Source of the DNA: an uncultured Planctomycetia bacterium
GTDB taxonomy: Bacteria; Omnitrophota; Gorgyraeia; 2-02-FULL-51-18
DNA length: 64,000 nucleotides
Assembly: GCA_964642015.1 (NCBI GenBank)
Contig: CAZXLF010000001.1
Coordinates: 116,846-180,845 of the forward strand
Direction of reading: 5' to 3'
Part shown: one piece after another, positions 1 to 64,000 of the stretch
Layout: each line of letters starts with the position of its first letter
How positions within the stretch are numbered: the stretch's first letter is position 1
Made by a program: the position numbers and the translations under genes
The notes under the pieces: model-generated
What the model saw: only the letters and a program-made list of their open reading frames with translations
Told to the model about the DNA's origin: nothing
Databases searched by the model: none

Positions 1-213
1 TATTCCGCCAAGGCGCTGCGCGCCGCATGTCCCTGCGCCGCATGTGTGAATGAGCTGACCGGCCAGAAAATGATCGATATTAAAAATATTTCCGATAACA
101 TCCGCGCGGTTGCCGTGCAGCCCGTCGGCCGATACGCGCTTCATATCGTCTGGAGCGACCGGCATGCGACGGGGCTTTATGGTTTTGAGTTGTTGAGAAA
201 ATTAACTCCCTGA
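1..213 (+). CDS. DUF971-family protein, C-terminal fragment (5' end outside the window)
   Basis: Frame-1 ORF runs from the window edge to TGA at 211-213. The translation ...ALRAACPCAACVNELTGQKMIDIKNI...HIVWSDRHATGLYGFELLRKL carries the cysteine-rich and HIVWSDGH-like motifs typical of DUF971. Confidence 0.5.
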   Translation, partial: YSAKALRAACPCAACVNELTGQKMIDIKNISDNIRAVAVQPVGRYALHIVWSDRHATGLYGFELLRKLTP

Positions 214-228
214 CAAAACTCTCCCTAG

Positions 229-307
229 CCCTCTCTTTAAATAAAGAGAGGGGAAGTTCTTCAGTGTTGCGAACAATATACTTTTCCCCTCTTTATTTAA
301 AGAGGGG
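229..307. repeat. pair of similar short hairpins arranged as a larger inverted repeat
   Basis: Hairpin 1 at 229-253: ccctctcttt-aaat-aaagagaggg(g). Hairpin 2 at 286-307: cccctcttt-attt-aaagagggg. The second is close to the reverse complement of the first. They sit between the DUF971 stop and the DUF309 start, with no U-tract after either. Confidence 0.4.
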
Positions 308-331
308 ATTAAGGGGAGTTTAGACAAGAAA

Positions 332-718
332 ATGACAGTTGATCCCAGATTTAAAAAAGGCCTCGAGCTTTTCAATGAAGGCGAGTACTACGAATGCCAC
401 GAAGTCATCGAAAACCTGTGGCTCGAGACTCCATCCGAAGACCCTCACCGCGATCTATATAAAGGAGTGATACAGGCCGCCGCGGCGATCTATCAGTTCG
501 ACCGCGGGATCCTGACTGGAGCGATCGGCCTTTTTCAGACCTCGATCCAATACCTCGAACCTTATTCACCGAAATCGCTCGGCCTCGATGTCCAGCAGCT
601 TATTGAGGGGATGAAGGCCTGTTTCAATCCTCTGGAACGCTGGGACCGCAAGAAAGAGGTTGCTCTGGATGAGAAGCTGATCCCAAAGCTCTCTTACCAT
701 TTTGACGATAACCTTTGA
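332..718 (+). CDS. DUF309-family protein
   Basis: The 128-aa ORF carries the motif FNEGEYYECHEVIENLW, which matches the conserved FNxGxYxExHExLExxW signature of DUF309. Confidence 0.55.
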   Translation: MTVDPRFKKGLELFNEGEYYECHEVIENLWLETPSEDPHRDLYKGVIQAAAAIYQFDRGILTGAIGLFQTSIQYLEPYSPKSLGLDVQQLIEGMKACFNPLERWDRKKEVALDEKLIPKLSYHFDDNL

Positions 719-830
719 CTTCTAAAAGGGTTATGTTAGAATAGCAAAAATTTGGAGGCGGGTCGTTTGAACCCCGCCCTTCCAAAATGAGTTTTGCAGA
801 TAAGTAATTTGATACGGAAAGGAAGAGTGG

Positions 831-1370
831 GTGAATATTCAGGAGGCCTGGGAAAAAGCGCTCAAAACGACCGAGATCATCCGGCCGCGCGTGCAGCCGC
901 TTGAGACTTTTGAAGCGACGCTGTCGCCTTATATTTTTCTCTCCGAATCTCTGGTGAATCCCGGAGACACGGTGGTCCGCAGAGGCCAGATCCGTGTCGA
1001 GAGGCCGTCGATCATGCTGCCGTTCAACATGCCGCAGTTCGAGGGCTTTGAATTCGAGGAAGACCTTCAGATGAACGAGGATATCTTAAAAAGTTTCTTT
1101 CTGGTGCGCGGCGTTTCGTTCCCGTCGATGAAATACAACAACAAGACCGATTCGCTGGATATTTTTGAAGGGCGCATACCGAAAGCGCTCGAGCATTACG
1201 GAAATAGACTGCAGCGCGAAGAGGATGTGAACACGGGACTTATCACCGGCAGTGAAGATACCTGGCAATTTTCAGTGCTTGTATTTATTTGCGGCCAAGT
1301 CGCCAAATCGGCGGACGGGGATTTCAAAAAGCTGTTCGACGATTTCAAGCACCGCGGCAAACTGTCTTAA
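831..1370 (+). CDS. hypothetical protein
   Basis: 179-aa ORF with a GTG start preceded by ggaaaggaag. I recognise no motif in it. Confidence 0.4.
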   Translation: MNIQEAWEKALKTTEIIRPRVQPLETFEATLSPYIFLSESLVNPGDTVVRRGQIRVERPSIMLPFNMPQFEGFEFEEDLQMNEDILKSFFLVRGVSFPSMKYNNKTDSLDIFEGRIPKALEHYGNRLQREEDVNTGLITGSEDTWQFSVLVFICGQVAKSADGDFKKLFDDFKHRGKLS

Positions 1371-1373
1371 GAA

Positions 1374-1790
1374 CTACTCACCGATAATTTTGATTAAAAC
1401 CCTTTTATCCCGCTGTCCGTCGAATTCCGCGTAAAAGATCTGCTCCCAAGGTCCAAAATCCAATTTACCGCCGGTGATCGCGACGACGACTTCGCGTCCG
1501 AAGAGCTGGCGTTTCAAATGCGCGTCTCCGTTGTCTTCTCCGGTCTGGTGATGACGGTATTTTTTTACATCGTACGGCGCGATCTTTTCCAGAAATTCAT
1601 CAAAATCCTGAATTAAACCACGCTCATCGTCATTGATATAACAACTCGCCGTGATGTGCATTGGATTCACAAGCACTAGTCCTTCCTTGATGCCGGACTT
1701 GCGGATCGCCGCTTCGACTTGAGGCGTGATATTGAGATATTCGCGCTTGGTTTTGGTGTGGATGGTTAAAGTTTCGCGGTGAGATTTCAA
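1374..1790 (-). CDS. YjbQ/UPF0047-family protein (secondary thiamine-phosphate synthase-like)
   Basis: 138 aa with [14 protein letters not shown] and [13 protein letters not shown] motifs characteristic of UPF0047. It lies immediately downstream (minus strand) of the FNR-like gene with a 1-nt gap. Confidence 0.8.
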
Positions 1791-1791
1791 T

Positions 1792-2511
1792 TTATGTGAA
1801 CTGTTCGAAATGGATCCGCTCTTTCGGAATATTCATCTCCAAAAGCGCCGCTTTCAGCTGCTGACACATTGGCACGAGTCCGCAGCCGTAAAAATCATTA
1901 CCTTCTGTTTTTCCTGAAAATTCCCGTTTGACGATCTCTTGCACATAAGCCGTTTCGCCTTTCCAGTTCGTACCGCGGCTGATGGTCGGGACGAAATGGA
2001 AATTGGGATATTTTTTGAGAAGTGCTTGCCACTCGTCATTATAGAGGATATCGGTTTCGTAGCGGTTGCCGAAGATGAGCCAGATATTTTTTGAAAAACC
2101 TTTTTCGTAAAGATTTTTGATCATGCCGCGCAAAGGTGCTATGCCGGTACCGGTCCCGACGAAGATCAAATTTTCCTGCCAGGGCTCACGTACCGTAAAA
2201 ACACCGTAGGGAAGACTTGTGTGGATCACGTTACCTTCTTTTAATCCAAAAAACCAAGTGGACACAAAACCGCCTTCGACGAGTTTAATGCAGAGCTCGA
2301 TCTGGTTTTTTTCTTTCGCCAGCGACGGCGAAGAGGCGATCGAGTAAGATTTTTTGTGCGGTTTACCTTCTTTTTCGAGATGCACCTGAAGGAATTGTCC
2401 CGCGATGAAGCTGGTATCCGCTTCTTTTGGGTAATCCAGCACGAAATGTTTTACAGTGCTCGACAACGAAATGATCTTTGAAAGCTTTGCGTCGTAGAAT
2501 CTTGCGGGCAT
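1792..2511 (-). CDS. ferredoxin-NADP reductase-like FAD/NAD(P)-binding oxidoreductase
   Basis: 239 aa. It has an RxYSxxS-type FAD motif (KKSYSIASS) and the NAD(P) motif GTGIAP, followed by a CG dipeptide near the C-terminus. Confidence 0.75.
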
Positions 2512-2543
2512 AAGTTTCCTCTGGTTAGCGCATTATACCTATA

Positions 2544-5500
2544 TCAGGCGTCATAGTTCAAATTCGGCGCAAGCCAGCGCTCGACGGTTTTTACATCCAT
2601 GCCTTTGCGTTTGGCATAATCGGCGACCTGGTCTTTTTCAATCTTGCCGACTGAGAAATATTTGGCCTGCGGATGCGCAAAGTAAAGCCCGCTCACGGCC
2701 GCGGCCGGATACATCGCGAAACTTTCGGTCAACGTGATCTTTGCGTAGCGCTCCACATGAAGCAGATCGAACAGGATCCGCTTCTCCGTGTGGTCAGGGC
2801 AGGCGGGATAACCTGGCGCGGGACGGATACCGCGATATTTCTCCCGGATCAGGTCTTCGTTGGTCAGCGCTTCGGTTTTCGCGTAGCCCCAGAATTCTTT
2901 GCGTACCCGTTCATGCAGTCTTTCGGCGAATGCCTCAGCGAGGCGGTCGGCCAGAGCTTTCACCATGATTGAATGGTAATCGTCGTGTTCTTTTTCAAAT
3001 TTGCGCACGAGCGGCTCGATATGGATGCCGGTCGTGACACCAAAAGCGCCCAGATAATCCTTGATGCCGGATTCTTTCGGCGCGACAAAATCGGCCAGCG
3101 CGAAATTAAAATCGTCTTCTCCTTTAAGTGTCTGCTGTCTCAATGTATGGAATACCGCGAGAAGTTTTTTTCTTGTCTCGTCGGTATATACTTCAATATC
3201 GTCGCCGACACTGTTGGCCGGAAAAAGGCCGAGAACGCCTTTGGCGGTCAGAAGTTTTTCATGCACGATCTTTTTTAGCAGTATTTGCGCGTCATCGAAT
3301 AATTTCTTGGCTGTTTCACCGACTTTTTTATCCTGAAAGATAGTCGGGTAGCGTCCGCGAAGTTCCCACGTGTGAAAGAAAGGGGACCAGTCGATCTTTT
3401 GCGCGAGCTCCTCAAGAGGGAATTCGTCGAACGGCTTGATCCCTGTCACAGAAGGCGTTGTGATCGATACGTTTTTCCAATCGCTTTTGAATTTATTTTT
3501 CCGCGCGTTCTCGATCGTGACGAAACGTGCCTGCGAACCGCGGCCTTTTTGTTCTTCGCGGATCTTTTCATATTCGATCTTTTTGGCTTGAACGATATCC
3601 TTTTTGAGGGACGGATTAATTAATTGGCCCGCGATGCCCACGCAGCGCGATGCATCAAGCACGTGGATTGCCGGTTGGCTGTAAGCGGGTGCGATCTTTA
3701 CGGCCGTATGTGCGACCGAAGTCGTGGCTCCGCCGATCAAAAGGGGAATAGTGAATTTTTCGCGTTCCATTTCTTTTGCGACGTGCACCATTTCATCAAG
3801 GCTGGGCGTAATGAGTCCGCTCAAGCCGATGAGATCGGCTTTTTTCTCGCGAGCCGTTTCCAATATTTTTTCGCAAGGCGTCATGACGCCGAGATCGATG
3901 ACTTCGTAGTTGTTACACCCAAGCACAACGCCGACGATATTTTTTCCGATGTCATGCACGTCGCCTTTGACGGTAGCCAGAACGATCCTGCCGGCCGAAT
4001 GAGAGCCGCTTTGTGCTTTTTCTTTTTCAATATAGGGAGTAAGCACCGACACGGCTTTTTTCATCACGCGTGCGCTTTTTACCACCTGAGGTAAGAACAT
4101 TTTTCCGGAGCCGAACAGGTCTCCGACGATGTTCATCGCGTCCATCAGCGGTCCTTCGATGACGGCAAGCGGCTTGGGATATTTTTGGCGTGCTTCTTCC
4201 ACGTCCTGTTCAATGTGATCAGTGATACCCTGGACAAGCGCGTGTGACAAACGCTCCTCCACTGTGCCTTTGCGCCATTTCTCATCTTTGACGACGGTTT
4301 TTTTGTCGTCTTTGACGCTTTCGGCAAATTTAAGCAGACGTTCGGTTGAGTCGGGCCTGCGGTTGAGCAACACGTCTTCGACAAGCTCCAGAAGATCTTT
4401 GGGAATTTCATCATAGATCGTGACAAGACCCGCGTTCACGATGCCCATATCGAGCCCGGCTTTGATCGCGTGATAAAGGAAAGCGGAGTGCATCGCCTCG
4501 CGTATCTTATTGATGCCGCGGAATGAAAATGAAATATTGCTGATGCCGCCGCTCACATGACAACGGGGAAGTGTCGCTTTGATCTGGCGTGTCGCTTCGA
4601 TGAACTCGACCGCGTAATTGTTATGTTCTTCCATTCCGGTCGCGACGGTGAGAATGTTCGGATCAAAGATAATATCTTCCGGAGGAAAATGGACTTCTTC
4701 AGTGAGTATCTTGTAAGCGCGTGTACAGATCTCGATCTTTCTTTTGGCGGTGTCAGCCTGTCCCGTCTCGTCAAAGGCCATCACGACTGCCGCGGCGCCG
4801 TATTGTCTGATCTTTCTGGCCCGCTCTTTGAAAACCGTTTCACCTTCTTTCAGGCTGATGGAATTGACAATGCTCTTTCCTTGAGTGCATTTTAATCCCG
4901 CTTCGATCACGGACCATTTAGAAGAATCGATCATGATCGGTACCCGGGCGATGTTCGGTTCGGAGGCGATCAGATGCAGGAACTTGGTCATTGCGGCTTC
5001 GGAATCCAAAAGTCCCTCATCAAGATTGACGTCGATGATCTGCGCGCCGGCATCGACTTGCTGTTTGGCGATCGCGAGAGCGCCTTCGTAATCCTCCGAG
5101 AGGATCAGCTTTGAAAATTTCGGAGAGCCGGTGATATTCGTGCGTTCGCCGATGTTGATGAAATTTGAATTCGGACGGATCGTCAAAGGTTCTAGCCCGC
5201 TCAAGCGTGTGTAAGATTCTGGCGTTGCCAGTTTTCTCGGCGTTTTACCTTTTGCGATCTCGGCGATCTTTTTGATATGCGGCGGAGTCGTGCCGCAGCA
5301 TCCGCCGATGATGTTGATGAATCCGCTTTTGATGAAATCTTCGATGAACGCGCCCATGCTGTCTGGTGTTTGATCATATTCGCCGAATTGATTCGGAAGC
5401 CCCGCGTTCGGATAGGCGATGATCGGCACCGAAGCAATGTTCGAGAGTTCTTCAAGGTAAGGACGAAGTTCTTTGGCGCCAAGCGCACAATTCAAACCTA

Positions 5501-6218
5501 CCGCTAGAAGATCGGCATGACGAATGGAATTCCAGAATGCCTCAACGGTTTGTCCGGAAAGCGTTCGGCCACTGGCATCGGTGATCGTGCCGGAAACCAT
5601 CACGGGAATTTTTTTCCCGATCTTTTTAAAATATTCCTGAATGCCGAATAAAGCGGCTTTGCAGTTCAACGTGTCAAAGACCGTTTCGACAAGCAAAAGA
5701 TCAACACCGCCGTCGATCAGGCCGCGCGCTTGTTCGATATAAGCTTCCACTAGTTCATCAAATGTGACCGCGCGAAATCCGGGATCATTCACATTGGGCG
5801 AAAGCGAAGAGGTGCGGTTCGTCGGACCCATCGCTCCGGCGACGAAACGCGGCTTCGACGGATCTTTTTTTGTGAATTCTTCGGCCGCTTTCTTGGCGAT
5901 ATTTGCGGAGGCCAAATTCAGCGCATAAACCTGATCTTCAAGATGGTAGTCGGCCATCGCGATGCGCGTGGAGCTGAATGTATTGGTCTCGATGATGTCC
6001 GCTCCGGCCTCGAGGTATTTTTTATGGATCTCTTCGATGATCGTTGGCTGAGTAATGGACAAAAGATCATTATTGCCTTTGAGGTTTCCCTTGGAATGAT
6101 CTTTAAATTCCTTTCCGCGGTAACCGGCTTCATCCAGGCGATAACCCTGGATCATCGTGCCCATCGCGCCGTCAATAATGAGAATACGTTTTTGAAGTTC
6201 TTTTGCTAAGTCATTCAT
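2544..6218 (-). CDS. metH: cobalamin-dependent methionine synthase
   Basis: 1224 aa. The N-terminal homocysteine-binding region ([12 protein letters not shown]), pterin-binding region, B12-binding region ([10 protein letters not shown]) and C-terminal AdoMet reactivation domain are all recognisable. Confidence 0.95.
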
Positions 6219-6295
6219 AGTGTTGGATATTCTAGCAGAGGTGAAAGAGGATTATCCAATAATTGTTTGTTCGGATCAGAGGAGGTGAAAAACGG

Positions 6296-6330
6296 CTGAA
6301 AAACCAAAACCTCTCCGAAAAATCGGAGAG
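6296..6330 (-). terminator. rho-independent terminator downstream of tpx
   Basis: On the minus strand, cctctccga-tttt-tcggagagg (9-bp stem) is followed by ttttggttttt. It lies between the tpx stop and the metH start. Confidence 0.6.
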
Positions 6331-6361
6331 GTTCGGTTAAGGCAGATTTATATTTAGTTAA

Positions 6362-6877
6362 TTAAGAAACACCAACGGCAGTTTTTACTTTATCAAGCGC
6401 TGCTTTGTAATCGGGCTCCTGAGTGACTTCCTTGACGATCTCGAAATGAGTGACTTTTCCATTGGCGCCAACGACGATCACTGCTCTGGAAATAAGCCCT
6501 AATTCCTTGATCAAAAGGCCGTATTTGTTCGCGAAATCTTTATCCTTATAATCGGAAAGAACTGTGACGTTCTGGATCTTGAACGCATCGCAGAAACGCT
6601 TTTGAGCGAACGGAAGATCAAGGCTGACGGTAAGAACTTTTACACTCAGCCCGGCTGTTTCCTGATTGAATTTTTTGGTTTGGATCTCGCAGACGGGCGT
6701 GTCGAGTGACGGAACCGCGCTGATGATCACGGTCTGGCCTTTGAAATTCGAAAGCTTGACCGGCTGCAACCCTGAATCAACAGCTGTAAAATCAGGTGCG
6801 ATATCGCCAACTTTGACTTCGTTGCCGACAAGTGTGAGAGGGTTTCCTTTAAAAGTGATGATATTCTTGCGTTCCAT
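6362..6877 (-). CDS. tpx: thiol peroxidase (atypical 2-Cys peroxiredoxin)
   Basis: 171 aa with SLDTPVC (peroxidatic Cys) and the resolving Cys context. The whole length looks like Tpx. Confidence 0.9.
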   Translation of the reverse strand: MERKNIITFKGNPLTLVGNEVKVGDIAPDFTAVDSGLQPVKLSNFKGQTVIISAVPSLDTPVCEIQTKKFNQETAGLSVKVLTVSLDLPFAQKRFCDAFKIQNVTVLSDYKDKDFANKYGLLIKELGLISRAVIVVGANGKVTHFEIVKEVTQEPDYKAALDKVKTAVGVS

Positions 6878-7013
6878 AAGATGTCTCCTTGATTAGATAG
6901 GCGCTTATCTTACCATAAAACCGGGACAGCGACCATGCAAAATGAGGAGAATGTTTGATATCGGCGAATTTTAAGATACAATGAACATATCATCTAATTA
7001 GACGAGGTGACTT

Positions 7014-7817
7014 ATGAAAAATATCCGTCGTACGTTCGTATTATCCGCTTTTATTTTATTGATCTCGAGTTTTGCATTTTTGCGAGTTTTGTTCGCGGTC
7101 GATCAGAAATTAGTCGACCGGCTGGACAATTCCTCGGCAGTTTTCACAAGCTTGATGGAAATGGGCGATCAAAGCATTCCGCAGGACCTTCTCAAAAACT
7201 GCGAAGCGGTCGCTATTTTTCCGAGGACACTGAATCTGGCGTGGGGTTTGGGCGGGGAATATGGCAGAGGAGTCGTGTTGCGCCATGACAAAGCCAAACA
7301 CGATTGGAGCGCGCCGGTGTTTTATACAATCGGCGGCGTGACATTGGGGCCTCAGATCGGAGGACAAGCGGTCGATATCGTGCTTTTGGTCATGAATGAC
7401 AAAGGCTTGAAGAGTCTCCTGAGCAGCAAGACGACGCTTGGAGGTGACGCAGGGATCGCTTTGGGTCCTGTGGGCCGCAACGCGACGGCGTCGACGGACT
7501 TAGGTCTTAAAGCGGAAATATATTCGTACTCAAAAGCCAAGGGACTTTATATTGGTCTGTCGCTTAAAGGCGCGGTCGTCGCTCCCGATAATACGGCGAC
7601 AATGAGTTTTTACGGGACAAGCTATACCGCCAAAGATATCCTCATCGACGGAAAGGCCGGCCACAATCAGTACACATCAAAGCTTTTGAATGAACTGAGA
7701 AAGTACACACCCGGTAGAATGCCCATTTCGCTGATGATGACTATTTGGGTGGTCGTGCTTGTTGTTGGGATCTTTTTGATTGGCTGTTATTTCTTGAATT
7801 TCAGGAAAACAGCTTGA
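7014..7817 (+). CDS. SYLF (Ysc84-like, DUF500) lipid-binding domain protein with a C-terminal transmembrane segment
   Basis: 267 aa with an N-terminal signal/TM segment. Glycine-rich motifs (GGVTLGPQIGG, GGDAGIALGPVG) are typical of the SYLF domain. The C-terminal stretch IWVVVLVVGIFLIG is hydrophobic. Confidence 0.65.
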   Translation: MKNIRRTFVLSAFILLISSFAFLRVLFAVDQKLVDRLDNSSAVFTSLMEMGDQSIPQDLLKNCEAVAIFPRTLNLAWGLGGEYGRGVVLRHDKAKHDWSAPVFYTIGGVTLGPQIGGQAVDIVLLVMNDKGLKSLLSSKTTLGGDAGIALGPVGRNATASTDLGLKAEIYSYSKAKGLYIGLSLKGAVVAPDNTATMSFYGTSYTAKDILIDGKAGHNQYTSKLLNELRKYTPGRMPISLMMTIWVVVLVVGIFLIGCYFLNFRKTA

Positions 7818-9001
7818 ACGTAAAATTTTCTCAGAGAACAGATTGGTTAACCACGACCAATCCTTTAACGCAAGGGATTGAGGATAAAAGGGAAGAGGGC
7901 GCTTCCCTGATCGATCTCACTGAATCCAATCCTACACGATGCGCTTTCAGTTTTTCGGATGAAAGCCGGCTTAAATCTTTTCAAGACATCCGCAATCTAT
8001 CCTATGAACCCGATGCGCGGGGTTTGCTCGAAGCAAGAAAAGCGGTGTGTGCTTATTACGCCGAGAAAAAAATAAATGTCCGTCCCGAACAGGTTTTTCT
8101 CACCTCCAGCACAAGTGAGGCATACAGTTTTATTTTTCGGCTGCTGTGCGATCCACGGGACCTTGTCGTTATCCCGAGGCCGAGCTACCCGCTTCTGGAC
8201 TATCTGACGGCTCTGGCTGATGTCGACACGCTGCGCTATTTTCTGTCTTATGAAAAAGATTCATGGTGCATTTCGCCGGATAGTCTCAAGATCCCTTTCA
8301 TTGAAAAGCCGAAGGCACTTGTCATCGTCAATCCCAATAATCCAACCGGGAATTTTTTGAAGTCGGATGAACTAGAGCCGATAAACGAGATGTGCCAGAA
8401 GTCGGGAACCGCGATCATTTCGGATGAAGTGTTCCTGGACTTTGCGTTTGACACAAAATCCGCCAAACCCATGAGTTTGGCTCAGAACAAGGAGACACTG
8501 ACATTCACTTTAAGCGGTATCTCAAAGATCCTCGCGATGCCTCAGATGAAAATTTCATGGATCGTGGTCAGTGGACCTGAAGAACTAAAAAGAAAAGCAT
8601 TCGAAAGACTCGAAATTATCACGGACACCTATCTCTCAGTCAATACTCCATCTCAGCACGCGCTGAGCCGTTGGCTTGAAGAGCGGCGGGAGGTCAGAGA
8701 AGAAATGAAAGACCGGATGCTGTCTAACCGCGAATATCTAGAGACAATATTCAAGAATAAAACCAATGTCCGGATCTTGACTGGCGAGGGAGGTTGGTAT
8801 TCGGTGTTTGAATTGGATTCTAAGAAAAGCGATGAAGATGCGGCGCTTTATCTGCTTGAAAAACAGGGCATCATTGTTTATCCGGGTTATTTCTTTGATT
8901 TTGCGGAAGGCAATTTTCTTGTGTTAAGCTTGCTTTTGCCTGAAAAGGTATTTCGCGAAGGGGCAGACCGTTTATTGAAAGGCCTTGAAAAAATAATTTA
9001 G
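7814..9001 (+). CDS. class I/II (fold-type I) aminotransferase, AlaT/AspC-like
   Basis: There is no in-frame ATG near the 5' end. A TTG at 7814 overlaps the upstream stop (cttgaacg) and has AGGAAAA 8 nt upstream. The ORF has IVNPNNPTG and a PLP-lysine context SGISKILAMPQMK. Confidence 0.8.
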   Translation: MNVKFSQRTDWLTTTNPLTQGIEDKREEGASLIDLTESNPTRCAFSFSDESRLKSFQDIRNLSYEPDARGLLEARKAVCAYYAEKKINVRPEQVFLTSSTSEAYSFIFRLLCDPRDLVVIPRPSYPLLDYLTALADVDTLRYFLSYEKDSWCISPDSLKIPFIEKPKALVIVNPNNPTGNFLKSDELEPINEMCQKSGTAIISDEVFLDFAFDTKSAKPMSLAQNKETLTFTLSGISKILAMPQMKISWIVVSGPEELKRKAFERLEIITDTYLSVNTPSQHALSRWLEERREVREEMKDRMLSNREYLETIFKNKTNVRILTGEGGWYSVFELDSKKSDEDAALYLLEKQGIIVYPGYFFDFAEGNFLVLSLLLPEKVFREGADRLLKGLEKII

Positions 9002-9510
9002 GCCAAAGAAGGGAACTTCGCCGCGTATTTTTTGATCCATTCGCTGGCAGCTTCTTCTTCGGCGATCTCCCGTCCAAGCCGTCGCGATAAAACCTTCCGG
9101 TATTCCAGCATCTCGAGCATTTCTTCGGCGAGCCGGGCCATGAACGCGCTTGGATAATCTGTGAAACACACTCCGGTCCGGAATTTTCCTGTCTTCGGAT
9201 CTTCTTTTGCGTAGGCAACCTGCGATCTCATTTCGAATCGTTTATTTTTTACAGCGATATTGATGTCAATAAGAGAACCTCTGACTAGTTTCCTATGCCA
9301 CAGAAAAGAAAGGCCTCCCAAAGAGACGTCAAGCGATTTAGTGGAGCCCTGCTCACCGGATTCGTTCAGCATGATCGGCACGCTCATAGGATGTCTGTAA
9401 AAGCGTCTTTTCTCTTTTTTATTGTAATTAGACATGAGTAAATTATACCAATTTTGGGAAAGCTTGGTGACTTTTTTTCTGATCTTAGTATTAAAATTTA
9501 TTAGTGACAA
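8998..9510 (-). CDS. PilZ domain protein
   Basis: The RRFYRHP and DVSLGGLSF motifs correspond to the RxxxR and DxSxGG c-di-GMP-binding signatures. The start is uncertain: TTG at 9510 has no SD, and the alternative ATG at 9435 sits just after a TATAAT. Its 3' end overlaps the convergent aminotransferase by 4 nt. Confidence 0.6.
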   Translation of the reverse strand: MSLINFNTKIRKKVTKLSQNWYNLLMSNYNKKEKRRFYRHPMSVPIMLNESGEQGSTKSLDVSLGGLSFLWHRKLVRGSLIDINIAVKNKRFEMRSQVAYAKEDPKTGKFRTGVCFTDYPSAFMARLAEEMLEMLEYRKVLSRRLGREIAEEEAASEWIKKYAAKFPSLA

Positions 9511-9580
9511 GAATATTCATAAGGAGTATATTTTAACTGTTTAACTCAATAGAACAAAGCCATATCCTTGGGAGGGATCA

Positions 9581-10330
9581 ATGGCCGTTTGCGGATCGTG
9601 CCATGGCAAGGGCGTGCAAGCCCAAAAAAGCGCTCTCAGCATACCTCACGTATGCGACCGATGCCACGGTACAGGAAAATTAAAACTTACCGTTGTCGAC
9701 CTGCTTCCCCAAGATCACGCCTGCTTTCTTTACGATGATCCAAAGTTTCAACTCGATACTGCAGTTACATTTTTGATAGAGGGCCTCAAGCAAAGAGAGT
9801 GCTGTTTTTATACGGCTGACGAGCATAGTATCGAAGATATAAAAGAGGCCCTGGCCAGAAATGGGATCAATGTTAAAAAACAGATCAATGATCGAGCGCT
9901 CAATCTTCTGACAAAAAAAGAGACTTATCTGGCTAACGGATACTTTGACGCTTCGGAGATGCTAAATTTTGCGAAAGATGCCGTCAAAGCAGCGACACGC
10001 GCGGGATTCCTCGCGTTCCGCGGCGCCGGTGAGATGACCTGGGCTTTGGGGGAGGAAACGGGCTGTGATCAGGTGATCCCGTATGAATTTTTGATGGACG
10101 AATATTTTCACAATGTGAAGCCCGACATTACAGCGCTATGCCAATACAATATCAAGCGTTTTTCTTCGGGCGTTGTCCAGGGCGCGATCCACACGCACAA
10201 GATCGTGGTATTGCCGGACGGCCAAGTGGTGGCCAATCCTTACTATCAGGATGATTTTCATAAAGTCCGTGACCGGGCTCATCTGGAAATAATGATGAAC
10301 CGTTTGAAGGACCTCGTTTTAAAAAATTAG
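9581..10330 (+). CDS. MEDS-domain protein with an N-terminal DnaJ-type CxxCxGxG zinc-finger pair
   Basis: It has a strong SD (gggaggg). The N-terminus carries CGSCHGKG and CDRCHGTG. Downstream, HACFLYDD...GEMTW follows the MEDS pattern (HxC..Y ... GEM.W). Confidence 0.55.
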   Translation: MAVCGSCHGKGVQAQKSALSIPHVCDRCHGTGKLKLTVVDLLPQDHACFLYDDPKFQLDTAVTFLIEGLKQRECCFYTADEHSIEDIKEALARNGINVKKQINDRALNLLTKKETYLANGYFDASEMLNFAKDAVKAATRAGFLAFRGAGEMTWALGEETGCDQVIPYEFLMDEYFHNVKPDITALCQYNIKRFSSGVVQGAIHTHKIVVLPDGQVVANPYYQDDFHKVRDRAHLEIMMNRLKDLVLKN

Positions 10331-10391
10331 CGAAAGTTTTTCTTAAAAGCCGTTTCTAAGATTCGCTATCCCGTCTTTTTTATGTTAGCAT

Positions 10392-11027
10392 ATGGCCGTT
10401 ATGATCTTCGGTGCATTCTTTGCTATCATTTTATTATTGTTTTTTTTCGTCGCGGGTTTTTTCGTCCTTGCTGTTTTTCCGGTCTGGATGCTGATCGAAT
10501 GTTTCCGCTCGCGCATACTCCCGCAGGCTATTAAACTTCTATGGGTCGTCAGCATTGTGATGGCCTGGCCTTTCGGGAGCCTGGCCTACGCTTCATTTGC
10601 TTCACATAAAAGATCGTTGGCCCGCATTTCCAATACGGTCATCATTCTTTTGATCATCAGTAGCGTTGTTTTTAGCGGAGGCATTTTTTATTTTAGGAGC
10701 GCACTCTTGCCTCAGGCGGTGGACCGGTATCAAAAGATGGAATTGAGCGGAGCCACGAAAGAGCAACAGGAGCTGATCAAAGCGGACCTTGTTGTGCTGA
10801 AGAACGAAATGCAGGCCAATTCATTTTTTTCGGTAAAATCGCTGGCTGCGCTCCAGCTTTTTGAGCTTTTTCAGTCTCTGATCATCCGTTCAAAGGTTTC
10901 TCCGGCGGAATGGGGCGATTGGACCCATCAGGTTGAGTTGAGGACATCAGTCCAAGACAAGTCGATTGCCGAATATATGAATTTATTGAGAGAAAAAACC
11001 ATCCAAAACATCCTAAAAACGTCCTAG
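10392..11027 (+). CDS. membrane protein with a PLDc_N (phospholipase-D N-terminal-like) domain
   Basis: Two TM helices. KLLWVVSIVMAWPFGSLAY matches the PLDc_N consensus (KxxW...P..G...Y). It is followed by a soluble tail of about 100 aa. Confidence 0.5.
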   Translation: MAVMIFGAFFAIILLLFFFVAGFFVLAVFPVWMLIECFRSRILPQAIKLLWVVSIVMAWPFGSLAYASFASHKRSLARISNTVIILLIISSVVFSGGIFYFRSALLPQAVDRYQKMELSGATKEQQELIKADLVVLKNEMQANSFFSVKSLAALQLFELFQSLIIRSKVSPAEWGDWTHQVELRTSVQDKSIAEYMNLLREKTIQNILKTS

Positions 11028-11093
11028 GGCGCACTCACAAAAAAGCTTGTCAATTCTCGTAGGTTCACATTAAAATAACGGTAGAGGAAACCA

Positions 11094-12485
11094 ATGGCTA
11101 AAAAGTCCGTTATTACCCTTATCTTGATTTTTGCTGTTTTAACAACCGCGAACGATCTTTTTGCGAGTCCATCCGCCAGACAATATGCTATCGGCTACTT
11201 GAACGCCCAAAGAGTGATGTCTCCGGATGAGATGCAGCTTGCCAATTATCTTGTTCAGCGATCAGAAATATTAAAAGGTTTATCGAAAAATAAGACATCT
11301 CATACGCTGAAACATCAGCTTAAGATCATCAATACCAAGATCACGTATCTTGACAATCAGATCAAAAAAAATCGAAAAGGTACGCAAGTGACAACCGTTA
11401 AACATGCAGCAGCTCCTGCGGTCCCAAGCGTTCCAAAAAAACCAAAGAATGTTCAGAAGGCAGCAGTAAAAGCGCCGGCTCACGTTGTTGCCAAACCTAA
11501 AATAACATCGCAGACCGCGCCGGTTTTGAACCCTGTAAAAGCTTCAGAATCCGAGGCGTTGCCTGAGATTATTAAGCCGAAAGCATCTTCAATTCCTCAG
11601 AAGCATGAAGTTTATCGCTTTGAAAATCCTTCAAACGCACCTGTTTTTAAGCAAACAGAGATTGCCGCCCCTAAAGTTCTTGATACGGCGCCATTGACAC
11701 CTGCCGAGCCCAAAACGATTGAGCCCATTACAAGAATTCAAACTTCTTCCTCGAGTTCTGATTTCAAAATCGTTCAACCCTCTGCTGTAAAAACAGAAAT
11801 GAGCGCGCTTTCGGCGACAAACACAACGCCGGTTTCAATGCCTGTTATTCATGAGAATGATTTTAAGACCGCGGTTCTGCCGCAAAATGCAGGCTCTCAA
11901 ATCATCCCTGTTCAAACGCCCGCGGTCCCGGCGTCAGTAGTAACGGTTATGCCGAAGCCGGTAGAATCCCATCTAACTACCGTGAATATTCCTGCTGCTC
12001 CGGAAATTGTTTCAGTTGAAAAAGTTCCTGCAGTTTCTGTGCCGGCCAATGTGACGCAGGACAGTGCGCTACAGCCGCAACAAACTCTATCAGATTCAAT
12101 GTCAACTCAGGTTGTGTCTTTACCCAGAACACCCGCGCCTGCGCATATCGAAGAGCCTTCTAAGGTAGTTCCTGTTGAAGTGAAGATGCCGATGGCGGAA
12201 ACGGTCGCCCCTGCACAATCGCAAGAGTCAGGCGCTTTAAAAGGGATCAACTGGATTGCGATGTCGCGCGAAGAGAAAGAAATGTATGTTTTTTCTGCCA
12301 TGGGCGCTTTGGTCAAACATGATGTTGTGTCAATGAAACCCTCTTATTTTTACATCGATGAGCTTGACAATGCTCTCGCAAAAGATCCTTCCAAAAAAGA
12401 TCAGTACATAGACGATCTTTTCATATCCAGCATTTATCAAAACGAGCCTGATACGCGCTCTTCGATTGATAAGATACGCCGCTGA
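11094..12485 (+). CDS. secreted proline/valine/alanine-rich low-complexity protein
   Basis: Signal peptide MAKKSVITLILIFAVLTTANDLFA. There is a long P/V/A/S/T-rich middle region and a structured C-terminal region of about 100 aa. Confidence 0.5.
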   Translation: MAKKSVITLILIFAVLTTANDLFASPSARQYAIGYLNAQRVMSPDEMQLANYLVQRSEILKGLSKNKTSHTLKHQLKIINTKITYLDNQIKKNRKGTQVTTVKHAAAPAVPSVPKKPKNVQKAAVKAPAHVVAKPKITSQTAPVLNPVKASESEALPEIIKPKASSIPQKHEVYRFENPSNAPVFKQTEIAAPKVLDTAPLTPAEPKTIEPITRIQTSSSSSDFKIVQPSAVKTEMSALSATNTTPVSMPVIHENDFKTAVLPQNAGSQIIPVQTPAVPASVVTVMPKPVESHLTTVNIPAAPEIVSVEKVPAVSVPANVTQDSALQPQQTLSDSMSTQVVSLPRTPAPAHIEEPSKVVPVEVKMPMAETVAPAQSQESGALKGINWIAMSREEKEMYVFSAMGALVKHDVVSMKPSYFYIDELDNALAKDPSKKDQYIDDLFISSIYQNEPDTRSSIDKIRR

Positions 12486-12606
12486 AAAATCTGCACGGAA
12501 AAATAAAAAATAGCATATTATTGTTTACGTTTTATACAAAAATGTGTATAATGTCTCCAAAATATATTATTTTGGCCTAATACATAAGCTTAAAAGGGGA
12601 GAACAA

Positions 12607-13224
12607 ATGATGCGGACAGCAGCAATGATCGTGGGGGCGCTTTTAGTTTCCTCGACTTTTGCTTTGGCGATGCCTGATAGAACTGAAAAAACAGACATCG
12701 GTTTTCAGATCGGCGGTTTAATTCCTGACAGCAACCAAATGAATTCAGAAATGTACATCGGTGGCAGTGCATCTTACGGCATTACGGACTGGTTTGCGCT
12801 CGGCATTGAAACCGGTTATGGTGATGCCAGAAATAAATTTGCAGTAGGTCCTACGCAATATAATACTCATTTAAGCCATATCCCGCTGTTTTTCGATATG
12901 ATATTCCGATATACAAAAATGACCGACTATAATGTGGTCCCTTACGGCGTTTTTGGTTTAGGCGGGGTCTTTTTTGATGTCCATGGACAGGGGACATTGA
13001 ATGATGCCAACCTTAAGCTTGATGTCAGCAATTCGTTCGCTATTAAACTTGGCGCCGGCGCGGACTGGTTCTTTAATGAAAATTGGGCGTTGAATTTTGA
13101 AGCCAGCTACGTTTGGGTTGATGATGATGCCAAGATCAGAGATCTGGGTACCGGTAATGCTGTAGATACGGCCGGGCTGGATTATTGGACGGTCGAAGGC
13201 GCGATCAAATACGTGTTTGATTGA
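12607..13224 (+). CDS. outer-membrane beta-barrel protein (OmpW/OmpA-like porin family)
   Basis: Start taken at ATGATG, after aaaagggga. Signal peptide MMRTAAMIVGALLVSSTFALA. It has alternating amphipathic strands and an aromatic-rich C-terminus (KYVFD). Confidence 0.55.
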   Translation: MMRTAAMIVGALLVSSTFALAMPDRTEKTDIGFQIGGLIPDSNQMNSEMYIGGSASYGITDWFALGIETGYGDARNKFAVGPTQYNTHLSHIPLFFDMIFRYTKMTDYNVVPYGVFGLGGVFFDVHGQGTLNDANLKLDVSNSFAIKLGAGADWFFNENWALNFEASYVWVDDDAKIRDLGTGNAVDTAGLDYWTVEGAIKYVFD

Positions 13225-13274
13225 TACTCACGGTTTAAACCACATCATTTATTGGTGATCAGTTTTTCTTATCC

Positions 13275-13478
13275 ATGGCCAAGGGCGGTAAATCCTCGAC
13301 CAATCTTCTAAGAATATCGGGTATTATCTTTGGAATAGCCGGCGCGTTTCATGTCACCCGGTATTTTGGGCGGTGGTTTTTTCGAGTCGGTTCATTCGAG
13401 CTGACTTATTTGGGAAGTCTCATCATCGGAAGTCTTCTGCTTATCTTGTCGATAGCATGCTTCAAAAATTCGAAGTGA
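13275..13478 (+). CDS. small two-TM membrane protein
   Basis: 67 aa with two hydrophobic segments and no recognised family. Confidence 0.35.
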   Translation: MAKGGKSSTNLLRISGIIFGIAGAFHVTRYFGRWFFRVGSFELTYLGSLIIGSLLLILSIACFKNSK

Positions 13479-13541
13479 TAATAGCTTACTAGATTAGTAA
13501 TATATAGTTATGTTTTTAAAGTTTTAATCCTACGGATTCAG

Positions 13542-13570
13542 TTGACATTAAAACCTGCTTGTTGTATGAT
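13542..13570 (+). promoter_or_regulatory. sigma70-type promoter upstream of the sulfite reductase gene
   Basis: TTGACA at 13542-13547, a 17-nt spacer, then TATGAT at 13565-13570. Confidence 0.45.
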
Positions 13571-13637
13571 CTTATTACCTGATGGATTTTTTAGCTTTAT
13601 CAGGTTATAATCCCAGCTTAACAAAAAAGGGTCTTTT

Positions 13638-15446
13638 ATGGCTTTGCAGGAAATTTTAAATCAAACGGCGGTATTCGAAGAAAAGAGCGAACAAAAACTC
13701 TCTCCGGAGGCAGAAGCGGAGATTCGGCGATTTGACGTCGAGATCGCTCGCCTTGAAAAAGGAGAGCTTGATCCGGATGATTTCAAGAAATTCCGCCTCG
13801 AAAATGGTGTTTACGGCATTCGCGGCGCAACGGACCGGCACATGATTCGCATCAAGATCCGTTACGGGTTCATGAATCCGCTTCAGCTTGAGCGCATCGC
13901 GGACATTACGGAAAAATACGCACCGAATAAATTAGCGCACGTCACGACTCGCCAAGCCATTCAGCTTCATGAGATTAAACGCACGGACGTGCCCGCTATC
14001 TTAAGGATGTTGGCTGAAGTAGGGCTGACCAGCCGCGAAGCCTGCGGAAATACGGTCCGGAATGTGACCGCTTCTCATTATGCCGGCATTTCACCCAAGG
14101 AAGTTTTTGATGTGACACCTTATGCGGATCTTTTAAGCCTTTATTTTTTGAGAAATCCTGTTTGCCAAAATCTGCCTCGTAAATTCAAGATCGCCTTCGA
14201 AGGAAGCGCCGAAGAAGATTATGCTAAGGTAGGGATCCATGATCTCGGGTTTGTAGCGCAGAAAAAGATCGTGAACGGAAAAGAAGTGAGAGGGTTTGCT
14301 GTGTATGTCGGCGGAGGGCTTGGCAGCACGCCTTATCCGGCCCAGCTTCTCGATGAATTTTGTCCGATAGAGCTTTATTTGCCGACCGCTGAAGCGGTGA
14401 TCCGTCTTTTTGACAGGAACGGCGAGCGCAAGGACAAGAACCGTGCGCGTATTAAATATCTCGTCGCTAAATGGGGGATCGAAGTATTCCGTAAAGAATT
14501 TTTTGATGAGCGCCGTCAAGTTGTTGCGACCGGCTCAGGCAAAGAAGCATTTTGGAAACTGCGTTTTGACGAAGAGAAAGCGCCTGTTCTTAAGGAATCC
14601 GCGCCGACACAGGCGCCGGCAGTTCCTGTAGGTTTTGAAGAGTGGCTCAAATCCAATACATTTGAACAAAAGCAAAAAGGCTATTTCGCGGCGCATGTGC
14701 GCTGCCCGCTCGGTGATATCAATCCGGAACAGATGAGAAAACTTGCCAAGATCTCGCGCTTGTTCTGCGGCGGACGCATGAGAACGACGATCGCGCAAAA
14801 TATCCTGCTCCATTGGGTGCCCAAAGATTCTTTAAAGGCGCTTTATTCCCATCTTTCACAGGCAGGACTTTCGCATAGAGGTGCCAATGAGATCACGGAC
14901 ATTACGCGCTGTCCCGGTGCCGATACCTGCCAGATAGCGATCACGCATTCCAAAGGACTCGCATTTGAGATGAGCAAGCTTTTCGAAAATGGCTCCGGTC
15001 TCGGCAACGACCCGGAGTTCAAAAATATCACGATCAAGATCTCAGGCTGCACAAACTCCTGTGGTCAGCATCACATCGCGAACATCGGTTTTCATGGTGC
15101 TTCCAAGAACGTTGATTCCAAAGCCGTACCTCATTATCAATTGATGATCGGAGGCTATACGGATGTGAATGGTGTGGCGGTATTCGGCAAGCGCATCGCG
15201 CAAATTCCCGCCAAACGCACACCCGAGGCCACTCGCGCGATCCTCGAGGCTTTCAAAAAAGATAAAGGCACTCAGGAAAGCTTTGTGGAATGGTCCGGCC
15301 GTGTCGGGACCGTGAAACTCAAAGAGATCGTTGAGCCCTTTACTTCGATCCCATCGTTCGACAAAGATCCAAAGATGTACGAGGATCTTGGCGATCCCGG
15401 AAAGCTCTTCAAAGTTGAGATGGGCAAGGGCGAGTGCGCCGCTTAA
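13638..15446 (+). CDS. ferredoxin-dependent sulfite/nitrite reductase (siroheme-[4Fe-4S] hemoprotein)
   Basis: 602 aa. The cluster-binding motifs CPGADTCQ and SGCTNSCGQHHIANIGFHG are present, with full NirA/Sir-like architecture. Confidence 0.9.
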   Translation: MALQEILNQTAVFEEKSEQKLSPEAEAEIRRFDVEIARLEKGELDPDDFKKFRLENGVYGIRGATDRHMIRIKIRYGFMNPLQLERIADITEKYAPNKLAHVTTRQAIQLHEIKRTDVPAILRMLAEVGLTSREACGNTVRNVTASHYAGISPKEVFDVTPYADLLSLYFLRNPVCQNLPRKFKIAFEGSAEEDYAKVGIHDLGFVAQKKIVNGKEVRGFAVYVGGGLGSTPYPAQLLDEFCPIELYLPTAEAVIRLFDRNGERKDKNRARIKYLVAKWGIEVFRKEFFDERRQVVATGSGKEAFWKLRFDEEKAPVLKESAPTQAPAVPVGFEEWLKSNTFEQKQKGYFAAHVRCPLGDINPEQMRKLAKISRLFCGGRMRTTIAQNILLHWVPKDSLKALYSHLSQAGLSHRGANEITDITRCPGADTCQIAITHSKGLAFEMSKLFENGSGLGNDPEFKNITIKISGCTNSCGQHHIANIGFHGASKNVDSKAVPHYQLMIGGYTDVNGVAVFGKRIAQIPAKRTPEATRAILEAFKKDKGTQESFVEWSGRVGTVKLKEIVEPFTSIPSFDKDPKMYEDLGDPGKLFKVEMGKGECAA

Positions 15447-15469
15447 AAGATTCCAAGAGGAAAGCTTAA

Positions 15470-15751
15470 TTGAGACTATACCAATCTGATGCGACAGGAA
15501 ACATTAAACCAATTGAAATAGACATTCCTGAGAACGTTGTTCCCATGGCCTCGGGAAGTTATGTGACCTCACAATTACAAAATTTAAATCCTCAGGCAAT
15601 CCTTCCAATAACTACAGCAAATACAATTCAATTTGCGGCACAAGAAGCTGAGAAAGAAGGATGGAGACTTAAGAGAGTAAAACTTGGCTTAAGTTTAAAT
15701 CCCTTGAACTTTTTTAGCTTGAATCTTGAGTGGGAAAAGGATAGCTATTAG
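15470..15751 (+). CDS. hypothetical protein in a low-GC islet
   Basis: 93-aa ORF in a region of about 38% GC against a background of about 50%. No recognised motif. Confidence 0.3.
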   Translation: MRLYQSDATGNIKPIEIDIPENVVPMASGSYVTSQLQNLNPQAILPITTANTIQFAAQEAEKEGWRLKRVKLGLSLNPLNFFSLNLEWEKDSY

Positions 15752-15779
15752 GTCTAACTACGTCTCTCCTAGTTAATCA

Positions 15780-15818
15780 AAAAGAGATACATTAGTTTCT
15801 TGTGATGAAATTCTTCAC
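15780..15818. repeat. imperfect direct repeat, copy A (about 40 bp)
   Basis: aaaagagatacattagtttcttgtgatgaaattcttcac. About 31 of 40 positions match copy B at 16401-16440. Confidence 0.45.
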
Positions 15819-15875
15819 TGTATTTGCTGATGAGTTTAAATTCACTAAGGATAATTTTCAATAGTTAGGCTTACT

Positions 15876-16370
15876 ATGAATGAAGAAATTGTTTTTAAAA
15901 AAGGTTTTATCTCCGGACACGCCACTCGTAAAGGCGAGTTTAGATTCGCTAAGCTTATTAATTTTTCCGGGTATACTTTAAGGTATCCACTGCACTACAG
16001 AGGTTCCTTAACTCTTAGATTGACCGATAAATCAATTTATCTAACGTGCATGTCTTTTCCTGTATGGCAATCAACCTTATTGGAGATCACTTCGGTTAAA
16101 ATTAAACCATTATTTGCGTACGGGGCAGCTCATATAGAATCTCAGAACAATGACACAGGTTTTTTCTTTGTTACGGGTAAATTAGATCAGCTATTAGATG
16201 CTTTCAAAAAATTAAATATAAAAGTAGAATATGATCAGAAATCTTTAGAAGATTATCGAAACAGAGCCAAAATACTTTCTAATCCAATAGTCGTAGTGGT
16301 TGGTATTATTCTAGGGGCAGCTTTCATTTTATTTCTTTTTTATTTTTCTTGGCATAATACAAAGGTGTAA
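15876..16370 (+). CDS. hypothetical C-terminally membrane-anchored protein in a low-GC islet
   Basis: 164 aa with a C-terminal TM segment (IVVVVGIILGAAFILFLFYF). It is flanked by the two direct-repeat copies. Confidence 0.4.
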   Translation: MNEEIVFKKGFISGHATRKGEFRFAKLINFSGYTLRYPLHYRGSLTLRLTDKSIYLTCMSFPVWQSTLLEITSVKIKPLFAYGAAHIESQNNDTGFFFVTGKLDQLLDAFKKLNIKVEYDQKSLEDYRNRAKILSNPIVVVVGIILGAAFILFLFYFSWHNTKV

Positions 16371-16400
16371 ATCATAAACCGACCCTTATCCCTATTGACC

Positions 16401-16440
16401 AAAAGGGGACACCTTAGTTTTTCGTGATGAGATTCTTCGA
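16401..16440. repeat. imperfect direct repeat, copy B
   Basis: aaaaggggacaccttagtttttcgtgatgagattcttcga. Partner of copy A at 15780-15818. Confidence 0.45.
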
Positions 16441-16487
16441 TATGCTCAGAATGACGTTCAGGATATTTCCGCTAAAGAAAGGCGAGA

Positions 16488-17093
16488 CTAGCTCACATTT
16501 TGTACAACGTGGGAAATTTGCCTGTAGCAGTACCGGATCTCTCCGCTGAAGGAATAAAACGGCACATAGAAACTTTCAGGTAAATCACCGGCTTTCCACG
16601 GCTGTATCTGCATGGCTGAATCCAGGAGCCATGTTTGTTCCGACTTATCCACGTAGACGACCCACGCATGGAATATGCTGTCAAAAGAATGATATTTGCC
16701 GATCATGAGACTGACATTGTTATAGCCGTTCTTTTTTAGCTCCGTATAAAGCCATACTGCTTTGTCTGCGCAATTTCCGCTGCCTTTCAGACTCGTTTCT
16801 TCAGCGCTTTGCCACCGGATATTCTCAGGATTTGACACATAACGGTAGGATCGAGCGATCATAAAGAGTTCATTGGCCGATCTGGGTTTGGATTTATGGG
16901 GTTTATCGAGATTGATCTTAGACTCATTGAAAAATCCCGCGTTATCAAGCCGCTGATCGAACGGAGTTTCTGACACTAGATGGGGGGAGTATGCTAATCC
17001 ATTGGCCCACAAATTGATGCCCGGATCGAAGACAGCGCATAGGATGAAAATCACAAGGGCAAAGTATTGCGACCGCGGGAACGGATTTTTCAT
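16488..17093 (-). CDS. secreted transglutaminase-like / papain-fold cysteine peptidase domain protein
   Basis: N-terminal TM/signal segment. GNCADKAVWLY supplies the Cys, and FHAWVVYVD the His/Asp, of a transglutaminase-like catalytic triad. Confidence 0.5.
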   Translation of the reverse strand: MKNPFPRSQYFALVIFILCAVFDPGINLWANGLAYSPHLVSETPFDQRLDNAGFFNESKINLDKPHKSKPRSANELFMIARSYRYVSNPENIRWQSAEETSLKGSGNCADKAVWLYTELKKNGYNNVSLMIGKYHSFDSIFHAWVVYVDKSEQTWLLDSAMQIQPWKAGDLPESFYVPFYSFSGEIRYCYRQISHVVQNVS

Positions 17094-17236
17094 TCAAGCC
17101 TCCGAAGTTTGCGCATCATTTTAGAGTGGGCCTACATGTCACAGATCACTACGCAACATAGTATAACAGTGATAGTAAAAAGCGCATTAAATTAGGATTA
17201 ATGTTTTGTCATGTTCGCCGTAGAAAAAGTTGAACG

Positions 17237-17265
17237 TTGACAACTTTTGCTGATTAGTTTAGATT
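17237..17265 (+). promoter_or_regulatory. promoter-like element in the long thyA upstream region
   Basis: TTGACA at 17237-17242, a 17-nt spacer, then TAGATT at 17260-17265. Confidence 0.3.
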
Positions 17266-17322
17266 CCTGTTAGGAACCGTCACAAATTTTCTTTTCATTA
17301 CTTTGTTAGTCTTTGTTAAAAT

Positions 17323-17350
17323 AGCTTCATGCGAAGCTTAGTTTTTTCTT
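17323..17350 (+). terminator. hairpin plus U-tract (attenuator or sRNA terminator candidate) 60 nt upstream of thyA
   Basis: agcttc-atgc-gaagct (6-bp stem) followed by tagttttttcttt. Confidence 0.3.
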
Positions 17351-17411
17351 TAGAATTTGTTAGGATCTCCAAGAATGGCTGATGATCTTTCGTTTGTTAT
17401 AAAATAATCCC

Positions 17412-18206
17412 ATGAAACCTTACCTGGATCTGGTTCAACATATTTTGGACCACGGCACGGAAAAATCCGATCGAACAGGCACCGGCACGAAAAGCGTTTT
17501 CGGTTATCAGATGCGTTTTGACCTGTCCAAGGGGTTTCCGCTTGTCACGACAAAAAAAGTTCATCTGCGGTCTATCATCCATGAATTGCTTTGGTTTTTA
17601 AAAGGGGAGACCAATATCCAGTATCTTAAGGATAATCAGGTTTCGATATGGGACGAATGGTCTGACGCGAACGGTGATCTGGGACCTGTGTATGGCAAGC
17701 AATGGCGGCGTTGGGAAACCAAGGATGGCCGTGTGATAGATCAAGTTTCGCAAGTGGTTGAGCTGATCAAGAAGAATCCCGACAGCCGGCGCATGATCGT
17801 CAGCGCTTGGAACGTAGGCGAGCTTGACAAAATGGCGCTGATGCCTTGCCATGCACTTTTTCAATTCTATGTCGCCGGCGGAAAACTTTCCTGTCAGTTG
17901 TATCAACGAAGCGCCGATGTTTTTCTCGGTGTGCCGTTCAATATTGCGAGCTATGCGCTTCTTACTCTGATGATCGCGCAAGCGACCGGACTCGAACCCG
18001 GAGACTTCGTACACACTTTCGGGGATGCTCATATTTACGCCAATCATTTTGAACAGGCGAAACTGCAGCTTTCCCGTCTCCCAAGACCGATGCCCCAAAT
18101 GAGACTGAATCCGAATATTAAAAATATCTTTGATTTCAGATTTGAAGATTTTGAACTTTTGAATTATGATCCGTATCCGGCTATCAAGGCCCCGATCGCC
18201 GTTTAA
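17412..18206 (+). CDS. thyA: thymidylate synthase
   Basis: 264 aa with the classic ThyA sequence (DRTGTGT, active-site ALMPCHA, the C-terminus ending AIKAPIAV). Confidence 0.95.
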
Positions 18207-18680
18207 ATGATCTATCACGTCGTGGCGGTCTCCAAGAATGGCGTGATCGGAAAAGGCGGTAAATTGCCTTGGCATTTTGCGGCGGATCTGAAATTTTTTA
18301 AAAATCTCACGACCGGCCATACAGTCGTCATGGGCCGCAAAACTTTTGACAGCATTGGCAAACCCCTGCCAGATCGTGAAAATATCGTGATCAGCCACCA
18401 CGTGGATCACAAGGCGGCGGGTATAAAATTTGCAAAGAGCATTGACGAGGCGCTCGAGCGCGCTGGAAAAGGAAAAATCTTTATCATCGGCGGCGCCTCT
18501 ATTTATCGCGAAACCGCTCATTTGATCGATGGTATTTACTTGACGCGGATCGATCAAGACTATGAAGGCGACACGTTTTATTCGGGAATTCCGGATGGAT
18601 TCAGGGAAGTTTCGCGAGAAAAACTTCAGGAAAACCCGTTGATCGAGGCGTCCCTATATATCCGAGGCGTGACAATATGA
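18207..18680 (+). CDS. folA: dihydrofolate reductase
   Basis: 157 aa with VSKNGVIGKGGKLPW and VVMGRKTF motifs. Its ATG directly abuts the thyA TAA. Confidence 0.9.
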   Translation: MIYHVVAVSKNGVIGKGGKLPWHFAADLKFFKNLTTGHTVVMGRKTFDSIGKPLPDRENIVISHHVDHKAAGIKFAKSIDEALERAGKGKIFIIGGASIYRETAHLIDGIYLTRIDQDYEGDTFYSGIPDGFREVSREKLQENPLIEASLYIRGVTI

Positions 18681-18752
18681 ATGGACCATATAGCAAATAT
18701 TTACTGCCCTTTTTCCCGATAAAATTATGGATCACATCTGTTATAACAACTT

Positions 18753-20705
18753 ATGAGACCGGAAGATAAAAAATATATCTCAGAGAATTTCGGAAAGAAA
18801 TCCATCAAACAGATGGCTCAAGACATTCATGTCAAAGAAAGGAAAATAAGGCTGTTCCTCGAAAAAGAGGGACAAGGCCGGCCTCAGATCAAAAAAGAAA
18901 CGGTGTCAGCTCAAAGCGAAAAACAATTTCAGCAACTTCTTGTTGCGGCGGCTTTGGTGATAGCAGGCTTCATGATCTACTCTAACACGCTGCGTTCAAG
19001 TTTTCATTGGGATGATATTTCCGTCATCATCAGAAATACTTCGATCAGAAATCCGTCGAATTTCAGCGCTATCGTGAACGCGTTCAATACACGATTCATG
19101 GTTGGCCTAAGCTTGGCTTTTAATTACGCGATAGGCAAGGTGAACGTGCTTGGATATCACATATTCAATATTGCCGTTCACGTCGCTTCTGCTGTGATGA
19201 TCTACTTGCTGGTGAATATCACATTCAAAACGCCTAGGATGCGCGGAAGCGCTTTGGTGAACCACAGGAAGATTATCGCTCTGTTTTCTGCGCTTCTTTT
19301 TTTGGTTCACCCGATCCAAAGCCAGGCAGTGGATTATATTTGGCAAAGGGCGGCTTCGATGGCCGCGTTTTTTTATTTAGCTTCCATATTTTTTTATGCA
19401 AAAGCAAGGTCGGGGTCATCGTACCTTTATTATGCCGCTTCCTTAATTGCCACAGTGCTTGGAATGTTTTCGAAAGAGACGACCGTTACGATCCCTTTCG
19501 CGATCGTGGCCTATGAATTTATATTCTTTGATAGGGCAAATGGAGAAATCAAGAAAGTATTCATTACGCTTCTCGTTTTTTGCCTGACCTTGCCGATCAT
19601 CCCTCTTATGTTCACGCGTGCGAACAAGATCACTCTGGATGTGATGCGCCCTCCTACGATACAAGCGCTTCATTCCAATACGCCTGGGGCCAGGGAATCG
19701 GCAAATATCACGAGCTGGGTGACGGAAGACGTGATGAGCCGGCAAACCTACATCTTGACGCAATTCAACGTTATCCGGACCTATTTGCGTCTGATCTTTT
19801 TGCCAATTCACCAGAACCTTGATTATGATTACCCGTTGACCCATACCATAGATGTAGGCGTTCTTTTTTCGCTACTGCTTATAGCCTTGATCATTTTTCT
19901 CGCGATCAAGATTTTTTCTGTAAATCGGCTTGTCTCTTATGGCATCTTCTGGTTTTTTCTGACCTTGAGCGTTGAGTCGTTGGTCGTTCAAAATGACGTC
20001 ATCTTTGAACACAGAATGTATCTGCCTATGGTCGGCTTAGCTTTGGTTATTTCCAACGTCATGTTTCTTATTCTAAAAGATCTTAAAAAATTTATAACCG
20101 TCATGTGCGTGATCACCTTGATCTTATCTTTGGTGACGTATCGCCGGAATAATGTTTGGAAAGACGAGATATCTCTCTGGAAAGATGTGGTGGCCAAATC
20201 CCCGAATAAACCGCGCGGCTGGTACAATCTCACGCGTTTTATGGGTGAAAGCGACCCTGCACATGCGAACGAGTATTATGAAAAAGCCATCCGTTTCAAG
20301 CCGCATTCTGTCGAAGAATATAATGATCTCGCAACTATTTATTGGCATATGGGCAAGACCGAAGAGGCGATGGAGTTATATGGAAAAGTTCTGCAAAGAA
20401 GACCTGACGACGCCAAGGCGCTTTCAAATCTTGCGAACATTTATTTGGATAAAGGGGTCTATGAGAAGGCGATAGAGATGTACAAGAAGTCCATTGACAT
20501 CAATCCGACGTTGCCGGAAGTTTATAATAATCTAGGCAAGGCTTATCATTTGATCGGCAATGATCCGGAAGCGATCAGGCTGATCGAGAAAGCTATTGAA
20601 TTAAATCCAAATGATGCGGACGCCAGATATAACTTGGATCAGCTTCAAGGCCGACAAGGGGTGCCGGTTAAGGTCAAAGGAAATCCTTCTGCAGAGTCCG
20701 AATAA
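18753..20705 (+). CDS. multi-pass membrane protein with C-terminal TPR repeats (TMTC/DUF1736-like putative glycosyltransferase family)
   Basis: 650 aa with about 9-11 TM helices, followed by at least four TPR units (AKALSNLANIYLDKGVYEKAIEMY...). Confidence 0.7.
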   Translation: MRPEDKKYISENFGKKSIKQMAQDIHVKERKIRLFLEKEGQGRPQIKKETVSAQSEKQFQQLLVAAALVIAGFMIYSNTLRSSFHWDDISVIIRNTSIRNPSNFSAIVNAFNTRFMVGLSLAFNYAIGKVNVLGYHIFNIAVHVASAVMIYLLVNITFKTPRMRGSALVNHRKIIALFSALLFLVHPIQSQAVDYIWQRAASMAAFFYLASIFFYAKARSGSSYLYYAASLIATVLGMFSKETTVTIPFAIVAYEFIFFDRANGEIKKVFITLLVFCLTLPIIPLMFTRANKITLDVMRPPTIQALHSNTPGARESANITSWVTEDVMSRQTYILTQFNVIRTYLRLIFLPIHQNLDYDYPLTHTIDVGVLFSLLLIALIIFLAIKIFSVNRLVSYGIFWFFLTLSVESLVVQNDVIFEHRMYLPMVGLALVISNVMFLILKDLKKFITVMCVITLILSLVTYRRNNVWKDEISLWKDVVAKSPNKPRGWYNLTRFMGESDPAHANEYYEKAIRFKPHSVEEYNDLATIYWHMGKTEEAMELYGKVLQRRPDDAKALSNLANIYLDKGVYEKAIEMYKKSIDINPTLPEVYNNLGKAYHLIGNDPEAIRLIEKAIELNPNDADARYNLDQLQGRQGVPVKVKGNPSAESE

Positions 20706-20717
20706 CTTCGAGGTCAT

Positions 20718-20748
20718 TTGACAGATTTTCTATGCTTTATGCTATAAT
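20718..20748 (+). promoter_or_regulatory. promoter with extended -10
   Basis: TTGACA at 20718-20723, a 19-nt spacer, then TGCTATAAT ending at 20748. It lies upstream of the glycine-zipper gene. Confidence 0.4.
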
Positions 20749-20797
20749 AAATGAACAATTTTCAGGGGTTTTTATCATTTAAAATTCAGGAGACAAA

Positions 20798-21580
20798 ATG
20801 AAATTAGCGAGAATCTCTATTTTTTTGACGGCTGTTTTGGTCTTAATGTTTTCCGAAATTATATGTCATGCCAATGGGCAAGATTACTCGAACGGGGATG
20901 ATACAAATAGAAAAATTTTGAAGCAGGGCCTTTTAGGCGCAGGCACTGGTGCGATCGCCGCCGGCGCTTCAGGCGGGAACGCGGGCAAAGGTGCTTTGAT
21001 CGGTGCGGGCACCAATGTGATCGGCGGCGCGTTATTAGACACGCTGACGACACCGTCACAACCTCAGCCTCGCACGCAGTATGTTCAGCAAGCCCCTGTT
21101 CAGTATGTTCAACAGCCGGCTCCTCAGTATGTCCAGCAAGCTCCACAATATACGCAAAGCTCTTATCCGGTTCAGCCAACACCGACTTATCAGCCGGAAC
21201 CTCAGCCAGTCTATGTTCAGCAGGCACCCACTTATTACAATCCTCCGCCACCTCAGGATGATCCGACTAAGAAAATATTGAAGCAAGGTCTATTGGGCGC
21301 GGGCACAGGTGCCATTGCGGCAAGCGCATCAGGCGGGAACGCAGGCAAGGGTGCTTTGATCGGTGCCGGCACGAATGTGATCGGCGGTGCGCTTTTGGAT
21401 ACGCTGACCGGCAGCGGTTCATCTCAACCTCAGCAACCTCAAGTTGTTTATGTTCAGCAGCCTCCGCAACAACAATATCAATATCCCCAACAATCTTCTG
21501 CCAGCCAACCTCACAAGAAGATTGTCCGTAAATACGATTCCGATGGTAATGTAGTCTCTGAGGAAGAGGTTTGGGAATAA
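20798..21580 (+). CDS. secreted glycine-zipper (YMGG-like) repeat protein with a Q/P/Y-rich linker
   Basis: It has a signal peptide. Two near-identical modules read KKILKQGLLGAGTGAIAA.ASGGNAGKGALIGAGTNVIGGALLDTLT. They are separated and followed by QYVQQ/PQ-rich low-complexity stretches. Confidence 0.6.
   Translation: MKLARISIFLTAVLVLMFSEIICHANGQDYSNGDDTNRKILKQGLLGAGTGAIAAGASGGNAGKGALIGAGTNVIGGALLDTLTTPSQPQPRTQYVQQAPVQYVQQPAPQYVQQAPQYTQSSYPVQPTPTYQPEPQPVYVQQAPTYYNPPPPQDDPTKKILKQGLLGAGTGAIAASASGGNAGKGALIGAGTNVIGGALLDTLTGSGSSQPQQPQVVYVQQPPQQQYQYPQQSSASQPHKKIVRKYDSDGNVVSEEEVWE
20912..21049 (+). repeat. intragenic tandem-duplicated segment, copy 1 (about 138 bp)
   Basis: About 85% nucleotide identity with 21271-21408. 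Both copies encode the glycine-zipper module. Confidence 0.6.
21271..21408 (+). repeat. intragenic duplicated segment, copy 2
   Basis: Partner of 20912-21049. Confidence 0.6.
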
Positions 21581-21846
21581 TCAGCGCAAAGAAAGAAATA
21601 GTTCAGGCGCGAATCGAAGCGACAGAGGTCATCCAAGCCTCCGAGAAAGCGCTCAAGAAGCATATTAATCTCATCAAGAAAAAAGACCATGTTGCGTCTG
21701 TCGTAGAGATGATCGAGCGGTTGCGCTCGGATATTTTGGGGGATGATCCTCGAATTATTTACGAGCATATCGCTAAACTCAATGAACTTACTCAAGGTTT
21801 TGCCGGCCACGTCCTGAAAGCTTCTGTCAGGAAGATCAAGAAATAA
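21571..21846 (+). CDS. hypothetical small protein
   Basis: 91 aa with a TTG start that overlaps the end of the previous gene. Lys-rich and helical by eye. No motif recognised. Confidence 0.3.
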   Translation: MGIISAKKEIVQARIEATEVIQASEKALKKHINLIKKKDHVASVVEMIERLRSDILGDDPRIIYEHIAKLNELTQGFAGHVLKASVRKIKK

Positions 21847-21854
21847 TCCACATT

Positions 21855-22817
21855 ATGTCTGGATCATTAACTGAGAAGGTCAAGGTCTTTGCATTACAAA
21901 ATGCTGGCTTTGATCTTGTTGGAATATCTTCTGTGAATTTGCCGAAGGTCCATGAAGATGCGCTTGTTCAGTGGATCGATCGCGGTTACGCGGGTTCTAT
22001 GGATTATATGGCGCGTAGTCAGAAAAAACGCGCGCGGCCCGAAGAAATCCTTGCCGGTGCGAAAAGCGTCATTTCTCTCGCTATAAATTATTATCATCCT
22101 GATGATGAAAAACCGGTAGGCTGCGCGACGGGCAAAGTCGCTAAATATGCCTACGGGACGGATTATCATAAAGTGATCGAGAAAAAACTGAAGCTTTTGT
22201 CTCAATTCATTCTCAAAGAAGCAGGCGACGGCGCTCAGGTGAAAAGTTATGTGGATACCGGGCCTATCCTGGAAAAAGCGTTCGCCCAGATGTCCGGCTT
22301 GGGTTTTTTTGGAAAGAACACGAACGTGATCACAAAAAACTACGGCTCATGGATTTTTCTGGCAAATCTTATTACTAATTTGGAGCTTGAATACGACGAA
22401 CCGCATATGGGGAGCTGCGGTTCTTGCCGGATCTGCATTGATGCCTGCCCGACAGATGCTTTGTTAGGAAATTATCAGATCGATGCCAGGCGTTGCATTT
22501 CGTATCTGACGATCGAAGCGAAAGAAAATCCGCCGGAAGATCTCAAAGCGCAGATCGGGGAATGGGTTTTTGGATGCGATATCTGTCAGGATGTATGTCC
22601 TTACAATCATAAACCGAAAATCACGAGGCACGAAGAGCTTTATCCAAAAAAGAAAGCGGGAACTTGGCTGGATCTTGAGGCTATCCAGAATATTAAAGAG
22701 GAAGATAGGTTTAAGGAAGTTTTCCAGGAAAGTCCTTTGAAAAGGCCTAAACTCTCAGGCTTATTAAGGAATAGTCGGATAATTTTAGAGAATTTAAGTG
22801 ACAGAAAAGTCAGATAA
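21855..22817 (+). CDS. queG: epoxyqueuosine reductase
   Basis: 320 aa. N-terminal DUF1730-like region. Two 4Fe-4S motifs: CGSCRICIDACP and CDICQDVCP. Confidence 0.9.
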   Translation: MSGSLTEKVKVFALQNAGFDLVGISSVNLPKVHEDALVQWIDRGYAGSMDYMARSQKKRARPEEILAGAKSVISLAINYYHPDDEKPVGCATGKVAKYAYGTDYHKVIEKKLKLLSQFILKEAGDGAQVKSYVDTGPILEKAFAQMSGLGFFGKNTNVITKNYGSWIFLANLITNLELEYDEPHMGSCGSCRICIDACPTDALLGNYQIDARRCISYLTIEAKENPPEDLKAQIGEWVFGCDICQDVCPYNHKPKITRHEELYPKKKAGTWLDLEAIQNIKEEDRFKEVFQESPLKRPKLSGLLRNSRIILENLSDRKVR

Positions 22818-22962
22818 TAAGATACATTGTCCGGAATGCCACAAAGTTATTCGGTATGAGGAGTCTTTGAAATCGGGAGACCGTTTTGACTGCCCTTGTG
22901 GTAAAATAGTCATCCAACTTTACGCTATGACGACTCTAAAGGGCAAGATAGTCGAAGATTAG
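22798..22962 (+). CDS. candidate small zinc-ribbon protein (54 aa)
   Basis: GTG start overlapping the queG 3' end. The translation VTEKSDNKIHCPECHKVIRYEESLKSGDRFDCPCGKIVIQLYAMTTLKGKIVED has CxxC-x16-CxC. It is too short for the provided ORF track and has no clear SD. Confidence 0.25.
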   Translation: MTEKSDNKIHCPECHKVIRYEESLKSGDRFDCPCGKIVIQLYAMTTLKGKIVED

Positions 22963-22974
22963 GAAGGGAACAAA

Positions 22975-24126
22975 ATGGCTTTAACGCAAGACGAGATTTT
23001 AAGATATAGCAGGCATCTGATCATGCCCGAAGTAGGTGTGGAAGGGCAGGAGAAGTTGAAAGCTGCGAAGGTGCTAATGATCGGCACGGGCGGGCTCGGC
23101 TCTCCGGCCGCTCTATATTTGGCTGCTGCGGGTGTAGGTACGCTCGGATTGATCGATTTTGACAAAGTGGATTTTTCCAATCTACAGCGTCAGATCATTC
23201 ATAGTACAAGCAGTGTCAACCAACCGAAGGTGGAATCCGCCAAAAACCGCCTCAAAGAGATCAATCCCAATGTGAAAGTCGTAACTTACGACGAGATGCT
23301 TACCAAAGACAATATTATGCGAATCTTGAAAGATTATGAGATGGTATTGGACGGCACTGATAATTTTCAGACACGCTATCTTGTCAATGACGCGTGTGTG
23401 TTCACAAAAAAACCGTTTGTTTACGGAAGCATTTTCAGGTTCGACGGACAGGCGACGGTGTTTTATCCGGGCAAAGGACCTTGCTACCGCTGCCTTTTTG
23501 CGGAGCCGCCGCCGCCTGGCATGGTTCCAAGTTGCGCCGAAGGCGGAGTGCTGGGCATTCTTCCAGGCGTGATTGGCGTGATCCAAGCGACCGAAGTCGT
23601 GAAGCTTATTCTCGGCAAAGGCGAGCCTCTGATCGGCCGGCTTATGCTTTATGATGCGTTGAAGATGAGTTTTCGCGAGGTTAAATTCAGGAAAAATCCG
23701 AAATGCCCTGTCTGCGGAGAAAATCCGACCATTAAAGAGCTCGTCGATTATGAAGCATTTTGTGGTTTGACTCGCGGCGACGAGCAGAAAGATTATGCAG
23801 CCTATGGCGTTCCTGAAATTTTGGTTGAGGAGCTAAAAAAGAAGATAGACAAACATGAAAAGTTCGTGCTGATAGACGTCAGAGAGCCGTCTGAATTTAA
23901 GATCAATCAACTCCCAGGCGCAAAGCTTATTCCTTTAGGCAACATCCCTGAAAGGGTGCATGAACTCGACAGTGCTGATGAGATTGTCGTGTATTGCCAT
24001 TTTGGCGGACGAAGCGCCAAGGCCGCAGACTTTTTGCGGAAGGCCGGATTTAAAAAAGTGAAGAATCTCGTCGGCGGTATTGATACCTGGTCACAGGAAA
24101 TAGACCCTTCTTGTCCAAGATATTGA
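22975..24126 (+). CDS. ThiF/MoeB/MoeZ-family sulfur-carrier adenylyltransferase with a C-terminal rhodanese domain
   Basis: 383 aa. Nucleotide-binding motif GTGGLGSP. Zinc motifs CYRC and CPVC. Rhodanese active-site loop YCHFGGRS. Confidence 0.9.
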   Translation: MALTQDEILRYSRHLIMPEVGVEGQEKLKAAKVLMIGTGGLGSPAALYLAAAGVGTLGLIDFDKVDFSNLQRQIIHSTSSVNQPKVESAKNRLKEINPNVKVVTYDEMLTKDNIMRILKDYEMVLDGTDNFQTRYLVNDACVFTKKPFVYGSIFRFDGQATVFYPGKGPCYRCLFAEPPPPGMVPSCAEGGVLGILPGVIGVIQATEVVKLILGKGEPLIGRLMLYDALKMSFREVKFRKNPKCPVCGENPTIKELVDYEAFCGLTRGDEQKDYAAYGVPEILVEELKKKIDKHEKFVLIDVREPSEFKINQLPGAKLIPLGNIPERVHELDSADEIVVYCHFGGRSAKAADFLRKAGFKKVKNLVGGIDTWSQEIDPSCPRY

Positions 24127-24150
24127 AAGATAGATTCGGGTATGCGGTTA

Positions 24151-24201
24151 TCGGTTTGCGGTTCTCGTACGCCGAATATTGTGTACCGCAGACCGCAAAC
24201 C
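24151..24201 (+). terminator. long imperfect inverted repeat (terminator-like) between moeB-like and nrnA-like genes
   Basis: cggtttgcggttctcgtac ... gtaccgcagaccgcaaaccg, followed by cattgcgcacaccgtttt. TGCGGTT occurs twice, and CGGTT three times, as direct repeats just upstream. Confidence 0.4.
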
Positions 24202-24220
24202 GCATTGCGCACACCGTTTT

Positions 24221-25273
24221 ATGTTAACCAACACCGAAGAAATTCAGCAGTGCTTTCAAAAGATCGAAGAAGCGCTTAAGAATACCAAGCGCATTGTAGT
24301 TTTGACGCACGATAACCCTGATCCGGATTCGGTGTCAAGCGCGGTGGCGCTTGCCTACATCATCAAGAATAAATATAAAATCCCGGCAGTTGTGCGTTAC
24401 GGCGGTATTGTCGGGCGCGCGGAAAATCGCGCAATGATCCGCGTGCTTGACCTCCGGGTAACTCCGCTTGAGGATTCTGATTTCAGGCCGGGCACCGACT
24501 TTGCGCTTGTCGACATGCAGCCCGGCACCGGCAACAGCTCATTCCCGCGAAATCGCAAGCCCGCAATTGTGATCGATCATCATGTGCTCCGGAAGACCAC
24601 AAAAGCGGATTTTATCGACATACGCACCGATTATGGCGCCACAGCGACGATCCTTACAGAATATTTATTGGAGAGCGGACTTGAAATATTGTCCACGCTC
24701 GCGACAGCTCTTTCTTACGGCATCAGCTCCGAGACTCAGGATCTAGGCCGCGAGGCTAGGGAAAAAGATATTCAAGCGTACCTTGCGCTTTTCCCCAAGA
24801 GCAATAAGAAATTGCTGGCCAGTATAGAACATCCGAAGCTTCCACGGGATTATTTCACGACGTTGAATCGTGCGCTTCATCACAGTTTCATTTACAAGAA
24901 CGCTGTGACTACTTCGCTGGGCGAGGTGAAGAACCCGGATTTTGTGGCGTTCATCGCGGATTTCATGCTGAAGATCGAACGTATCAGCTGGTCGATGTGC
25001 ATTGGGCGCTACAAGGACAAGATCATTGTTTCTGTGCGCACGACAAATACTAAGGGCGATGCCGGGAATTTCTTGAGGCGATTAATCGGAAAAAAAGGCA
25101 CCGCCGGCGGCCACGGAATGATCGCCGGTGGTCAAATTATTTGTGAAACCATGGAACACGACCGCTGCACAAAGGTTGAAGAAGAACTTGTTCAGGACTT
25201 TTTGAAAAAATTGGGCTACAAAGACGCCGGTGAAATGACGCCGGTGCTTACCACCGAATTGATCCACACGTAA
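24221..25273 (+). CDS. nrnA: DHH-family phosphoesterase, NrnA-like nanoRNase/pAp phosphatase
   Basis: DHH motif HDNPDPDSVSSAVAL. DHHA1 motif GGHGMIAGG. The start is placed at the ATG after the inverted repeat, because the track's upstream start at 24179 lies inside the hairpin. Confidence 0.75.
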   Translation: MLTNTEEIQQCFQKIEEALKNTKRIVVLTHDNPDPDSVSSAVALAYIIKNKYKIPAVVRYGGIVGRAENRAMIRVLDLRVTPLEDSDFRPGTDFALVDMQPGTGNSSFPRNRKPAIVIDHHVLRKTTKADFIDIRTDYGATATILTEYLLESGLEILSTLATALSYGISSETQDLGREAREKDIQAYLALFPKSNKKLLASIEHPKLPRDYFTTLNRALHHSFIYKNAVTTSLGEVKNPDFVAFIADFMLKIERISWSMCIGRYKDKIIVSVRTTNTKGDAGNFLRRLIGKKGTAGGHGMIAGGQIICETMEHDRCTKVEEELVQDFLKKLGYKDAGEMTPVLTTELIHT

Positions 25274-25401
25274 TTTCTCGCGAAGCTTTTCATTCTCCGT
25301 AATTTTTCAGAGATTTTGTTGTATCTTCTTTTTCTTTTGTATTATAATCACTCCGTCATCATAAATTTGTAAGATCCAACAAACATCCGGAGAAATATTT
25401 C

Positions 25402-25734
25402 ATGAGCGAAGTGATCGAAAGCGATAGTTTCGTACTTCCGCAGGACGTCAGGAACCATGTGGCCGGCCGTTTAAGACAAGAAGGCGTCATCCAGTCACTT
25501 GAACTGGAATTGAAGGGTGACGCGATGGACGGTGCGAAAAAATTTGGCGATAGCCTCGTGGCTTTGAGAAGAAGAGGTGTCAAAGTCTCTCATGAATTCC
25601 GCATCAGACTCGATTTTCCCAAGAAAATATCAAGAGAAGAGGTTTTGACGATCGTTGAAGGCATGCCTAGGCCTAAGAACGGCTCTTTAAAGGTGCGGGT
25701 TCATTATGCTCATGAAGATCGGAGCGGAACATGA
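25402..25734 (+). CDS. hypothetical protein, translationally coupled to pepA
   Basis: 110 aa. Its TGA at 25732-25734 overlaps the pepA start at 25731 by 4 nt (ATGA). A TTGTAT-18-TATAAT promoter lies about 50 nt upstream. Confidence 0.4.
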   Translation: MSEVIESDSFVLPQDVRNHVAGRLRQEGVIQSLELELKGDAMDGAKKFGDSLVALRRRGVKVSHEFRIRLDFPKKISREEVLTIVEGMPRPKNGSLKVRVHYAHEDRSGT

Positions 25735-27236
25735 ATATCCGTCTACAATTTTCCGGCAAACCCATCAAGCCGGCGGATTTGCTGGTGATCGGTTGTTTTG
25801 ACGGCGATAAAAAGTATCTTGATAGATGTTCTAGCTTAGATCATTCGACCAAGGAAAAGATCCATAAAGCGCTGTCCTCAAAAAAGTTCTCCGGAAAATG
25901 CGGAGAAACTTTTTTTATCCCGACCCCTTTCTTGAAAACAGCGGGCTCTCTTTTGCTGATCGGTTTGGGACAGAGGGAAAAGTTCACATTGGAAAGAGTG
26001 AGGCGCTCGGTTTCCAAATCTCTCGCGCAGGCGAAGGCCTATCAAAACCGGAGTTTACGGTTCGATCTAGATACTTTCCATGAGAAATTTCCTGTTGCCG
26101 AAATTGCTGGCGCAGCTGTTGAGGGAGCACGCTTATCGGATTACCGTTTCGATAAATATAAATCCAAACCCGGATCATCGTCCAGAGTCGATGATCTTGA
26201 GCTTTTTTCGAGAGAAGAGAAGAACTCAGCGTCTATCCGAAAAGCCTTATCCGAAGCGGAGATCGTCAGTGATGGTGTGATTTTCGCGAGAAATTTGGCG
26301 AATGAGCCTGCCAACGTGATGACGCCTTCGAGACTGGCCGATAGCGCCAAAGAAATGGCGAGAAAAAATCACTTAATTTGCAAAGTGTTGGGCAAGAAAG
26401 AGATCTCACGGCTTAAGATGGGAGGCGTCTTGGGAGTTTCTCAAGGCAGTTCTCAGGAGCCCAGATTCATTATTTTGGAAAATAGGCCTAAATCTCCAAG
26501 ATTTTCTCAGCCGGTCGTTCTGGTCGGAAAAGGAATTACATTCGATACGGGTGGAATTTCGATAAAACCATCCGGAGACATGGATAAAATGAAATTTGAT
26601 ATGTGCGGGGCCGCTGCGGTGATCAGTACAATGAAAGTGATCGCGAATTTAAAACTGCCGGTCAAAGTCGTCGCGCTTGCGCCGGTTTGCGAAAATATGC
26701 CCGGTTCCAATGCGCAAAGACCCGGCGATATTATCAAGGCGATGAACGGGAAAACAATAGAAGTTTTAAACACGGACGCCGAAGGCCGATTGATTCTGGC
26801 CGACGCCTTGAGTTACGCTGCGAAGTATAAACCTAAGGCGGTCATTGATATCGCGACGCTGACCGGTGCTTGCGCGGTAACCTTCGCGGATCTGGCGATC
26901 GGGCTTATGAGCACGGATGAAAAGCTTACTCAAAAGATAAAAGAAGCAGGTGAGCAAACCGGTGAGCGTTGCTGGGAACTGCCTCTGTGGGATGATTATT
27001 TTGATCTGATCAAGGCGACTTACGCGGACATTCAAAATATCAGTAAAAAATACGCCGGTACGATCACAGCCGGAATGTTCTTGAAAGAATTTGCTGATCA
27101 CACTTCTTCTTGGGCTCATCTCGACATAGCGGGTACCGCTTGGAACGAGGGCGGTCCTAAACCGCTTTCCCCGATAGGCGCGACCGGTGTCGGTGTCCGG
27201 CTTTTCACCCAGCTTATCAAAAGTTATCTAACCTAA
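25731..27236 (+). CDS. pepA: leucyl aminopeptidase (M17)
   Basis: 501 aa with the NTDAEGRLILADAL signature and the metal-ligand context VGKGITFDTGG. Confidence 0.9.
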   Translation: MNIRLQFSGKPIKPADLLVIGCFDGDKKYLDRCSSLDHSTKEKIHKALSSKKFSGKCGETFFIPTPFLKTAGSLLLIGLGQREKFTLERVRRSVSKSLAQAKAYQNRSLRFDLDTFHEKFPVAEIAGAAVEGARLSDYRFDKYKSKPGSSSRVDDLELFSREEKNSASIRKALSEAEIVSDGVIFARNLANEPANVMTPSRLADSAKEMARKNHLICKVLGKKEISRLKMGGVLGVSQGSSQEPRFIILENRPKSPRFSQPVVLVGKGITFDTGGISIKPSGDMDKMKFDMCGAAAVISTMKVIANLKLPVKVVALAPVCENMPGSNAQRPGDIIKAMNGKTIEVLNTDAEGRLILADALSYAAKYKPKAVIDIATLTGACAVTFADLAIGLMSTDEKLTQKIKEAGEQTGERCWELPLWDDYFDLIKATYADIQNISKKYAGTITAGMFLKEFADHTSSWAHLDIAGTAWNEGGPKPLSPIGATGVGVRLFTQLIKSYLT

Positions 27237-27244
27237 GCAAACCT

Positions 27245-28273
27245 ATGCAGGCGGTATTTTTCGAGCATCACGGTGGTCCCGAAGTTCTAAAATACGGAGA
27301 ATTTAAAGATCCCGTTGTTGGCGCGAATGACGTGCTTGTGGCCGTGAAAGCCTGCGCATTGAATCATCTGGATATTTGGATGAGACAGGGATTGCCCGGC
27401 ATTTCCATTCCCATGCCTCATATTTCAGGCGCTGATGTAGCTGGGCTCGTTTTAGATTCGGGAAAGAGCGTTAAACGTTTTAAAAAAGGCGACCGTGTTA
27501 TTTTAGCGCCGGGTCAATTGCCAAATCATCATCCCGAAGCGTTGGAATCCAGGGATAGTTATTCACCCGATTTTCAGATCCTTGGACTTCAAAGCCAGGG
27601 TGGCTATGCTGAAAAAGTCGCTGTGAATGAGCGGTTTGTGATCCCGGTTTCAGAACGCTACACGTTTGAGGAATGGGCATCGATTCCTTTGGTGTCGCTC
27701 ACGGCTTATCATATGCTCGTGACAAGAGCGCAGGTCCGGCCCGGGGAAACAGTGCTTGTTCACGCGGCCGGCTCAGGGGTGGGCAGTATGGTTATCCAAT
27801 TAGCCAAATTTTTAGGGACAACTGTTTTTACGACCGTCGGTGATTATAAAAAAGTAGCACGCGCTAAAAAACTAGGTGCCGATGAGGTTATCCAATATAA
27901 AACACGCGATTTTTCCGAGGAAGTTAAGAAGCTTACTAATGGACGCGGAGTGGATGTGATCGTCGAACATATTGGTCCTGACGTTTGGCAGAAAAATCTT
28001 TCATGCTTGGCGCGAGGCGGACGTTTGGTAACTTGCGGAGCAACATCGGGGCAGAAGGTAGAAATTGAACTGCGATTTTTGTTTTCTAAACAGCTCAGCA
28101 TTTTGGGTTCTTATATGGGTAGTCTCGCTGAGCTTCATAAGGTTGTTGAATTGGTTGAAACGGGCCGCCTCGTTCCTGTAGTTGACCAGGTTTTCCCGAT
28201 GAAGGAAGCCGCTGATGCCCAACGACGCATGGAAGCCAGGAAAAATTTTGGGAAGATAGTGCTGAAAGTCTGA
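27245..28273 (+). CDS. zinc-type alcohol dehydrogenase / quinone oxidoreductase (MDR superfamily)
   Basis: 342 aa. N-terminal GroES-like fold. Rossmann motif AAGSGVGS. Confidence 0.85.
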   Translation: MQAVFFEHHGGPEVLKYGEFKDPVVGANDVLVAVKACALNHLDIWMRQGLPGISIPMPHISGADVAGLVLDSGKSVKRFKKGDRVILAPGQLPNHHPEALESRDSYSPDFQILGLQSQGGYAEKVAVNERFVIPVSERYTFEEWASIPLVSLTAYHMLVTRAQVRPGETVLVHAAGSGVGSMVIQLAKFLGTTVFTTVGDYKKVARAKKLGADEVIQYKTRDFSEEVKKLTNGRGVDVIVEHIGPDVWQKNLSCLARGGRLVTCGATSGQKVEIELRFLFSKQLSILGSYMGSLAELHKVVELVETGRLVPVVDQVFPMKEAADAQRRMEARKNFGKIVLKV

Positions 28274-28368
28274 TAACCCGCCTCTTCTTTTTCTTTGAAA
28301 TCCTAAGCCAATTATTGATATACTAAACAGCCAATTTACTAAGCTAAATTTAGAGCAAAGGTATAGCC

Positions 28369-31300
28369 ATGAACGGAATGCCTAAAAAACAAGGACTTTA
28401 CGACCCAGCGTTTGAGAAAGACAGCTGCGGAGTAGGTTTTGTCGTCAATATTAAAGGTAAGCAGTCGCACGAGATCATCAAGCAGGCGCTGACAATCCTC
28501 GTAAATCTGCGCCATCGCGGAGCTTGCGGTTGCGAAGCCAATACCGGAGACGGCGCGGGCATTTTGTTTCAAGTCCCTCATGATTTCTTGAAGGAAGTGT
28601 GCCTAAAAGAAAAAATCAAGCTGCCTGAACAGCTAAACTACGGCGTTGGCATGATCTATCTTCCAAAAGATTCCAAGCAGCGTGAAGCTTGCGAGAAAAT
28701 GTTTGAAAAGATCGTCCATGAAGAGGGGCAGACGTTCTTAGGATGGCGTACCGTTCCGACGGATAATTCTTCACTGGGTCCCACCGCGAAAAACTCTGAA
28801 CCTTTTGTGCGCCAAGTGTTTATCGGCCGTAATCCAAAGATAAAAGATGATCTGTCTTTCGAGCGAAAGCTTTATGTGATACGCCGCCGTGCTGAGAATG
28901 CGATTCGCTATTCAAAAATAGGCGGAGGGAATTATTTTTACGTTTCAAGCCTTTCTTCCAGGACCATTATTTATAAAGGAATGTTGATGTCCGAGCAGGT
29001 CGAGGCTTTTTTCCCCGATCTCCTTCATCCGGCTTTAAAAAGTGCTCTGGCGCTTGTTCATTCGCGTTTCAGCACAAATACTTTTCCTAATTGGGAACGC
29101 GCTCATCCGAATCGATACATGGCACACAACGGCGAGATCAACACGCTTCGCGGCAATGTGAACTGGATGCATGCACGCCAGGCGATGTGCAAGTCGGATC
29201 TTTTCGGAGATGATATCAAAAAATTGTTGCCGATCATCTGCGAAGACGGCAGCGATTCGGCGATGTTCGACAATTGCCTTGAATTCCTCGTGTTGGCCGG
29301 CCGTTCGCTGCCTCATGCGGTGATGATGATGATCCCTGAACCATGGTCAAACCATGAAAGCATGAGCGATCAGAAAAAAGCTTTTTACGAATATCACAGT
29401 TCCTTGATGGAACCGTGGGATGGTCCTGCCTCCATTGCATTTACGGACGGTATCCAGATCGGTGCGGTGCTTGACCGCAACGGCCTAAGACCTTCGCGTT
29501 ATTATGTGACGAAAGATGATCTGGTGATCATGGCATCTGAAGTGGGGGTGCTGGATGTTTCTCCAGAGCAAGTGCTTCAGAAAGGCCGCCTACAGCCGGG
29601 AAGAATGTTCTTGGTTGACACCAAAGAGGGCAGGATCGTTGACGACGAAGAGATCAAAAAGAAGATCTCATCCGAGCATCCTTATCGTCAATGGTTAAGT
29701 GATAATTTAGTGAGTTTGGAAAATTTACCCGAAGCGCCTCATGTGCACGATCCGGATCATGCGACGGTACTTTTGCGTCAGCAGGCCTTTGGTTATACGT
29801 TTGAAGATCTGAGGATCTTAATGGCACCGATGGGTCAGCTTGGTGTTGAACCGGTAGGTTCGATGGGCACCGATACGCCGCTCGCGGTTTTATCGAATAA
29901 GCCCCAGCTTCTTTATAATTATTTCAAACAGCTTTTTGCCCAGGTGACCAATCCGCCGATCGATTGTATTCGCGAGGAGATCGTTACTTCTACCGAAACA
30001 ACCATCGGTCCTGAGAAAAATTTATTGTTGCCCGAGCCTGAAAGCTGCCGTCAGATCAAATTAAAGAGCCCGATCCTGACGAACGAAGAATTTGAAAAGC
30101 TTCGCCACATCAAAAGCCGCGATTTTAAATCGATTACGCTGCCGATCCTTTATAAAGTTTCCGACGGCAAAAAAGCGCTCGAATCGGCTCTCGAAGAGCT
30201 TTATAAAAAAGCAAGCCACGCTATTAAAGACGGTGTGAATCTTCTCGTGATATCTGATCGGGGAGTCGATCATGATCACGCGGCCATTCCCGCACTTCTG
30301 GCGGTCTCGGGTCTGCATCATCATTTGATCCGTGAAGGAACAAGGACAAAAGTAGGTTTGGTGCTTGAATCGGGAGAACCACGCGAAGTGCATCATTTTG
30401 CGTTATTGATCGGTTACGGCGTTGGCGCGATCAATCCGTATCTTGCTTTTGAGACGCTGGATGATCTGATACGTCAGGGCATTTTAAAAAATATCGATCA
30501 TAAAACAGCCGTGAAAAATTATGCGAAGGCGGTTGCCAAAGGCGTTGTAAAGACGATGTCGAAGATGGGTATTTCGACGATCCAAAGCTATCGCGGCGCT
30601 CAAATTTTCGAGGCGGTGGGTTTGAACCACGAAGTCGTGGATAAATATTTTACGTGGACACCATCGCGCATTGAAGGTGTCGGCCTTGACGGGCTTGCAG
30701 AGGAAGTGCTTAAACGTCACCGTCACGCGTTTCCTGACAGGCAGATGAACGGCTTGGCGCTTGATCCGGGCGGCCAATATCAATGGCGACGCGATGGAGA
30801 GTATCATCTGTTCAATCCGGAGACGATCCACAAACTTCAGCTTTCCACGCGCACAAAGAACTATAAGGTTTTCAAAGAATATTCATCGGCCGTTGATAAT
30901 CACTCGACAAGTTATTGTACGCTTCGAGGTTTGTTAGATTTTAAATTTGCACCTACTCCGATCTCTTTGGAAGAAGTCGAGCCCGCTTCGGAGATTGTCA
31001 AACGTTTTAAAACAGGCGCCATGTCGTATGGTTCTATCAGCAAAGAAGCGCACGAGAGCCTTGCTGTTGCGATGAACCGCATCGGAGGCAAGAGCAACAC
31101 AGGCGAAGGCGGTGAAGATCCTGCGCGTTATGTTCCGGAACCTAACGGAGATTCGAAGAACAGCGCGATCAAACAAGTCGCTTCAGGGAGATTTGGCGTG
31201 ACGAGCCATTATTTGGTGATGGCCAAAGAATTGCAGATCAAAATGGCCCAAGGCGCTAAACCAGGTGAAGGGGGGCAATTACCCGGCGCGAAAGTGTATC

Positions 31301-32961
31301 CTTGGATAGCGAAAGTACGTCTATCAACACCAGGTGTAGGTCTTATTTCTCCGCCACCTCATCATGATATTTATTCTATCGAAGATCTTGCTGAGTTGAT
31401 TCATGATCTGAAAAATTCAAATCACAAAGCCAGGATTAGCGTAAAACTCGTCGCGGAAGTCGGTGTAGGCACAATTGCAGCGGGCGTCGCAAAAGCACAC
31501 GCGGATGTCGTGTTGATCAGCGGTCATGATGGCGGAACAGGCGCTTCACCACTTTCCAGCATTAAACACGCCGGCGCTCCATGGGAATTGGGATTGGCTG
31601 AGACGCATCAGACGCTTGTGCTGAATAATCTGAGGAGCCGTATCGCTGTTGAGACAGACGGACAATTGAAGACAGGGCGTGATGTGGTGGTTGCAGCGCT
31701 TTTGGGTGCCGAAGAATTTGGTTTTGCGACTGCGCCGCTTGTGACATTGGGATGCATTATGATGCGCGTTTGCCATTTAAATACTTGTCCCGTTGGTGTT
31801 GCGACGCAGGACCCTGAGCTCCGCAAAAAATTCACCGGAGATCCCGCTTATACAGTGAACTTCATGTATTTTATTGCCGAGGAAGTGCGGGAATTTATGG
31901 CCAAACTTGGCTTTCGCACTGTGAACGAAATGATCGGGAGGACGGATAAACTGGACGCGACGAAAGCTGTCGATCATTGGAAAGCCAAAGGCATTGATCT
32001 GTCTAAAATTTTGCATCAACCCGAAGTCGATCCGAAAGTGGGACGGTATTGTCAGATCTCTCAGGATCACGGATTGGATCAGGCGTTGGATAATACGACG
32101 CTGCTTAAACTTTGCGAACCGGCCCTATCCCAGAAAAAACCGGTCAAAGCATCACTTCCAATCAAAAATACAAATCGAGTCGTCGGAACCATTCTGGGAA
32201 GCGAAGTCAGCCGGCGATATGGTTCTGAAGGCTTGCCTGACGGAACGATCCATTTGAAATTCAATGGTTCCGCCGGTCAGAGCTTTGGCGCATTTGTTCC
32301 GCGCGGTATCACGCTTGAACTTGAAGGCGATGCGAATGATTATGTCGGGAAAGGTTTATCCGGCGGAAGAATTATTGTATATCCTGATAAAAAAGCGACC
32401 TTTAAGCCTGAGGAGAATATTATTATAGGAAATGTTGCGTTTTATGGCGCCACCTCAGGTGAGGCATTTATATCCGGGGTGGCAGGCGAGAGATTTTGTG
32501 TGAGAAATAGCGGTGTTAACGCCGTCGTCGAAGCTGTCGGTGATCACGGTTGCGAATATATGACAGGCGGAAATGTGATCGTTTTAGGTCCGACCGGAAG
32601 GAATTTTGCGGCAGGAATGTCCGGCGGCCTGGCTTTTGTGCTGGACGCGGCGGGAAATTTTGCGAACCATTGCAATAAGCAGATGGTCGATCTTGAAACT
32701 CTAAACAAACCCGAAGAGATAGAAATGGTCCGCAACATGATCGACCGGCACGTCAAATTGACCGGCAGCAGGCGCGCGAAACTTGTAATGGACCTGTGGA
32801 ATGAAATGCTTCCTAAATTTGTTAAGGTCATTCCAAAAGATTATAAGCGTGTGCTTCAGTCGCTTGAGCGTGTGAAAAGTTCAGGACTCAGCGGTGAAGA
32901 GGCGATCATGGCTGCATTTGAAGAAAATGCGCGCGATCTGTCACGAATAGGTGGAAATTAA
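28369..32961 (+). CDS. gltB: glutamate synthase large subunit
   Basis: 1530 aa. N-terminal amidotransferase Cys in the CGVGFV context, followed by the central FMN/Fe-S domain and C-terminal GXGXG domains. Confidence 0.95.
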
Positions 32962-32969
32962 ATCGACCC

Positions 32970-34454
32970 ATGGGCAAACCTACCGGTTTCAAAGAAATAG
33001 CACGCGAACTTCCCAAAGATATCACCCCGACCGACCGCATCCGTAATTGGAGTGAGTTCCATACGCATATGCCTGAAGAAAAACTTCAGGCGCAAGGCGC
33101 GCGATGCATGGATTGCGGTATTCCGTTTTGCCACACCGGAACACTTTTAGCCGGTATGGCTTCCGGATGCCCGATCAACAATCTGATCCCCGAGTGGAAT
33201 GATCTTGTTTACCGCGGGCTTTGGCGTGAAGCGCTGGACCGCCTGCACAAGACGAATAATTTTCCTGAATTTACCGGCCGTGTTTGTCCGGCCCCCTGTG
33301 AGGGTTCCTGTGTTTTGGGTATCAATGAACCGCCGGTGACGATCAAAAATATAGAATATTCGATCATTGAAAAGGGATTTGACGAAGGGTGGGTGACGCC
33401 GCAAGCCCCATCGAAACGCACGAATAAAAAAGTCGCGATCGTTGGTTCTGGACCGGCGGGTCTTGCCGCTGCGTCCCAACTAAATCGTGCCGGGCATTGG
33501 GTGACCGTATTTGAACGCGCTGACCGCATCGGTGGCCTTCTGATGTACGGCATTCCCAACATGAAGCTGGATAAAAAGATCGTGCAGCGGCGTGTGGATT
33601 TGATGACTAAGGAAGGCGTGAAGTTTGTTGTGAACACCGAAGTCGGAAAGAATTATCCGGCTGAAAAACTTTTGAAAGAATTTGACGGGGTCGTTCTTTG
33701 CGGAGGCGCAACGAAGCCGCGCGATCTTCCGATCGAAGGACGCAACTTGAAGGGGATCCATTTTGCGATGGAATTTCTTCACAACAATACCAAGAGCTTG
33801 CTGGACAACAAATGGGGAGAGAGCTTTATTTCAGCCGAGAGCAAAGATGTCATTGTGATCGGCGGAGGTGATACCGGAACGGACTGTGTGGGAACGTCGA
33901 TGAGGCATCGATGCAAGAGCTTGATCCAGCTTGAGATCCTTCCGAAGCCTCCGCTTGAGCGTGCGTCCGATAATCCTTGGCCCCAATGGCCTAAGGTTTA
34001 TAAATTGGATTACGGTCAGGAAGAAGTCGCGGAAAAATTCGGCGATGATCCCAGAAAGTATCTTGTAACAGCGAAAAAATTCATCGGCGATGAAAATGGG
34101 CGCGTCAAACAGATCCAGATCGTGAATATTGAATGGCAGAAGGACGACAAAGGGCGCTTTATTCCCAAAGAGATCGCGGGAACTGAGAAGCTGTTACCGG
34201 TGCAGCTTGTGCTTTTGGCGATGGGTTTTCTGGGTCCCGAAGAGACCGTATTAAAAGGTCTGGGTATCGAGCAGGATGAGCGCTCGAACGCGAAGGCGGA
34301 ATATGGAAAATACGCGACGAACATCAAAGGGGTGTTCGCGGCGGGCGATATGCGGCGTGGCCAAAGTCTTGTGGTGTGGGCGATCAACGAGGGACGCGGC
34401 GCTGCGCGCGCAATGGATCAGTATTTGATGGGAACGAGCGATCTGCCGGGTTGA
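32970..34454 (+). CDS. gltD: glutamate synthase small subunit (NADPH)
   Basis: 494 aa. Cysteine cluster region, then the FAD/NAD dinucleotide motifs [14 protein letters not shown] and [11 protein letters not shown]. Confidence 0.95.
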
Positions 34455-34503
34455 CAGCTCGATAAATTCTTGATAATCTAACGGCTAATTTAAGGAGAGA
34501 ATC

Positions 34504-34737
34504 ATGGCAAATAAGGAAAATAAATACGGCGATAATGTGGCAGGCGCTTTTTACGTTGATACACAGTGTATCGATTGCGATCTTTGCCGCCAGACAGCGC
34601 CCAACAATTTTGATAGAAACCAGAGCGGTGGATACTCATTCGTGAAAAAGCAGCCGACGACCCCCGAAGAAGAGGCGCTTTGCAAAGAAGCGAAAGAGGG
34701 TTGCCCAGTCGAAGCGATAGGTAACGACGGTCCGTAA
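34504..34737 (+). CDS. small single-cluster ferredoxin
   Basis: 77 aa with CIDCDLC ... CP spacing typical of a 3Fe/4Fe-4S ferredoxin. Good SD (aaggagag). Confidence 0.7.
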   Translation: MANKENKYGDNVAGAFYVDTQCIDCDLCRQTAPNNFDRNQSGGYSFVKKQPTTPEEEALCKEAKEGCPVEAIGNDGP

Positions 34738-34764
34738 TTTCGATATTAAAGTAAAGCATTCCTT

Positions 34765-34798
34765 GTAGGGGCAATTCACCGATTGCCCCTACTTTTTT
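34765..34798 (+). terminator. rho-independent terminator after the ferredoxin gene
   Basis: gtaggggcaat-tcaccg-attgcccctac followed by tttttt. Confidence 0.6.
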
Positions 34799-34814
34799 AT
34801 GTTAGGATAATGTC

Positions 34815-35762
34815 ATGAGCGAAATATCTAATGTCATCATCATAGGATCAGGCCCGGCAGGTTTTACAGCGGCTGTCTATGCGGCACGCGCAAATCTGAA
34901 ACCGCTTTTGTTCGAAGGTCTTGTGAAAGGCGGTCAACCCGGCGGCCAATTGATGCTCACGACTGATGTGGAAAATTATCCAGGGTTTCCGCAGGGGATC
35001 CTGGGTCCGGAGTTGATGGAGCTTTTCAGGAAGCAGGCCGCGAGATTCGGTACGACGCTGATCCAGCAGGATGTGACCAGCGTTGATCTCTCTAAAAGAC
35101 CCTTCAAAGTAACTTCAGACGGCAAAGATTATTTCGGAAACAGCGTGATCATTTCTACCGGCGCTTCGGCCAATTGGCTCAATATCCCTTCAGAAAAAGC
35201 GCTGCAGGGTTATGGCGTTTCAGCCTGCGCGACCTGCGACGGATTCTTCTTCAAAGGCAAAGAAGTTCTTGTGGTTGGAGGAGGCGATTCAGCGGTGGAG
35301 GAGGCAACGTTCCTGACAAAATTCGCAACAAAAGTGACCATCATCCATCGTCGCGACGCGCTCCGAGCATCAAAGATCATGCAGGACCGCGCCCGGAGTA
35401 ATCCGAAGATCGATTTCATTTGGGATTCGGCGATCGAAGAGATCAAGGATCCGGCTCAAAAAAAAGTCACGGGCGTTGTGCTAAAAAATTTGAGGACCGG
35501 TCAGAAAAGCGAGAAAAAATGCGACGGTGTTTTTATGGCAATCGGCCATACACCAAACTCCGAAGTTTTTAAAGGTCAGATCGAGCTTGACGCAAAAGGT
35601 TATATCAAGGTTCATGACGGCAGTCTCACCAGCGTGTCGGGTGTTTTTGCCTGCGGAGATGTGCAAGATTTCAAATACCGGCAGGCGATTACGGCGGCGG
35701 GATCGGGCTGCATGGCTGCGCTTGACGCCGAAAGGTTCTTAGAAGCGGAGCATCACGCTTGA
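34815..35762 (+). CDS. trxB: thioredoxin-disulfide reductase
   Basis: 315 aa with IIGSGPAG and the redox-active site SACATCDG. Confidence 0.9.
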   Translation: MSEISNVIIIGSGPAGFTAAVYAARANLKPLLFEGLVKGGQPGGQLMLTTDVENYPGFPQGILGPELMELFRKQAARFGTTLIQQDVTSVDLSKRPFKVTSDGKDYFGNSVIISTGASANWLNIPSEKALQGYGVSACATCDGFFFKGKEVLVVGGGDSAVEEATFLTKFATKVTIIHRRDALRASKIMQDRARSNPKIDFIWDSAIEEIKDPAQKKVTGVVLKNLRTGQKSEKKCDGVFMAIGHTPNSEVFKGQIELDAKGYIKVHDGSLTSVSGVFACGDVQDFKYRQAITAAGSGCMAALDAERFLEAEHHA

Positions 35763-37162
35763 AATTTCCTTTTCCGTTCAAAAAGAAAAAAGATCCGCTT
35801 CCCAAAAATTTTCTGCCTAAGATCAGAACCAAGGCGGTTCCCGGTCCGCAATCCGTTAAGCTTACCGAATCGCTTAAACGCTTTGAATGCCCCCAGATTA
35901 CTTTCGCGAATGAGAATTTTCCCGTTTTCTTGAAAAAGGCATCCGGTTGCAATATGACCGACGTGGACGGCAATCGGTATCTGGACCTCTCAAGTGCTTT
36001 TTCAGTAGTTAATATCGGTCATGGTTCGCCTGCCGTTCTAAAAGTCATGAGGGAGCAGGCGAAATTAATGATGCATGGCATGGGCGATGTGCATCCAAAC
36101 GAAGTAAAAGTTCTTTTGGCCAAACGTCTTTCAGAGATCACGCCGGGGAATTTAAATCAGACGATTTTTTCATCCACAGGTGCTGAAGCCGTCGAATCGG
36201 CCTTGAAGACGGCTGTCATGCATACTAAAAAAACCGGCGTCATCGCTTTTACCGGTGCTTATCACGGATTGTTGTACGGAACGCTCAGCGTGACGCACCG
36301 GGAAGATTTTAAAAAGCCGTTCCAAAAACAGTTGGGGACGTTCAGTTATCATGCGCCGTTCCCGGATATGCGTGTTTACGAAGGCAAGGCCTCGGAAGTT
36401 TCCATGAAAGCCGTGCAATCGATCGTAAAAAAGTCCAGGCGTTCCAAGCATCCTGTCGGTGCGGTTCTTATTGAGCCGATTCAAGGCAGAGGAGGGATCG
36501 TCGCGGCGCCTCAAGAATTTTTAAAAAGTCTCCGAGCATTTTGTGATCAGGAAAAGATCCTGTTGATTGCTGACGAGGTATTTACGGGTTTCGGAAGGAC
36601 CGGCTCTCTGTTTGCGATCGAAAAAAGCGGTGTTGTGCCGGATATTATGTGTATGGGCAAGGGCATGGCAAATGGATTTCCGATATCCGCTTGTATTGGA
36701 ACCACTCGCGTGATGTATTCTTGGGGAACTTGCTCAGGAGACGCGATCCATACGAGCACCTTTTTGGGAAATCCGCTTGGATGCGCGATCGCATTAGCCG
36801 TGATCAAAGAGATCGAGGATAAAAAATTCGTAGAGCGTTCTAAGAATCTTGGAGAACTTTTCCGCAAGGAGCTGTGGAAGCTCAAGGAAAAATATCCGGT
36901 GATCGGCGATATTCGCGGCTCAGGCCTCATGATCGGCATTGAATTCATGGAATCGCAGACCTATAAAGCCAAGCAGAATCACATTGTTCCCGCAACTTCA
37001 AAAGCGCGGGCATTTTTTGTCGAGTCATTGAAACACGGCATTATCTTATTGCCGTCAGGCCCGTACCACAATGTGATTTCGATCATTCCTCCGTTCGTGA
37101 TTTCTGAAAAAGAGATCCATTTCGCTGTGAAGACCTTTGATAAAATCCTAAGTAAAATTTAG
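35759..37162 (+). CDS. class-III (fold-type I) aminotransferase, acetylornithine/GABA aminotransferase-like
   Basis: TTG start overlapping the trxB stop (gcttgaaa). It has the typical N-terminal PGPQS region and the PLP-lysine context DEVFTGFGRTG ... GKG. Confidence 0.85.
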   Translation: MKFPFPFKKKKDPLPKNFLPKIRTKAVPGPQSVKLTESLKRFECPQITFANENFPVFLKKASGCNMTDVDGNRYLDLSSAFSVVNIGHGSPAVLKVMREQAKLMMHGMGDVHPNEVKVLLAKRLSEITPGNLNQTIFSSTGAEAVESALKTAVMHTKKTGVIAFTGAYHGLLYGTLSVTHREDFKKPFQKQLGTFSYHAPFPDMRVYEGKASEVSMKAVQSIVKKSRRSKHPVGAVLIEPIQGRGGIVAAPQEFLKSLRAFCDQEKILLIADEVFTGFGRTGSLFAIEKSGVVPDIMCMGKGMANGFPISACIGTTRVMYSWGTCSGDAIHTSTFLGNPLGCAIALAVIKEIEDKKFVERSKNLGELFRKELWKLKEKYPVIGDIRGSGLMIGIEFMESQTYKAKQNHIVPATSKARAFFVESLKHGIILLPSGPYHNVISIIPPFVISEKEIHFAVKTFDKILSKI

Positions 37163-37275
37163 TTAACGATATCAATTTGATCACTAGGCGATATTTTAAG
37201 GTATATAATAGTTCTTCGTAAACGGCAGTCTTAACAAGCAGGAGCCGCCTTCCGAGCAGAGGGCGGTTTTGTGAT

Positions 37276-38142
37276 ATGACAAAACTTTCAAATTCAACGG
37301 GTGTATTGTTGATCCACGGCATGACAGGCGCGCCTCTTGAAATGCGTCCATTGGCAAGAAAACTGCAAAAGCAGGGCTATAAAGTACGCGTGCCGTTGTT
37401 GGCCGGGCATGGCGGGGGAAATGATGAACTTTTGGCTTCGACCTGGCAGGACTGGCTTCAGGGCCTCAAGCGGCATTTGAGGTATTTAAAATCCAAACAT
37501 GAACATGTATTTATTGCCGGGTTATCGGTCGGAGCATTACTCGGCATTCTTTTGGCCGCCGAAGAGAGTGTCGATGGGCTTATAATTCTCTCGGTGGATT
37601 TGGGTTATCCGGGTAAAAGCCAGCCGTTGACCCGCCATCTTCTGCCGCTTGTTTATAAAATACCTTTCTTGCGTCGTCATAGTTATTGGACCGAGAAACC
37701 ACCGTATGGCTTGAAGGACAAGCGTTTGCAGCGAAAGATCACCGAAGCGATCGAAGCTTCTAAAAAGAGAGCGACTAAATCGTACGGTCTTTTCAGGACT
37801 TATGTCGAATCCCTTTATCAAGCCGAATTGCTGAAAAAAGAAGTGAGAAAGAAAGCCTCGAATGTCCAATGTCCCTCATTGATCATTCATAGCATGGAAG
37901 ACACAATGTTCAGTGTTAAAAATGCCACGGCTGCTTACGAAATATTGGGTTCGCGTGAAAAAAAGATATCACTGATCTCCGGTGGAGATCATGTGATCAC
38001 GGTGGATCTTTGCAAAAATGAAGTCGCCAAACAAGTCGGCGAATTCATCTCTCATCTTACTCCGCAACCGCAGCGATTCATTTCAATCATGGATCCCGCC
38101 GCGGCAGAAACACCCGAAAGACCGGCCACTTTTTCCGGTTAA
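37276..38142 (+). CDS. alpha/beta-hydrolase, Est-type carboxylesterase/thioesterase-like
   Basis: 288 aa. HGMTG oxyanion region. Nucleophile elbow GLSVGA. Its size and layout resemble Est30-like carboxylesterases. Confidence 0.75.
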   Translation: MTKLSNSTGVLLIHGMTGAPLEMRPLARKLQKQGYKVRVPLLAGHGGGNDELLASTWQDWLQGLKRHLRYLKSKHEHVFIAGLSVGALLGILLAAEESVDGLIILSVDLGYPGKSQPLTRHLLPLVYKIPFLRRHSYWTEKPPYGLKDKRLQRKITEAIEASKKRATKSYGLFRTYVESLYQAELLKKEVRKKASNVQCPSLIIHSMEDTMFSVKNATAAYEILGSREKKISLISGGDHVITVDLCKNEVAKQVGEFISHLTPQPQRFISIMDPAAAETPERPATFSG

Positions 38143-38148
38143 CGAACA

Positions 38149-39246
38149 GTGCCATCCGATGCCGGAACAAAAAAACTGGACTGCGAGATCTTGGAATTCA
38201 TCAGAAAATACTCTTTTAAGGATGCGCCTGATGATTTGTTCGGATCGTTAGCGATAAAGATCTTTGAGTATCAATACGAAAAAAATTTGAATTACCGGAA
38301 ATTTTGTTCACTGCAAGGCAAAAAGCCCGGATACCTGGAACACTGGAAAGATATTCCGGCGATCCCCACAGCGGGTTTTAAAGAACTTGCGCTGACGAGT
38401 TTCCCGTTAAAGAATGCGATCAAAACATTCAAAACAAGCGGCACGACGCAGGCGGGCCGGGGTGTGCATTTTTTTGACACCTTGAGACTTTATGAGTCAT
38501 CGATCGTCCCGTCATTTAAGGCGTTCATGATACCGGATTCTGCAGACCTCTCATTTCATTTTCTTGTTGCATCTCCGAAAGACTCACCGGAATCATCCCT
38601 CTCACATATGATGGGTGTCGTTGACCGGGTTTTTGCCAAACGGCGCGGCAAATTCTATGTTCAAAAAGATCAAATGAATTGTGACGCCTTGATGCGGAAT
38701 TTGATCTCTGAAAAAAAGAAAGTGTTCATTCTTGCGACGGCGTTCTCGTTGAAAATTTTTTTGGACCATCTGAAACGTCAGAAAGTCCGCGTCAAATTGC
38801 CTCGCGGAAGCCGACTCATGGAAACCGGCGGTTTTAAGGGAAAAGTCAAAGAAGTTTCCAAAGAACGGCTTTACGGCGAATGCGGAAAAATGCTTGGGAT
38901 CGATCGGTATCATTGCGTCAGCGAATATGGAATGACGGAACTTTCCAGCCAATGCTACGATACGACGCTCGTGGATAAATTATCGGGGATCAAAAGAAAA
39001 CCATTCAAGAAAGGACCTGCGTGGCTGAGGACTTTGGTGATCGATCCAAAAACAGGCAAAGAAACTAAAAAGGGGAATATCGGTATTCTCAGTCATTTTG
39101 ACCTTGCTAACCGCGGTTCGGTACTGGCCATTCAAACCGAAGATTTAGGTAGAAAAGTGGGAGATGGCTTTGAACTTTTGGGCCGCGCTTCCGGAGCTGA
39201 GCTTCGCGGATGCTCGCTGAGCTATGAGGAATTCCTTAATTCTTAA
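38149..39246 (+). CDS. LuxE-like acyl-protein synthetase (ANL-superfamily adenylating enzyme)
   Basis: GTG start. The stretch DIPAIPTAGFKELALTS...FKTSGTTQAGRGV parallels LuxE's DIPVFPTSVFK...FTSSGT motif. A later TGGFKGK also parallels LuxE. Confidence 0.65.
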   Translation: MPSDAGTKKLDCEILEFIRKYSFKDAPDDLFGSLAIKIFEYQYEKNLNYRKFCSLQGKKPGYLEHWKDIPAIPTAGFKELALTSFPLKNAIKTFKTSGTTQAGRGVHFFDTLRLYESSIVPSFKAFMIPDSADLSFHFLVASPKDSPESSLSHMMGVVDRVFAKRRGKFYVQKDQMNCDALMRNLISEKKKVFILATAFSLKIFLDHLKRQKVRVKLPRGSRLMETGGFKGKVKEVSKERLYGECGKMLGIDRYHCVSEYGMTELSSQCYDTTLVDKLSGIKRKPFKKGPAWLRTLVIDPKTGKETKKGNIGILSHFDLANRGSVLAIQTEDLGRKVGDGFELLGRASGAELRGCSLSYEEFLNS

Positions 39247-39253
39247 GGTTTAA

Positions 39254-40432
39254 ATGAGCGCTTTGGATAAAAAAATAAAAAATCTGTTATTAGACCGGCA
39301 AAAGCACCTTGAAAACAGATCCGTGCATTCGATAGCAGATACTTTAGGCCGCTTGTCCAAACGATGGCTTGATCGAGCGTATCCGTTCAGAAAAAAAGCC
39401 GTGAGGCAGCTGGTTGTTAGGTCCCGTTTTACGGAGGCGATGTCGCATGAGCTTTTAGATGCTTTATTTTCCGAGTTGACCCAACCTAAACTTATAAAGC
39501 TTTTAAAGTCTGAACTTAAAGATCCTTTAGCATTGGACAGATTTCAAAAGGATGCATTGACGGGTAAATGGCAGAGGGCGCGAGGTCCGCGTATCATCAC
39601 GCATATTTTTTCAGGCAATGTGCCTAATCCATCGATCATCAGTTTTATTCTCGGCATGCTTGTCAAAAGCGTTAACATTGGAAAACTCTCTCATAAAGAT
39701 GAAGGATTCCTGGATATTTATCTTCATTCCCTAAGGTCTATGGACCGGAATTTAGCCAAGACCAATTTCCTGATCGATCCGTCCAACAAACGTTCTGTTT
39801 CCGACGCCATTCATTTGTCGGATCTTGTGGTGGCTTATGGTAATGACACATCGATCAAAGAGATCAAGACAATGGTTCCGGCTTCGGTTCCATTCGCAGG
39901 CTATGGTCATCGGATGAGCTTCGGTTTTTACGCCAAAAACATATTGAACAAAAGGAATATCGACGATTTTGCCAAGAAAACAGCATTGGATATCTGGATG
40001 ATGGATCGCAGAGGATGTTTATCGCCGATAGAAGTATTCCTTGAAGCCGGCGGGAAGGTGCCGTTGATCGAGTTTTCAAGCTGCCTCATGAAAGCTATCG
40101 AGTCATCTTTTGAGATCAAAGCCTGGCAGATGCCGGCGAGTTTTGATTCGATCCAGATCGTTGGTTTTGGAGGAAGAAAAATGGTCGTTATCCGTCCTGT
40201 CAAAGATCCGGGACAGCTTATGAAAATTTTGTCAAACTTCGGCAAATATCTTCAATCAGTCTCTTTAGAAGCTCCGGCTGCGGATAGAAAGAGGATAGCT
40301 GACCGTTTATCGGCTTTGGGCGTGAACCGTATCTGTCGCGCGGGCCAGATGCAGTATCCGCCGATCACCTGGCATCATGATGGAAAGATGAATCTGGCTT
40401 CTTGGCTTTCGTGGACAGACCTGGAGACCTAA
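39254..40432 (+). CDS. LuxC-like acyl-CoA reductase
   Basis: 392 aa. ITHIFSGNVPNPSIISFILGMLVKSVNIGKLS follows the LuxC pattern (AGNVP...K..IIK.S). Confidence 0.65.
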   Translation: MSALDKKIKNLLLDRQKHLENRSVHSIADTLGRLSKRWLDRAYPFRKKAVRQLVVRSRFTEAMSHELLDALFSELTQPKLIKLLKSELKDPLALDRFQKDALTGKWQRARGPRIITHIFSGNVPNPSIISFILGMLVKSVNIGKLSHKDEGFLDIYLHSLRSMDRNLAKTNFLIDPSNKRSVSDAIHLSDLVVAYGNDTSIKEIKTMVPASVPFAGYGHRMSFGFYAKNILNKRNIDDFAKKTALDIWMMDRRGCLSPIEVFLEAGGKVPLIEFSSCLMKAIESSFEIKAWQMPASFDSIQIVGFGGRKMVVIRPVKDPGQLMKILSNFGKYLQSVSLEAPAADRKRIADRLSALGVNRICRAGQMQYPPITWHHDGKMNLASWLSWTDLET

Positions 40433-40480
40433 AGATCAAAACTCAAAAGTTAAAGCAGTAATTGTGATAAAATATTCATC

Positions 40481-42019
40481 ATGAAAAGATATATATGTAT
40501 CCATGGTCATTTTTATCAGCCGCCGCGCGAAAATCCGTGGACTGGGCAGGTAGATGTCGAGGAGTCGGCGAAGCCTTTCCACGACTGGAATGAACGCATT
40601 ACCAAGGAGTGCTACGAGGCTAATACCAAAGCGCCGGTGTTGAATCCTAAAGGCGAGGTGATCGCGCGTATCAATAATTATTCCAAGATCAGTTTTGATA
40701 TAGGGCCGACGCTCCTTTCCTGGTTACGCTCGAACGATCCGGCGACTTACCAAGCGATTATTCAGGCTGACAAGGAAAGCGTCTTGAGGAATGACGGCCA
40801 CGGCAACGCGATCGCCCAAGTTTATAATCATATCATCATGCCCCTTGCCAAAAAGCGTGACAAGATCACGCAGGTTATCTGGGGGATCAGGGATTTTGAA
40901 TTCCATTATAAAAGAAAACCCGAGGGAATGTGGTTATCTGAGACGGCTGCGGATCGCGAAAGTCTGCAGATCCTCGCAGATCAGGGTATATCATTTACGA
41001 TATTGGCCCCTCATCAGGCGCGCCGTGTGCGTCACGTGGGCTTTGGCTCACGTTGGAATTACGTGCATAATGAAGACATTGACTATCATCAACCCTATCG
41101 CATTATTCTCGACCGCGGAAAACAATTCCACATCTTTTTTTATAACGCACCGATCTCGCGGGCCATCGCGTTTCAAGGCTTGCTTTATAATGGTGATCAG
41201 CTTGATCAGCGGCTTTTATCGGCGTTCAACCGGAGAGATTACGCGCAGATCGTTTCGACGGCCACCGACGGTGAAAGTTTTGGGCATCACCATAAACTGG
41301 GTGAGATGGCCATTGCCTATGGCCTTAAGAAACTCGAGGACCAAAAACTCGCACAGCTGACAAATTTTTCAGGATTTTTGGATAAATTCGGCTCGCTTTG
41401 GGAAGTCGACATTTATGATAACAGCTCCTGGAGCTGCGCGCACGGTGTTGAACGCTGGCGTTCTGATTGCGGCTGTCGCATCAATTATCAGGCCGGCTGG
41501 AACCAGAAGTGGCGCTCTTTCATGCGGGACGCGTTCGATTTTCTGAAAGAGATCGTGGATGAAGTCTATGAACGCGAAACGTCGAGGTTCTTTAGGGATC
41601 CTTGGGAAGCCAGAGACGGTTATATTGACGTGATGCTGGACGGTTCGGAAAAGAATAAAAAGCGTTTTTTGTCGGATTACACAAAGAAAACGGCCAATGC
41701 AACTGAAGAAAAAATGATATGGGACCTTCTTGAAGCTGAAAAATTCTCGCTTTTTATGTACACAAGCTGCGGATGGTTCTTTGATGAAGTGTCGGGCATC
41801 GAGCCGGTACAGGTGATGAAATTCGCTTTGCGGGCCATGGAACTTGTGCAGCCCTACTATCAAAGGGAGATCGAGGGCCAGTTTTTGAAGATCCTTCGGC
41901 AGGCCAAAAGCAATATTCCCGAGCAAGGCAACGGCGAAGATGTTTTTAATAATCTGGTCAAGCCTTCGAAGAATGTTTCTGAAAAGATCAGCTTGAACGG
42001 TCAATCGGTAAAAGTGTAG
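40481..42019 (+). CDS. glycoside hydrolase family 57 enzyme (alpha-glucan branching/amylase type)
   Basis: The N-terminus CIHGHFYQPPRENPW is the GH57 hallmark. 512 aa. Confidence 0.85.
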   Translation: MKRYICIHGHFYQPPRENPWTGQVDVEESAKPFHDWNERITKECYEANTKAPVLNPKGEVIARINNYSKISFDIGPTLLSWLRSNDPATYQAIIQADKESVLRNDGHGNAIAQVYNHIIMPLAKKRDKITQVIWGIRDFEFHYKRKPEGMWLSETAADRESLQILADQGISFTILAPHQARRVRHVGFGSRWNYVHNEDIDYHQPYRIILDRGKQFHIFFYNAPISRAIAFQGLLYNGDQLDQRLLSAFNRRDYAQIVSTATDGESFGHHHKLGEMAIAYGLKKLEDQKLAQLTNFSGFLDKFGSLWEVDIYDNSSWSCAHGVERWRSDCGCRINYQAGWNQKWRSFMRDAFDFLKEIVDEVYERETSRFFRDPWEARDGYIDVMLDGSEKNKKRFLSDYTKKTANATEEKMIWDLLEAEKFSLFMYTSCGWFFDEVSGIEPVQVMKFALRAMELVQPYYQREIEGQFLKILRQAKSNIPEQGNGEDVFNNLVKPSKNVSEKISLNGQSVKV

Positions 42020-42037
42020 AAATTCTTAAGGAAATCA

Positions 42038-43135
42038 ATGGGTTTTAAATGCGGTATCGTGGGCCTTCCGAATGTCGGGAAATCCACTATTTTTAATGCG
42101 CTGACACGCGGTTCAGCGCTGGCAGCCAATTATCCTTTCGCAACGATCGATCCGAATGTCGGCGTCGTAGCCGTGCCTGATAAGCGGCTGGATGTTCTCA
42201 CCGAAATCGTTCCTACGCAAAAAGTCGTGCCGACGACTATTGAGATCGTCGATATTGCAGGCATTGTCAAAGGCGCCTCGCAGGGTGAGGGCCTTGGAAA
42301 TCAGTTTTTAAGCCATATTGCCGAGGTGGAAGCGGTCATTGAGGTCGTGCGCTGTTTCGAAGGCACGGACATCATTCATGTCAGCGGAAGCATTGATCCC
42401 TTGCGCGACATTGAAGTCATCAAGATGGAACTTATTTTAAAAGACCTTGAGGCGTTGGCTAAACATAAAGCTCGCGTTGAAAAGATCGCTCGTGCCGGCG
42501 ATAAAAAAGCGGCGCAACTCATGGGATTGCTTGACCGTTATGAAAAATGTTTCAACGAAGGCAAGACTGCTTCAAAAACTTCTGTTTCAGATGAAGAGCG
42601 CGCGCTTTTAAAAGATGTCCGTTTTTTGACCGATAAACCTATCCTTTACGTTGCCAACGTGGCTGAAGAGGATCTCGGAAAACCGGATACACCTCACGTG
42701 GCGGCTGTCCGGAAGAAAGCTGTTGAGGAAGGTTCTGCGATGATCGTGATCAGTGGGAAAGTCGAAGAAGATATTTCCAAGCTCGAAGCCGGAGAACGCG
42801 AAGAGTTTTTGAAGGCAATGAATCTCAGCGAGTCCGGTTTGGAGCGTCTCGCCCGTGAAGGTCACAAACTTTTGTCGCTGATTGCTTTTTTTACAGTTGG
42901 CGAAACCGAGAATAGGGCGTGGACCGTAGAGAAAGGCTCTTCGGCTCCTCAGGCTGCCGGCAAGATCCATTCCGATTTCGAAAAGGGCTTTATCCGTGCC
43001 GAAGTGATCGCTTACGACGACTTTGTGAAATACCGTGGTGAGCAGGGTGCCAAAGAAAAGGGAAGATTCCGTCTGGAAGGCAAAGAGTATATCGTGCAGG
43101 ACGGTGATATCATGCATTTCCGGTTCAGTGTTTGA
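42038..43135 (+). CDS. ychF: redox-regulated ribosome-binding ATPase YchF
   Basis: The N-terminus [17 protein letters not shown] gives way to a C-terminal TGS domain. 365 aa. Confidence 0.95.
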
Positions 43136-43245
43136 TCAAAGACCCCGCCTTTTCTTCGGGACAATTTTATTGCAGTTTTCGTTGGGTTCGATACAATAAT
43201 AGGCCAAAGTTTTCTATCACCGAATCTTATTAAGGGAGTCAAAAC

Positions 43246-44286
43246 GTGATCAACATTTCAGAAGGCAAATTAAGAAGCATGGAAGCGGTTTCCAACGAAA
43301 AGGGCGTTATCACCGCGGCGGCTATGGACCAGCGCGGATCTTTGCAGAAATCCATTGCGAAAGCTAAAGGCGTCAGCGACAGCGAAGTGACACCCGCAAT
43401 GATGTCTGAGTTCAAGATCGCTGTGACGAAAGTTTTAACACCTTACGCCAGCGCGATACTTCTTGATCCTGAATTCGGCCTTCCGGCGTCTAAACAACGT
43501 TCCAAAAATGCCGGGCTTTTGCTGGCCTATGAGAAAACAGGGTATGACGCGACAGGCGCCGGACGTATCCCGACTTTTTTGGATGGTTACAGCGCTAAAC
43601 GCTTGAGACAGGAAGGCGCTGATTGCGTGAAAGTGCTCCTCTATTACACACCTTTTGATGATCCGAAAGTGAACCAGAAGAAACACGAGATCATGGAGCG
43701 CATCGGCAAAGAATGCGCCGAAGAAGACATCGCGTTCTTTCTTGAGTTTGTCGGTTATGACCCGAAAGGCGGTGACGCTAAGGATCTTGCCTACGCGAAA
43801 CTGAAGCCTGAGATCGTGATCAAGAGCATGGAAGAATTTTCCAAGGATAAATATCAGGTCGATGTATTAAAAGTCGAAATGCCGATCGATGTGAAATTTT
43901 TGAAAGGTTCCAAAGCGTTCAACGGTAAAGAAGTCGCTTATGATTGGGAAGAAGCCAAGGCCATTTTTAAACGCCAGGATCAATGCACGAAGAAACCCTT
44001 TATTTATCTTTCAGCCGGCGTCAGTGATGATATTTTCAGGGAAAGTCTTGAACTTGCCATCAGCGCAGGAGTGAATTTCGCGGGGGTTCTTTGCGGGCGG
44101 GCGACATGGAAGGATGGTATTCCGGTTTACGCGCAAGGAGGGGCACAAGCTCTCGAAGCGTGGCTTCTGGACCGCGGTGTGAAGAACATCAAAGCTTTGA
44201 ATGAAGTGCTAGCGAAAGGCGCCAAACCCTGGTTTGCGCGTTACGGCGGCCGCGATCAGGTGAAGGTCCTGGCTCATCACCGCTAA
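43246..44286 (+). CDS. LacD-family tagatose-1,6-bisphosphate aldolase (class I aldolase)
   Basis: GTG start after aagggag. LLLAYEKTGYDAT, YLSAGVS and VLCGRATW are near-identical to LacD motifs. Confidence 0.8.
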   Translation: MINISEGKLRSMEAVSNEKGVITAAAMDQRGSLQKSIAKAKGVSDSEVTPAMMSEFKIAVTKVLTPYASAILLDPEFGLPASKQRSKNAGLLLAYEKTGYDATGAGRIPTFLDGYSAKRLRQEGADCVKVLLYYTPFDDPKVNQKKHEIMERIGKECAEEDIAFFLEFVGYDPKGGDAKDLAYAKLKPEIVIKSMEEFSKDKYQVDVLKVEMPIDVKFLKGSKAFNGKEVAYDWEEAKAIFKRQDQCTKKPFIYLSAGVSDDIFRESLELAISAGVNFAGVLCGRATWKDGIPVYAQGGAQALEAWLLDRGVKNIKALNEVLAKGAKPWFARYGGRDQVKVLAHHR

Positions 44287-44301
44287 TTCAGGAGAGATCG
44301 T

Positions 44302-45102
44302 TTGGTCTATATCCCCGGACGGAAAAGCCGTAAGGAAAAGAAAAAAGAAGAAGAGCAAGACGAAGAAATAGCTTTTATTGAATCCAAACCGGGAGACCTT
44401 GATCTTTTAAAGCTTAAGAAAGCTTACGAAGATCTCGAAGAAACTCACCGCCAGATCCGCGAATCTCACATCGAGATGATCCTGAAACTGGCGATCGCCG
44501 CCGAATACAAAGATCCCGATACCGGCAGCCATATTCTCCGCATCAGCGATTATGCCATGGAAGTGGCCAAAGCCATTGATATGCCCGAAGATCAGATCGA
44601 ACTTCTAAGGTACGCTAGTCCCATGCATGATATCGGAAAGATCGGTATCCCGGACCGTATCCTTCAAAAACCGGGAAAATTGACCCCTGAAGAATGGGAG
44701 CTGATGAAACAGCATACGTTGATCGGTGAAAGGATGTTCCATAGTTCCAAGTCTCCGCTTTTGAACGCTGCCGGTCAAATAGCCGCGACCCATCACGAAA
44801 AATATGATGGTAAAGGTTATCCTTACGGTTTGGTGGGCGAGAAGATCCCGATCTTCGGCAGGATCGTGGCGCTCGTCGATGTGTTCGATGCGATCGTATC
44901 CAAACGCTCCTATAAGGAGAAATGGCCTTTTCATGATGCCGTGGATCACATTCAAGGTTTAGGCGGAAATCATTTGGACCCGGAACTGGTAAGAGTGTTC
45001 CGGAAGATCGAAAAAAAGATCCACCGTATCTACGAAGCGAATCTGACGATCGAACGTTTTGTCAAAGGTTTCAATCCCGACGCGCCGGATCCCGGCATCT
45101 AA
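44302..45102 (+). CDS. HD-GYP domain phosphodiesterase
   Basis: TTG start with SD aggagag. HD motif in MHDIGKIGIPDRIL. GYP motif in GKGYPYGL. Confidence 0.8.
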   Translation: MVYIPGRKSRKEKKKEEEQDEEIAFIESKPGDLDLLKLKKAYEDLEETHRQIRESHIEMILKLAIAAEYKDPDTGSHILRISDYAMEVAKAIDMPEDQIELLRYASPMHDIGKIGIPDRILQKPGKLTPEEWELMKQHTLIGERMFHSSKSPLLNAAGQIAATHHEKYDGKGYPYGLVGEKIPIFGRIVALVDVFDAIVSKRSYKEKWPFHDAVDHIQGLGGNHLDPELVRVFRKIEKKIHRIYEANLTIERFVKGFNPDAPDPGI

Positions 45103-45117
45103 TTTTTCAAATAAACC

Positions 45118-45774
45118 ATGGCCAACAAAGACTATTACGGGACACTGAAAGTTAAAGAGAACGCTTCATCTGATGAAATAAAGAAAGCGTACCGCGATCT
45201 CGCTAAAAAATATCATCCTGACGCAAATCCGAACAATAAAGCCGCGGAAGAAAAATTCAAGGAGATCTCCGAGGCTTATTATGTATTGAGCGACGAAAAA
45301 AAACGCCGTGATTACGATAATTATAGGAAAGGCGGTTTCTCCCAGAATTTCGGCGGCGGTGGGGCACAGGGTTTCCAAGGCGCGCAAGGATTTGATTTTG
45401 AGGAGATCTTACGCGCGTTCCGCGGTGCGCAAAGCGGTAGAAGGACTCATGTACGTTTCGGCGACGGTGGAGGCGGAGGATTTGAGGATATTTTTGGAGA
45501 TATTTTTGGCGGAGGCCGCACTCAGGGTTACAGCCACGAAGAAGAGGATCTGCATCCGGTTTCATCCGATCTCACGGCGGTTTTGAAGATCTCAAGATCG
45601 CGCGCGCAAAAAGGCGGCGAAGTGAGTTTTGCAACACATGACGGCAAAAAGATCACGGTAAAGATCCCGGCCGGTATCAGTTCGGGGAAAAAGCTTCGTC
45701 TTTCGAGACAAGGAAATATCTGTCATACCTGCAATCATCCGGGCGATTTGATCCTGACCATTAAAGTCGAATAA
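45118..45774 (+). CDS. J-domain protein (DnaJ/CbpA-like, truncated C-terminal domain)
   Basis: J domain with HPD (KKYHPDANP). G/F-rich linker. Short DnaJ-C-like tail. Confidence 0.8.
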
Positions 45775-45790
45775 AAGCTGAGGAGTTCCT

Positions 45791-46582
45791 ATGAAAAAAA
45801 ATAGTTTTGTGTTTTTGGTTATGGCTATGATCCTGGTTTCGGGCTGCGGACAAAAGGCAGCTGAAAATGCGCCGGCGGAATCATCTGCTTCCGTCCCGAC
45901 GGAAAATAAAACTGCTCCGGCTCAGCAGCCGATCGACGCAGCGACGGCCGGTACTGTGAAAGGAAAAGTGTCTTTTCAAGGCACGACCCCCGCGGTTCAA
46001 GAGATCTCTGTGCTCGGGAATCCTGAATGCGCGGTTTTCCATCCAGACGGAAAGGTAAAGTCCGAAGAACTTATTGTGTCCGACGGCGCTTTACAGAATG
46101 TGTTCGTTTATGTGAAGGAGGGTCTTGAGGGCCGAAGTTTCCCGACGCCTACAGAACCTGTGACGATTGAGAACAAAGGATGTCTTTATGTGCCCCATGT
46201 GATAGGCGTTCAAGTTAACCAGCCGGTAATTCTCTTGAATAACGACCCGACGCTTCATAATATTCACTCTTATTCTAAAAATTCCAAACCGTGGAATTTA
46301 GGTTTACCGATCCAAGGTATGAAACAAACCAAGAAATTTGAAGCGGCCGAAGTGATGGTGCCGATGAAATGCGATGTGCATCCGTGGATGAGAGGTTATA
46401 TCGGTGTTCTGCCTCATCCTTATTTTGCCGTGACCGGCAAAGACGGAACGTTTGAGATAAAGAATCTCCCGCCGGGCGAATACTTGATCGAGGCGTGGCA
46501 TGAAAAACTTGGGGTCCAATCTCAGAAGATCAAGATCGAACCCCAAGCATCAAAGGAAATAGAATTTAAATTCAGCGTTTAA
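45791..46582 (+). CDS. lipoprotein with a CarboxypepD_reg-like C-terminal domain
   Basis: Lipobox LVSGC. FEIKNLPPGEYLIEA resembles the carboxypeptidase-regulatory-like fold motif. It also has a C-x2-H-x2-M motif (CDVHPWM). Confidence 0.5.
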   Translation: MKKNSFVFLVMAMILVSGCGQKAAENAPAESSASVPTENKTAPAQQPIDAATAGTVKGKVSFQGTTPAVQEISVLGNPECAVFHPDGKVKSEELIVSDGALQNVFVYVKEGLEGRSFPTPTEPVTIENKGCLYVPHVIGVQVNQPVILLNNDPTLHNIHSYSKNSKPWNLGLPIQGMKQTKKFEAAEVMVPMKCDVHPWMRGYIGVLPHPYFAVTGKDGTFEIKNLPPGEYLIEAWHEKLGVQSQKIKIEPQASKEIEFKFSV

Positions 46583-47205
46583 ACGCTCGTTCCTACCTTA
46601 GGTGAAATCTTAATGAGATGCCAGATTGCCGCAGTGCCTATCACAATAGCCACAATAAGCGTCAATGGGTTTATAGCACCATAGGCATGGGGTGCCAACA
46701 TCGCGAAAAGCAGCGGCGCTGAGAGAAAAGTATTCGTTCTGGATGCTAACGAGGCGCGTTTGCGTACGCCGGGGAGCTTGTCAGCAGGAACTTTGCCTTG
46801 GAGCATGGATTTTTGTGCGGGCCAAATAATGAACCATACATTAAACCACATGATAGAGCCTAGTGTCATACCGAACATTATCCAAAGAGCTCTTGCAGAA
46901 ATACCTTCAGTGGTTGAAAACAAAGCGCTCGGGCCAAAACCTGTCCCAGGTGTATACATGTACACCAGAGTGAACAAACACCAGCCGGTGATGAAAGTCA
47001 TCATCGCTCCCCAGCGGAACCACCACAGCGCTCGAGGCATCAGCTTGGGGTTAACGAGTTTTTTTCCGGCGTCATCCAGCGCCCCCTGGAGAGGAACGTT
47101 CACGAAATTGAAGAAATAAAGATGTCCGATCCAAATAATTCCGAAAAAAATGTGCATCCAACGCAAAAGAAACTGAACGTTGGTATACCAGTCTGATAAA
47201 GCCAT
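46579..47205 (-). CDS. polytopic membrane protein, COG3748 / DUF989-like (urate-hydroxylase N-terminal-like)
   Basis: Start taken at ATG 47205 because it has a strong SD (acaggaggaagcATG). The track's 47262 start has none. HIFFGIIWIGHLYFFNF is a conserved His-containing first helix. Confidence 0.45.
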   Translation of the reverse strand: MALSDWYTNVQFLLRWMHIFFGIIWIGHLYFFNFVNVPLQGALDDAGKKLVNPKLMPRALWWFRWGAMMTFITGWCLFTLVYMYTPGTGFGPSALFSTTEGISARALWIMFGMTLGSIMWFNVWFIIWPAQKSMLQGKVPADKLPGVRKRASLASRTNTFLSAPLLFAMLAPHAYGAINPLTLIVAIVIGTAAIWHLIKISPKVGTSV

Positions 47206-47308
47206 GCTTCCTCCTGTTATCATTTGTCCAGACAAAACCGATTTAAACACATGATAAAACAAAATATGCTTTTAGACAAGCCGTTTTTGAGTCTTAGAAG
47301 CCAAAAAA

Positions 47309-47325
47309 ACACAAAATATAGTGGT
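47309..47325 (+). promoter_or_regulatory. NrdR-box-like imperfect palindrome upstream of nrdJ
   Basis: acacaaaatatagtggt resembles the NrdR-box consensus acaCwAtATaTwGtgt, with about 10 of 14 positions palindromic. Only one box is evident. Confidence 0.25.
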
Positions 47326-47340
47326 TTTTTAAAAAATTGC

Positions 47341-47370
47341 TTGACACTACCACAAGAGCGGGTTTATACT
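47341..47370 (+). promoter_or_regulatory. sigma70 promoter of nrdJ
   Basis: TTGACA at 47341-47346, an 18-nt spacer, then TATACT at 47365-47370. Confidence 0.5.
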
Positions 47371-47401
47371 TCAAAACAGGTTCGATCATTAATTTTTTTT
47401 G

Positions 47402-47443
47402 AAACGGAATTGTCGCGCAGTGAGGCGATACTCCGTTTTTTTC
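47402..47443 (+). terminator. terminator-like hairpin in the nrdJ 5' leader (candidate attenuator)
   Basis: aaacgga ... tccgttt (7-bp outer stem, with an inner tcgc/gcga stem) followed by ttttttt. It lies between the -10 element and the ATG at 47526. Confidence 0.4.
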
Positions 47444-47525
47444 GTCAAAGGTCTCATTAAAAGTTTTCAAAGCTGTTATTTTACGGCAAAAGATCAACGA
47501 ACTTTACGTCACGAGGAGAAGCAAA

Positions 47526-50500
47526 ATGCAGAATGGCTCGAAAGTCAAAAGCGCCGCGCAGGGTAATGCCACGATCTCAGGCGATATGAAAGGGATGAAG
47601 TTCGAACGCCGTTACACGAAGCCCAGCGTGAATCCTTTGGACGCGATCACATACGAAAAAAGAAGTTCGGTAATTTCAAATACGGACGGTTCGGTGGTGT
47701 TCAAGATGGAGAACGCCGAGATCCCCAAGTCCTGGTCACAGCTGGCCACTGATATTGTGGTCTCCAAATATTTCCGCAAAGCCGGAGTCCCGCATACGGG
47801 TTCCGAGGTCAGCGTCCGCCAGGTGGTCCACCGCATCGCGCATTCGCTGCGCAAAGCAGGAGAGGATTTCGGCGGATATTTCCGTACTACCGAGGATGCT
47901 GATACATTCGAAGCCGAGCTTACTCATCTTTTAGTGACACAAAAAGGCGCTTTCAATTCACCGGTATGGTTCAACTGCGGTTTGGCCGAGACTTACGGGA
48001 TCAAGACCGGCTCAGGCGGAAGCTATGCGTGGGATTTCAGGAAAGGCGCGCCGAATCTTACGAAAGATTCTTATACACACCCTCAATGCTCTGCCTGCTT
48101 TATTCAGAAAGTTGAAGACGACCTCATGTCGATCTTTGATCTGGTAAAAAATGAGGCGCGTCTTTTTAAATTCGGTTCGGGCACGGGTTCTAATTTTTCA
48201 AAGATCCGCGGACGCCAGGAAAAGTTATCCGGAGGCGGCACTTCTTCGGGGCTCATGTCATTTTTGGAAGTACTTGACCGTGGAGCCGGCGCAACAAAGT
48301 CCGGCGGTACGACACGCCGCGCGGCGAAGATGGTGTGCCTTGATATGGATCATCCGGAGATCGCGGATTTCATTAATTGGAAAGTCAGGGAAGAAAAGAA
48401 AGTTGCGGCGCTCATCGCAGCCGGCTATTCTTCGGACTTCAACGGCGAAGCTTATAAGACGGTTTCAGGTCAGAACTCCAATAATTCAGTACGTATTTCC
48501 GATGATTTCATGAAAGCCTATCTGGAAGGCGGGCAGTGGCAGACCCGCTTCAGAACGACCGGAGAAGTGAGCGACACCTATGAAGCGCGCGATCTGATGC
48601 ACCAGATCGCTTATGCGGCGTGGGCCTGCGCCGATCCCGGAGTGCAGTTCGACACGACGATCAATGACTGGCACACCTCGGTGAACACCGACAGGATCAA
48701 CGCTTCGAATCCCTGCTCTGAATATATGTTCCTCGATGACAGTGCCTGCAATCTGGCGTCGATCAATTTGATGAAATTTTTGAACGATGACGGTACTTTT
48801 GATGTTGAAAGCTACCGCCATGCGTGCCGCATTTTCATTACGGCTCAGGAAATCCTTGTTGATTATTCCTCTTATCCTACACAAGCGATCGCGCAGAACA
48901 GCCACGATTACCGGCCGTTGGGTTTGGGCTACGCGAATCTAGGGACTCTTTTGATGGTGAAGGGTATTCCATATGATTCCGAAAGAGCTTTCGCGATCTG
49001 CGGCGCCATCACCGCGATCACGACCGGTCATGGGTATCGCGCATCGGCTGAGATCGCCAAGCATAAGGGACCGTTCCCCGGCTACGCGCACAACGCTGAG
49101 CCCACACTGCATGTAATGAAAAAACACCGCGACGCGGCATACAAGATTAACGAAAAGGCATGCCCGTCGGAGATGCTCAAAGCTGCGCACGAAGATTGGG
49201 ATGAAGTGGTTCGTCTCTGCGAGAAGTACGGCGTCCGCAACGCACAGGCCACCGTGATCGCGCCCACCGGCACGATCGGGCTTTTGATGGATTGTGATAC
49301 GACAGGTATTGAGCCCGATTTTTCGCTGGTAAAATTCAAGAAACTTGCCGGCGGCGGGTATTTTAAGATTGTGAATCAATCCGTGACGCGCGCGCTTGAA
49401 AATCTTGGTTACCGTGAGGACCAGATCCGCGATATCGTGACATATGTGACCGGCACGCTGACACTTGACGGCACGCCTCACATCAATCCGGCGACTCTGA
49501 AAGAACGCGGATTCACCGATGAAGATATTGAAAAGGTTGAGGGGAATATCCCCGGTGTTTTCGAGCTCCAATTCGCTTTCAACAAATGGACTCTTGGCGA
49601 AGAGACAATGAAACGCCTCGGCCTCAAAGAAGAACAATACAATGACTTCAATTTTAACATGCTTGAAGCGCTCGGATTTACCGACAGGCAGATCTCTGAA
49701 GCTAATGATGTTGTTTGCGGACGCATGACGATCGAGGGCGCTCCGGGACTTAAATCGGAGCACTTGCCGGTATTTGATTGCGCCAACAAGTGCGGAAAAT
49801 ACGGCAAGCGTTTCATTGCTCCGATGGGACATATCCGCATGATGGCCGCTGCCCAGCCGTTTATTTCAGGCGCGATCTCGAAGACCGTTAATCTTCCCAA
49901 TGAAGTTACTGTCGAAGACATTGAGAAGATCTATGTGGAAAGCTGGAAGCTCGGTTTGAAAGCCGTGGCGCTTTACCGCGACGGGTGCAAACTTTCGCAG
50001 CCTTTGAATTCCGGCGCTTCGTCGGGTTCGAAGAGCGATCCCGCGGCGGAGGTCGAAGCTGTTCCGAGCCGCCATCGTTTGCCGAAGAAACGCGCAGGCC
50101 TCACGCAAGAGGCGCGCATCGGCGGGCATAAAGTTTACGTCCGCACCGGTGAATATGAGAACGGCGGCTTAGGCGAGATCTTCATTGATATGCATAAAGA
50201 AGGCGCGGCGTATCGCAGCATGATGAACTGTTTCGCGATCGCGGTCTCCTTAGGATTACAGTACGGCGTGCCTTTGCAGGAATACGTGGATGTATTCACC
50301 TTCACGCGTTTTGAGCCGTCAGGGCCGGTGGATCATCCCAATATCAAGTTCGCGACCTCGATCGTGGATTATATTTTCAGGCTGCTTGCGATGGAATATT
50401 TAGGCCGTCATGATCTTGTGCAGGTGCCTCCGATGGGAGCGACGACGGATGTGACGTTGCCTCCGCCAACGCATAAACCGAAGAAGCAAACGCATCATCC

Positions 50501-50696
50501 TAAAGAAGAGGAGCATGTGCACGCTTCGACGGTGGACGTTCCGACCTCCGGCACCGAAAATGCCGGCGCGTTGAACGACCATCTCGGAAAAATGATGGGT
50601 GATGCGCCGTTCTGTTCGCTGTGCGGGCATGTGACGGTGCGCAATGGGGCATGTTATAAGTGCCTGAATTGCGGAAATAGCATGGGATGTTCGTGA
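47526..50696 (+). CDS. nrdJ: adenosylcobalamin-dependent (class II) ribonucleotide reductase
   Basis: 1056 aa. Active-site motif [23 protein letters not shown]-terminal Cys-rich zinc-ribbon tail CSLCGH...[13 protein letters not shown] typical of NrdJ. Confidence 0.95.
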
Positions 50697-50724
50697 AACC
50701 CGTTTTTTAAGAGTAAGACCTTTA

Positions 50725-50760
50725 AGGGGCCCAAAGATATTCGGGCCCCTTTTTGTTTTT
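50725..50760 (+). terminator. rho-independent terminator of nrdJ
   Basis: aggggccc-aaagatattc-gggcccct followed by ttttgttttt. Confidence 0.8.
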
Positions 50761-50788
50761 TGATATTTAACTAACCGAAGGAGGAAAT

Positions 50789-50998
50789 ATGAAAAAAGTC
50801 GCGGTGTTCTTGTTGTTGATGGTGTTGGCAAGTCCGGTCTATGCGGACAGTTTCGCCGAACGTGAGGCCGATCGTTCAGGGCTTACGGGTACCGCGCATG
50901 CGATCGGAAATTCGATCATGGGTTTTTTTTCGTCGATCGGAGAATCTTTCCAAAAAGCATCTGCCGGAGCAGCGATCCACAGCGCTACCAAGAACTGA
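50789..50998 (+). CDS. small secreted protein
   Basis: 69 aa. Strong SD aaggagga. Signal peptide MKKVAVFLLLMVLASPVYA. Confidence 0.5.
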   Translation: MKKVAVFLLLMVLASPVYADSFAEREADRSGLTGTAHAIGNSIMGFFSSIGESFQKASAGAAIHSATKN

Positions 50999-51171
50999 TC
51001 TAATATCAAGGAAGGCCCTTATACGCCCCATTCACATCAGTCCGAGCAGGGCGTAGAGCACGACAAATAAAAATAGCAGGATCGAGTTCTGCATATCATG
51101 TCCTCCGGTCTTGACGTTTAGACGTCGCGGCGGCCAAAAAGTGTCAAAATTTCTGAACCAAGGGGAAGATC

Positions 51172-51750
51172 ATGACAAAGCCTAGGGTATTGGCATTTGC
51201 GGGAAGTTTGCGCAGGGATTCGTTCAATAAAAGACTCATAAAAGTCGCCGCTGACGGTGCCCGAAGCGCCGGAGCTGACGTGACCGTCATCGACTTGAAA
51301 GATTTTTCAATGCCGGTCTACGATGGCGATATTGAGGCGACAGAAGGTCTGCCTGTCAATGCGAAGAAGCTGAAAGAACTTTTTTTATCACACCAAGGCC
51401 TGCTTCTTTCCTGCCCCGAGTACAATAGCTCCATCACAGGCGTGCTAAAGAACACGATCGACTGGGTTTCGCGCCCGGCTTCGAAAGATGAGCCATCGCT
51501 TGCGTGTTTCACCGGAAAAACAGCGGCGCTTGTCAGCGCATCACCCGGAGCGCTTGGAGGTCTGCGCGGGCTTGTTCATGTACGAGCGATTTTATCGAAC
51601 ATCGGCGTGCTCGTGCTTCCTAGCCAAGCCGCTGTCGGCAAAGCGCATGAAGCGTTCGACGTAAACGGCGCTTTAAAGGATGCGAAACAGGATGCCGTTG
51701 TGCGGAATATCGGCGTCGAGCTGGCCAAAATCTTGGCGAAGCTCGCATAA
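51172..51750 (+). CDS. NAD(P)H-dependent FMN reductase (flavodoxin-like fold)
   Basis: 192 aa with VLAFAGSLRRDSFNKRL N-terminus and the SPEYNSS motif typical of the FMN_red family. Confidence 0.85.
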   Translation: MTKPRVLAFAGSLRRDSFNKRLIKVAADGARSAGADVTVIDLKDFSMPVYDGDIEATEGLPVNAKKLKELFLSHQGLLLSCPEYNSSITGVLKNTIDWVSRPASKDEPSLACFTGKTAALVSASPGALGGLRGLVHVRAILSNIGVLVLPSQAAVGKAHEAFDVNGALKDAKQDAVVRNIGVELAKILAKLA

Positions 51751-51754
51751 TTTT

Positions 51755-52045
51755 ATGAGCAGAATTAAAATGAAAAGCGAAGCGCGGTCAATACCCAGGC
51801 CTTTCACGATGCATTGGGGAAAAGGCGAGATCATTGAGGAAGCGTCTTATTTGGGCAGATACCATGAACCTTCGATACAGCTGATGAAATATGAAGACGG
51901 ATCGGAGTCGATCCGGTTTTGTTATTACAGCAGCGGTCGGTTCCAGCGAAGTCCTTTGATGATCTCGAAAGAAGAGATCAAGAAAATGAAAGCGGCTTTA
52001 AGCAAGACACCTCGTTTAAGAAGCTTTCTCAAAGCGCTTGTTTAA
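51755..52045 (+). CDS. hypothetical small protein
   Basis: ATG 5 nt after the FMN-reductase stop. About 96 aa. The track's longer upstream start overlaps the preceding gene and is unlikely. Confidence 0.35.
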   Translation: MSRIKMKSEARSIPRPFTMHWGKGEIIEEASYLGRYHEPSIQLMKYEDGSESIRFCYYSSGRFQRSPLMISKEEIKKMKAALSKTPRLRSFLKALV

Positions 52046-52064
52046 ATCCTAAAGGAGAAGTTCA

Positions 52065-52637
52065 ATGACGGTCTTATCAAAGAACTTGGCGGTCTTATTG
52101 GTATGTTCCATTTTCATAGTATTTTTTTCAGTAACGGAGGCGGAAGCAATGGAAAAAAGCATTCTTTCATTTAGCGCCAAAACGATGGACGGCGGCCAGC
52201 AAAATCTCGCTGACTATAGGGGAAAGGCGCTTCTTGTCGTGAACACGGCCTCACGCTGCGGTTTCACTCCGCAGTACCGGTCGCTCGAGTCGCTTTATGA
52301 AAAATACAAGGACAAAGGTTTCGAAGTGCTCGCGTTCCCTGCCAACAATTTTATGAATCAGGAGCCCGGCACAGACAAGGAGATCCGGGATTTCTGCTCG
52401 ACCAAATTCCACGTCACTTTCCCGGTATTTTCCAAGATCAGCGTGAAAGGGAAGGACATCGATCCGCTTTACCAGTACCTTACGACCGAATCAGGTTTCA
52501 ATGGCTCGATCAGCTGGAATTTTAACAAGTTCCTCGTTGGTCCGGATGGCAAAGTGGTCGCTCGATTCGGTTCTGCGGACGACCCTCTGTCAGAGAAAGT
52601 ACAGTCAAAGGTACGGGAGGTGTTGCGACTTCCATGA
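52065..52637 (+). CDS. glutathione peroxidase family protein (Cys-type), with an N-terminal signal/anchor
   Basis: 190 aa with NTASRCGFTPQY (peroxidatic Cys), plus FPANNF and WNFNKFLVG motifs. Confidence 0.9.
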   Translation: MTVLSKNLAVLLVCSIFIVFFSVTEAEAMEKSILSFSAKTMDGGQQNLADYRGKALLVVNTASRCGFTPQYRSLESLYEKYKDKGFEVLAFPANNFMNQEPGTDKEIRDFCSTKFHVTFPVFSKISVKGKDIDPLYQYLTTESGFNGSISWNFNKFLVGPDGKVVARFGSADDPLSEKVQSKVREVLRLP

Positions 52638-52999
52638 AAATGCTGAGAAAGATCCATTTGTATCTGGGCTGTCTGTTTTCTCCGATGCTTCTTTTTTTCG
52701 TGATCAGCGGATGCTGGCAGACTTTCCGGCTGAATGACGCCAAAAAAGACGGCAGTTATGCACCCCCAGAGATCATAAAAATATTATCCGCGGTCCACAC
52801 GCATGATTCGCTCGCTTGGAAAGCGCCGTCGTCGGAACCGTTCAAATTATTTGTATTGGGGATGGCAGGATCTTTTCTTATCACGGTTATTCTTGGTTTA
52901 GTCCTCGCCTTTCAAGTGTCAAAGAAAAATCCTTGGGTCGTGTGGGCTTGCCTTGTTACGGGAATTTTACTGCCGATGGTGTTTTTGAGGCTTAGTTAA
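52634..52999 (+). CDS. small membrane protein (3-4 TM)
   Basis: 121 aa. Its start overlaps the gpx stop (ATGA). Confidence 0.4.
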   Translation: MKMLRKIHLYLGCLFSPMLLFFVISGCWQTFRLNDAKKDGSYAPPEIIKILSAVHTHDSLAWKAPSSEPFKLFVLGMAGSFLITVILGLVLAFQVSKKNPWVVWACLVTGILLPMVFLRLS

Positions 53000-53131
53000 C
53001 GTACGTGTATTATGGTGATGAGGCGGGGTTGTGGCTAGAATGTTCGGGCAACACAGCCATGAATATGACTGTAAAATAGCTCAAACCGCAACGGATCGCG
53101 GGAATTGCGGTGCCAAGAAAGGAGATCTCTT

Positions 53132-54142
53132 ATGGGGATGATCATTGTTCTTGTCACGTCGCTGATCACTTCTTTTGCTTTTTCAAATCTGACGCATTTG
53201 CCCCGCACGGACATGGCGGCGTTGGCAATGAATAGCGGCCGCGTGCTGAGCTCGCATCACCGGTATAAACCTTCCTCTCGGGTCAGCGTCATCGTCGATA
53301 TTGACGGGCTTGACCACCCGACGGCCGATAACACGCATCCTCCGAAACGCGATAGAAGCAGGGAAATATTACTGTCATCTGCGATTTCCCCCGAAGGCAA
53401 TATGGAAAAGACAGCGGAAAAAAAGACACAAGCCGAGGCTTATGCGGCTCAAACCCGCTCGGTCCCTGATGATGCCAATTCGGGAAAGATTGAGCAAAAA
53501 AAAGCACAGGCCGAGTTTCAAGAAGCTCAAGCCTCTTCGATCCCTCAAACGTCGAATGATATTTCCAGACCGAATCTTCAGAATCCGCCTGTTTTGACCG
53601 CCCAGACGTCCAACAATGTTCCCGAATCAAGTGTTCAAAACCCACCGCCGGCTCCGATGCAGGAAACGGCCTTGCAGATGCTGAGTGAGCAGCATCAAGC
53701 GGCAAACGCTTCTTTGCCATCTTATGCGGCCATTCATAATATCCCGCCGAAATATTTTGCTGAGAGCGCAGTTGTTCGATCCACGCCGCCAATGCAGACG
53801 CCTGTTATGCAGACGCCCATACATCAATATCAAATTGAAACGGCACCTTTGCCTATCCCTGTGCAAAATGCCGCGCCGAAACCTCTGCTTAAGACCAGAG
53901 TTGTGAGATCTAAACCTCATCAGCTGAGTCTTGGACGAAAGGTCAGGGATGCGATCTTAAAATATCCTCGGCTTTCCAAATCCATCCGTCTTACTCTGAG
54001 AGTGACTTCCTCGAAGGATAAAGTGACGCTCAACGGCATTGTAGCGAGCAAAAGGGAAAGAGTGCGGATCGGCAGGTTGACCCGGCAGATCGTCAAATCC
54101 AAGAAAATAGAGAACCGGTTGGTTGTGGTAAGCCGTAGATAA
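53132..54142 (+). CDS. exported Pro/Gln-rich protein with a C-terminal BON domain
   Basis: ATG with SD aaggag. The track's TTG at 53105 is less likely. Signal/TM segment MGMIIVLVTSLITSFAF. The C-terminus VTLNGIVASKRERVRIGRLTRQIVKSKKIENRLVV fits the BON pattern. Confidence 0.5.
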   Translation: MGMIIVLVTSLITSFAFSNLTHLPRTDMAALAMNSGRVLSSHHRYKPSSRVSVIVDIDGLDHPTADNTHPPKRDRSREILLSSAISPEGNMEKTAEKKTQAEAYAAQTRSVPDDANSGKIEQKKAQAEFQEAQASSIPQTSNDISRPNLQNPPVLTAQTSNNVPESSVQNPPPAPMQETALQMLSEQHQAANASLPSYAAIHNIPPKYFAESAVVRSTPPMQTPVMQTPIHQYQIETAPLPIPVQNAAPKPLLKTRVVRSKPHQLSLGRKVRDAILKYPRLSKSIRLTLRVTSSKDKVTLNGIVASKRERVRIGRLTRQIVKSKKIENRLVVVSRR

Positions 54143-54293
54143 GTGGGTCGCACAAAAAACCGAGAAAAATTTCTGGGTCGTGCAGGCTTGCTTGGTGACG
54201 AGCGTTTTATTGCCCGCGCTGTTTTTTGAGATCAAGATAAGCATCTGCCGTCTCCGCGATTTTTTGGTGCGGAACGGTCTCCGGCGCGTGAGA

Positions 54294-55283
54294 ATGCTGA
54301 AATATATGAAAAAGACGATAGCTTTGATCTTTGTGTTCAACTTTTCTCTTGCGATCGCGCACGCCGGATCGTCGCAGGTATGGTTTTATCCGAACGGCGG
54401 GAGCAAAGATGAATTGAACCTTTTTTCGAAGCCTGATCAATGGACGAACGCCAGAAACAAGATCCAGGTCTTTGGCTTCAATGAATTTCAGCTTATCGCG
54501 GATTCATCGAACGACTGCGCCAAGACGAAATGCGGCGATAATTTCTATGAAAATTTCATGAATGTAAAAGCATTTTCACAACTAAGCGCGTGGGGAATAA
54601 AAATTTCTATAGGCGGAGGCGCTATCAAGCCATGGGATTGTACCGCGAGCGACCGCGCCAGACTTTATATCAGGAAGGCGATAGACCGGGTCGAAAAAGG
54701 CGGCGGAAAGGTGAGCTACGTCGATCTGGATGAGCCTTTGTTCAGCGCCGGAGAAAAATGCGCTCTTTCCATGGATGCGGCGGCCGCTAAGACAGCGGAT
54801 TTTATGAGGGATATCCAAACGGCTTATCCTTCCGTAGGGATAGGTGAGGATGAACCTTATCCCTCTTTTAGTGCGCAGACGATCAAGCAGTGGATCCTGG
54901 CCTTGAAGGCGAGCGGGGCGAAGCCCGCCTTTTTTCATCTGGATGTGAATCGCGCGGCCGCCGCCAAGAAGATCCCGGACACGATGGCGAATGACATCCG
55001 CGATCTCAAAGCGTTTTTTGATCAGCAAGGGATCCCGTTCGGCGTGATATTTTTCGGGCTTGGCCGTTTTGACCGCGATCAGGATTATTATAAGGATGTG
55101 ATGAGCTGGGTGAACTATGTTCATTCTGTCATCGGACGGCCGGAGCAAATCATTTTTCAGAGTTGGTGTCTCAGCTCTTCAGGGTCGAAGGATATTCCTT
55201 CCAATCTCCCTGAATCCGGACCCAACGTTTACAGTCACGCGAGGATCATTAATGATGGTTTGGCGGTGCTTCAGGCGGAATAG
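54294..55283 (+). CDS. exported hypothetical protein (possible TIM-barrel glycoside-hydrolase-like)
   Basis: Start at ATG 54294 or 54306. Signal peptide MKKTIALIFVFNFSLAIAHA. No firm motif. Confidence 0.45.
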   Translation: MLKYMKKTIALIFVFNFSLAIAHAGSSQVWFYPNGGSKDELNLFSKPDQWTNARNKIQVFGFNEFQLIADSSNDCAKTKCGDNFYENFMNVKAFSQLSAWGIKISIGGGAIKPWDCTASDRARLYIRKAIDRVEKGGGKVSYVDLDEPLFSAGEKCALSMDAAAAKTADFMRDIQTAYPSVGIGEDEPYPSFSAQTIKQWILALKASGAKPAFFHLDVNRAAAAKKIPDTMANDIRDLKAFFDQQGIPFGVIFFGLGRFDRDQDYYKDVMSWVNYVHSVIGRPEQIIFQSWCLSSSGSKDIPSNLPESGPNVYSHARIINDGLAVLQAE

Positions 55284-55358
55284 CGGAAAGATGTCCGGCA
55301 AACAAGATGGGGATTGGGACGGGGTTCGGTAGATTATCTGAAAGTGATCGAAAAATTT

Positions 55359-56579
55359 ATGAGTCGAATGTTCTTCAAAGCAGTTCTCACCTCATTCTTT
55401 TTTATTTCGTATGGAATGTGCGAGAACATTGCCATTGCCCAAACAGATATCTCGACTGTTGACCTTAAAATCACGGGCTCACCGGAGACGGTTTTTGATT
55501 GGCAGAAGGATGCTTGTGAACCGATGGACATTCCGGATATGCCGGCTCATGCTTTTCGGGATAATAATGGACGTATCCAGCTTATCGCTTCCCATTTTAT
55601 AACTCGTCGCATGATAGGACGAGACTTAAACCATCTTACGCATGATTGCAAGGTCCTTATGAGTTCCAACAAAGATCCTGACCCTTCAAAGTTTGATGAC
55701 AAAGAGTGGCTGAACTCGACTTACACGCTTGATGGCAAAACCATCTACGCTTTGGTTCATAATGAGTATCATGGTTGGGAACACCCAGGCTACTGTTCTT
55801 CCGATAAATTTACTTACGGCTGCTGGTACGCCGCTGTTACCTCAGCTGTTTCAATAGACAGCGGGGAGTCTTATACCCGTCTTCCAGCTCCACAGCACTT
55901 GGTGGCGACCATGCCATATCGTTATCAGCCAGGAATAGGCCCGGTCGGCATCAACGATACCACCAATATTTTTTATAATGAAAAAGACGGTTACTATTAT
56001 GTTTTGGCAACATCTCGCAAACAATATCAAGTCCACCCCAGGGGCGTGTGCCTGATGCGAACAAAAGATCTGGCTGACCCGGCTTCTTGGAGAGCATGGG
56101 ACGGAAAAAATTTCAGCGTCCAATTTATTGATCCTTATCTTCATCCGGATGCTCGTCCGGAAGAACATATTTTTCGATCGGTACAGCAAGACGATCTTGG
56201 CATCCCGGGCCCCTCCAATTTAACTTTTAACACCTACCTCAACCGCTTTATGCTCCTCGGGATTGGATGGACCAAAGACGTCAGTATAAATAAATACGTC
56301 TGGGGAATTTGTTATTCTTTTTCAAATGATCTGGTTCATTGGACGCCGCGTAAGCTTTTATGGAAAAGTCAAAACTTAATCAAGCTTCAACCGGGTAATC
56401 CTGAGGCAGATGCTTATCCTTCAGCCATTGACCCTGACAGCCCTTCTAGAAATTTTGATACTACGGGGAAAACGTTCTCACTCTACTACACGCGTTTTAA
56501 TTATACCCGGCCCAATTATAAAGCGAATTGGGGACTTGACCGAGATCTTGTTCGTGTTGCTATTGAGGTCACTGATTAA
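55359..56579 (+). CDS. exported hypothetical protein
   Basis: Start taken at the ATG that precedes the signal-like MSRMFFKAVLTSFFFISYG. The track has a TTG at 55314. About 406 aa, Trp/Tyr-rich, with no recognised motif. Confidence 0.45.
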   Translation: MSRMFFKAVLTSFFFISYGMCENIAIAQTDISTVDLKITGSPETVFDWQKDACEPMDIPDMPAHAFRDNNGRIQLIASHFITRRMIGRDLNHLTHDCKVLMSSNKDPDPSKFDDKEWLNSTYTLDGKTIYALVHNEYHGWEHPGYCSSDKFTYGCWYAAVTSAVSIDSGESYTRLPAPQHLVATMPYRYQPGIGPVGINDTTNIFYNEKDGYYYVLATSRKQYQVHPRGVCLMRTKDLADPASWRAWDGKNFSVQFIDPYLHPDARPEEHIFRSVQQDDLGIPGPSNLTFNTYLNRFMLLGIGWTKDVSINKYVWGICYSFSNDLVHWTPRKLLWKSQNLIKLQPGNPEADAYPSAIDPDSPSRNFDTTGKTFSLYYTRFNYTRPNYKANWGLDRDLVRVAIEVTD

Positions 56580-56765
56580 ATGTTTGGTAGAATGTTAGAG
56601 AAAAACCACCAGTTGTTCTATAAACAAATATGCTTCGCAAATGCCGCTAACGCGGCTCGCGATCGGCTGATACCAACCGCTTTCGAGCGGGGAAAAGTTA
56701 ACGTGTCCTCAAAATGGGAATGGGAAAGCTGTTTGGCAAATGTATCGCTGAAAAGGTAGATATAA

Positions 56766-57515
56766 ATGACTAAGATACCCGAAGTTACAATACCTTCGTT
56801 AAAGAAATACATTGGATATTTAGAAAATCATCATATAGATAAATTAGTGTTGTTTCGAGGGCAACGTGAAGACAAACATTTGCTCCCAAAGATTGCTCGA
56901 ATTAAGTTAAATTATAGAAATAAAATGATTTTAGATGCAGAGCAACGTCTAATCGATGAATTCAAAAGAAAAAGTCGACCATTCCTACAAGTTACACCAA
57001 ATTCCGATTGGGATTGGCTAGCCTTGGCTCAACATCATGGGTTGGCCACAAGACTATTAGATTGGACCCAGAATCCACTAGCGGGATTATGGTTTGCAGT
57101 TAGAAAACCTCCGGAAAAAGATATTTCTGGAACCGTCAAAGATGGGGTAGTTTGGGTTTTTGAAGTCGAAAATGAAAACATCTATAAAGAAGAAGATAAC
57201 TTGAGCCCATTTAATGGAGACCGGACAATGGTTTTTCAGCCAAATCATATTTCTCCACGAATTGTAGGTCAGCAAGGATGGTTTACGGTGCATAAGTATG
57301 TTCCAAAAATAGAAAAATTCATTGCGTTTGAAATACATCTTACGTACAAGAAATTTTTAACCAAACTTATTATACCAGGAGATAAATTCTGTGAAATTAG
57401 GGAGGAATTAGATCGCTGTGGCATAAATCAAGCATCTCTTTTTCCAGATTTAGATGGTTTGTGCGCATATTTGGTATGGGACAATTCAATGTTATCTGAT
57501 GAAAAAAACATTTAA
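56766..57515 (+). CDS. FRG-domain protein
   Basis: 249 aa in a low-GC segment (about 37% GC). VLFRGQRED carries the eponymous FRG motif. HGLATRLLDWTQNPLAGLWFA is the conserved downstream block. Confidence 0.6.
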   Translation: MTKIPEVTIPSLKKYIGYLENHHIDKLVLFRGQREDKHLLPKIARIKLNYRNKMILDAEQRLIDEFKRKSRPFLQVTPNSDWDWLALAQHHGLATRLLDWTQNPLAGLWFAVRKPPEKDISGTVKDGVVWVFEVENENIYKEEDNLSPFNGDRTMVFQPNHISPRIVGQQGWFTVHKYVPKIEKFIAFEIHLTYKKFLTKLIIPGDKFCEIREELDRCGINQASLFPDLDGLCAYLVWDNSMLSDEKNI

Positions 57516-57634
57516 GAATATAATTACTCTACCGTCCGACAGGGGAGATATTGGTTCAATATACAACAGTAGACCGGGCGCCGTCCGGTGGGGAAGCATT
57601 GAATAATCGAACATGAAAATAATTTATTCTAAGC

Positions 57635-58153
57635 ATGTATGAATTTCAAACGCTCGATATTTTACTTTATCGCGGACGTGGGTTCAGCGCTTGGTTTATT
57701 AAGGCGCTGACACGAAGCAAATATAGCCATGTCGCAATCGTTGTGAATCCTTCCATAAATCTGGGAATCGAATCCAATACCGGACATCAGGCCGGTGTAA
57801 GAGCATTTGATCTGCGTAAGCTTAATATGAGTTCGGTAGATGCATTTCGACTCAAATCTCAGTATGTGGTAGATTCAAAGGTCGTGATTTCCTATCTTGT
57901 TGACCATCTTGGTGCGAAATACGATTATCTCGGAGTATTTTTTCTTGGAATTTTGAAGCTTCTCAGCCTTTTAACATTTATGCTCTGGCGGCCGCATAAT
58001 TGGTGGCAAAGACGGCAAGATTATTTTTGCAGTGAGCTTGTCTGGGAAGCTTTTGCTTCGGATGGCATCGACATAGTTCCGCAAACAGGCGCAGGCGATA
58101 TTACATCGCCGGGTGATATCGCATCTAGCAACATGGTTGAGAAAGTGTCTTAA
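57635..58153 (+). CDS. YiiX-family (DUF830) permuted papain-fold enzyme
   Basis: SKYSHVAIVV and AKYDY...RQDYFCSELVWEAF parallel E. coli YiiX (SDYSHTGMLV, KPYDF...RQYCSEVVWKVY). It has no signal peptide. Confidence 0.6.
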   Translation: MYEFQTLDILLYRGRGFSAWFIKALTRSKYSHVAIVVNPSINLGIESNTGHQAGVRAFDLRKLNMSSVDAFRLKSQYVVDSKVVISYLVDHLGAKYDYLGVFFLGILKLLSLLTFMLWRPHNWWQRRQDYFCSELVWEAFASDGIDIVPQTGAGDITSPGDIASSNMVEKVS

Positions 58154-58156
58154 TAG

Positions 58157-58510
58157 ATGAGGACAATTTTACAGCGGTTCATCTTTATATTTTTTACCCT
58201 ATTAACTTTATCTTCTCTTGCATTTGCTGTGGAAATACGGGAAAGTCAGCTGGACGAGGTTAAGCTTGGTATGAGCAAAAACAAGATCATCGCCTTATTG
58301 GGTGAGCCGGATGCGATAAGCGCTGAAGGTGGCCGCACGGACGGCAAAACTTTTGAGAGGATCGAATATAGCATTGTTAGCCGCGCCAAACCGCCAAAAG
58401 AGGGCGGGGAAGATACAGGAGAGCAGTTAGTGACGTATACTTGCTTTTTTGAAATGGCGGATGGGGTACTGGTAAGGATCGGCAGACAAGAGCGCGAAGA
58501 ATCACCTTGA
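58157..58510 (+). CDS. small exported protein, SmpA/OmlA (BamE-like) domain
   Basis: Signal peptide present. VKLGMSKNKIIALLGEPD matches the BamE LxxGMTxxQVxxLLGxP motif. Confidence 0.45.
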   Translation: MRTILQRFIFIFFTLLTLSSLAFAVEIRESQLDEVKLGMSKNKIIALLGEPDAISAEGGRTDGKTFERIEYSIVSRAKPPKEGGEDTGEQLVTYTCFFEMADGVLVRIGRQEREESP

Positions 58511-58588
58511 CACTTTTTGGGTGGACTCGGCGTCTAAATAGGCAGATACACAAAATTTTAGAGGCAAATAAGCCAAAGGAGAGCTAAA

Positions 58589-59197
58589 ATGAGCGCAAAA
58601 AATTCAAAGAAATTGATGTTAGTTATTGTAACAGCAGGACTTATAGCGTTTTCTCAAAGCAATGCGTTTGCGGATGACTGGTTGTCATCCTTGTTTGGGA
58701 GTCCTTCCAACAACAACTCACAAAACAATTCCTCCGGCTCTTATGATCAGAAGCAGATCCAGGCCGATCAGAATGCTGCGCAGGGTTTTATAGGAGCGAT
58801 CAACGCGGATAACCAGAACATCTCGAACGCCCGTTTGAAACTTGAGCAGGACCGCAGAGCAGGGGTGGATATCACAACCGACAGACAGGCGTTGCAGACC
58901 GCGATTCAAAATTTACAGATGGATCAAGGCCGCGCGAACGCAAATGCCCAAGATCTGACAAGGGAAGGTGTCGGCAATCCTTATGGCAGTCTTCTTAATA
59001 CACCGACTTATGGATACAATAACGGATACAATCGCAATGGGTATTATACAGGTTATGCGCAAAATTATCCGGGATATGCCTCGGCCGGCCCTGATCAAAG
59101 ATGGCAGCACGGTTGGGATCACCGGTATGAGAATGGCTATCGGTACAACAACGAAAGACGGCATTGGGATCCAAGAGTCCAAAGGTGGGCTGAATAA
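58589..59197 (+). CDS. secreted Asn/Gln/Gly/Tyr-rich low-complexity protein
   Basis: Signal peptide MSAKNSKKLMLVIVTAGLIAFSQSNAFA. Followed by an N/Q/G/Y/R-rich sequence. Confidence 0.45.
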   Translation: MSAKNSKKLMLVIVTAGLIAFSQSNAFADDWLSSLFGSPSNNNSQNNSSGSYDQKQIQADQNAAQGFIGAINADNQNISNARLKLEQDRRAGVDITTDRQALQTAIQNLQMDQGRANANAQDLTREGVGNPYGSLLNTPTYGYNNGYNRNGYYTGYAQNYPGYASAGPDQRWQHGWDHRYENGYRYNNERRHWDPRVQRWAE

Positions 59198-59222
59198 AAA
59201 ATAGCCGGATCGGAAAAACAAC

Positions 59223-59256
59223 AGGCGCGCTTGAAAAAGCGCGCCTTTCTTTTTTC
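59223..59256 (+). terminator. rho-independent terminator
   Basis: aggcgcgctt-gaaa-aagcgcgcct followed by ttctttttt. Confidence 0.8.
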
Positions 59257-59313
59257 TATCTTGCTCAGTTCGGGAAAATATGGCCTAATAATTAAAACGT
59301 TTAAGGGAGCCCT

Positions 59314-59766
59314 ATGAAAAAAAAATCAAAGTCCAAGACGTCCGTGGATCCATATCTTGAAGGATTGATGTCCAAATTGCTGGATCGTTTGGTGAGTCTG
59401 GAAAAGAAAATGGATGTTGTTGTTTCTCGAACGGCAGGAAAGTCCAATGGTGACGCAAATGTTCCCGCAAAACCGCGTCATGATAGGACGTTGTATGAGG
59501 CGATCTGCGCCGATTGCCATAAAATATGCGAAGTGCCTTTCAAACCTTCGGAAACCCGGCCGGTGTACTGCAAGGAATGTTTTGCCAGGAGGAAAGCCGG
59601 CGGTAAAAACAATTTAGGCGGCCACGGGATGCCGATCCTGACCCCGGTTTCTCTGCCTCCGAAGCCGGTGAGCAAGCTGGGCATGGCTAGGCCCGCGATC
59701 CCGTCTGCGCCCGAGCCAAAAAAACAAAAGAAGAAAACTTTGAAAAAAGCCAAGAAGAAAAAATAA
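59314..59766 (+). CDS. C4 zinc-ribbon protein with an N-terminal helical region and a lysine-rich tail
   Basis: CADC-x17-CKEC has the same spacing as DksA/TraR-type C4 fingers. The C-terminus reads KKQKKKTLKKAKKKK. Confidence 0.45.
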   Translation: MKKKSKSKTSVDPYLEGLMSKLLDRLVSLEKKMDVVVSRTAGKSNGDANVPAKPRHDRTLYEAICADCHKICEVPFKPSETRPVYCKECFARRKAGGKNNLGGHGMPILTPVSLPPKPVSKLGMARPAIPSAPEPKKQKKKTLKKAKKKK

Positions 59767-59904
59767 TTGAGGCAAAACAACAACCGTCAAAAAGATATTT
59801 CGCGTCTTGTCCGCGACCGGCAAAGACAAAGTCAGGATAAACTCAGGACTTCGAAGCACTTCGAATTAAAAAAAAGCGTGAACAACAAACCCAAGCAGTG
59901 ATTT

Positions 59905-60825
59905 ATGCCCTTACCTATTATTTATTCCAAGAAGTACGACATCGATATTTCCGAGCATCCCTGGCAGGTCAATAAGTACAAGGAGACGCTTAAAGTTCTT
60001 CTTGAAAAAGGCATCACCGTGCGGGAAAGAATATTATATGCCGACGAAGCCGAAGATGAGGACCTTTTGCTGGCGCATGATGAAGATTATATCACGCGTT
60101 TAAAAGAGGGAAATCTGACGCGCGAAGAGATCATGCGCTCGGAACTTCCGGTGTCACCGTCGCTCGTGCGTTTTTTCTGGGCTTCGGTGCAAGGCACGAT
60201 CATTGCTTGCCGCGAAGCGCTCGAAAAAGGAGCCGCATGTCATGTGGGCGGAGGATTTCATCACGCGTTTCCAGACTATGGCTCAGGTTTTTGCCTGATC
60301 AATGATATCGCGGTCGGAATGCGGAAAATGAAACAAGAGGATAGGATTAACAAAGCGATGGTTGTCGACCTTGACGTGCATCAGGGTGATGGCACTGCGT
60401 ATATTTTTCAAGATGATGATTCCGTTTTTACTTTTTCAATGCATCAGGAAAATAATTTCCCGTATCCCAAACAGAAAAGTGATCTCGACATTGGTCTTGA
60501 TGACGACACTGCCGACAAGGAATATCTGACACATCTGGAAACGGTATTGCCGAAGATCGTGAAATTGCACAAACCCGAACTCATTGTTTATGTTGCCGGT
60601 GCGGATCCTTATGAAGGAGACGCCTTGGGCGGTCTCGCGCTAACACTCGGAGGACTTAAGCGGCGCGATGAAATAGTTTTTGAAGAAGCCGTAAAAAATC
60701 ACATTCCATTCGTTACGGTTTTTGCAGGAGGCTATGCCAGAGATCCGCATGATACGGTAAAAATCCATTCAAATACGATCATCGCAGCAAATGAAATCCA
60801 TAAGAACATACGCGTAACTAAATAA
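59905..60825 (+). CDS. histone deacetylase-family (AcuC/acetylpolyamine amidohydrolase-like) enzyme
   Basis: GGGFHHAFPDYGSGFCLINDIAV and DLDVHQGDGT are canonical HDAC zinc-site motifs. Confidence 0.85.
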   Translation: MPLPIIYSKKYDIDISEHPWQVNKYKETLKVLLEKGITVRERILYADEAEDEDLLLAHDEDYITRLKEGNLTREEIMRSELPVSPSLVRFFWASVQGTIIACREALEKGAACHVGGGFHHAFPDYGSGFCLINDIAVGMRKMKQEDRINKAMVVDLDVHQGDGTAYIFQDDDSVFTFSMHQENNFPYPKQKSDLDIGLDDDTADKEYLTHLETVLPKIVKLHKPELIVYVAGADPYEGDALGGLALTLGGLKRRDEIVFEEAVKNHIPFVTVFAGGYARDPHDTVKIHSNTIIAANEIHKNIRVTK

Positions 60826-60836
60826 TCGGAGTAGCC

Positions 60837-61124
60837 ATGAGCATTAAAACACTTTCCAATATTACGGTTGAAATCCCTGATGAGAAAAAAATAAAAGAAC
60901 TCGGCGCGAGAAACTGGCCGATCTGGACGAAGGAGCCGTCAACGTTTGATTGGCATTATGATGATAAAGAGACATGCCTGATCCTTGAAGGAGAGGTAAC
61001 GGTCAAGACCAAAGAGGGGACGATCGGTTTTGGAAAAGGGGACTTGGTAACGTTTCCGAAAGGATTAGATTGTACTTGGCAGGTCAAAAAAGCGGTCAGA
61101 AAGCACTACAGCTTTGGAGATTGA
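60837..61124 (+). CDS. small cupin-domain protein
   Basis: 95 aa. CLILEGEVTV ... GDLVTFPKG is a cupin_3 (DUF861)-like pattern. Confidence 0.7.
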   Translation: MSIKTLSNITVEIPDEKKIKELGARNWPIWTKEPSTFDWHYDDKETCLILEGEVTVKTKEGTIGFGKGDLVTFPKGLDCTWQVKKAVRKHYSFGD

Positions 61125-61445
61125 TCTCTTTACGCGGGCAGCACGCTTTGAAAAGCGCCCGCAGGGACATCCATTCTTACGGTCATTTCCCTATAAGCCG
61201 GCTGGCTGACACTGCGCTTTACTGCGTTGAACCACCGATGCAAAGAACTGACCCTTCTTTTTCTGGCCAGTATTTCCATATCTAATGGAGTGATCCTTCC
61301 GTTGGTCATTTTTTGGCCCTTTAATATTAATAAGTTTTAGTAAGAACTGATAATAATTAAATTATACATTATAATGTTCAAAATATCCACTATTGACGCT
61401 TATTCTAAGTAACGGACATAGCTTAACTTCTGTTACAATACCTTC

Positions 61446-62252
61446 ATGCGATTACCCGTCAAAGATTTTAACCTCGAAGCAACGCTTGAATCCGGTCAAG
61501 TCTTCGGATTTCAGAAAACCGGCTCTACCTATAAAGGTGTGATAGCCGGGAATCCGGTCGCGCTCAGTCAGACCAACGGTAAGCTAGATGTAAGAGGCAA
61601 GATCTCGGAAAAAAACATTCGTTATTATTTCGATCTGGATAATGACCTTTCTCCGGTCTATAAGATCCTCGACGAAGAAAATTTATCAGCTGTTTATTCA
61701 AAGTTAAAAGGTCTACGGTTGATCCGGCAGGATTCATGGGAAGCGCTGGCGTGTTTTATTCTTTCCTCGAACAATAATGTGAAGCGCATTCAAGGCATTT
61801 GGAAGAATCTGTCGGAACATTTTAATTTAAAAAAAGAAACGCCTTTGTTCCCATCCGCGCCTCAGATCGCCTCAAGCCATGAAAGAATATTGCGTCATCT
61901 GGGACTAGGTTATCGCGCGCCGTTTCTACTTCATACGGCGCAGTTCGTTTCCAAAAGTCCCAGATGCCTGCAGTGGATACAAGAGGCTAATTACGAAGAA
62001 GCGGTGGAGCGTGTCATTGCGTTTCCGGGCATCGGCGAAAAAGTCGCGGACTGCGTGCTTTTGTACGGTTTCCAAAAATATGAAGCGTTTCCGGTGGATG
62101 TATGGATCCTTCGCGTGATGAGGAAATTGTATTTCAAGAACCGGAAAGTTTCGGAACAAAAAGTGCACGACTTCGCGCAAAAACGCTGGGGAGTAAAAGC
62201 CGGCTACGTACAACAGTATCTTTTTCACGGTGCCAGAACCGGTATTTTGTAA
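61446..62252 (+). CDS. ogg: 8-oxoguanine DNA glycosylase / AP lyase (HhH-GPD, Ogg-type)
   Basis: 268 aa. HhH-GPD motif FPGIGEKVADCVLLYG with a downstream Asp (FPVDVW). Confidence 0.8.
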   Translation: MRLPVKDFNLEATLESGQVFGFQKTGSTYKGVIAGNPVALSQTNGKLDVRGKISEKNIRYYFDLDNDLSPVYKILDEENLSAVYSKLKGLRLIRQDSWEALACFILSSNNNVKRIQGIWKNLSEHFNLKKETPLFPSAPQIASSHERILRHLGLGYRAPFLLHTAQFVSKSPRCLQWIQEANYEEAVERVIAFPGIGEKVADCVLLYGFQKYEAFPVDVWILRVMRKLYFKNRKVSEQKVHDFAQKRWGVKAGYVQQYLFHGARTGIL

Positions 62253-62297
62253 GATCATTCATTTTGAGTTATAATGAATCCAACGAAAGGCAAATCC

Positions 62298-64000
62298 ATG
62301 AGCGACGCTTTGACTTCTATCGAAAAACTTTATTCAAGTCTTAACGACAAAATTTCTTTTGCGAGGAAAAAATTCGGCCGCTCACTGACGCTCGCCGAAA
62401 AAATTTTAGCCACGCATGTATCCGATTTAAAAAACCAGGAATTTAAGCGCGGCGAAAGCTATCTTTCGCTTCATCCGGACCGCGTAGCGATGCAGGACGC
62501 GACCGCGCAGATGGCGATGCTTCAGTTCATGATGGCCGGACGCGATTCCGTCGCGGTGCCGTCGACGATCCACTGTGATCATCTGATCCAGGCTCGTGTC
62601 GGCGCAGCCGATGACATGAAGAACGCTTTGCAGACCAATAAAGAAGTCTATGATTTTTTAAGAACCGCCGCTGAAAAATACGGCATTGGATTCTGGCAGC
62701 CCGGCGCGGGGATCATTCATCAGGTTGTGTTGGAAAATTATGCTTTTCCTGGCGGGCTTATGATCGGGACGGATTCTCACACACCGAACGCCGGCGGACT
62801 CGGGATGCTTGCGATAGGTGTCGGCGGTGCTGACGCAGCGGATGTAATGGCAGGTCTGGCGTGGGAAGTGAAATGTCCCAAGCTTATCGGTGTCCATCTT
62901 AAAGGGGCGCTGAACGGCTGGACTTCCGCGAAAGATGTGATCTTGAAAGTCTGCGGAATACTGACCGTGAAGGGCGGCACGGACAAGATCGTGGAATATT
63001 TCGGTCCGGGCGTGCGTTCGATCAGCTGTACCGGCAAAGGGACGATCACGAACATGGGAGCGGAACTTGGTGCGACGACTTCCGTTTTTCCTTATGATGA
63101 AAAAATGTCCGCTTATTTGAAAGTCACAAAAAGGGAAGACGTCGCAAAACTCGCTGAAAAACATAAAGAATTTTTGACGGCTGATCCCGACGTCGAAAAA
63201 GATCCCAAGAAATTTTACGATGAAGTCATCGAGATCGATCTTTCAACACTAGAGCCTTATGTGGTCGGTCCGCACACGCCGGATTTGGCGCGGCCGATAT
63301 CTCAATTAGCCAAAGATGTGAAGGAAAAAGGTTATCCGGCTGAGCTTAAAGCGGCGCTGATCGGCAGCTGCACGAATTCTTCATATGAGGATATCGGCCG
63401 CGCCGCCAACGTCGCAGCTCAGGCAAAAAAAGCGGGCGTTAAAGCCAAATGTTATTTTTTGATCACACCCGGTTCTGACCAGATACAAAATACGATTAAG
63501 CGAGACGGGCAATTAAAAGTGCTTGAGGAGATCGGTGGCACGGTGCTTGCAAACGCTTGCGGTCCCTGCATCGGCCAATGGAAGCGTGACGACATCAAAA
63601 AAGGTGAACAGAACTCGATCATCAATTCTTTCAACCGCAATTTTCCGGCTCGCAACGACGGCAACGCCGAGACACTTTCCTTCATCGCCTCGCCGGAGAT
63701 CGTGACAGCGTTCGCATTGGCGGGACGCCTTGATTTTAATCCGTTGAGCGACAAGATCGTTTCTAACGGAAAAGAATTAAAGTTGGTTCCGCCGTCAGGT
63801 GAGGAGCTGCCGAAAAATGGTTACGCAACCGGCGAAGCCGGTTTTATCGCGCCGCTTCCCGATGCGAAACGTAAAAATGTTTCGGTGGCAGTCGATCCGA
63901 ACAGCGATCGACTCCAGACCTTAAAACCGTTTCCGGCATGGGACGGAAAAGATTTTGAAAACCTTATCGTCTTGATCAAAGCCAAAGGCAAATGCACGAC
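62298..64000 (+). CDS. aconitate hydratase (mitochondrial/Bacteroidetes-type aconitase), 5' portion; 3' end outside the window
   Basis: The ORF runs open to the window edge. It has [22 protein letters not shown] and the cluster ligands in [11 protein letters not shown] and [11 protein letters not shown]. Confidence 0.85.

Follow-up and report, generated by a model that had tools for sequence, protein, structure and literature searches.

Arrays of the rAID-1 type are recognized by a gene for a XerD-like tyrosine recombinase 5' of the array, by repetitive intergenic sequences and by orphan immunity genes (10.1101/471110; PMC12247911), as well as by at least two co-oriented downstream genes with a GC content of ≤41% (10.1101/471110). 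Integrons are defined by an adjacent IntI tyrosine recombinase, while at least two attC sites within 4 kb make a CALIN, the attC site being an imperfect palindrome of 57 to 141 nt with paired R''/L'' and L'/R' boxes. Transposons and insertion sequences are recognized by a transposase gene, terminal inverted repeats and a short (2- to 14-bp) target duplication. A further group is formed by att-flanked nonautonomous integrated elements, such as the cis-mobilizable elements of streptococci, and toxin-antitoxin cassettes flanked by direct repeats were reportedly described by Pandey and Gerdes in 2005.

Here, we describe an AT-rich islet of about 1 kb that lies between a pair of housekeeping genes in an uncultured member of the Omnitrophota. 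The islet lies in a 64-kb stretch of DNA, hereafter the window, that belongs to a 510-kb source contig. Its features and those of the adjoining DNA are as follows.

13638..15446, plus strand: sulfite/nitrite reductase gene (SiR), Pfam NIR_SIR (2.5e-50) and NIR_SIR_ferr; conserved left border
15447..16390, no strand: AT-rich body of the islet, 34.4% GC versus 47.1% for the window; absent from all related loci
15470..15751, plus strand: orf93, 93 aa, TTG start, 38% GC; gene call in the assembly L001
15768..15816, plus strand: R1a, left repeat copy, 29% GC; begins 16 nt past the orf93 stop codon
15814..15843, plus strand: R2a, promoter-like module before orf164, TTCACT-17-TAAATT
15876..16370, plus strand: orf164, 164 aa, PH-like domain and then a C-terminal transmembrane helix, 33% GC
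16391..16438, plus strand: R1b, right repeat copy, 42% GC; begins 20 nt past the orf164 stop codon
16488..17093, minus strand: TG201, secreted transglutaminase-like/LapG-like cysteine peptidase by weak family matches, 201 aa
17237..17266, plus strand: predicted thyA promoter, TTGACA-17-TAGATT; includes R2b (17246-17266)
17412..18680, plus strand: thyA-folA, Pfam Thymidylat_synt and DHFR_1 (in L001); conserved right border

An earlier sequence-only reading of this DNA had singled out the interval after the reductase gene as distinctly AT-rich. In line with this, the lowest GC content of any 1-kb stretch in the window, 35.0%, was found at 15501-16500 (window mean, 47.1%). The two ORFs of that reading, of 93 aa (15470-15751) and 164 aa (15876-16370), were also called as genes in L001, an independent assembly. 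The islet sequence is known from no fewer than three contigs, two of which were read as DNA: a Logan contig of 28.9 kb, and one of 1.3 kb, from another run, that differs by 2 SNPs, none of them inside the repeats. An assembly artefact is ruled out. Profiling of GC content and codon usage showed that orf93 and orf164 are foreign in both respects (GC3, 0.32 and 0.28; CAI, 0.59 and 0.60) when compared with host genes (GC3, 0.40-0.60; CAI, 0.67-0.74), while the peptidase gene is host-like (GC3, 0.53; CAI, 0.69). The orf93 values equal the level of the out-of-frame background, its product has no match in Pfam, PHROG, PADLOC or NCBIfam, and orf93 is uncertain as a coding sequence. P0124, the closest relative of orf164, is encoded on a 1913-nt contig (JGI 3300075153) between a 92-aa ORF, 115 nt upstream, and a 119-aa ORF, 104 nt downstream. 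A phage or plasmid origin of the locus was rejected: in phage and plasmid collections, 15447-17411 had no DNA match and orf164 no tblastn match, and IMG/VR held no relative. No recombinase is present in the L001 Pfam annotation of window positions 5876-26370 (about 10 kb on each side of the islet), and Pfam domains of integrases, transposases or other recombinases are absent from 20 more window ORFs of 168 to 421 aa. Small duplications occur nearby, GAGTTTARATTC being present three times within 1.5 kb.

Related genomes show how the DNA between the two housekeeping genes is to be read. Of 19 related Omnitrophota loci, 13 have SiR abutting thyX or thyA, at spacings of −9 to +81 nt, and thyA-folA follows SiR directly in L008, L012, L013 and L014. 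Because SiR lies next to thyX or thyA in these 13 loci, 15447-17411 is an insertion. The remaining six loci have different cargo or a shorter gap at the junction, namely, Zeta_toxin pairs (L002 and L005), a pilin-like gene with DUF3050 (L003), a split N6_N4 methylase (L046) and gaps of 214 and 152 nt (L010 and L020). A 7833-nt ENA contig (ERZ27296333) also carries an SiR gene, 87% identical, with 240 nt after it. We read the junction as a recurrent insertion site, or hot spot, in this Omnitrophota clade, with about 2 kb of accessory DNA in it here. The sequence-only reading had proposed a cassette-like acquisition at 15.8-16.4 kb, to be given up if the interval were present with the same composition in all relatives. 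The islet was found in no relative, and the acquisition is supported by the 13 loci above, but the piece missing from relatives is the whole of 15447-17411, including the peptidase gene. No genome with orf93, R1 and TG201 but without orf164 was seen, and the lack of such an empty site speaks against a separate insertion of the orf164 cassette. TG201 itself is missing from relatives at the SiR-thymidylate synthase junction; it has one homologue, 61% identical, in which the ribosome-binding site, the start and the DNA upstream are conserved. It had been described as a convergent transglutaminase-like peptidase gene, and a convergent 201-aa gene is indeed present, with weak family matches (Pfam E value, about 0.05; NCBIfam LapG, 0.052; PDB 4u65, 0.26).

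The 164-aa protein had been thought to lack recognizable motifs other than a membrane anchor. The C-terminal membrane helix is there, but the protein also belongs to a small family with a PH-like fold and an Rhs-immunity-like context. A homologue search found about 13 distant relatives; no described immunity family matched orf164, and a scan of JGI metagenomes with the orf164 alignment gave no family loci. The N-terminal domain has the seven-stranded beta-sandwich and capping C-terminal helix of the PH-like fold. All three family members with available DNA have a GC content of about 33% and lie in contigs of 35 to 39% GC. In locus L103, the ORF upstream of the relative P0129 completes an Rhs core (TIGR03696, Rhs_assc_core, 61.3 bits versus a cut-off of 32.5) and runs on into a variable domain of about 140 aa, and P0129 begins 8 nt after this ORF of the Rhs C-terminal domain. 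In L085, a fragment 59% identical to the L103 variable domain (E = 9e-21) lies 12 nt before the relative P0125. Other relatives have unrelated neighbours, as in L086, where one lies beside a signal peptidase. In the window, orf164 is an orphan, adjoined by no rhs gene, core-encoding remnant or recognizable toxin fragment. Since relatives lie 8 to 12 nt after an Rhs toxin C-terminal domain in two other contigs, orf164 is probably an orphan immunity gene for an Rhs-type toxin, as judged from the position of those relatives. The possibility that orf93 is a remnant of an Rhs toxin domain was rejected, as it does not align with the toxin domain of L103.

The sequence-only reading had also reported a pair of direct repeats of about 40 nt and about 78% identity around orf164 (15780-15818 and 16401-16440). 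The pair is real and slightly longer, at 49 nt (15768-15816 and 16391-16438). In a Smith-Waterman alignment of R1a with R1b, 39 of the 49 columns match, 9 mismatch and one holds a 1-nt indel (identity, 39/48), while a repeat finder put the pair at 44 nt (80% identity; offset, 622); the repeat is direct and imperfect, with orf164 in between, and R1b sits where the AT-rich body ends on the right. Ungapped, the highest repeat score was 21.5, compared with a mean of 11.0 (sd, 1.16; maximum, 15.5) in 300 dinucleotide shuffles of 15447-16487, and the local-alignment z-score was 12.9. Only four direct repeats within 3 kb scored ≥17 in the whole window, R1 included, and the other three appear to be coding, as was checked for some of them. 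Apart from the two copies, no site in the window matched the 25-nt core of R1 with up to 3 mismatches, an nhmmer profile found no extra copy in the window or in loci L001-L084, and no third copy precedes orf93, thyA or any gene in the 64 kb. The repeats would have lost their meaning as an insertion trace had they been promoter elements upstream of unrelated genes, and two copies only are present in the 64 kb examined of the 510-kb source contig. Pattern matches in JGI metagenomes and IMG/VR (4 and 10) were rejected, all having unrelated flanks, as was a match to R1 in L103, the z-score of which (3.8) was also reached by the best shuffle and which was not significant by nhmmer.

Several identities for R1 were considered and rejected. 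It is not the 3' end of a tRNA or tmRNA gene, as ARAGORN finds neither in the window, and it has no match in Rfam. The template/variable repeat pair of a diversity-generating retroelement is not indicated, since the differences are not adenine-specific; transitions, which run both ways, account for eight of the nine. That R1 is the beginning of a downstream gene since lost was dismissed after comparison with the ORF that follows P0125 in L085, where both DNA and protein z-scores were ≤0.8, the level of shuffles. The idea that R1b and R2b were once contiguous and were split by insertion of the peptidase gene was not adopted, since the flanks give no supporting similarity.

Similar arrangements were sought in the window and in fetched loci totalling 1.095 Mb, as direct repeats with an identity of at least 32/40 and a spacing of 250-3000 nt. 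Only three of those found involve noncoding DNA, namely, R1 in the window and one repeat each in L003 and L010. In L003, a 60-nt repeat surrounds the pilin gene at the same junction, at a spacing of 521 nt; it reaches the start codons of two successive genes, and its second copy begins 19 nt past the stop codon. L003 also has a 14-nt tandem duplication. In L010, a 65-nt repeat surrounds a 673-nt BrnT toxin cassette. Six of the approximately nine differences between the L010 copies are synonymous, and because most are, these copies represent two diverged alleles of one gene end rather than a duplication in place. The insertion reading is supported by these two small cassettes of related genomes, which are bracketed by repeats in an analogous way and of which the L003 cassette shares the junction. 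What is duplicated is the 3' end of a gene in L010, a 5' leader immediately before start codons in L003 and intergenic DNA in the window, and such different kinds of sequence point to a shared insertion process, not a shared function. A weaker point of this reading is the enrichment of repeat-bracketed cassettes at the junction, which is based on three cases and for which we estimate a chance probability of about 0.01-0.08 after allowing for the choice of window.

When compared with the described systems, the islet shares part of its makeup with each. As in rAID-1 arrays, both ORFs lie on the plus strand with a GC content well below that of the host (38% for orf93 and 33% for orf164), a repeated intergenic sequence follows each of them, with R1 present in two copies only, and orf164 relatives occupy what would be the immunity position of a polymorphic toxin. 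Unlike in rAID-1, no XerD-like tyrosine recombinase was found, the upstream gene being that for sulfite reductase. Moreover, the islet has two ORFs and two repeat copies only, belongs to the phylum Omnitrophota, owes its immunity assignment to gene position and sits at a housekeeping-gene junction rather than in a mobile element. Integron cassettes and CALINs are likewise small single-gene units (520 to 670 nt here) with a repeated sequence after each and no recombinase inside; R1, however, has neither a hairpin nor conserved R/L boxes and is conserved centrally, and no IntI was found. In orphan Rhs/CDI toxin-immunity modules (PMC3150448, PMC3967940, PMC2935791), as here, an immunity-type gene is detached from a full-length toxin gene, and the 8 to 12 nt between orf164 relatives and an Rhs C-terminal domain fit that pattern. 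The islet differs in that its repeat is noncoding and not a piece of an rhs core, with no rhs gene or recognizable toxin fragment beside orf164. Att-flanked elements resemble our cases in having imperfect direct repeats of 45 to 70 nt around short cargo without a recombinase, and the L010 repeat restores the 3' end of its target gene; the islet target, however, is intergenic, any excision would be conjectural and there is no known cognate integrase. In genomic islands integrated at a tRNA or tmRNA gene, the direct repeat is the 3' end of that gene, and ARAGORN and Rfam place R1 outside this kind. As to transposons and insertion sequences, the locus has no transposase, the 622-nt unit has no terminal inverted repeats and the duplication measures 49 nt.

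We tentatively interpret the locus, at a little under an even chance, as an acquired islet with an orphan immunity gene cassette, in which R1 is a recombination target duplicated upon insertion at the recurrent junction site. The junction would have received its accessory DNA in this genome, and the AT-rich left half, with orf93 and orf164, may have come from an AT-rich source. The 622-nt cassette would consist of the promoter-like R2a and orf164, with R1 as its duplicated target. A small circular or looped-out DNA that carried orf164 and its own version of the target may have entered by Campbell-type recombination at the resident copy, by means of host homologous recombination or an integrase encoded elsewhere. 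Of the two resulting copies, R1a on the left would be the imported one, rich in AT, and R1b on the right the resident one, richer in GC. As an orphan copy of a membrane-anchored PH-like protein, orf164 would protect the cell from a neighbour's toxin, a role suggested by the immunity-gene position of its relatives after the C-terminal domain of Rhs polymorphic toxins. No recombinase gene was found among the scanned window ORFs, and R1 is accordingly a putative attachment site. An insertion in a single clean step is opposed by orf93, which lies left of R1a and matches orf164 in its AT content, so that R1a does not mark a sharp limit between host and foreign DNA; two or more events, or else the import of a larger piece, must be assumed.

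Most likely, R1 is a recombination target that was duplicated when a small cassette inserted, and the main rival explanation is a duplicated regulatory leader. Under the latter, each small imported gene would have come with the same operator or UP element and promoter (R1 with R2), R1b would be the leader of a following gene since lost or displaced by the peptidase gene, and selection would have kept the repeat. The end of R1a falls within the −35-like hexamer of R2a, 33 nt upstream of the orf164 ATG, and such a place just ahead of a promoter-like module fits a regulatory role no less well. The 21-nt core of R2a (15823-15843) matches the thyA promoter region at 19 of 21 positions (z = 5.3), and the thyA promoter is the best sigma-70-like site predicted in the region (10/12), while the R2a hexamers, read from the sequence, reach 8/12, under the threshold of the promoter scanner. 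The L003 repeat, which abuts two start codons, would also fit, as would the contig of P0124, with three co-oriented small ORFs separated by 115 and 104 nt (124 and 117 nt here). On the other hand, R1b is followed by neither an acceptable −10 element nor coding sequence, no third copy precedes orf93, thyA or another gene in the 64 kb, and the L010 repeat is a gene 3' end. A weak two-hairpin RNA on the plus strand would accommodate all nine R1 substitutions, but the consensus energies (−4.35 and −1.35 kcal/mol, from two sequences only) are too weak, and a conserved RNA structure was rejected. Furthermore, eight of the nine differences place an A/T base in R1a and a G/C base in R1b, in keeping with the flank composition of each copy, an asymmetry unexpected under the same constraint in one genome. 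Taken together, we regard the leader as possible but doubtful.

The same asymmetry argues against a functionless pair that arose in place, by unequal crossing-over or slippage with later deletion of most of the second unit. The copies are close, equally oriented and private to the locus, and other small duplications are found nearby (GAGTTTARATTC three times in 1.5 kb; the 14-nt tandem in L003). The edges of R1 are sharp, however, with identity dropping from 80% to background on both sides, and no part of orf164 was duplicated along with it, so that we consider a local tandem duplication improbable. An integrase-less integron-type array, with R1 inside attC sites, is largely refuted and very hard to credit. 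A spacer of about 120 nt does follow each plus-strand ORF, and the first opens with GTCTAAC (RYYYAAC) at the orf93 stop codon and closes with GTTAGGC (GTTRRRY) 5 nt before the orf164 ATG, the two ends pairing as a 9-bp stem. Both boxes are missing from the second spacer, though, and neither spacer forms an imperfect hairpin on either strand (single-stranded DNA, −6 to −7.7 kcal/mol; z = +0.5 to +1.1 versus shuffles). It is also the centre of the spacers and not their ends that is conserved, which is the opposite of attC, and no integron integrase was found among the scanned window ORFs.

A more novel reading is a cassette-exchange system of the Omnitrophota's own, in which units of 0.5-0.7 kb with one or two genes would carry a 50- to 70-nt copy of the target and the SiR-thy junction would be the dedicated acceptor. 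We find this improbable. If true, immunity, pilin and toxin-antitoxin genes would move between genomes without a recombinase in cis, and the system would function like integrons or rAID with other sites and enzymes. As it stands, the islet looks like an ordinary horizontally acquired islet with the trace of a cassette-style insertion. It adds a previously undescribed small family of candidate Rhs immunity proteins, which combine a PH-like domain and a membrane anchor, at a junction whose cargo of defence, toxin-antitoxin, pilin and immunity-type genes varies by species. It is a concrete, well-bounded case of tiny accessory cassettes entering a streamlined uncultured phylum, and the repeat-bracketed architecture, if general, would suggest a simple, recombinase-poor exchange of cassettes in candidate phyla.

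The islet lies between the sulfite reductase gene (SiR) and thyA-folA (thyA, thymidylate synthase), which border the junction on the left and on the right, in the following order.

13638-15446, +: SiR
15470-15751, +: orf93, a 93-aa ORF of the AT-rich islet
15768-15816: R1a, left copy of the direct repeat R1
15823-15843: R2a, core of the first copy of a second repeat, R2, six bases after R1a
15876-16370, +: orf164, a 164-aa ORF of the AT-rich islet
16391-16438: R1b, right copy of R1
16488-17093, -: TG201, a convergent peptidase gene
17246-17266: R2b, second copy of R2
17412-18680, +: thyA-folA

The imperfect direct repeat of about 40 nt that the sequence-only reading placed around orf164 is present there and is real. 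Local alignment lengthened the pair to 49 columns (39 matches, 9 mismatches, and one 1-nt indel), and a repeat search returned 44 nt at 80% identity and an offset of 622. Within 15447-16487, the best ungapped score was 21.5, against a mean of 11.0 (sd 1.16; maximum, 15.5) in 300 dinucleotide-preserving shuffles of that interval, and the whole window holds four direct repeats within 3 kb that score at least 17, R1 included, the other three apparently in coding sequence. Searches with a 25-nt core (up to 3 mismatches allowed) and with an nhmmer profile built from both copies revealed no further copy of R1, either in the 64-kb window or among the fetched loci L001-L084. Within the window and the public collections scanned, R1 was therefore not dispersed; its spread upstream of unrelated genes genome-wide had been named as speaking against acquisition. 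The islet sequence is recorded in at least three contigs, and the DNA of two of these matches the window except for two SNPs in the second-run contig.

The distinctly AT-rich character of the interval was likewise confirmed, 15501-16500 being the lowest 1-kb stretch of the window (35.0% GC; window average, 47.1%). GC and codon-usage profiling, proposed earlier as a check, showed that orf93 (GC3, 0.32; codon adaptation, 0.59) and orf164 (0.28 and 0.60) deviate from host genes (0.40-0.60 and 0.67-0.74), their codon adaptation equaling that of out-of-frame readings, and that TG201 is host-like (0.53 and 0.69). Because of this difference, the AT-rich body is limited to 15447-16390 (34.4% GC), with R1b at its right edge. 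R1a has 29% GC, like the islet, and R1b has 42%, like the host flank; eight of the nine substitutions between them are transitions, and eight of nine have A or T in R1a and G or C in R1b. TG201 is a real gene, with one homologue (61% identity) that has the ribosome-binding site, start, and upstream segment in common with it; its transglutaminase/LapG-like assignment is based on weak matches only. A second AT-rich gene of the window (56766-57515, +; 35% GC; GC3, 0.28; CAI, 0.59) matches the PADLOC candidate defence family PDC-S15 (E = 4e-87), the Pfam FRG domain (7e-27), and phrog_4962, and forms another small foreign islet, with no R1 or R2 copies nearby.

By its SiR protein, the window belongs to uncultured Candidatus Omnitrophota, with nearest relatives at 74-87% amino-acid identity and no same-species genome found by this protein comparison. 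DNA downstream of SiR was available for 19 loci of relatives, of which 18 show a thymidylate synthase gene there.

Table. Content of the SiR-thymidylate synthase junction in relatives
thyX after SiR: L002-L007, L009-L011, L017, L020, L082-L084
thyA-folA after SiR, as in the window: L008, L012-L014
L002: 894 nt after SiR; Zeta_toxin-family protein and 57-aa ORF, 9782-10536
L005: 777 nt; Zeta_toxin-family and 57-aa ORF pair of a second species, 60% identical to that of L002, 1867-2647
L003: 1798 nt; pilin-like protein (N_methyl, ComP_DUS) and DUF3050 protein
L046: at least 2.4 kb; 293-aa ORF without assignment and split (frameshifted) N6_N4 DNA methylase, 1424-3243
L010: 214 nt; no assigned genes
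L020: 152 nt; no assigned genes

The spacing between the two genes is -9 to +81 nt in 13 of the 18 loci versus 1965 nt in the window, so that, against the compared Omnitrophota genomes, 15447-17411 and its three genes count as inserted DNA. The cassette-like acquisition proposed earlier therefore stands as an insertion, but with the extent 15447-17411 rather than 15.8-16.4 kb; no locus lacking only orf164, that is, an empty cassette site, was found among the genomes compared. The junction is an insertion hot spot whose cargo differs between relatives. The thyX of relatives is a 520-aa Thy1-family gene that overlaps the SiR stop codon, and the occurrence of thyX or thyA-folA at the same position amounts to an in-place swap of non-homologous thymidylate synthase systems within one clade. 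In L013 (~9770-9790), SiR has TGA at the C-terminal Cys codon of all others (GKGE-stop-AA-stop versus GKGECAA-stop), for which premature termination, sequencing error, and selenocysteine are all possible readings.

Across 1.095 Mb (81 fetched loci and the window), direct repeats at least 32/40 identical, spaced 250-3000 nt apart, and with one or both copies outside long ORFs numbered only three: R1 and one each in L003 and L010. The L003 repeat (9840-9899 and 10361-10418; 60 nt, 55/58 identical, 2-nt indel, spacing 521) lies in the SiR-thyX junction and brackets the pilin-like gene; each copy reaches a start codon, and the second begins 19 nt past the stop codon of the pilin-like gene (R1b, 20 nt past that of orf164). 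Adjoining this second copy, a 14-nt tandem duplication, ATGGTTGAAGAAAA, repeats the DUF3050 gene start. The L010 repeat (1657-1721 and 2330-2394; ~65 nt, ~83% identical, spacing 673) brackets a 673-nt minus-strand cassette with a BrnT toxin pair, and consists of the last ~20 codons and stop codon of the upstream 106-aa gene. Since six of its ~9 differences are synonymous, the repeat is a pair of diverged alleles of a single gene end, not an in-place duplication. The duplicated sequence is thus a 3' coding end in L010, a 5' leader in L003, and intergenic in the window; since it differs in kind, the common feature is the mode of cargo insertion. With window selection allowed for, the chance of one of the two other repeats falling in a junction insert is estimated, on only three cases, at ~0.01-0.08. 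Elsewhere in the window, a 64-nt direct repeat (52923-52986 and 54163-54226, 1240 nt apart) near the ends and starts of the neighbouring ORFs 52634-52999 and 54180-55283 may mark paralogous gene ends, and a glycine-zipper-like protein gene downstream of a TPR protein gene (18753-20705) has a ~150-nt internal direct duplication (20896-21048 and 21256-21408), also found in orthologues of many relatives at a spacing of 294-360 nt.

Several identities were rejected for R1. An attC site is contradicted by RYYYAAC...GTTRRRY ends in the first spacer only, by folds of both spacers that are no better than shuffles, and by conservation at the centre. It matched no tRNA end or Rfam RNA, was non-coding in every frame, was not the start of a lost gene like that after P0125 (an orf164-family gene), and was ruled out as phage or plasmid sequence by comparison with collections of both. 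Neither the annotation of the genes called in 5876-26370 nor a scan of 20 further ORFs showed a recombinase or transposase domain, and the islet was negative in all tests for a transposon, tRNA island, or integron/CALIN.

The three-case comparison, together with the directional differences between R1a and R1b, leads us to favour cassette insertion by Campbell-type recombination as the explanation of the R1 pair. In this model, a small incoming cassette, equipped with a target version of its own, would recombine with the resident copy; the enzyme would come from the host or be encoded at another place in the genome. Because the AT-richness of orf93, beyond R1a, equals that of orf164, the model would need at least two events or else a larger import. 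That R1 is instead a regulatory leader seems less likely to us, though R1a adjoins a promoter-like module, the L003 repeat is a leader, and, on the contig that carries the closest orf164 relative, spacers of ~110 nt separate three small ORFs of one orientation. Where a duplicated target or attachment site, or a duplicated promoter/operator, had been suggested, the duplication is upheld, a target being more likely than a leader.

The promoter-like module is R2a. Its core, TTTGCTGATGAGTTTAAATTC, recurs 19/21 identical (z = 5.3) at R2b, where it supplies the spacer and -10 of TTGACA-17-TAGATT, the best predicted sigma-70-like promoter of the region, 146 nt upstream of thyA. By eye, the first copy reads TTCACT-17-TAAATT, 33 nt upstream of orf164, and the two genes seem to use related predicted promoters; thyA needs its own because the convergent TG201 separates it from SiR. 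A stretch of another contig (L103, 1190-1225), 146 nt downstream of an orf164-family gene, aligns with the R1a core and R2a start over 33/39 columns with 5 gap positions (z = 3.8, equal to the best of 300 shuffles; nhmmer not significant) and may be a distant copy of the R1/R2 leader, or chance.

A word-indexed homologue search with orf164 returned the self-match only. An exhaustive HMMER search recovered 13 relatives (24-47% identity; mostly 142-165 aa), so the protein is not the motif-less orphan first described; the C-terminal hydrophobic helix, read earlier as a TM anchor, is common to most of them. Family members with DNA are all ~33% GC, in contigs of 35-39% GC. In polymorphic toxin loci, the immunity gene is placed right after the C-terminal variable domain of the toxin. 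In L103, the relative P0129 starts 8 nt past the stop codon of an ORF that ends an Rhs core (TIGR03696, 61.3 bits; cut-off, 32.5) followed by a ~140-aa variable domain, and in L085, P0125 starts 12 nt past an ORF fragment that shares 59% identity with this variable domain (E = 9e-21). By analogy, both would occupy the immunity-gene position; other relatives have different neighbours. No Rhs gene was found in the window, and orf93 showed no similarity to the L103 toxin domain. Given the position of these relatives and the lack of an Rhs gene, orf164 would probably be an orphan immunity gene.

Among described systems, the rAID-1 array of Bacteroidales comes nearest; in it, a XerD-like recombinase is followed by co-oriented, short, low-GC orphan immunity genes separated by repetitive intergenic sequences (10.1101/471110, PMC12247911). 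The islet resembles it in gene orientation, GC content, and intergenic repeat, and may do so in orphan immunity content; however, no recombinase was found for it and it has two units only, and it is therefore not classed as rAID-1. Collectively, the islet is a small horizontally acquired insert at a recurrent insertion junction, real but ordinary, in which a duplicated 49-nt target or leader flanks a probable orphan immunity gene.

Follow-up and report, generated by a model that had tools for sequence, protein, structure and literature searches.

Our analysis suggested that a class-III aminotransferase, a LuxE-like protein and a LuxC-like protein form the functional unit at this locus. We give even chances to the prediction, made from sequence, that they constitute an ATP- and NAD(P)H-dependent module converting a carboxylate to an aldehyde and then to an amine. 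Rather than a fatty acid, the module probably takes a small polar heteroaromatic carboxylate as its substrate. The foremost candidate, tentatively proposed from gene linkage in sister clades, is 7-carboxy-7-deazaguanine, which would be converted through 7-formyl-7-deazaguanine to preQ1. No published description of an aminotransferase-LuxE-LuxC module was found in the literature searched. The features discussed below are located in a window of 64,000 nucleotides, the whole stretch of DNA that was analyzed:

21855..22817, + strand, QueG, epoxyqueuosine reductase (TIGR00276, 335.6 bits, cut-off 200; Pfam QueG_DUF1730 and Fer4_16)
35759..37162, + strand, class-III (PLP) aminotransferase, 467 aa (PF00202, 396.4 bits)
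37243..37268, + strand, GC-rich hairpin with a T-run after it, 8 nt upstream of the hydrolase start codon, ATG (read from the sequence and folding)
37276..38142, + strand, α/β-hydrolase of the monoacylglycerol-lipase/Est30 carboxylesterase type, 288 aa (PF12146)
38149..39246, + strand, LuxE-family acyl-protein synthetase, 365 aa, GTG start (PF04443, 48.3 bits)
39254..40432, + strand, LuxC-family acyl-thioester reductase with a shortened ALDH fold, 392 aa (PF05893, 186.9 bits)

A sequence-only reading had placed the last three genes in a luxCDE-like fatty-acid reductase module without luciferase. The three ORFs (37276-38142, 38149-39246 and 39254-40432) are indeed co-oriented and tightly spaced, with gaps of 6 and 7 nt. 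The spacing is as described but does little to set them apart, since all genes between 28.4 and 46.6 kb are on the + strand with short gaps. The terminator scan of the window identified no terminator-like site 3' of the LuxC-like gene. The motifs on which that reading was built are present: GLSVGA in the hydrolase (Ser84), FKTSGTT in the LuxE-like protein (residue 94) and GNVPN in the LuxC-like protein (residue 121). Its statement that luxAB is missing agrees with our annotation. Neither Bac_luciferase nor the LuxD family (Acyl_transf_2) is found among the Pfam-annotated genes, which cover most of the window (about 47-51 kb lies outside the annotation).

The family assignments of the LuxE-like and LuxC-like proteins held. 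The HMM searches placed the ORFs starting at 38149 and 39254 in PF04443 and PF05893, not in unrelated ANL or aldehyde dehydrogenase families. The PF04443 match of the LuxE-like protein is above the cut-off of 24.9 bits and covers residues 27-361 of 365. Residues 31-360 align end to end with Photobacterium phosphoreum LuxE (7xc6_E, E=9.4e-12), and the catalytic residues K238, R355 and C364 of LuxE are equivalent to K230, R346 and C355. The LuxE-like protein is an ANL adenylating enzyme without the C-terminal subdomain. The acyl-accepting Cys355 is 10 residues from the C-terminus, in an RGCSLS sequence that matches the LuxE motif KGCxLS (family motif TRxxKGCxLS). The LuxC-like protein scores far above the PF05893 cut-off of 21 bits. 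Its Cys255, a residue shared by all of 32 homologues, lines up with the catalytic Cys296 of P. phosphoreum LuxC. The structural model (pLDDT 92.9) has LuxC as its top PDB match in Foldseek (7xc6_A, E=1e-20, TMq 0.80), and γ-glutamyl-phosphate reductases are among its structural neighbors. Neither protein is an orthologue of its lux-operon counterpart. The NCBIfam equivalog models NF052244 (LuxE) and NF052251 (LuxC) gave 54.9 bits against a cut-off of 550 and 38.8 bits against a cut-off of 750, respectively.

The C-terminus of the LuxC-like protein differs from that of LuxC. It ends 15 residues past the HDG motif, compared to about 45 in P. phosphoreum LuxC. The missing portion corresponds to the C-terminal P460-P488 oligomerization/cleft segment, which in LuxC accommodates a C14 chain and closes the 40-Å fatty-acyl cleft.

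The aminotransferase was missed by the earlier reading; comparisons of sequence and gene order identify it as the conserved partner of the LuxE/LuxC pair. Its PLP lysine, K301, is invariant in 14 members of its subfamily. Identity to the aminotransferases of the Verrucomicrobia QueE-aminotransferase-LuxE-LuxC clusters reaches 44-46% (about 400 bits), versus at most 265 bits for proteins in the PDB and 29-30% identity for other class-III enzymes. Its nearest relatives with solved structures are GABA, acetylornithine/acetyl-lysine and putrescine transaminases. Judged from sequence, the active site is atypical. R141, E211 and R398 of Escherichia coli GabT are replaced by L171, R244 and S441, of which the first two do not vary within the subfamily and the third position is Ser or Gly. 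The Arg/Glu/Arg set with which GABA, ornithine and acetylornithine transaminases recognize dual carboxylates is thus not retained. The NCBIfam model for PigE also matches it, at 265.9 bits, below the cut-off of 850.

The hydrolase appears to have no conserved role in the module. It matches PF12146 (Hydrolase_4) with 71.9 bits, and its best PDB sequence match is the monoacylglycerol lipase 4lhe (E=4.6e-25). Its model has a pLDDT of 87, and all of the 50 fold matches listed are MGL, LipS, Est30 or similar esterases. The fold, the HG oxyanion motif, the GxSxG elbow and the Ser/Asp/His triad are shared with Bacillus MGL, Est30 and LipS (3RLI, 4LHE, 1TQH, 4FBL). It is 23-28% identical to these enzymes and its cap is longer (residues 110-175, with lower pLDDT). 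Across 32 homologues the triad (Ser84/Asp209/His239) is kept, apart from a Cys in place of Ser in 5. It had been put forward as a LuxD counterpart, and this did not hold. PF02273 (LuxD) is absent from its Pfam matches at E≤0.01, and the LuxD structure 1THT is found neither among its 29 PDB sequence matches nor among the 50 fold matches listed. A LuxD-type acyltransferase was therefore rejected, with Bacillus monoacylglycerol lipase, LipS and Est30 as the hydrolase's closest PDB relatives in both sequence and fold.

Gene order also separates the hydrolase from the module. A tblastn search (E<1) found no homologue of it in 80 related LuxE/LuxC genome loci, and its closest relatives are located in a different operon, in clusters of another aminotransferase, HAD, the hydrolase and a FemAB-like protein. 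Membership in the same conserved operon was accordingly abandoned, as was a LuxCDE system of three jointly conserved parts. In relatives, the same slot is occupied by a response regulator, a GGDEF protein, a DUF4870 protein, isocitrate lyase and malate synthase, or nothing. From these comparisons, the hydrolase is predicted to be a lineage-specific insertion, a passenger in a variable slot.

The region 5' of the hydrolase gene had been described as carrying a promoter-like element and a GC hairpin. The hairpin is real (10 pairs including G-U, a 6-nt loop, followed by TTGTGAT and then ATG) and is specific to this genome. The predicted folding of the intergenic region, however, is no stronger than that of shuffled sequence (z = -0.64), and the hairpin is not in the list from the terminator scan. 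Possibly it acts as an attenuator or weak terminator; a weak terminator for the aminotransferase gene is as plausible as a leader. The promoter-like element is weak. TTGATC (37177-82) is followed by TATATA (37202-07) after a 19-nt spacer, or by TATAAT (37204-09) after a 21-nt spacer, and was not called by a sigma-70 scan.

Related loci were read over about ±10 kb around each. LuxE is directly 5' of the LuxC homologue in almost all of them, and the pair is kept in Omnitrophota-like, Verrucomicrobia, Methylomirabilota, Proteobacteria and Bacillales loci, five or more phyla. Of the genome loci, 11 Omnitrophota-like and 14 Verrucomicrobia ones have the aminotransferase next to LuxE/LuxC. Among metagenome loci anchored on the aminotransferase, LuxE/LuxC are present in 31 of 80. 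When at least 3 kb of flank is available on both sides, they are present in 16 of 28 and not found nearby in 12. The linkage is thus frequent, not obligate. In the window, the hairpin and the hydrolase gene stand between the aminotransferase and LuxE genes.

The neighbors of the pair point to its substrate. QueE, identified by TIGR04349 (301.8 bits, cut-off 300), immediately precedes the aminotransferase in 12 Verrucomicrobia genome loci and, in the metagenome set, in 11 of the 28 loci with full flanks. In a neighboring clade, QueD is 3' of LuxC in seven loci. QueC was never seen in the related LuxE/LuxC loci. A third group, in Proteobacteria and Bacillales, has an operon with a TPP riboswitch upstream in all eight loci examined, which carries ThiD, a ThiXYZ-like (NMT1/THI5-type) ABC transporter, an SDR, ThiO and ThiG. 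By its gene content, this thiamine clade shows that the family can be expected to handle a non-lipid substrate. In none of the clades is the module linked to lipid genes; it is linked to genes for thiamine and 7-deazaguanine and to the aminotransferase. The linkages to que and thiamine genes in sister clades suggest that this LuxE/LuxC branch reduces small heteroaromatic carboxylates. In neighbor-joining trees, which carry no support values, the Omnitrophota-like clade groups with the clades linked to the aminotransferase and Que, apart from the thiamine clade.

A mechanism for the module can be proposed from its homology with the Lux enzymes. The LuxE-like protein would adenylate a free carboxylic acid with ATP and keep the acyl moiety bound to its own Cys355 through a thioester. 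The flexible tail bearing this residue would deliver the moiety to Cys255 of the LuxC-like reductase, from which it would leave as an aldehyde after reduction with NAD(P)H. The class-III PLP enzyme would then convert the aldehyde to a primary amine, a step suggested by the conserved gene linkage. With 7-carboxy-7-deazaguanine, the product of QueE, as the substrate, this would yield preQ1 and bypass QueC and QueF. QueG is encoded in the window as a context gene outside the module, indicating that the organism makes queuosine-tRNA and hence needs preQ1 or queuine. A tblastn search of the window found no QueC, QueD or QueE, and no que biosynthesis gene adjoins the module in the window or in 17 Omnitrophota-like genome loci. 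Neither the window nor 25 PVC-type loci yielded a riboswitch, whether for preQ1 or of another class. The neighbors in the Omnitrophota-like loci are housekeeping genes (GltBD, ferredoxin, TrxB, GH57 and YchF). The Que linkage is limited to one subclade of the LuxE tree, and the substrate could therefore differ in the Omnitrophota-like clade. We regard as possible, though rather doubtful, the broader proposal that an undescribed preQ1 route independent of QueC and QueF is part of a wider LuxE/LuxC branch reducing heteroaromatic carboxylates, with a TPP-riboswitch-controlled sibling in thiamine-pyrimidine (HMP) salvage.

The aminotransferase might instead be a bystander, with LuxE and LuxC alone making an aldehyde and the adjacency in the Omnitrophota-like clade reflecting an inherited order of housekeeping genes. 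Across that clade, the block from ferredoxin, TrxB and the aminotransferase to LuxE, LuxC, GH57, YchF and DeoC is syntenic. GltD is directly 5' of LuxE, with no aminotransferase in between, in three relatives (L002, L009 and L013), and the 12 of 28 aminotransferase loci that are missing LuxE/LuxC fit as well. However, the same aminotransferase subfamily is linked to the pair in several deep branches and in both orders, aminotransferase-LuxE-LuxC and LuxE-LuxC-aminotransferase, so inherited order alone is insufficient. In addition, the aminotransferase gene overlaps or abuts LuxE in two relatives (L008 and L016). We consider this explanation improbable. We assign slightly less weight to a role of LuxE and LuxC in reducing the distal carboxylate of glutamate, aspartate, succinate or 2-aminoadipate to a semialdehyde, from which the aminotransferase would produce ornithine, diaminobutyrate, GABA or lysine. 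Such a pathway would resemble an ArgBCD- or ProBA-like bypass beside glutamate synthase. It draws on the solved relatives of the aminotransferase, on the γ-glutamyl-phosphate reductases close in structure to the LuxC-like model, and on the location of the module 3' of gltB-gltD in Omnitrophota-like genomes. That adjacency is absent outside this clade, and the QueE/QueD linkage in the sister clades would be left unexplained. The residues that bind the carboxylates of the substrate and 2-oxoglutarate (R141 and R398) and the E211 gate are also replaced, by an invariant Leu, Ser/Gly and an invariant Arg, respectively.

The LuxDEC-like arrangement, in which the esterase would free a fatty acid from an ester for LuxE and LuxC to reduce to an aldehyde for alcohol, wax or hydrocarbon synthesis, is very unlikely. 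The three genes, 6-7 nt apart, are probably co-transcribed, the nearest solved relatives of the esterase cleave C12-C18 monoacylglycerols, and LuxE and LuxC, the only characterized members of both families, use myristate. Against this, the esterase is outside the LuxD family and in none of the 80 related loci, its orthologues belong to another operon, its slot is variable or empty, the gene links of all clades are to thiamine, 7-deazaguanine and the aminotransferase instead of lipids, and the LuxC-like protein does not have the C-terminus that closes the cleft. Of the fatty-acid reductase originally proposed, carboxylate activation followed by reduction stands, in line with the LuxE and LuxC families. 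Its third component, substrate and product are probably wrong, given the distribution of the esterase and the thiamine and 7-deazaguanine links, and fatty-aldehyde synthesis by the module is unlikely. A thiamine precursor is the least probable substrate. 4-amino-2-methylpyrimidine-5-carboxylate would be reduced to the aldehyde and aminated to aminomethylpyrimidine, from which TenA could make HMP. The homologous LuxE-LuxC pairs located behind TPP riboswitches with the thiamine genes described above suggest it. But near the module, neither the window nor the Omnitrophota-like and Verrucomicrobia loci contain a TPP riboswitch, a thi gene or an NMT1/THI5 transporter. The aminotransferase is never found in the thiamine clade, which both trees place farthest away.

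The preferred aminotransferase-LuxE-LuxC module can be compared with several known systems. The reduction of an acid or thioester and its conversion to an amine by a reductase and an ω-transaminase is known from PigE, in MAP synthesis for prodigiosin, and from engineered cascades of CAR and a transaminase. The chemistry proposed here is the same, from an activated carboxylate via an aldehyde to a primary amine with a class-III PLP enzyme. PigE and CAR, however, use thioester-reductase (SDR-type) domains and carrier proteins, in place of a LuxE/LuxC pair. The canonical preQ1 route through QueC and QueF proceeds from amide to nitrile to amine and consumes 2 ATP and 2 NADPH. If the leading hypothesis is right, it shares its start (7-carboxy-7-deazaguanine) and end (preQ1) with the module, which contains neither family and would employ unrelated proteins and entirely different chemistry.

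The LuxC-LuxE complex of Photobacterium/Vibrio (7XC6; PMC9157457) belongs to the same two families, and its catalytic logic is presumably the same. The adenylation Lys/Arg, the C-terminal Cys motif and the LuxC catalytic Cys are common to both. The pair here is about 18% identical to its luminous counterparts, with scores far below the NCBIfam orthologue cut-offs, and its LuxC-like protein is about 90 residues shorter, without the C-terminal segment of the long hydrophobic cleft. Unlike lux operons, the locus has no luxA, luxB or luxD, the order is LuxE then LuxC, and the partner is an aminotransferase. Unlike those of luminous LuxC-LuxE, the gene links of related clades point to small heteroaromatic acids. 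Flagellin glycosylation islands of non-luminous Aeromonas also contain luxE and luxC, again with no luciferase, next to genes for ACP, 3-oxoacyl-ACP reductase, an AMP-dependent synthetase and glycosyltransferases, and a lipid-sugar product was proposed (PMC7874193). The module described here has none of these partners.

The comparative data suggest that a large branch of LuxE/LuxC is unconnected with lipids. To our knowledge, the experimentally established role of LuxE and LuxC is limited to supplying bacterial luciferase with fatty aldehyde, and their homologues, which number in the thousands, are annotated by name alone. The branch appears to be a carrier-free, two-protein carboxylate reductase for vitamin and tRNA-modification precursors. 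If the preQ1 proposal is true, it would fill queuosine pathways in genomes that may seem to be without QueC and QueF, would change the prediction of queuosine in Omnitrophota, Verrucomicrobia and related uncultured groups, and would provide a compact ATP/NADPH enzyme pair for heteroaromatic acid reduction. If it is wrong, the conserved trio would still represent a testable acid-to-amine pathway with an unusual transaminase active site.

The sequence-only reading had proposed that three genes in the window form a luxCDE-like fatty-acid reductase module without luciferase. Its LuxE and LuxC families, two of the three genes, were right, but a LuxD-like component was not supported. Judged by the closest relatives of its proteins, the window derives from an uncultured, Omnitrophota-like bacterium. 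The genes and the aminotransferase gene upstream of them are as follows.

35759-37162, + strand, class-III (PLP) aminotransferase
37276-38142, + strand, hydrolase, 288 aa
38149-39246, + strand, LuxE-like protein, 365 aa, GTG start
39254-40432, + strand, LuxC-like protein, 392 aa

The three proposed module ORFs are present and co-oriented, with gaps of 6 and 7 nt, and all the motifs quoted for them are found. The tight spacing is real. However, it says little alone, because all genes in the 28.4-46.6 kb region are on the + strand with short gaps throughout. A promoter-like element had been suggested upstream, but its spacer is 19 or 21 nt and a sigma-70 promoter scan made no call. A real hairpin occupies 37243-37268, although the intergenic region folds no better than shuffled sequences (z = -0.64). 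Because a T-run comes after it, this hairpin may just as well be a weak terminator for the aminotransferase gene. A GH57 and DUF3536 gene (40481-42019) is located 48 nt 3' of the LuxC-like gene, and the gap contains no terminator-like site. This gene is probably unrelated housekeeping, because its synteny with LuxC is restricted to the Omnitrophota-like clade. A series of + strand ORFs of 345, 367, 421, 249 and 202 aa is found at 53105-59197. Four of them were scanned and gave no NCBIfam match, and the only Pfam marks in the whole series are weak BON and FRG.

Pfam profile searches confirmed the LuxE (48.3 bits, cut-off 24.9) and LuxC (186.9 bits, cut-off 21) assignments. An end-to-end alignment links the LuxE-like protein to LuxE of Photobacterium phosphoreum (7xc6_E, E=9.4e-12). 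Mutagenesis showed that K238, R355 and the C-terminal acyl-accepting cysteine matter in LuxE (PMC9157457). The equivalent residues are K230 and R346, and the cysteine is kept, in RGCSLS compared to KGCxLS in LuxE. In the LuxC-like protein, Cys255 is equivalent to the catalytic Cys296 of LuxC and is invariant in 32 homologues. The top structural match of its AlphaFold model (pLDDT 92.9) is LuxC (7xc6_A, E=1e-20, TMq 0.80), and ordinary aldehyde dehydrogenases rank well behind. Both proteins miss the NCBI orthologue cut-offs by far (54.9 vs 550 for LuxE-like, 38.8 vs 750 for LuxC-like). They are genuine members of the two families, but not orthologues of the Lux proteins. In LuxC, the P460-P488 segment from the neighboring subunit closes a hydrophobic cleft of more than 40 Å that holds myristate. 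The LuxC-like protein ends 15 residues past the conserved HDG motif and therefore lacks this segment. A segment of about 40 residues between the catalytic cysteine region and the C-terminal domain is also missing in the window protein and its closest relatives. It corresponds to columns 341-380 in our alignment of LuxC-like homologues, and is present in other Omnitrophota-like and all longer homologues.

The hydrolase has an intact Ser84/Asp209/His239 triad and matches Pfam Hydrolase_4 (71.9 bits). By sequence, the closest solved structures are those of Bacillus monoacylglycerol lipase, LipS and Est30 (E=4.6e-25), and all 50 fold matches listed are of this type. LuxD is missing from the PDB sequence matches and from the fold matches listed, and PF02273 is not matched. 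No homologue was found in 80 genome loci with LuxC-like relatives, even at tblastn E<1. In Omnitrophota-like relatives, the slot between the aminotransferase gene and LuxE is occupied by a response regulator, a GGDEF protein or a DUF4870 protein, or is empty. In two relatives, isocitrate lyase and malate synthase are inserted beside or inside the LuxE-LuxC pair. The closest hydrolase homologues (57-59% identity) are located in a different cluster, composed of aminotransferase, HAD, hydrolase, FemAB-like, arginase-like and EamA genes. This is an outcome that the sequence-only reading had itself named as refuting, here for its third component. The LuxD-like role was rejected by Pfam, the PDB sequence search, structural comparison and synteny. 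The fatty-acid reading is not supported either.

In two loci with the closest hydrolase homologues (L083:3854-9790 and L084:1456-7374), this conserved cluster contains a class-III aminotransferase, HAD phosphatase, esterase, FemAB-like/Acetyltransf_6 and arginase-like genes and pieces of an EamA transporter, adjoining a two-component system. The aminotransferase in these clusters is only 29-30% identical to that in the window. It was rejected as a shared partner, the likeness being coincidental. In an alignment of the hydrolase homologues, the nucleophile serine is replaced by cysteine (GLCMG) in 5 of 32, and the triad aspartate and histidine are invariant.

LuxE is directly upstream of LuxC in almost every locus examined, across Omnitrophota-like bacteria, Verrucomicrobia, Methylomirabilota, Burkholderiales, Alphaproteobacteria and Bacillales. 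The next conserved element is the class-III aminotransferase, located beside the pair in 11 Omnitrophota-like and 14 Verrucomicrobia loci. Its gene abuts or overlaps LuxE in two loci (L008 and L016). The window aminotransferase is 44-46% identical to the Verrucomicrobia one (about 400 bits), compared to at most 265 bits with any solved class-III enzyme. An alignment of this subfamily retrieved 80 metagenome loci, 31 of which contain LuxE/LuxC. The fraction is 16/28 in those with at least 3 kb on both sides, in either order (AT3-LuxE-LuxC or LuxE-LuxC-AT3, AT3 being the aminotransferase). LuxE/LuxC is thus not a constant neighbor of the aminotransferase. In one Omnitrophota-like locus (L003:6314-9233), genes for an FGGY sugar kinase and a corrinoid adenosyltransferase come before the LuxC homologue. 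No LuxE is found there within 8 kb upstream, and the contig ends just past LuxC.

The active site of the aminotransferase subfamily is unusual. Compared to E. coli GabT, R141 is replaced by an invariant leucine (L171) and the gate E211 by an invariant arginine (R244, in the motif EPIQGRGG), and the R398 position is serine or glycine. The subfamily does not have the carboxylate-holding residues of GABA, ornithine and acetylornithine transaminases, which disfavors an ordinary amino-acid semialdehyde as the substrate. This pattern suggests that the amino donor and acceptor may be atypical.

Neighbor-joining trees of LuxC and LuxE, constructed without support values, contain three groups: Proteobacteria/Bacillales, Verrucomicrobia-type, and Omnitrophota-like including the window. 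The Omnitrophota-like group clusters with the Verrucomicrobia-type and several other aminotransferase-linked branches, apart from Proteobacteria/Bacillales. The Verrucomicrobia-type cluster has the order GFO/IDH/MocA oxidoreductase, QueE, an 86-aa protein, aminotransferase, LuxE, LuxC, and is found in genome loci L017-L032 and metagenome loci L090, L095, L096, L099, L100, L111, L126, L142 and L146. Its QueE scores 301.8 bits on TIGR04349 (cut-off 300), and the conserved 86-aa protein has no family match. Of the 28 metagenome loci with full flanks, 11 have QueE as the gene immediately before the aminotransferase, and LuxE-LuxC is present in all 11. None of these loci contained QueC. In seven loci of a neighboring subclade (L033, L034, L038, L042, L044, L049 and L067), QueD directly follows LuxC, with no aminotransferase nearby. 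This QueD scores above the TIGR03367 cut-off.

QueE produces 7-carboxy-7-deazaguanine, a carboxylic acid, and the product of QueD, a 6-carboxytetrahydropterin synthase, is likewise a carboxylic acid. 7-carboxy-7-deazaguanine would be reduced to the aldehyde, then transaminated to 7-aminomethyl-7-deazaguanine (preQ1). We consider this the leading specific reaction, although it is less likely than not to be the correct one. The window encodes QueG at 21855-22817 (335.6 bits, cut-off 200), so the organism produces queuosine-tRNA and depends on preQ1 or queuine. This cobalamin-dependent epoxyqueuosine reductase adjoins a MoeB/MoeZ-type adenylyltransferase with a rhodanese domain (22975-24126). In about 10 kb outward from either end of the window, nothing relevant among que or thi genes is found. 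The preQ1 reading for the window is weakened by several observations. No que biosynthesis genes adjoin the module, either in the window or at any Omnitrophota-like locus. The neighbors in Omnitrophota-like loci are housekeeping genes: GltB, TrxB, GH57, YchF and a DeoC-type aldolase by Pfam, and apparently GltD from reading the sequence. In the LuxE tree, the que linkage is limited to a single large subclade, and the aminotransferase linkage is not constant. Neither the window nor 25 PVC-type loci (4 Omnitrophota-like, 8 Verrucomicrobia and 13 metagenome) gave an Rfam riboswitch match. The trees have no support values, and our ORF calls in high-GC loci are crude.

The Proteobacteria/Bacillales group is clearly thiamine-related. 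Its operon contains LuxE-LuxC, an ABC ATPase, a permease, an NMT1/THI5-type binding protein (ThiXYZ-like) and a short-chain dehydrogenase, and is found among loci L035-L081, for example L062:6568-12648, L068:6633-12646 and L040:3148-9611. A TPP riboswitch is located upstream in all eight loci tested, about 150 nt or less from LuxE in five and about 0.27 to 1.5 kb from it in the other three. ThiD is directly upstream in six Burkholderiales loci, and ThiO and ThiG are downstream in several. The simplest reading is that a pyrimidine carboxylate would be reduced to the aldehyde, which the dehydrogenase would convert to hydroxymethylpyrimidine. In Aquibacillus (L062), queCDE adjoins LuxE-LuxC. It was rejected as support for a que linkage, because queCDE is a distinct operon there, and queCDE and LuxE each have a riboswitch of their own (preQ1 and TPP, respectively).

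The occurrence of luxE and luxC in the absence of luciferase has been described before, as in the flagellin glycosylation islands of Aeromonas (PMC7874193). A literature search, with most subscription journals outside it, found no description of a LuxE/LuxC linkage to an aminotransferase/QueE or a TPP riboswitch. It found nothing relevant on LuxC in Omnitrophota, queuosine and LuxC, 7-formyl-7-deazaguanine, 7-carboxy-7-deazaguanine with an aminotransferase and a reductase, pyrimidine carboxylates, or acyl-protein synthetase and a riboswitch. The thiamine-linked operon looks like an undescribed route of thiamine-pyrimidine salvage or synthesis via a carboxylate and an aldehyde. In the window, the best-supported unit consists of the aminotransferase and the LuxE-like and LuxC-like proteins, and we see an even chance that it is a module converting a carboxylate to an aldehyde and then to an amine.

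Follow-up and report, generated by a model that had tools for sequence, protein, structure and literature searches.

A conserved terminator-type hairpin in the leader of a class II ribonucleotide reductase gene (nrdJ), downstream of a promoter with an NrdR-type box, in a clade of probable Omnitrophota

Bacterial ribonucleotide reductase (RNR) genes are controlled mainly at initiation by NrdR, Fur, DnaA and FNR, and sometimes by riboswitches. Cobalamin riboswitches are found upstream of B12-independent nrd operons, for example Streptomyces nrdABS, and the 2'-deoxyguanosine riboswitch of Mesoplasma florum controls RNR. Plain, partial intrinsic terminators are also known to serve as attenuators, as in the E. 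coli ampC leader, at rplL-rpoB, and in the S10 leader, where attenuation depends on L4 and NusA. At RNR promoters, NrdR reportedly acts at tandem 16-bp boxes, which Rodionov and Gelfand are said to have described in 2005.

NrdR requires two boxes for its action, and C4, A6, T11 and G13 together with an A/T-rich centre are important for binding (PMC13584703). Linkers of 15-16 bp predominate between the two boxes, and pairs with 26-27 bp linkers are bound too (PMC13584703). Among RNR genes, the nearest example of post-initiation control is Pseudomonas aeruginosa nrdAB, whose long 5' UTR lowers mRNA level and stability, and in which no Rho-independent terminator was predicted (PMC12528414). No paper that we found describes a leader attenuator at nrdJ or RNR regulation in Omnitrophota.

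In this study, we analysed one stretch of DNA of 64,000 nucleotides (hereafter the window) and compared its nrdJ region with related loci. The NrdR part of this region is a known system in an unusual layout, and the hairpin in the nrdJ leader is clade-restricted and belongs to no described RNA family. Like P. aeruginosa nrdAB (PMC12528414), the locus would combine an NrdR-regulated RNR gene with a post-initiation layer in the 5' UTR; in contrast to that 5' UTR, a terminator-type hairpin is the defining feature here. With a conserved terminator-type hairpin before nrdJ, a B12-dependent RNR would gain a checkpoint at transcription elongation, in a lineage whose phylum is uncultured and poorly understood. 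The element is small and clade-restricted, and its practical value is modest.

The nrdJ gene and its promoter

The nrdJ product contains the Pfam domains Ribonuc_red_2_N, Ribonuc_red_lgC and TSCPD (Table 1). We searched for NrdJ in genome and metagenome contig collections, where the best identity was 72-77%, from many phyla, and in a large protein collection, which returned the exact protein (P0001) and 17 relatives with 80-88% identity. Where these 80-88% relatives are named, they are Candidatus Omnitrophica/Omnitrophota, and the source bacterium probably belongs to Omnitrophota. DNA was obtained for nine of the ten relatives sought, and for two copies of the same organism (L161, L162). The NrdR boxes and promoter blocks were aligned and scored in 10 loci (the window and 9 relatives). 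The hairpin was compared in 11 loci of the 80-88% clade, and one locus, L173, stood outside the training set of the covariance model described below.

The gene order DnaJ, CarboxypepD_reg-like, Urate_ox_N-like (minus strand), nrdJ is maintained in most relatives. Because the Urate_ox_N-like gene is divergent from nrdJ, the leader hairpin cannot be the terminator of the upstream gene. At the other end, an intrinsic terminator begins 28 nt past the nrdJ stop codon, which indicates that nrdJ is monocistronic. Canonical terminators consisting of a hairpin and a T-run are used at gene ends in this genome, nrdJ included. The context TCAC-n-AGGAGAA at the nrdJ start is common to several relatives.

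The original prediction had placed a near-consensus promoter, TTGACA-18-TATACT, ahead of nrdJ. We found this promoter in the window and conserved in the relatives, where CTTGAC and TA.A.T are invariant or nearly so. A promoter scan of bases 1-60000 revealed only one other site with 11/12 matches. Transcription of nrdJ would start at about 47377, predicted as 7 nt past the -10 element, and the promoter scan of the window found no second promoter between the hairpin and the nrdJ ATG. Two further promoter readings were rejected by eye: TAAAAT in the A/U-rich block of some relatives comes with no -35 element and is absent from the window, and TGAAAC...CGTC has a 38-nt spacing, too long for an ECF-type promoter.

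Table 1. Features of the nrdJ region. Positions are those of the window unless a locus is named.
Feature	Position	Strand	Basis or remark
Urate_ox_N-like gene	46579-47205	-	divergent from nrdJ, upstream neighbour
NrdR-type box 1, full 16-bp palindrome ACACAAAATATAGTGG	47309-47324	.	14/16 vs acaCwAtATaTwGtgt
Sigma-70-type promoter TTGACA-18-TATACT	47341-47370	+	11/12 consensus matches; -35 TTGACA 47341-47346, 18-bp spacer, -10 TATACT 47365-47370
Putative NrdR box 2	47350-47365	.	only left half CCACAAG (47350-47356) conserved; in promoter spacer
Leader hairpin with U7 tract, intrinsic-terminator-type, proposed attenuator	47401-47442	+	fold and conservation
Conserved block after the U-tract: (A/C)GTC(TC), then A/U-rich stretch, consensus CATAAAAnnTTTTTAAAAT	47443-47479	+	
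Shine-Dalgarno AGGAG; nrdJ start codon ATG	47514-47518; 47526-47528	+	read from sequence
nrdJ, class II (adenosylcobalamin-dependent) ribonucleotide reductase, 1056 aa	47526-50696	+	Pfam PF08471, PF02867, PF12637
nrdJ 3' intrinsic terminator, GGGGCCC..GGGCCCC then T-run	50724-50757	+	
Giant genes near nrdJ	L167:6671-8231, L172:6689-8159, L171:6714-8168, L173:5893-8028		

NrdR-type boxes at the nrdJ promoter

Box 1 is the top-scoring site of the whole 64-kb window, and C4, A6, A8, T9, T11 and G13 are all present. It ends 16 bp upstream of the -35 element. The box scores 13-14/16 in all 10 loci, and L173 carries it too. Of 151 distant loci, about 55 also carry the motif of box 1 ahead of nrdJ. 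Using blastn and nhmmer, we found that box 1 is the sole part of the window leader that recurs outside the clade, and that the remaining leader has no sequence homology there.

This palindrome had been read as a single NrdR-like box. The NrdR-type motif was borne out by its recurrence upstream of distant nrdJ genes, but the box is not single, as an invariant half-box, CCACAAG, lies 25-26 bp downstream. The half-box is identical in 10/10 aligned loci, the linker to box 1 measures 25 bp in the window and 25-26 bp in the relatives, and full boxes at other loci, such as CCACAAGATATTGTGG, have the same letters as their left half. Scored as a full box, the site, with its degenerate right half, reaches 9/16 in the window, and the relatives reach 6-8/16. 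C4 and A6 are kept in 10/10 loci, A8 in 6/10 and G13 in 7/10, and the A/T-rich centre is missing. In the window clade, no second full NrdR box was found at the usual 15-16 bp distance. Weighing the invariance of CCACAAG and the fixed linker against the degenerate centre, we consider box 1 well supported as an NrdR operator element, and box 2 plausible but unproven in this role.

The arrangement resembles known NrdR operators in having a 16-bp palindrome with the six positions given above at an RNR promoter, in having a putative second element an integral number of helical turns away, and in the presence of the same motif upstream of nrdJ in many phyla. It differs in that the second box is the half-site CCACAAG with a G/C-rich centre, and in that the linker is 25-26 bp instead of the usual 15-16 bp, near the 26-27 bp variant reported to be bound. 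Box 2 lacks the A/T-rich centre and often lacks G13, both reported to be important (PMC13584703), and this counts against binding of NrdR at the half-box. A natural NrdR operator made of one full box, a half-box and a 25-26 bp linker would bear on what NrdR binding requires.

Standard tandem NrdR pairs, 31-32 bp apart, were found in several distant loci (L018, L006, L001). L001 contains a more distant Omnitrophota nrdJ (77% identity, N-terminal part), and it shows two standard boxes with a 15-bp linker (L001:2839-2885) and a short leader with no hairpin. This layout indicates that the half-box with its 25-26 bp linker and the leader hairpin apparently co-occur only in the 80-88% clade. Many distant nrdJ loci among L001-L160 (e.g. 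L114, L115, L065, L145, L136, L156) have their NrdR boxes 170-280 nt before the start codon, which implies long nrdJ leaders in those loci. No Rfam family was found in six long-leader distant loci, or in L001, L002 and L006. A tblastn search with an E. coli NrdR query detected no nrdR in the 64-kb window or in the 8-kb loci of the close relatives, and the same search showed that nrdR adjoins nrdJ in 7 distant loci.

Conservation and covariation of the leader hairpin

The two-part hairpin with a 7-U tract that had been predicted before the nrdJ ATG was confirmed, and its U-tract ends 83 nt upstream of the ATG. The hairpin (G47401-U47439) consists of an outer stem of 8 pairs, the closing G.U included, and an inner stem of 6 pairs. 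The T7 run (47436-47442) overlaps the 3' end of the hairpin and continues past it, and a U8 run is located just 5' of the hairpin. The fold of segment 47400-47445 has a dG of -17.2 kcal/mol (z = -3.56), which was equalled by 1 of 200 shuffles. The fold of the whole leader was no better than shuffles (z = -0.2). The whole leader is thus not unusually structured, and the hairpin is the sole structure there.

Leaders of orthologous nrdJ genes might have lacked any conserved structure, and this was one refutation named in the original prediction. We found the hairpin conserved, with covariation, in 11 loci. The intergenic DNA is mostly unalignable among the relatives, and what is conserved is a fixed series of blocks: AAAAACACAAAATATTGTGGTTTTT (NrdR-type box 1), an A/T-rich linker, CTTGACA, CCACAAG, TATACT, a variable stretch of 15-43 nt, and the hairpin, followed by (A/C)GTCTC with the A/U-rich block and the ribosome-binding site. 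A typical hairpin among the relatives reads AACGGAAGTATC..loop..GATACTTTCGTTTTTT. The terminator-type hairpin with its U-tract is present in 11/11 clade loci, with dG values from -7.6 to -21.8 kcal/mol. In 11 of the 12 copies the stem is directly followed by 5-8 U, the exception being L170 (UUUGUU), and the 5' flank is A-rich. A stable hairpin with an adjacent U-tract and an A-rich 5' flank fits the definition of an intrinsic terminator.

In the alignment fitted to the covariance model, 88.8% of the cells are paired, compared with 42-54% in slid controls. Ten of the 14 pairs changed on both sides, and 0/500 shuffles reached the observed score. A structure-blind MAFFT alignment gave 87.9% paired cells, compared with 37-53% when the 3' partners were slid (37-54% overall), and six pairs change on both sides in it. 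RNAalifold found the same helix de novo and predicted no structure in the block after the U-tract. In several copies, the stem arms are replaced wholesale by other complementary sequence (GCGCC/GGCGC in L168, AAACGAAAGC/GCTTTCGTTT in L164, and also in L165 and the second L169 copy), and the U-run is kept. This replacement points to selection on both the structure and the U-tract. The leader hairpin is a selected RNA structure.

An inverted repeat near a promoter could also act at the DNA level as the operator of a dimeric protein, or have no function and be there by chance or as a neutral remnant. The spacing of the arms ranges from about 7 to 27 nt, which does not suit a DNA operator, and neither do the arms swapped for unrelated complements in L168, L164 and L165. 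Furthermore, the stem contains 13 G.U cells and 4 A.C cells. In DNA, or in RNA of the opposite strand, the G.U cells would fail to pair, and the U-tract is found on the plus strand only, indicating that the structure is plus-strand RNA and not duplex DNA. The shuffle and slide controls exclude chance, as does conservation amid intergenic DNA that is otherwise scrambled. We therefore regard an operator or a neutral remnant as highly improbable.

From the hairpin together with the block that follows it we built a covariance model, which scores 62.8 bits on the window copy (47392-47479), matches L173 at E = 2.5e-7 and picks up the second copy in L169; the layout of L173 agrees by eye. The model found no further copy in the 64-kb window, and in all the loci searched its matches were confined to nrdJ leaders, so a dispersed repeat or mobile hairpin (REP or MITE-like) was rejected. 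The model gave no matches in 45 nrdJ loci at <=77% identity or in 11 viral loci. In viral contigs, the hairpin pattern gave 0 matches, and a loose promoter pattern gave 11 chance matches, none of them with a model match. The hairpin element is clade-specific and is absent from the nrdJ loci at <=77% identity.

Terminators were also compared in the 151 more distant nrdJ loci. A sense-strand terminator lies within 300 nt in 22 of them, compared with 14 for the antisense strand. In the distant loci with an NrdR box, the terminators are mostly located upstream of the box and belong to the upstream genes. Thus, there is no general pattern of a leader terminator at nrdJ.

One relative, L169, has an NrdJ of 84% identity and different upstream genes. 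Its leader of 302 nt contains two tandem modules (L169:1177-1268 and L169:1338-1412), each with a hairpin, a U6 run, GTCTC and the A/U block.

Candidate functions of the hairpin

The original prediction suggested that the terminator is controlled by a riboswitch-like or protein-dependent antiterminator. Riboswitch control would have precedents, since a leader terminator is the usual expression platform of riboswitches, and B12 riboswitches on nrdAB-type genes and the 2'-dG riboswitch are known for RNR. As in riboswitch-controlled RNR genes, which often use a terminator, control would lie in the 5' leader; unlike them, this locus has no aptamer and no Rfam match, and the RNA before the hairpin is too short. 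At gathering thresholds, Rfam gave no match in the window or in 20 related loci (10 close relatives included). The cobalamin family was covered as well, in agreement with the earlier observation that no B12 box is evident. A permissive search (E up to 10) of 47100-47700 gave only chance-level matches with E > 0.6.

The predicted RNA 5' of the hairpin comprises 7-37 nt that are not conserved, and it is 7-10 nt long in L163, L168, L170 and L173. This segment is purine-rich, as is the 5' arm, and therefore cannot pair with the arm. We folded the nascent RNAs of the 11 loci for the mutually exclusive terminator and antiterminator structures that a switch would need. The hairpin is the minimum free energy structure in 11/11, with a mean pair probability of 0.86-0.98, and no competing cis antiterminator fold was found in these RNAs. 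The loop differs between copies in both sequence and length; it has 7-16 nt unpaired, except in L170, where it is longer and contains a stem of its own. A leader peptide was not found either: the leader has no ATG, and its only ORF is a TTG-started 55-codon frame with no ribosome-binding site. Since the 5' RNA is short and unconserved, the hairpin dominant and the loop variable, a riboswitch or a cis attenuator sensing a ligand or tRNA through mutually exclusive folds is unsupported. This part of the prediction is largely refuted, and we give it hardly any weight.

With no competing structure or ligand pocket in cis, read-through would be either fixed and partial or set in trans. We lean, by a small balance of probability, towards a promoter repressed by NrdR and, after it, a leader attenuator with read-through that is constitutive and partial or is set by a trans factor. 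In this model, a strong sigma-70-type promoter would drive nrdJ alone. The NrdR operator would bracket this promoter, with box 1 upstream of the -35 element, the 25-26 bp linker, and half-box 2 in the spacer, and NrdR loaded with dATP/ATP would occlude the promoter. In transcripts from about 47377, the stable hairpin would form after about 25 nt, at 25-65 nt of the RNA, with U7 directly after it. The hairpin probably stops some transcripts early, and as an intrinsic terminator it would release an RNA of about 65 nt. Only the read-through RNA, with about 150 nt of leader in total, would carry nrdJ and end at the 3' terminator, so the element would act as a leader attenuator. Read-through may be a fixed partial value that damps the near-consensus promoter. 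Alternatively, it may be set in trans by an RNA-binding protein, by Nus factors or by NTP-dependent elongation kinetics. We infer NrdR binding, termination and any regulation of read-through from the conserved features described above.

This proposed attenuator resembles those of ampC, rplL-rpoB and S10 in having a stable hairpin and a U-tract between promoter and gene. No leader peptide or antiterminator is involved in either case, and the output here would likewise be the read-through fraction or the effect of a trans factor on the elongation complex. It differs from them in that there is no sequence relationship, and in the gene class (class II RNR) and the phylum.

Several observations count against the model. 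A terminator with no switch, placed before a presumably essential gene, needs leakiness or a further factor, and the two serial hairpins in L169 are hard to square with efficient constitutive termination. The leader loops have 7-16 nt unpaired, compared with 4-9 nt in the gene-end terminators of this genome, and the larger loops suggest that termination efficiency may be low. In addition, conservation continues past the U-tract into (A/C)GTCTC and the A/U block (consensus in the relatives: (A/C)GTCTC-N5-7-CATAAAAnnTTTTTAAAAT), which termination alone does not explain.

The conservation past the U-tract would fit a post-transcriptional mRNA element, in which the hairpin is a stabilising or processing stem-loop, and the U-tract and A/U block are sites for Hfq, RNase E or ribosomal protein S1. 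In L164, L165, L166 and L168, which have short leaders, the A/U block immediately precedes the Shine-Dalgarno sequence, and the two L169 copies would be easier to tolerate if they did not terminate. However, stabilisers at the 5' end must lie within a few nt of it, whereas the segment predicted here is variable and 7-37 nt long, and the second L169 copy lies more than 150 nt downstream. The 5-8 U abutting the stem in 11/12 copies and the A-rich 5' flank are the signature of a terminator, and RNAalifold did not pair the hairpin region with the ribosome-binding region. We consider this reading rather unlikely, though it ranks first among the alternatives to the attenuator model. By eye, the pairing needed for an anti-Shine-Dalgarno role of GUCUC is weak, and CsrA-type GGA motifs are not consistently present.

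Another explanation is that the promoter and terminator delimit a small RNA in its own right, about 65 nt long and controlled by NrdR, and that nrdJ is reached by incidental read-through. The U8-hairpin-U7 arrangement of the window is the layout of Hfq-binding small RNAs, and the strong promoter with no second promoter would also suit this explanation. But the single-stranded 5' segment, which would be the seed, is conserved in neither sequence nor length and is reduced to 7-10 nt in the four relatives named above; the loop is unconserved, and the upstream U-run is missing in most relatives. Furthermore, the element is always found before nrdJ and nowhere else. The element does not match an Hfq-type small RNA, given that a terminator and poly-U are present but no conserved single-stranded seed is, and a small RNA of any type appears quite unlikely.

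Returning to the attenuator, a more specific and more speculative version holds that, in Omnitrophota, the hairpin is targeted by a new factor that acts in trans, either promoting or preventing termination, and ties the synthesis of class II RNR to a cellular signal. We rate this as unlikely, a little below the post-transcriptional element and above the small RNA. An RNA-binding protein might play this part, perhaps by binding the 5' arm, which is rich in purines and contains GGA; NTP-sensitive behaviour of RNA polymerase at the A-rich start of the RNA and along the U-tracts is another candidate. Nucleotide pools, the supply of B12 or the growth rate might serve as the signal. If true, such a factor would provide a second, RNA-level control layer on top of NrdR, and would explain a conserved and, in L169, even duplicated terminator with no cis antiterminator before a presumably essential gene.

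Other terminators were noted in the window. The Urate_ox_N-like gene has a minus-strand terminator hairpin of 18 pairs (46507-46548) inside the 3' end of the convergent plus-strand gene 45791-46582, and the two ORFs overlap by 4 bp. A G+C-rich hairpin of 10 pairs at 59222-59247 is flanked by T-runs on both strands, indicating a bidirectional terminator. A strong 12-pair terminator at 34764-34799 lies 22 nt before the next gene (34815). It was considered as a second leader terminator and rejected, as it is the ordinary gene-end terminator of a small ORF of about 77 aa (34505-34739), which is unlisted, Cys-rich and, by eye, ferredoxin-like.

The DNA 3' of nrdJ varies among the relatives. In several of them, giant genes with called products of 6,000-9,500 aa start shortly 3' of nrdJ (Table 1), and an OGG/HhH-GPD gene precedes the giant gene in L167, L171 and L172. 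The window carries FMN reductase and peroxidase genes at this place.
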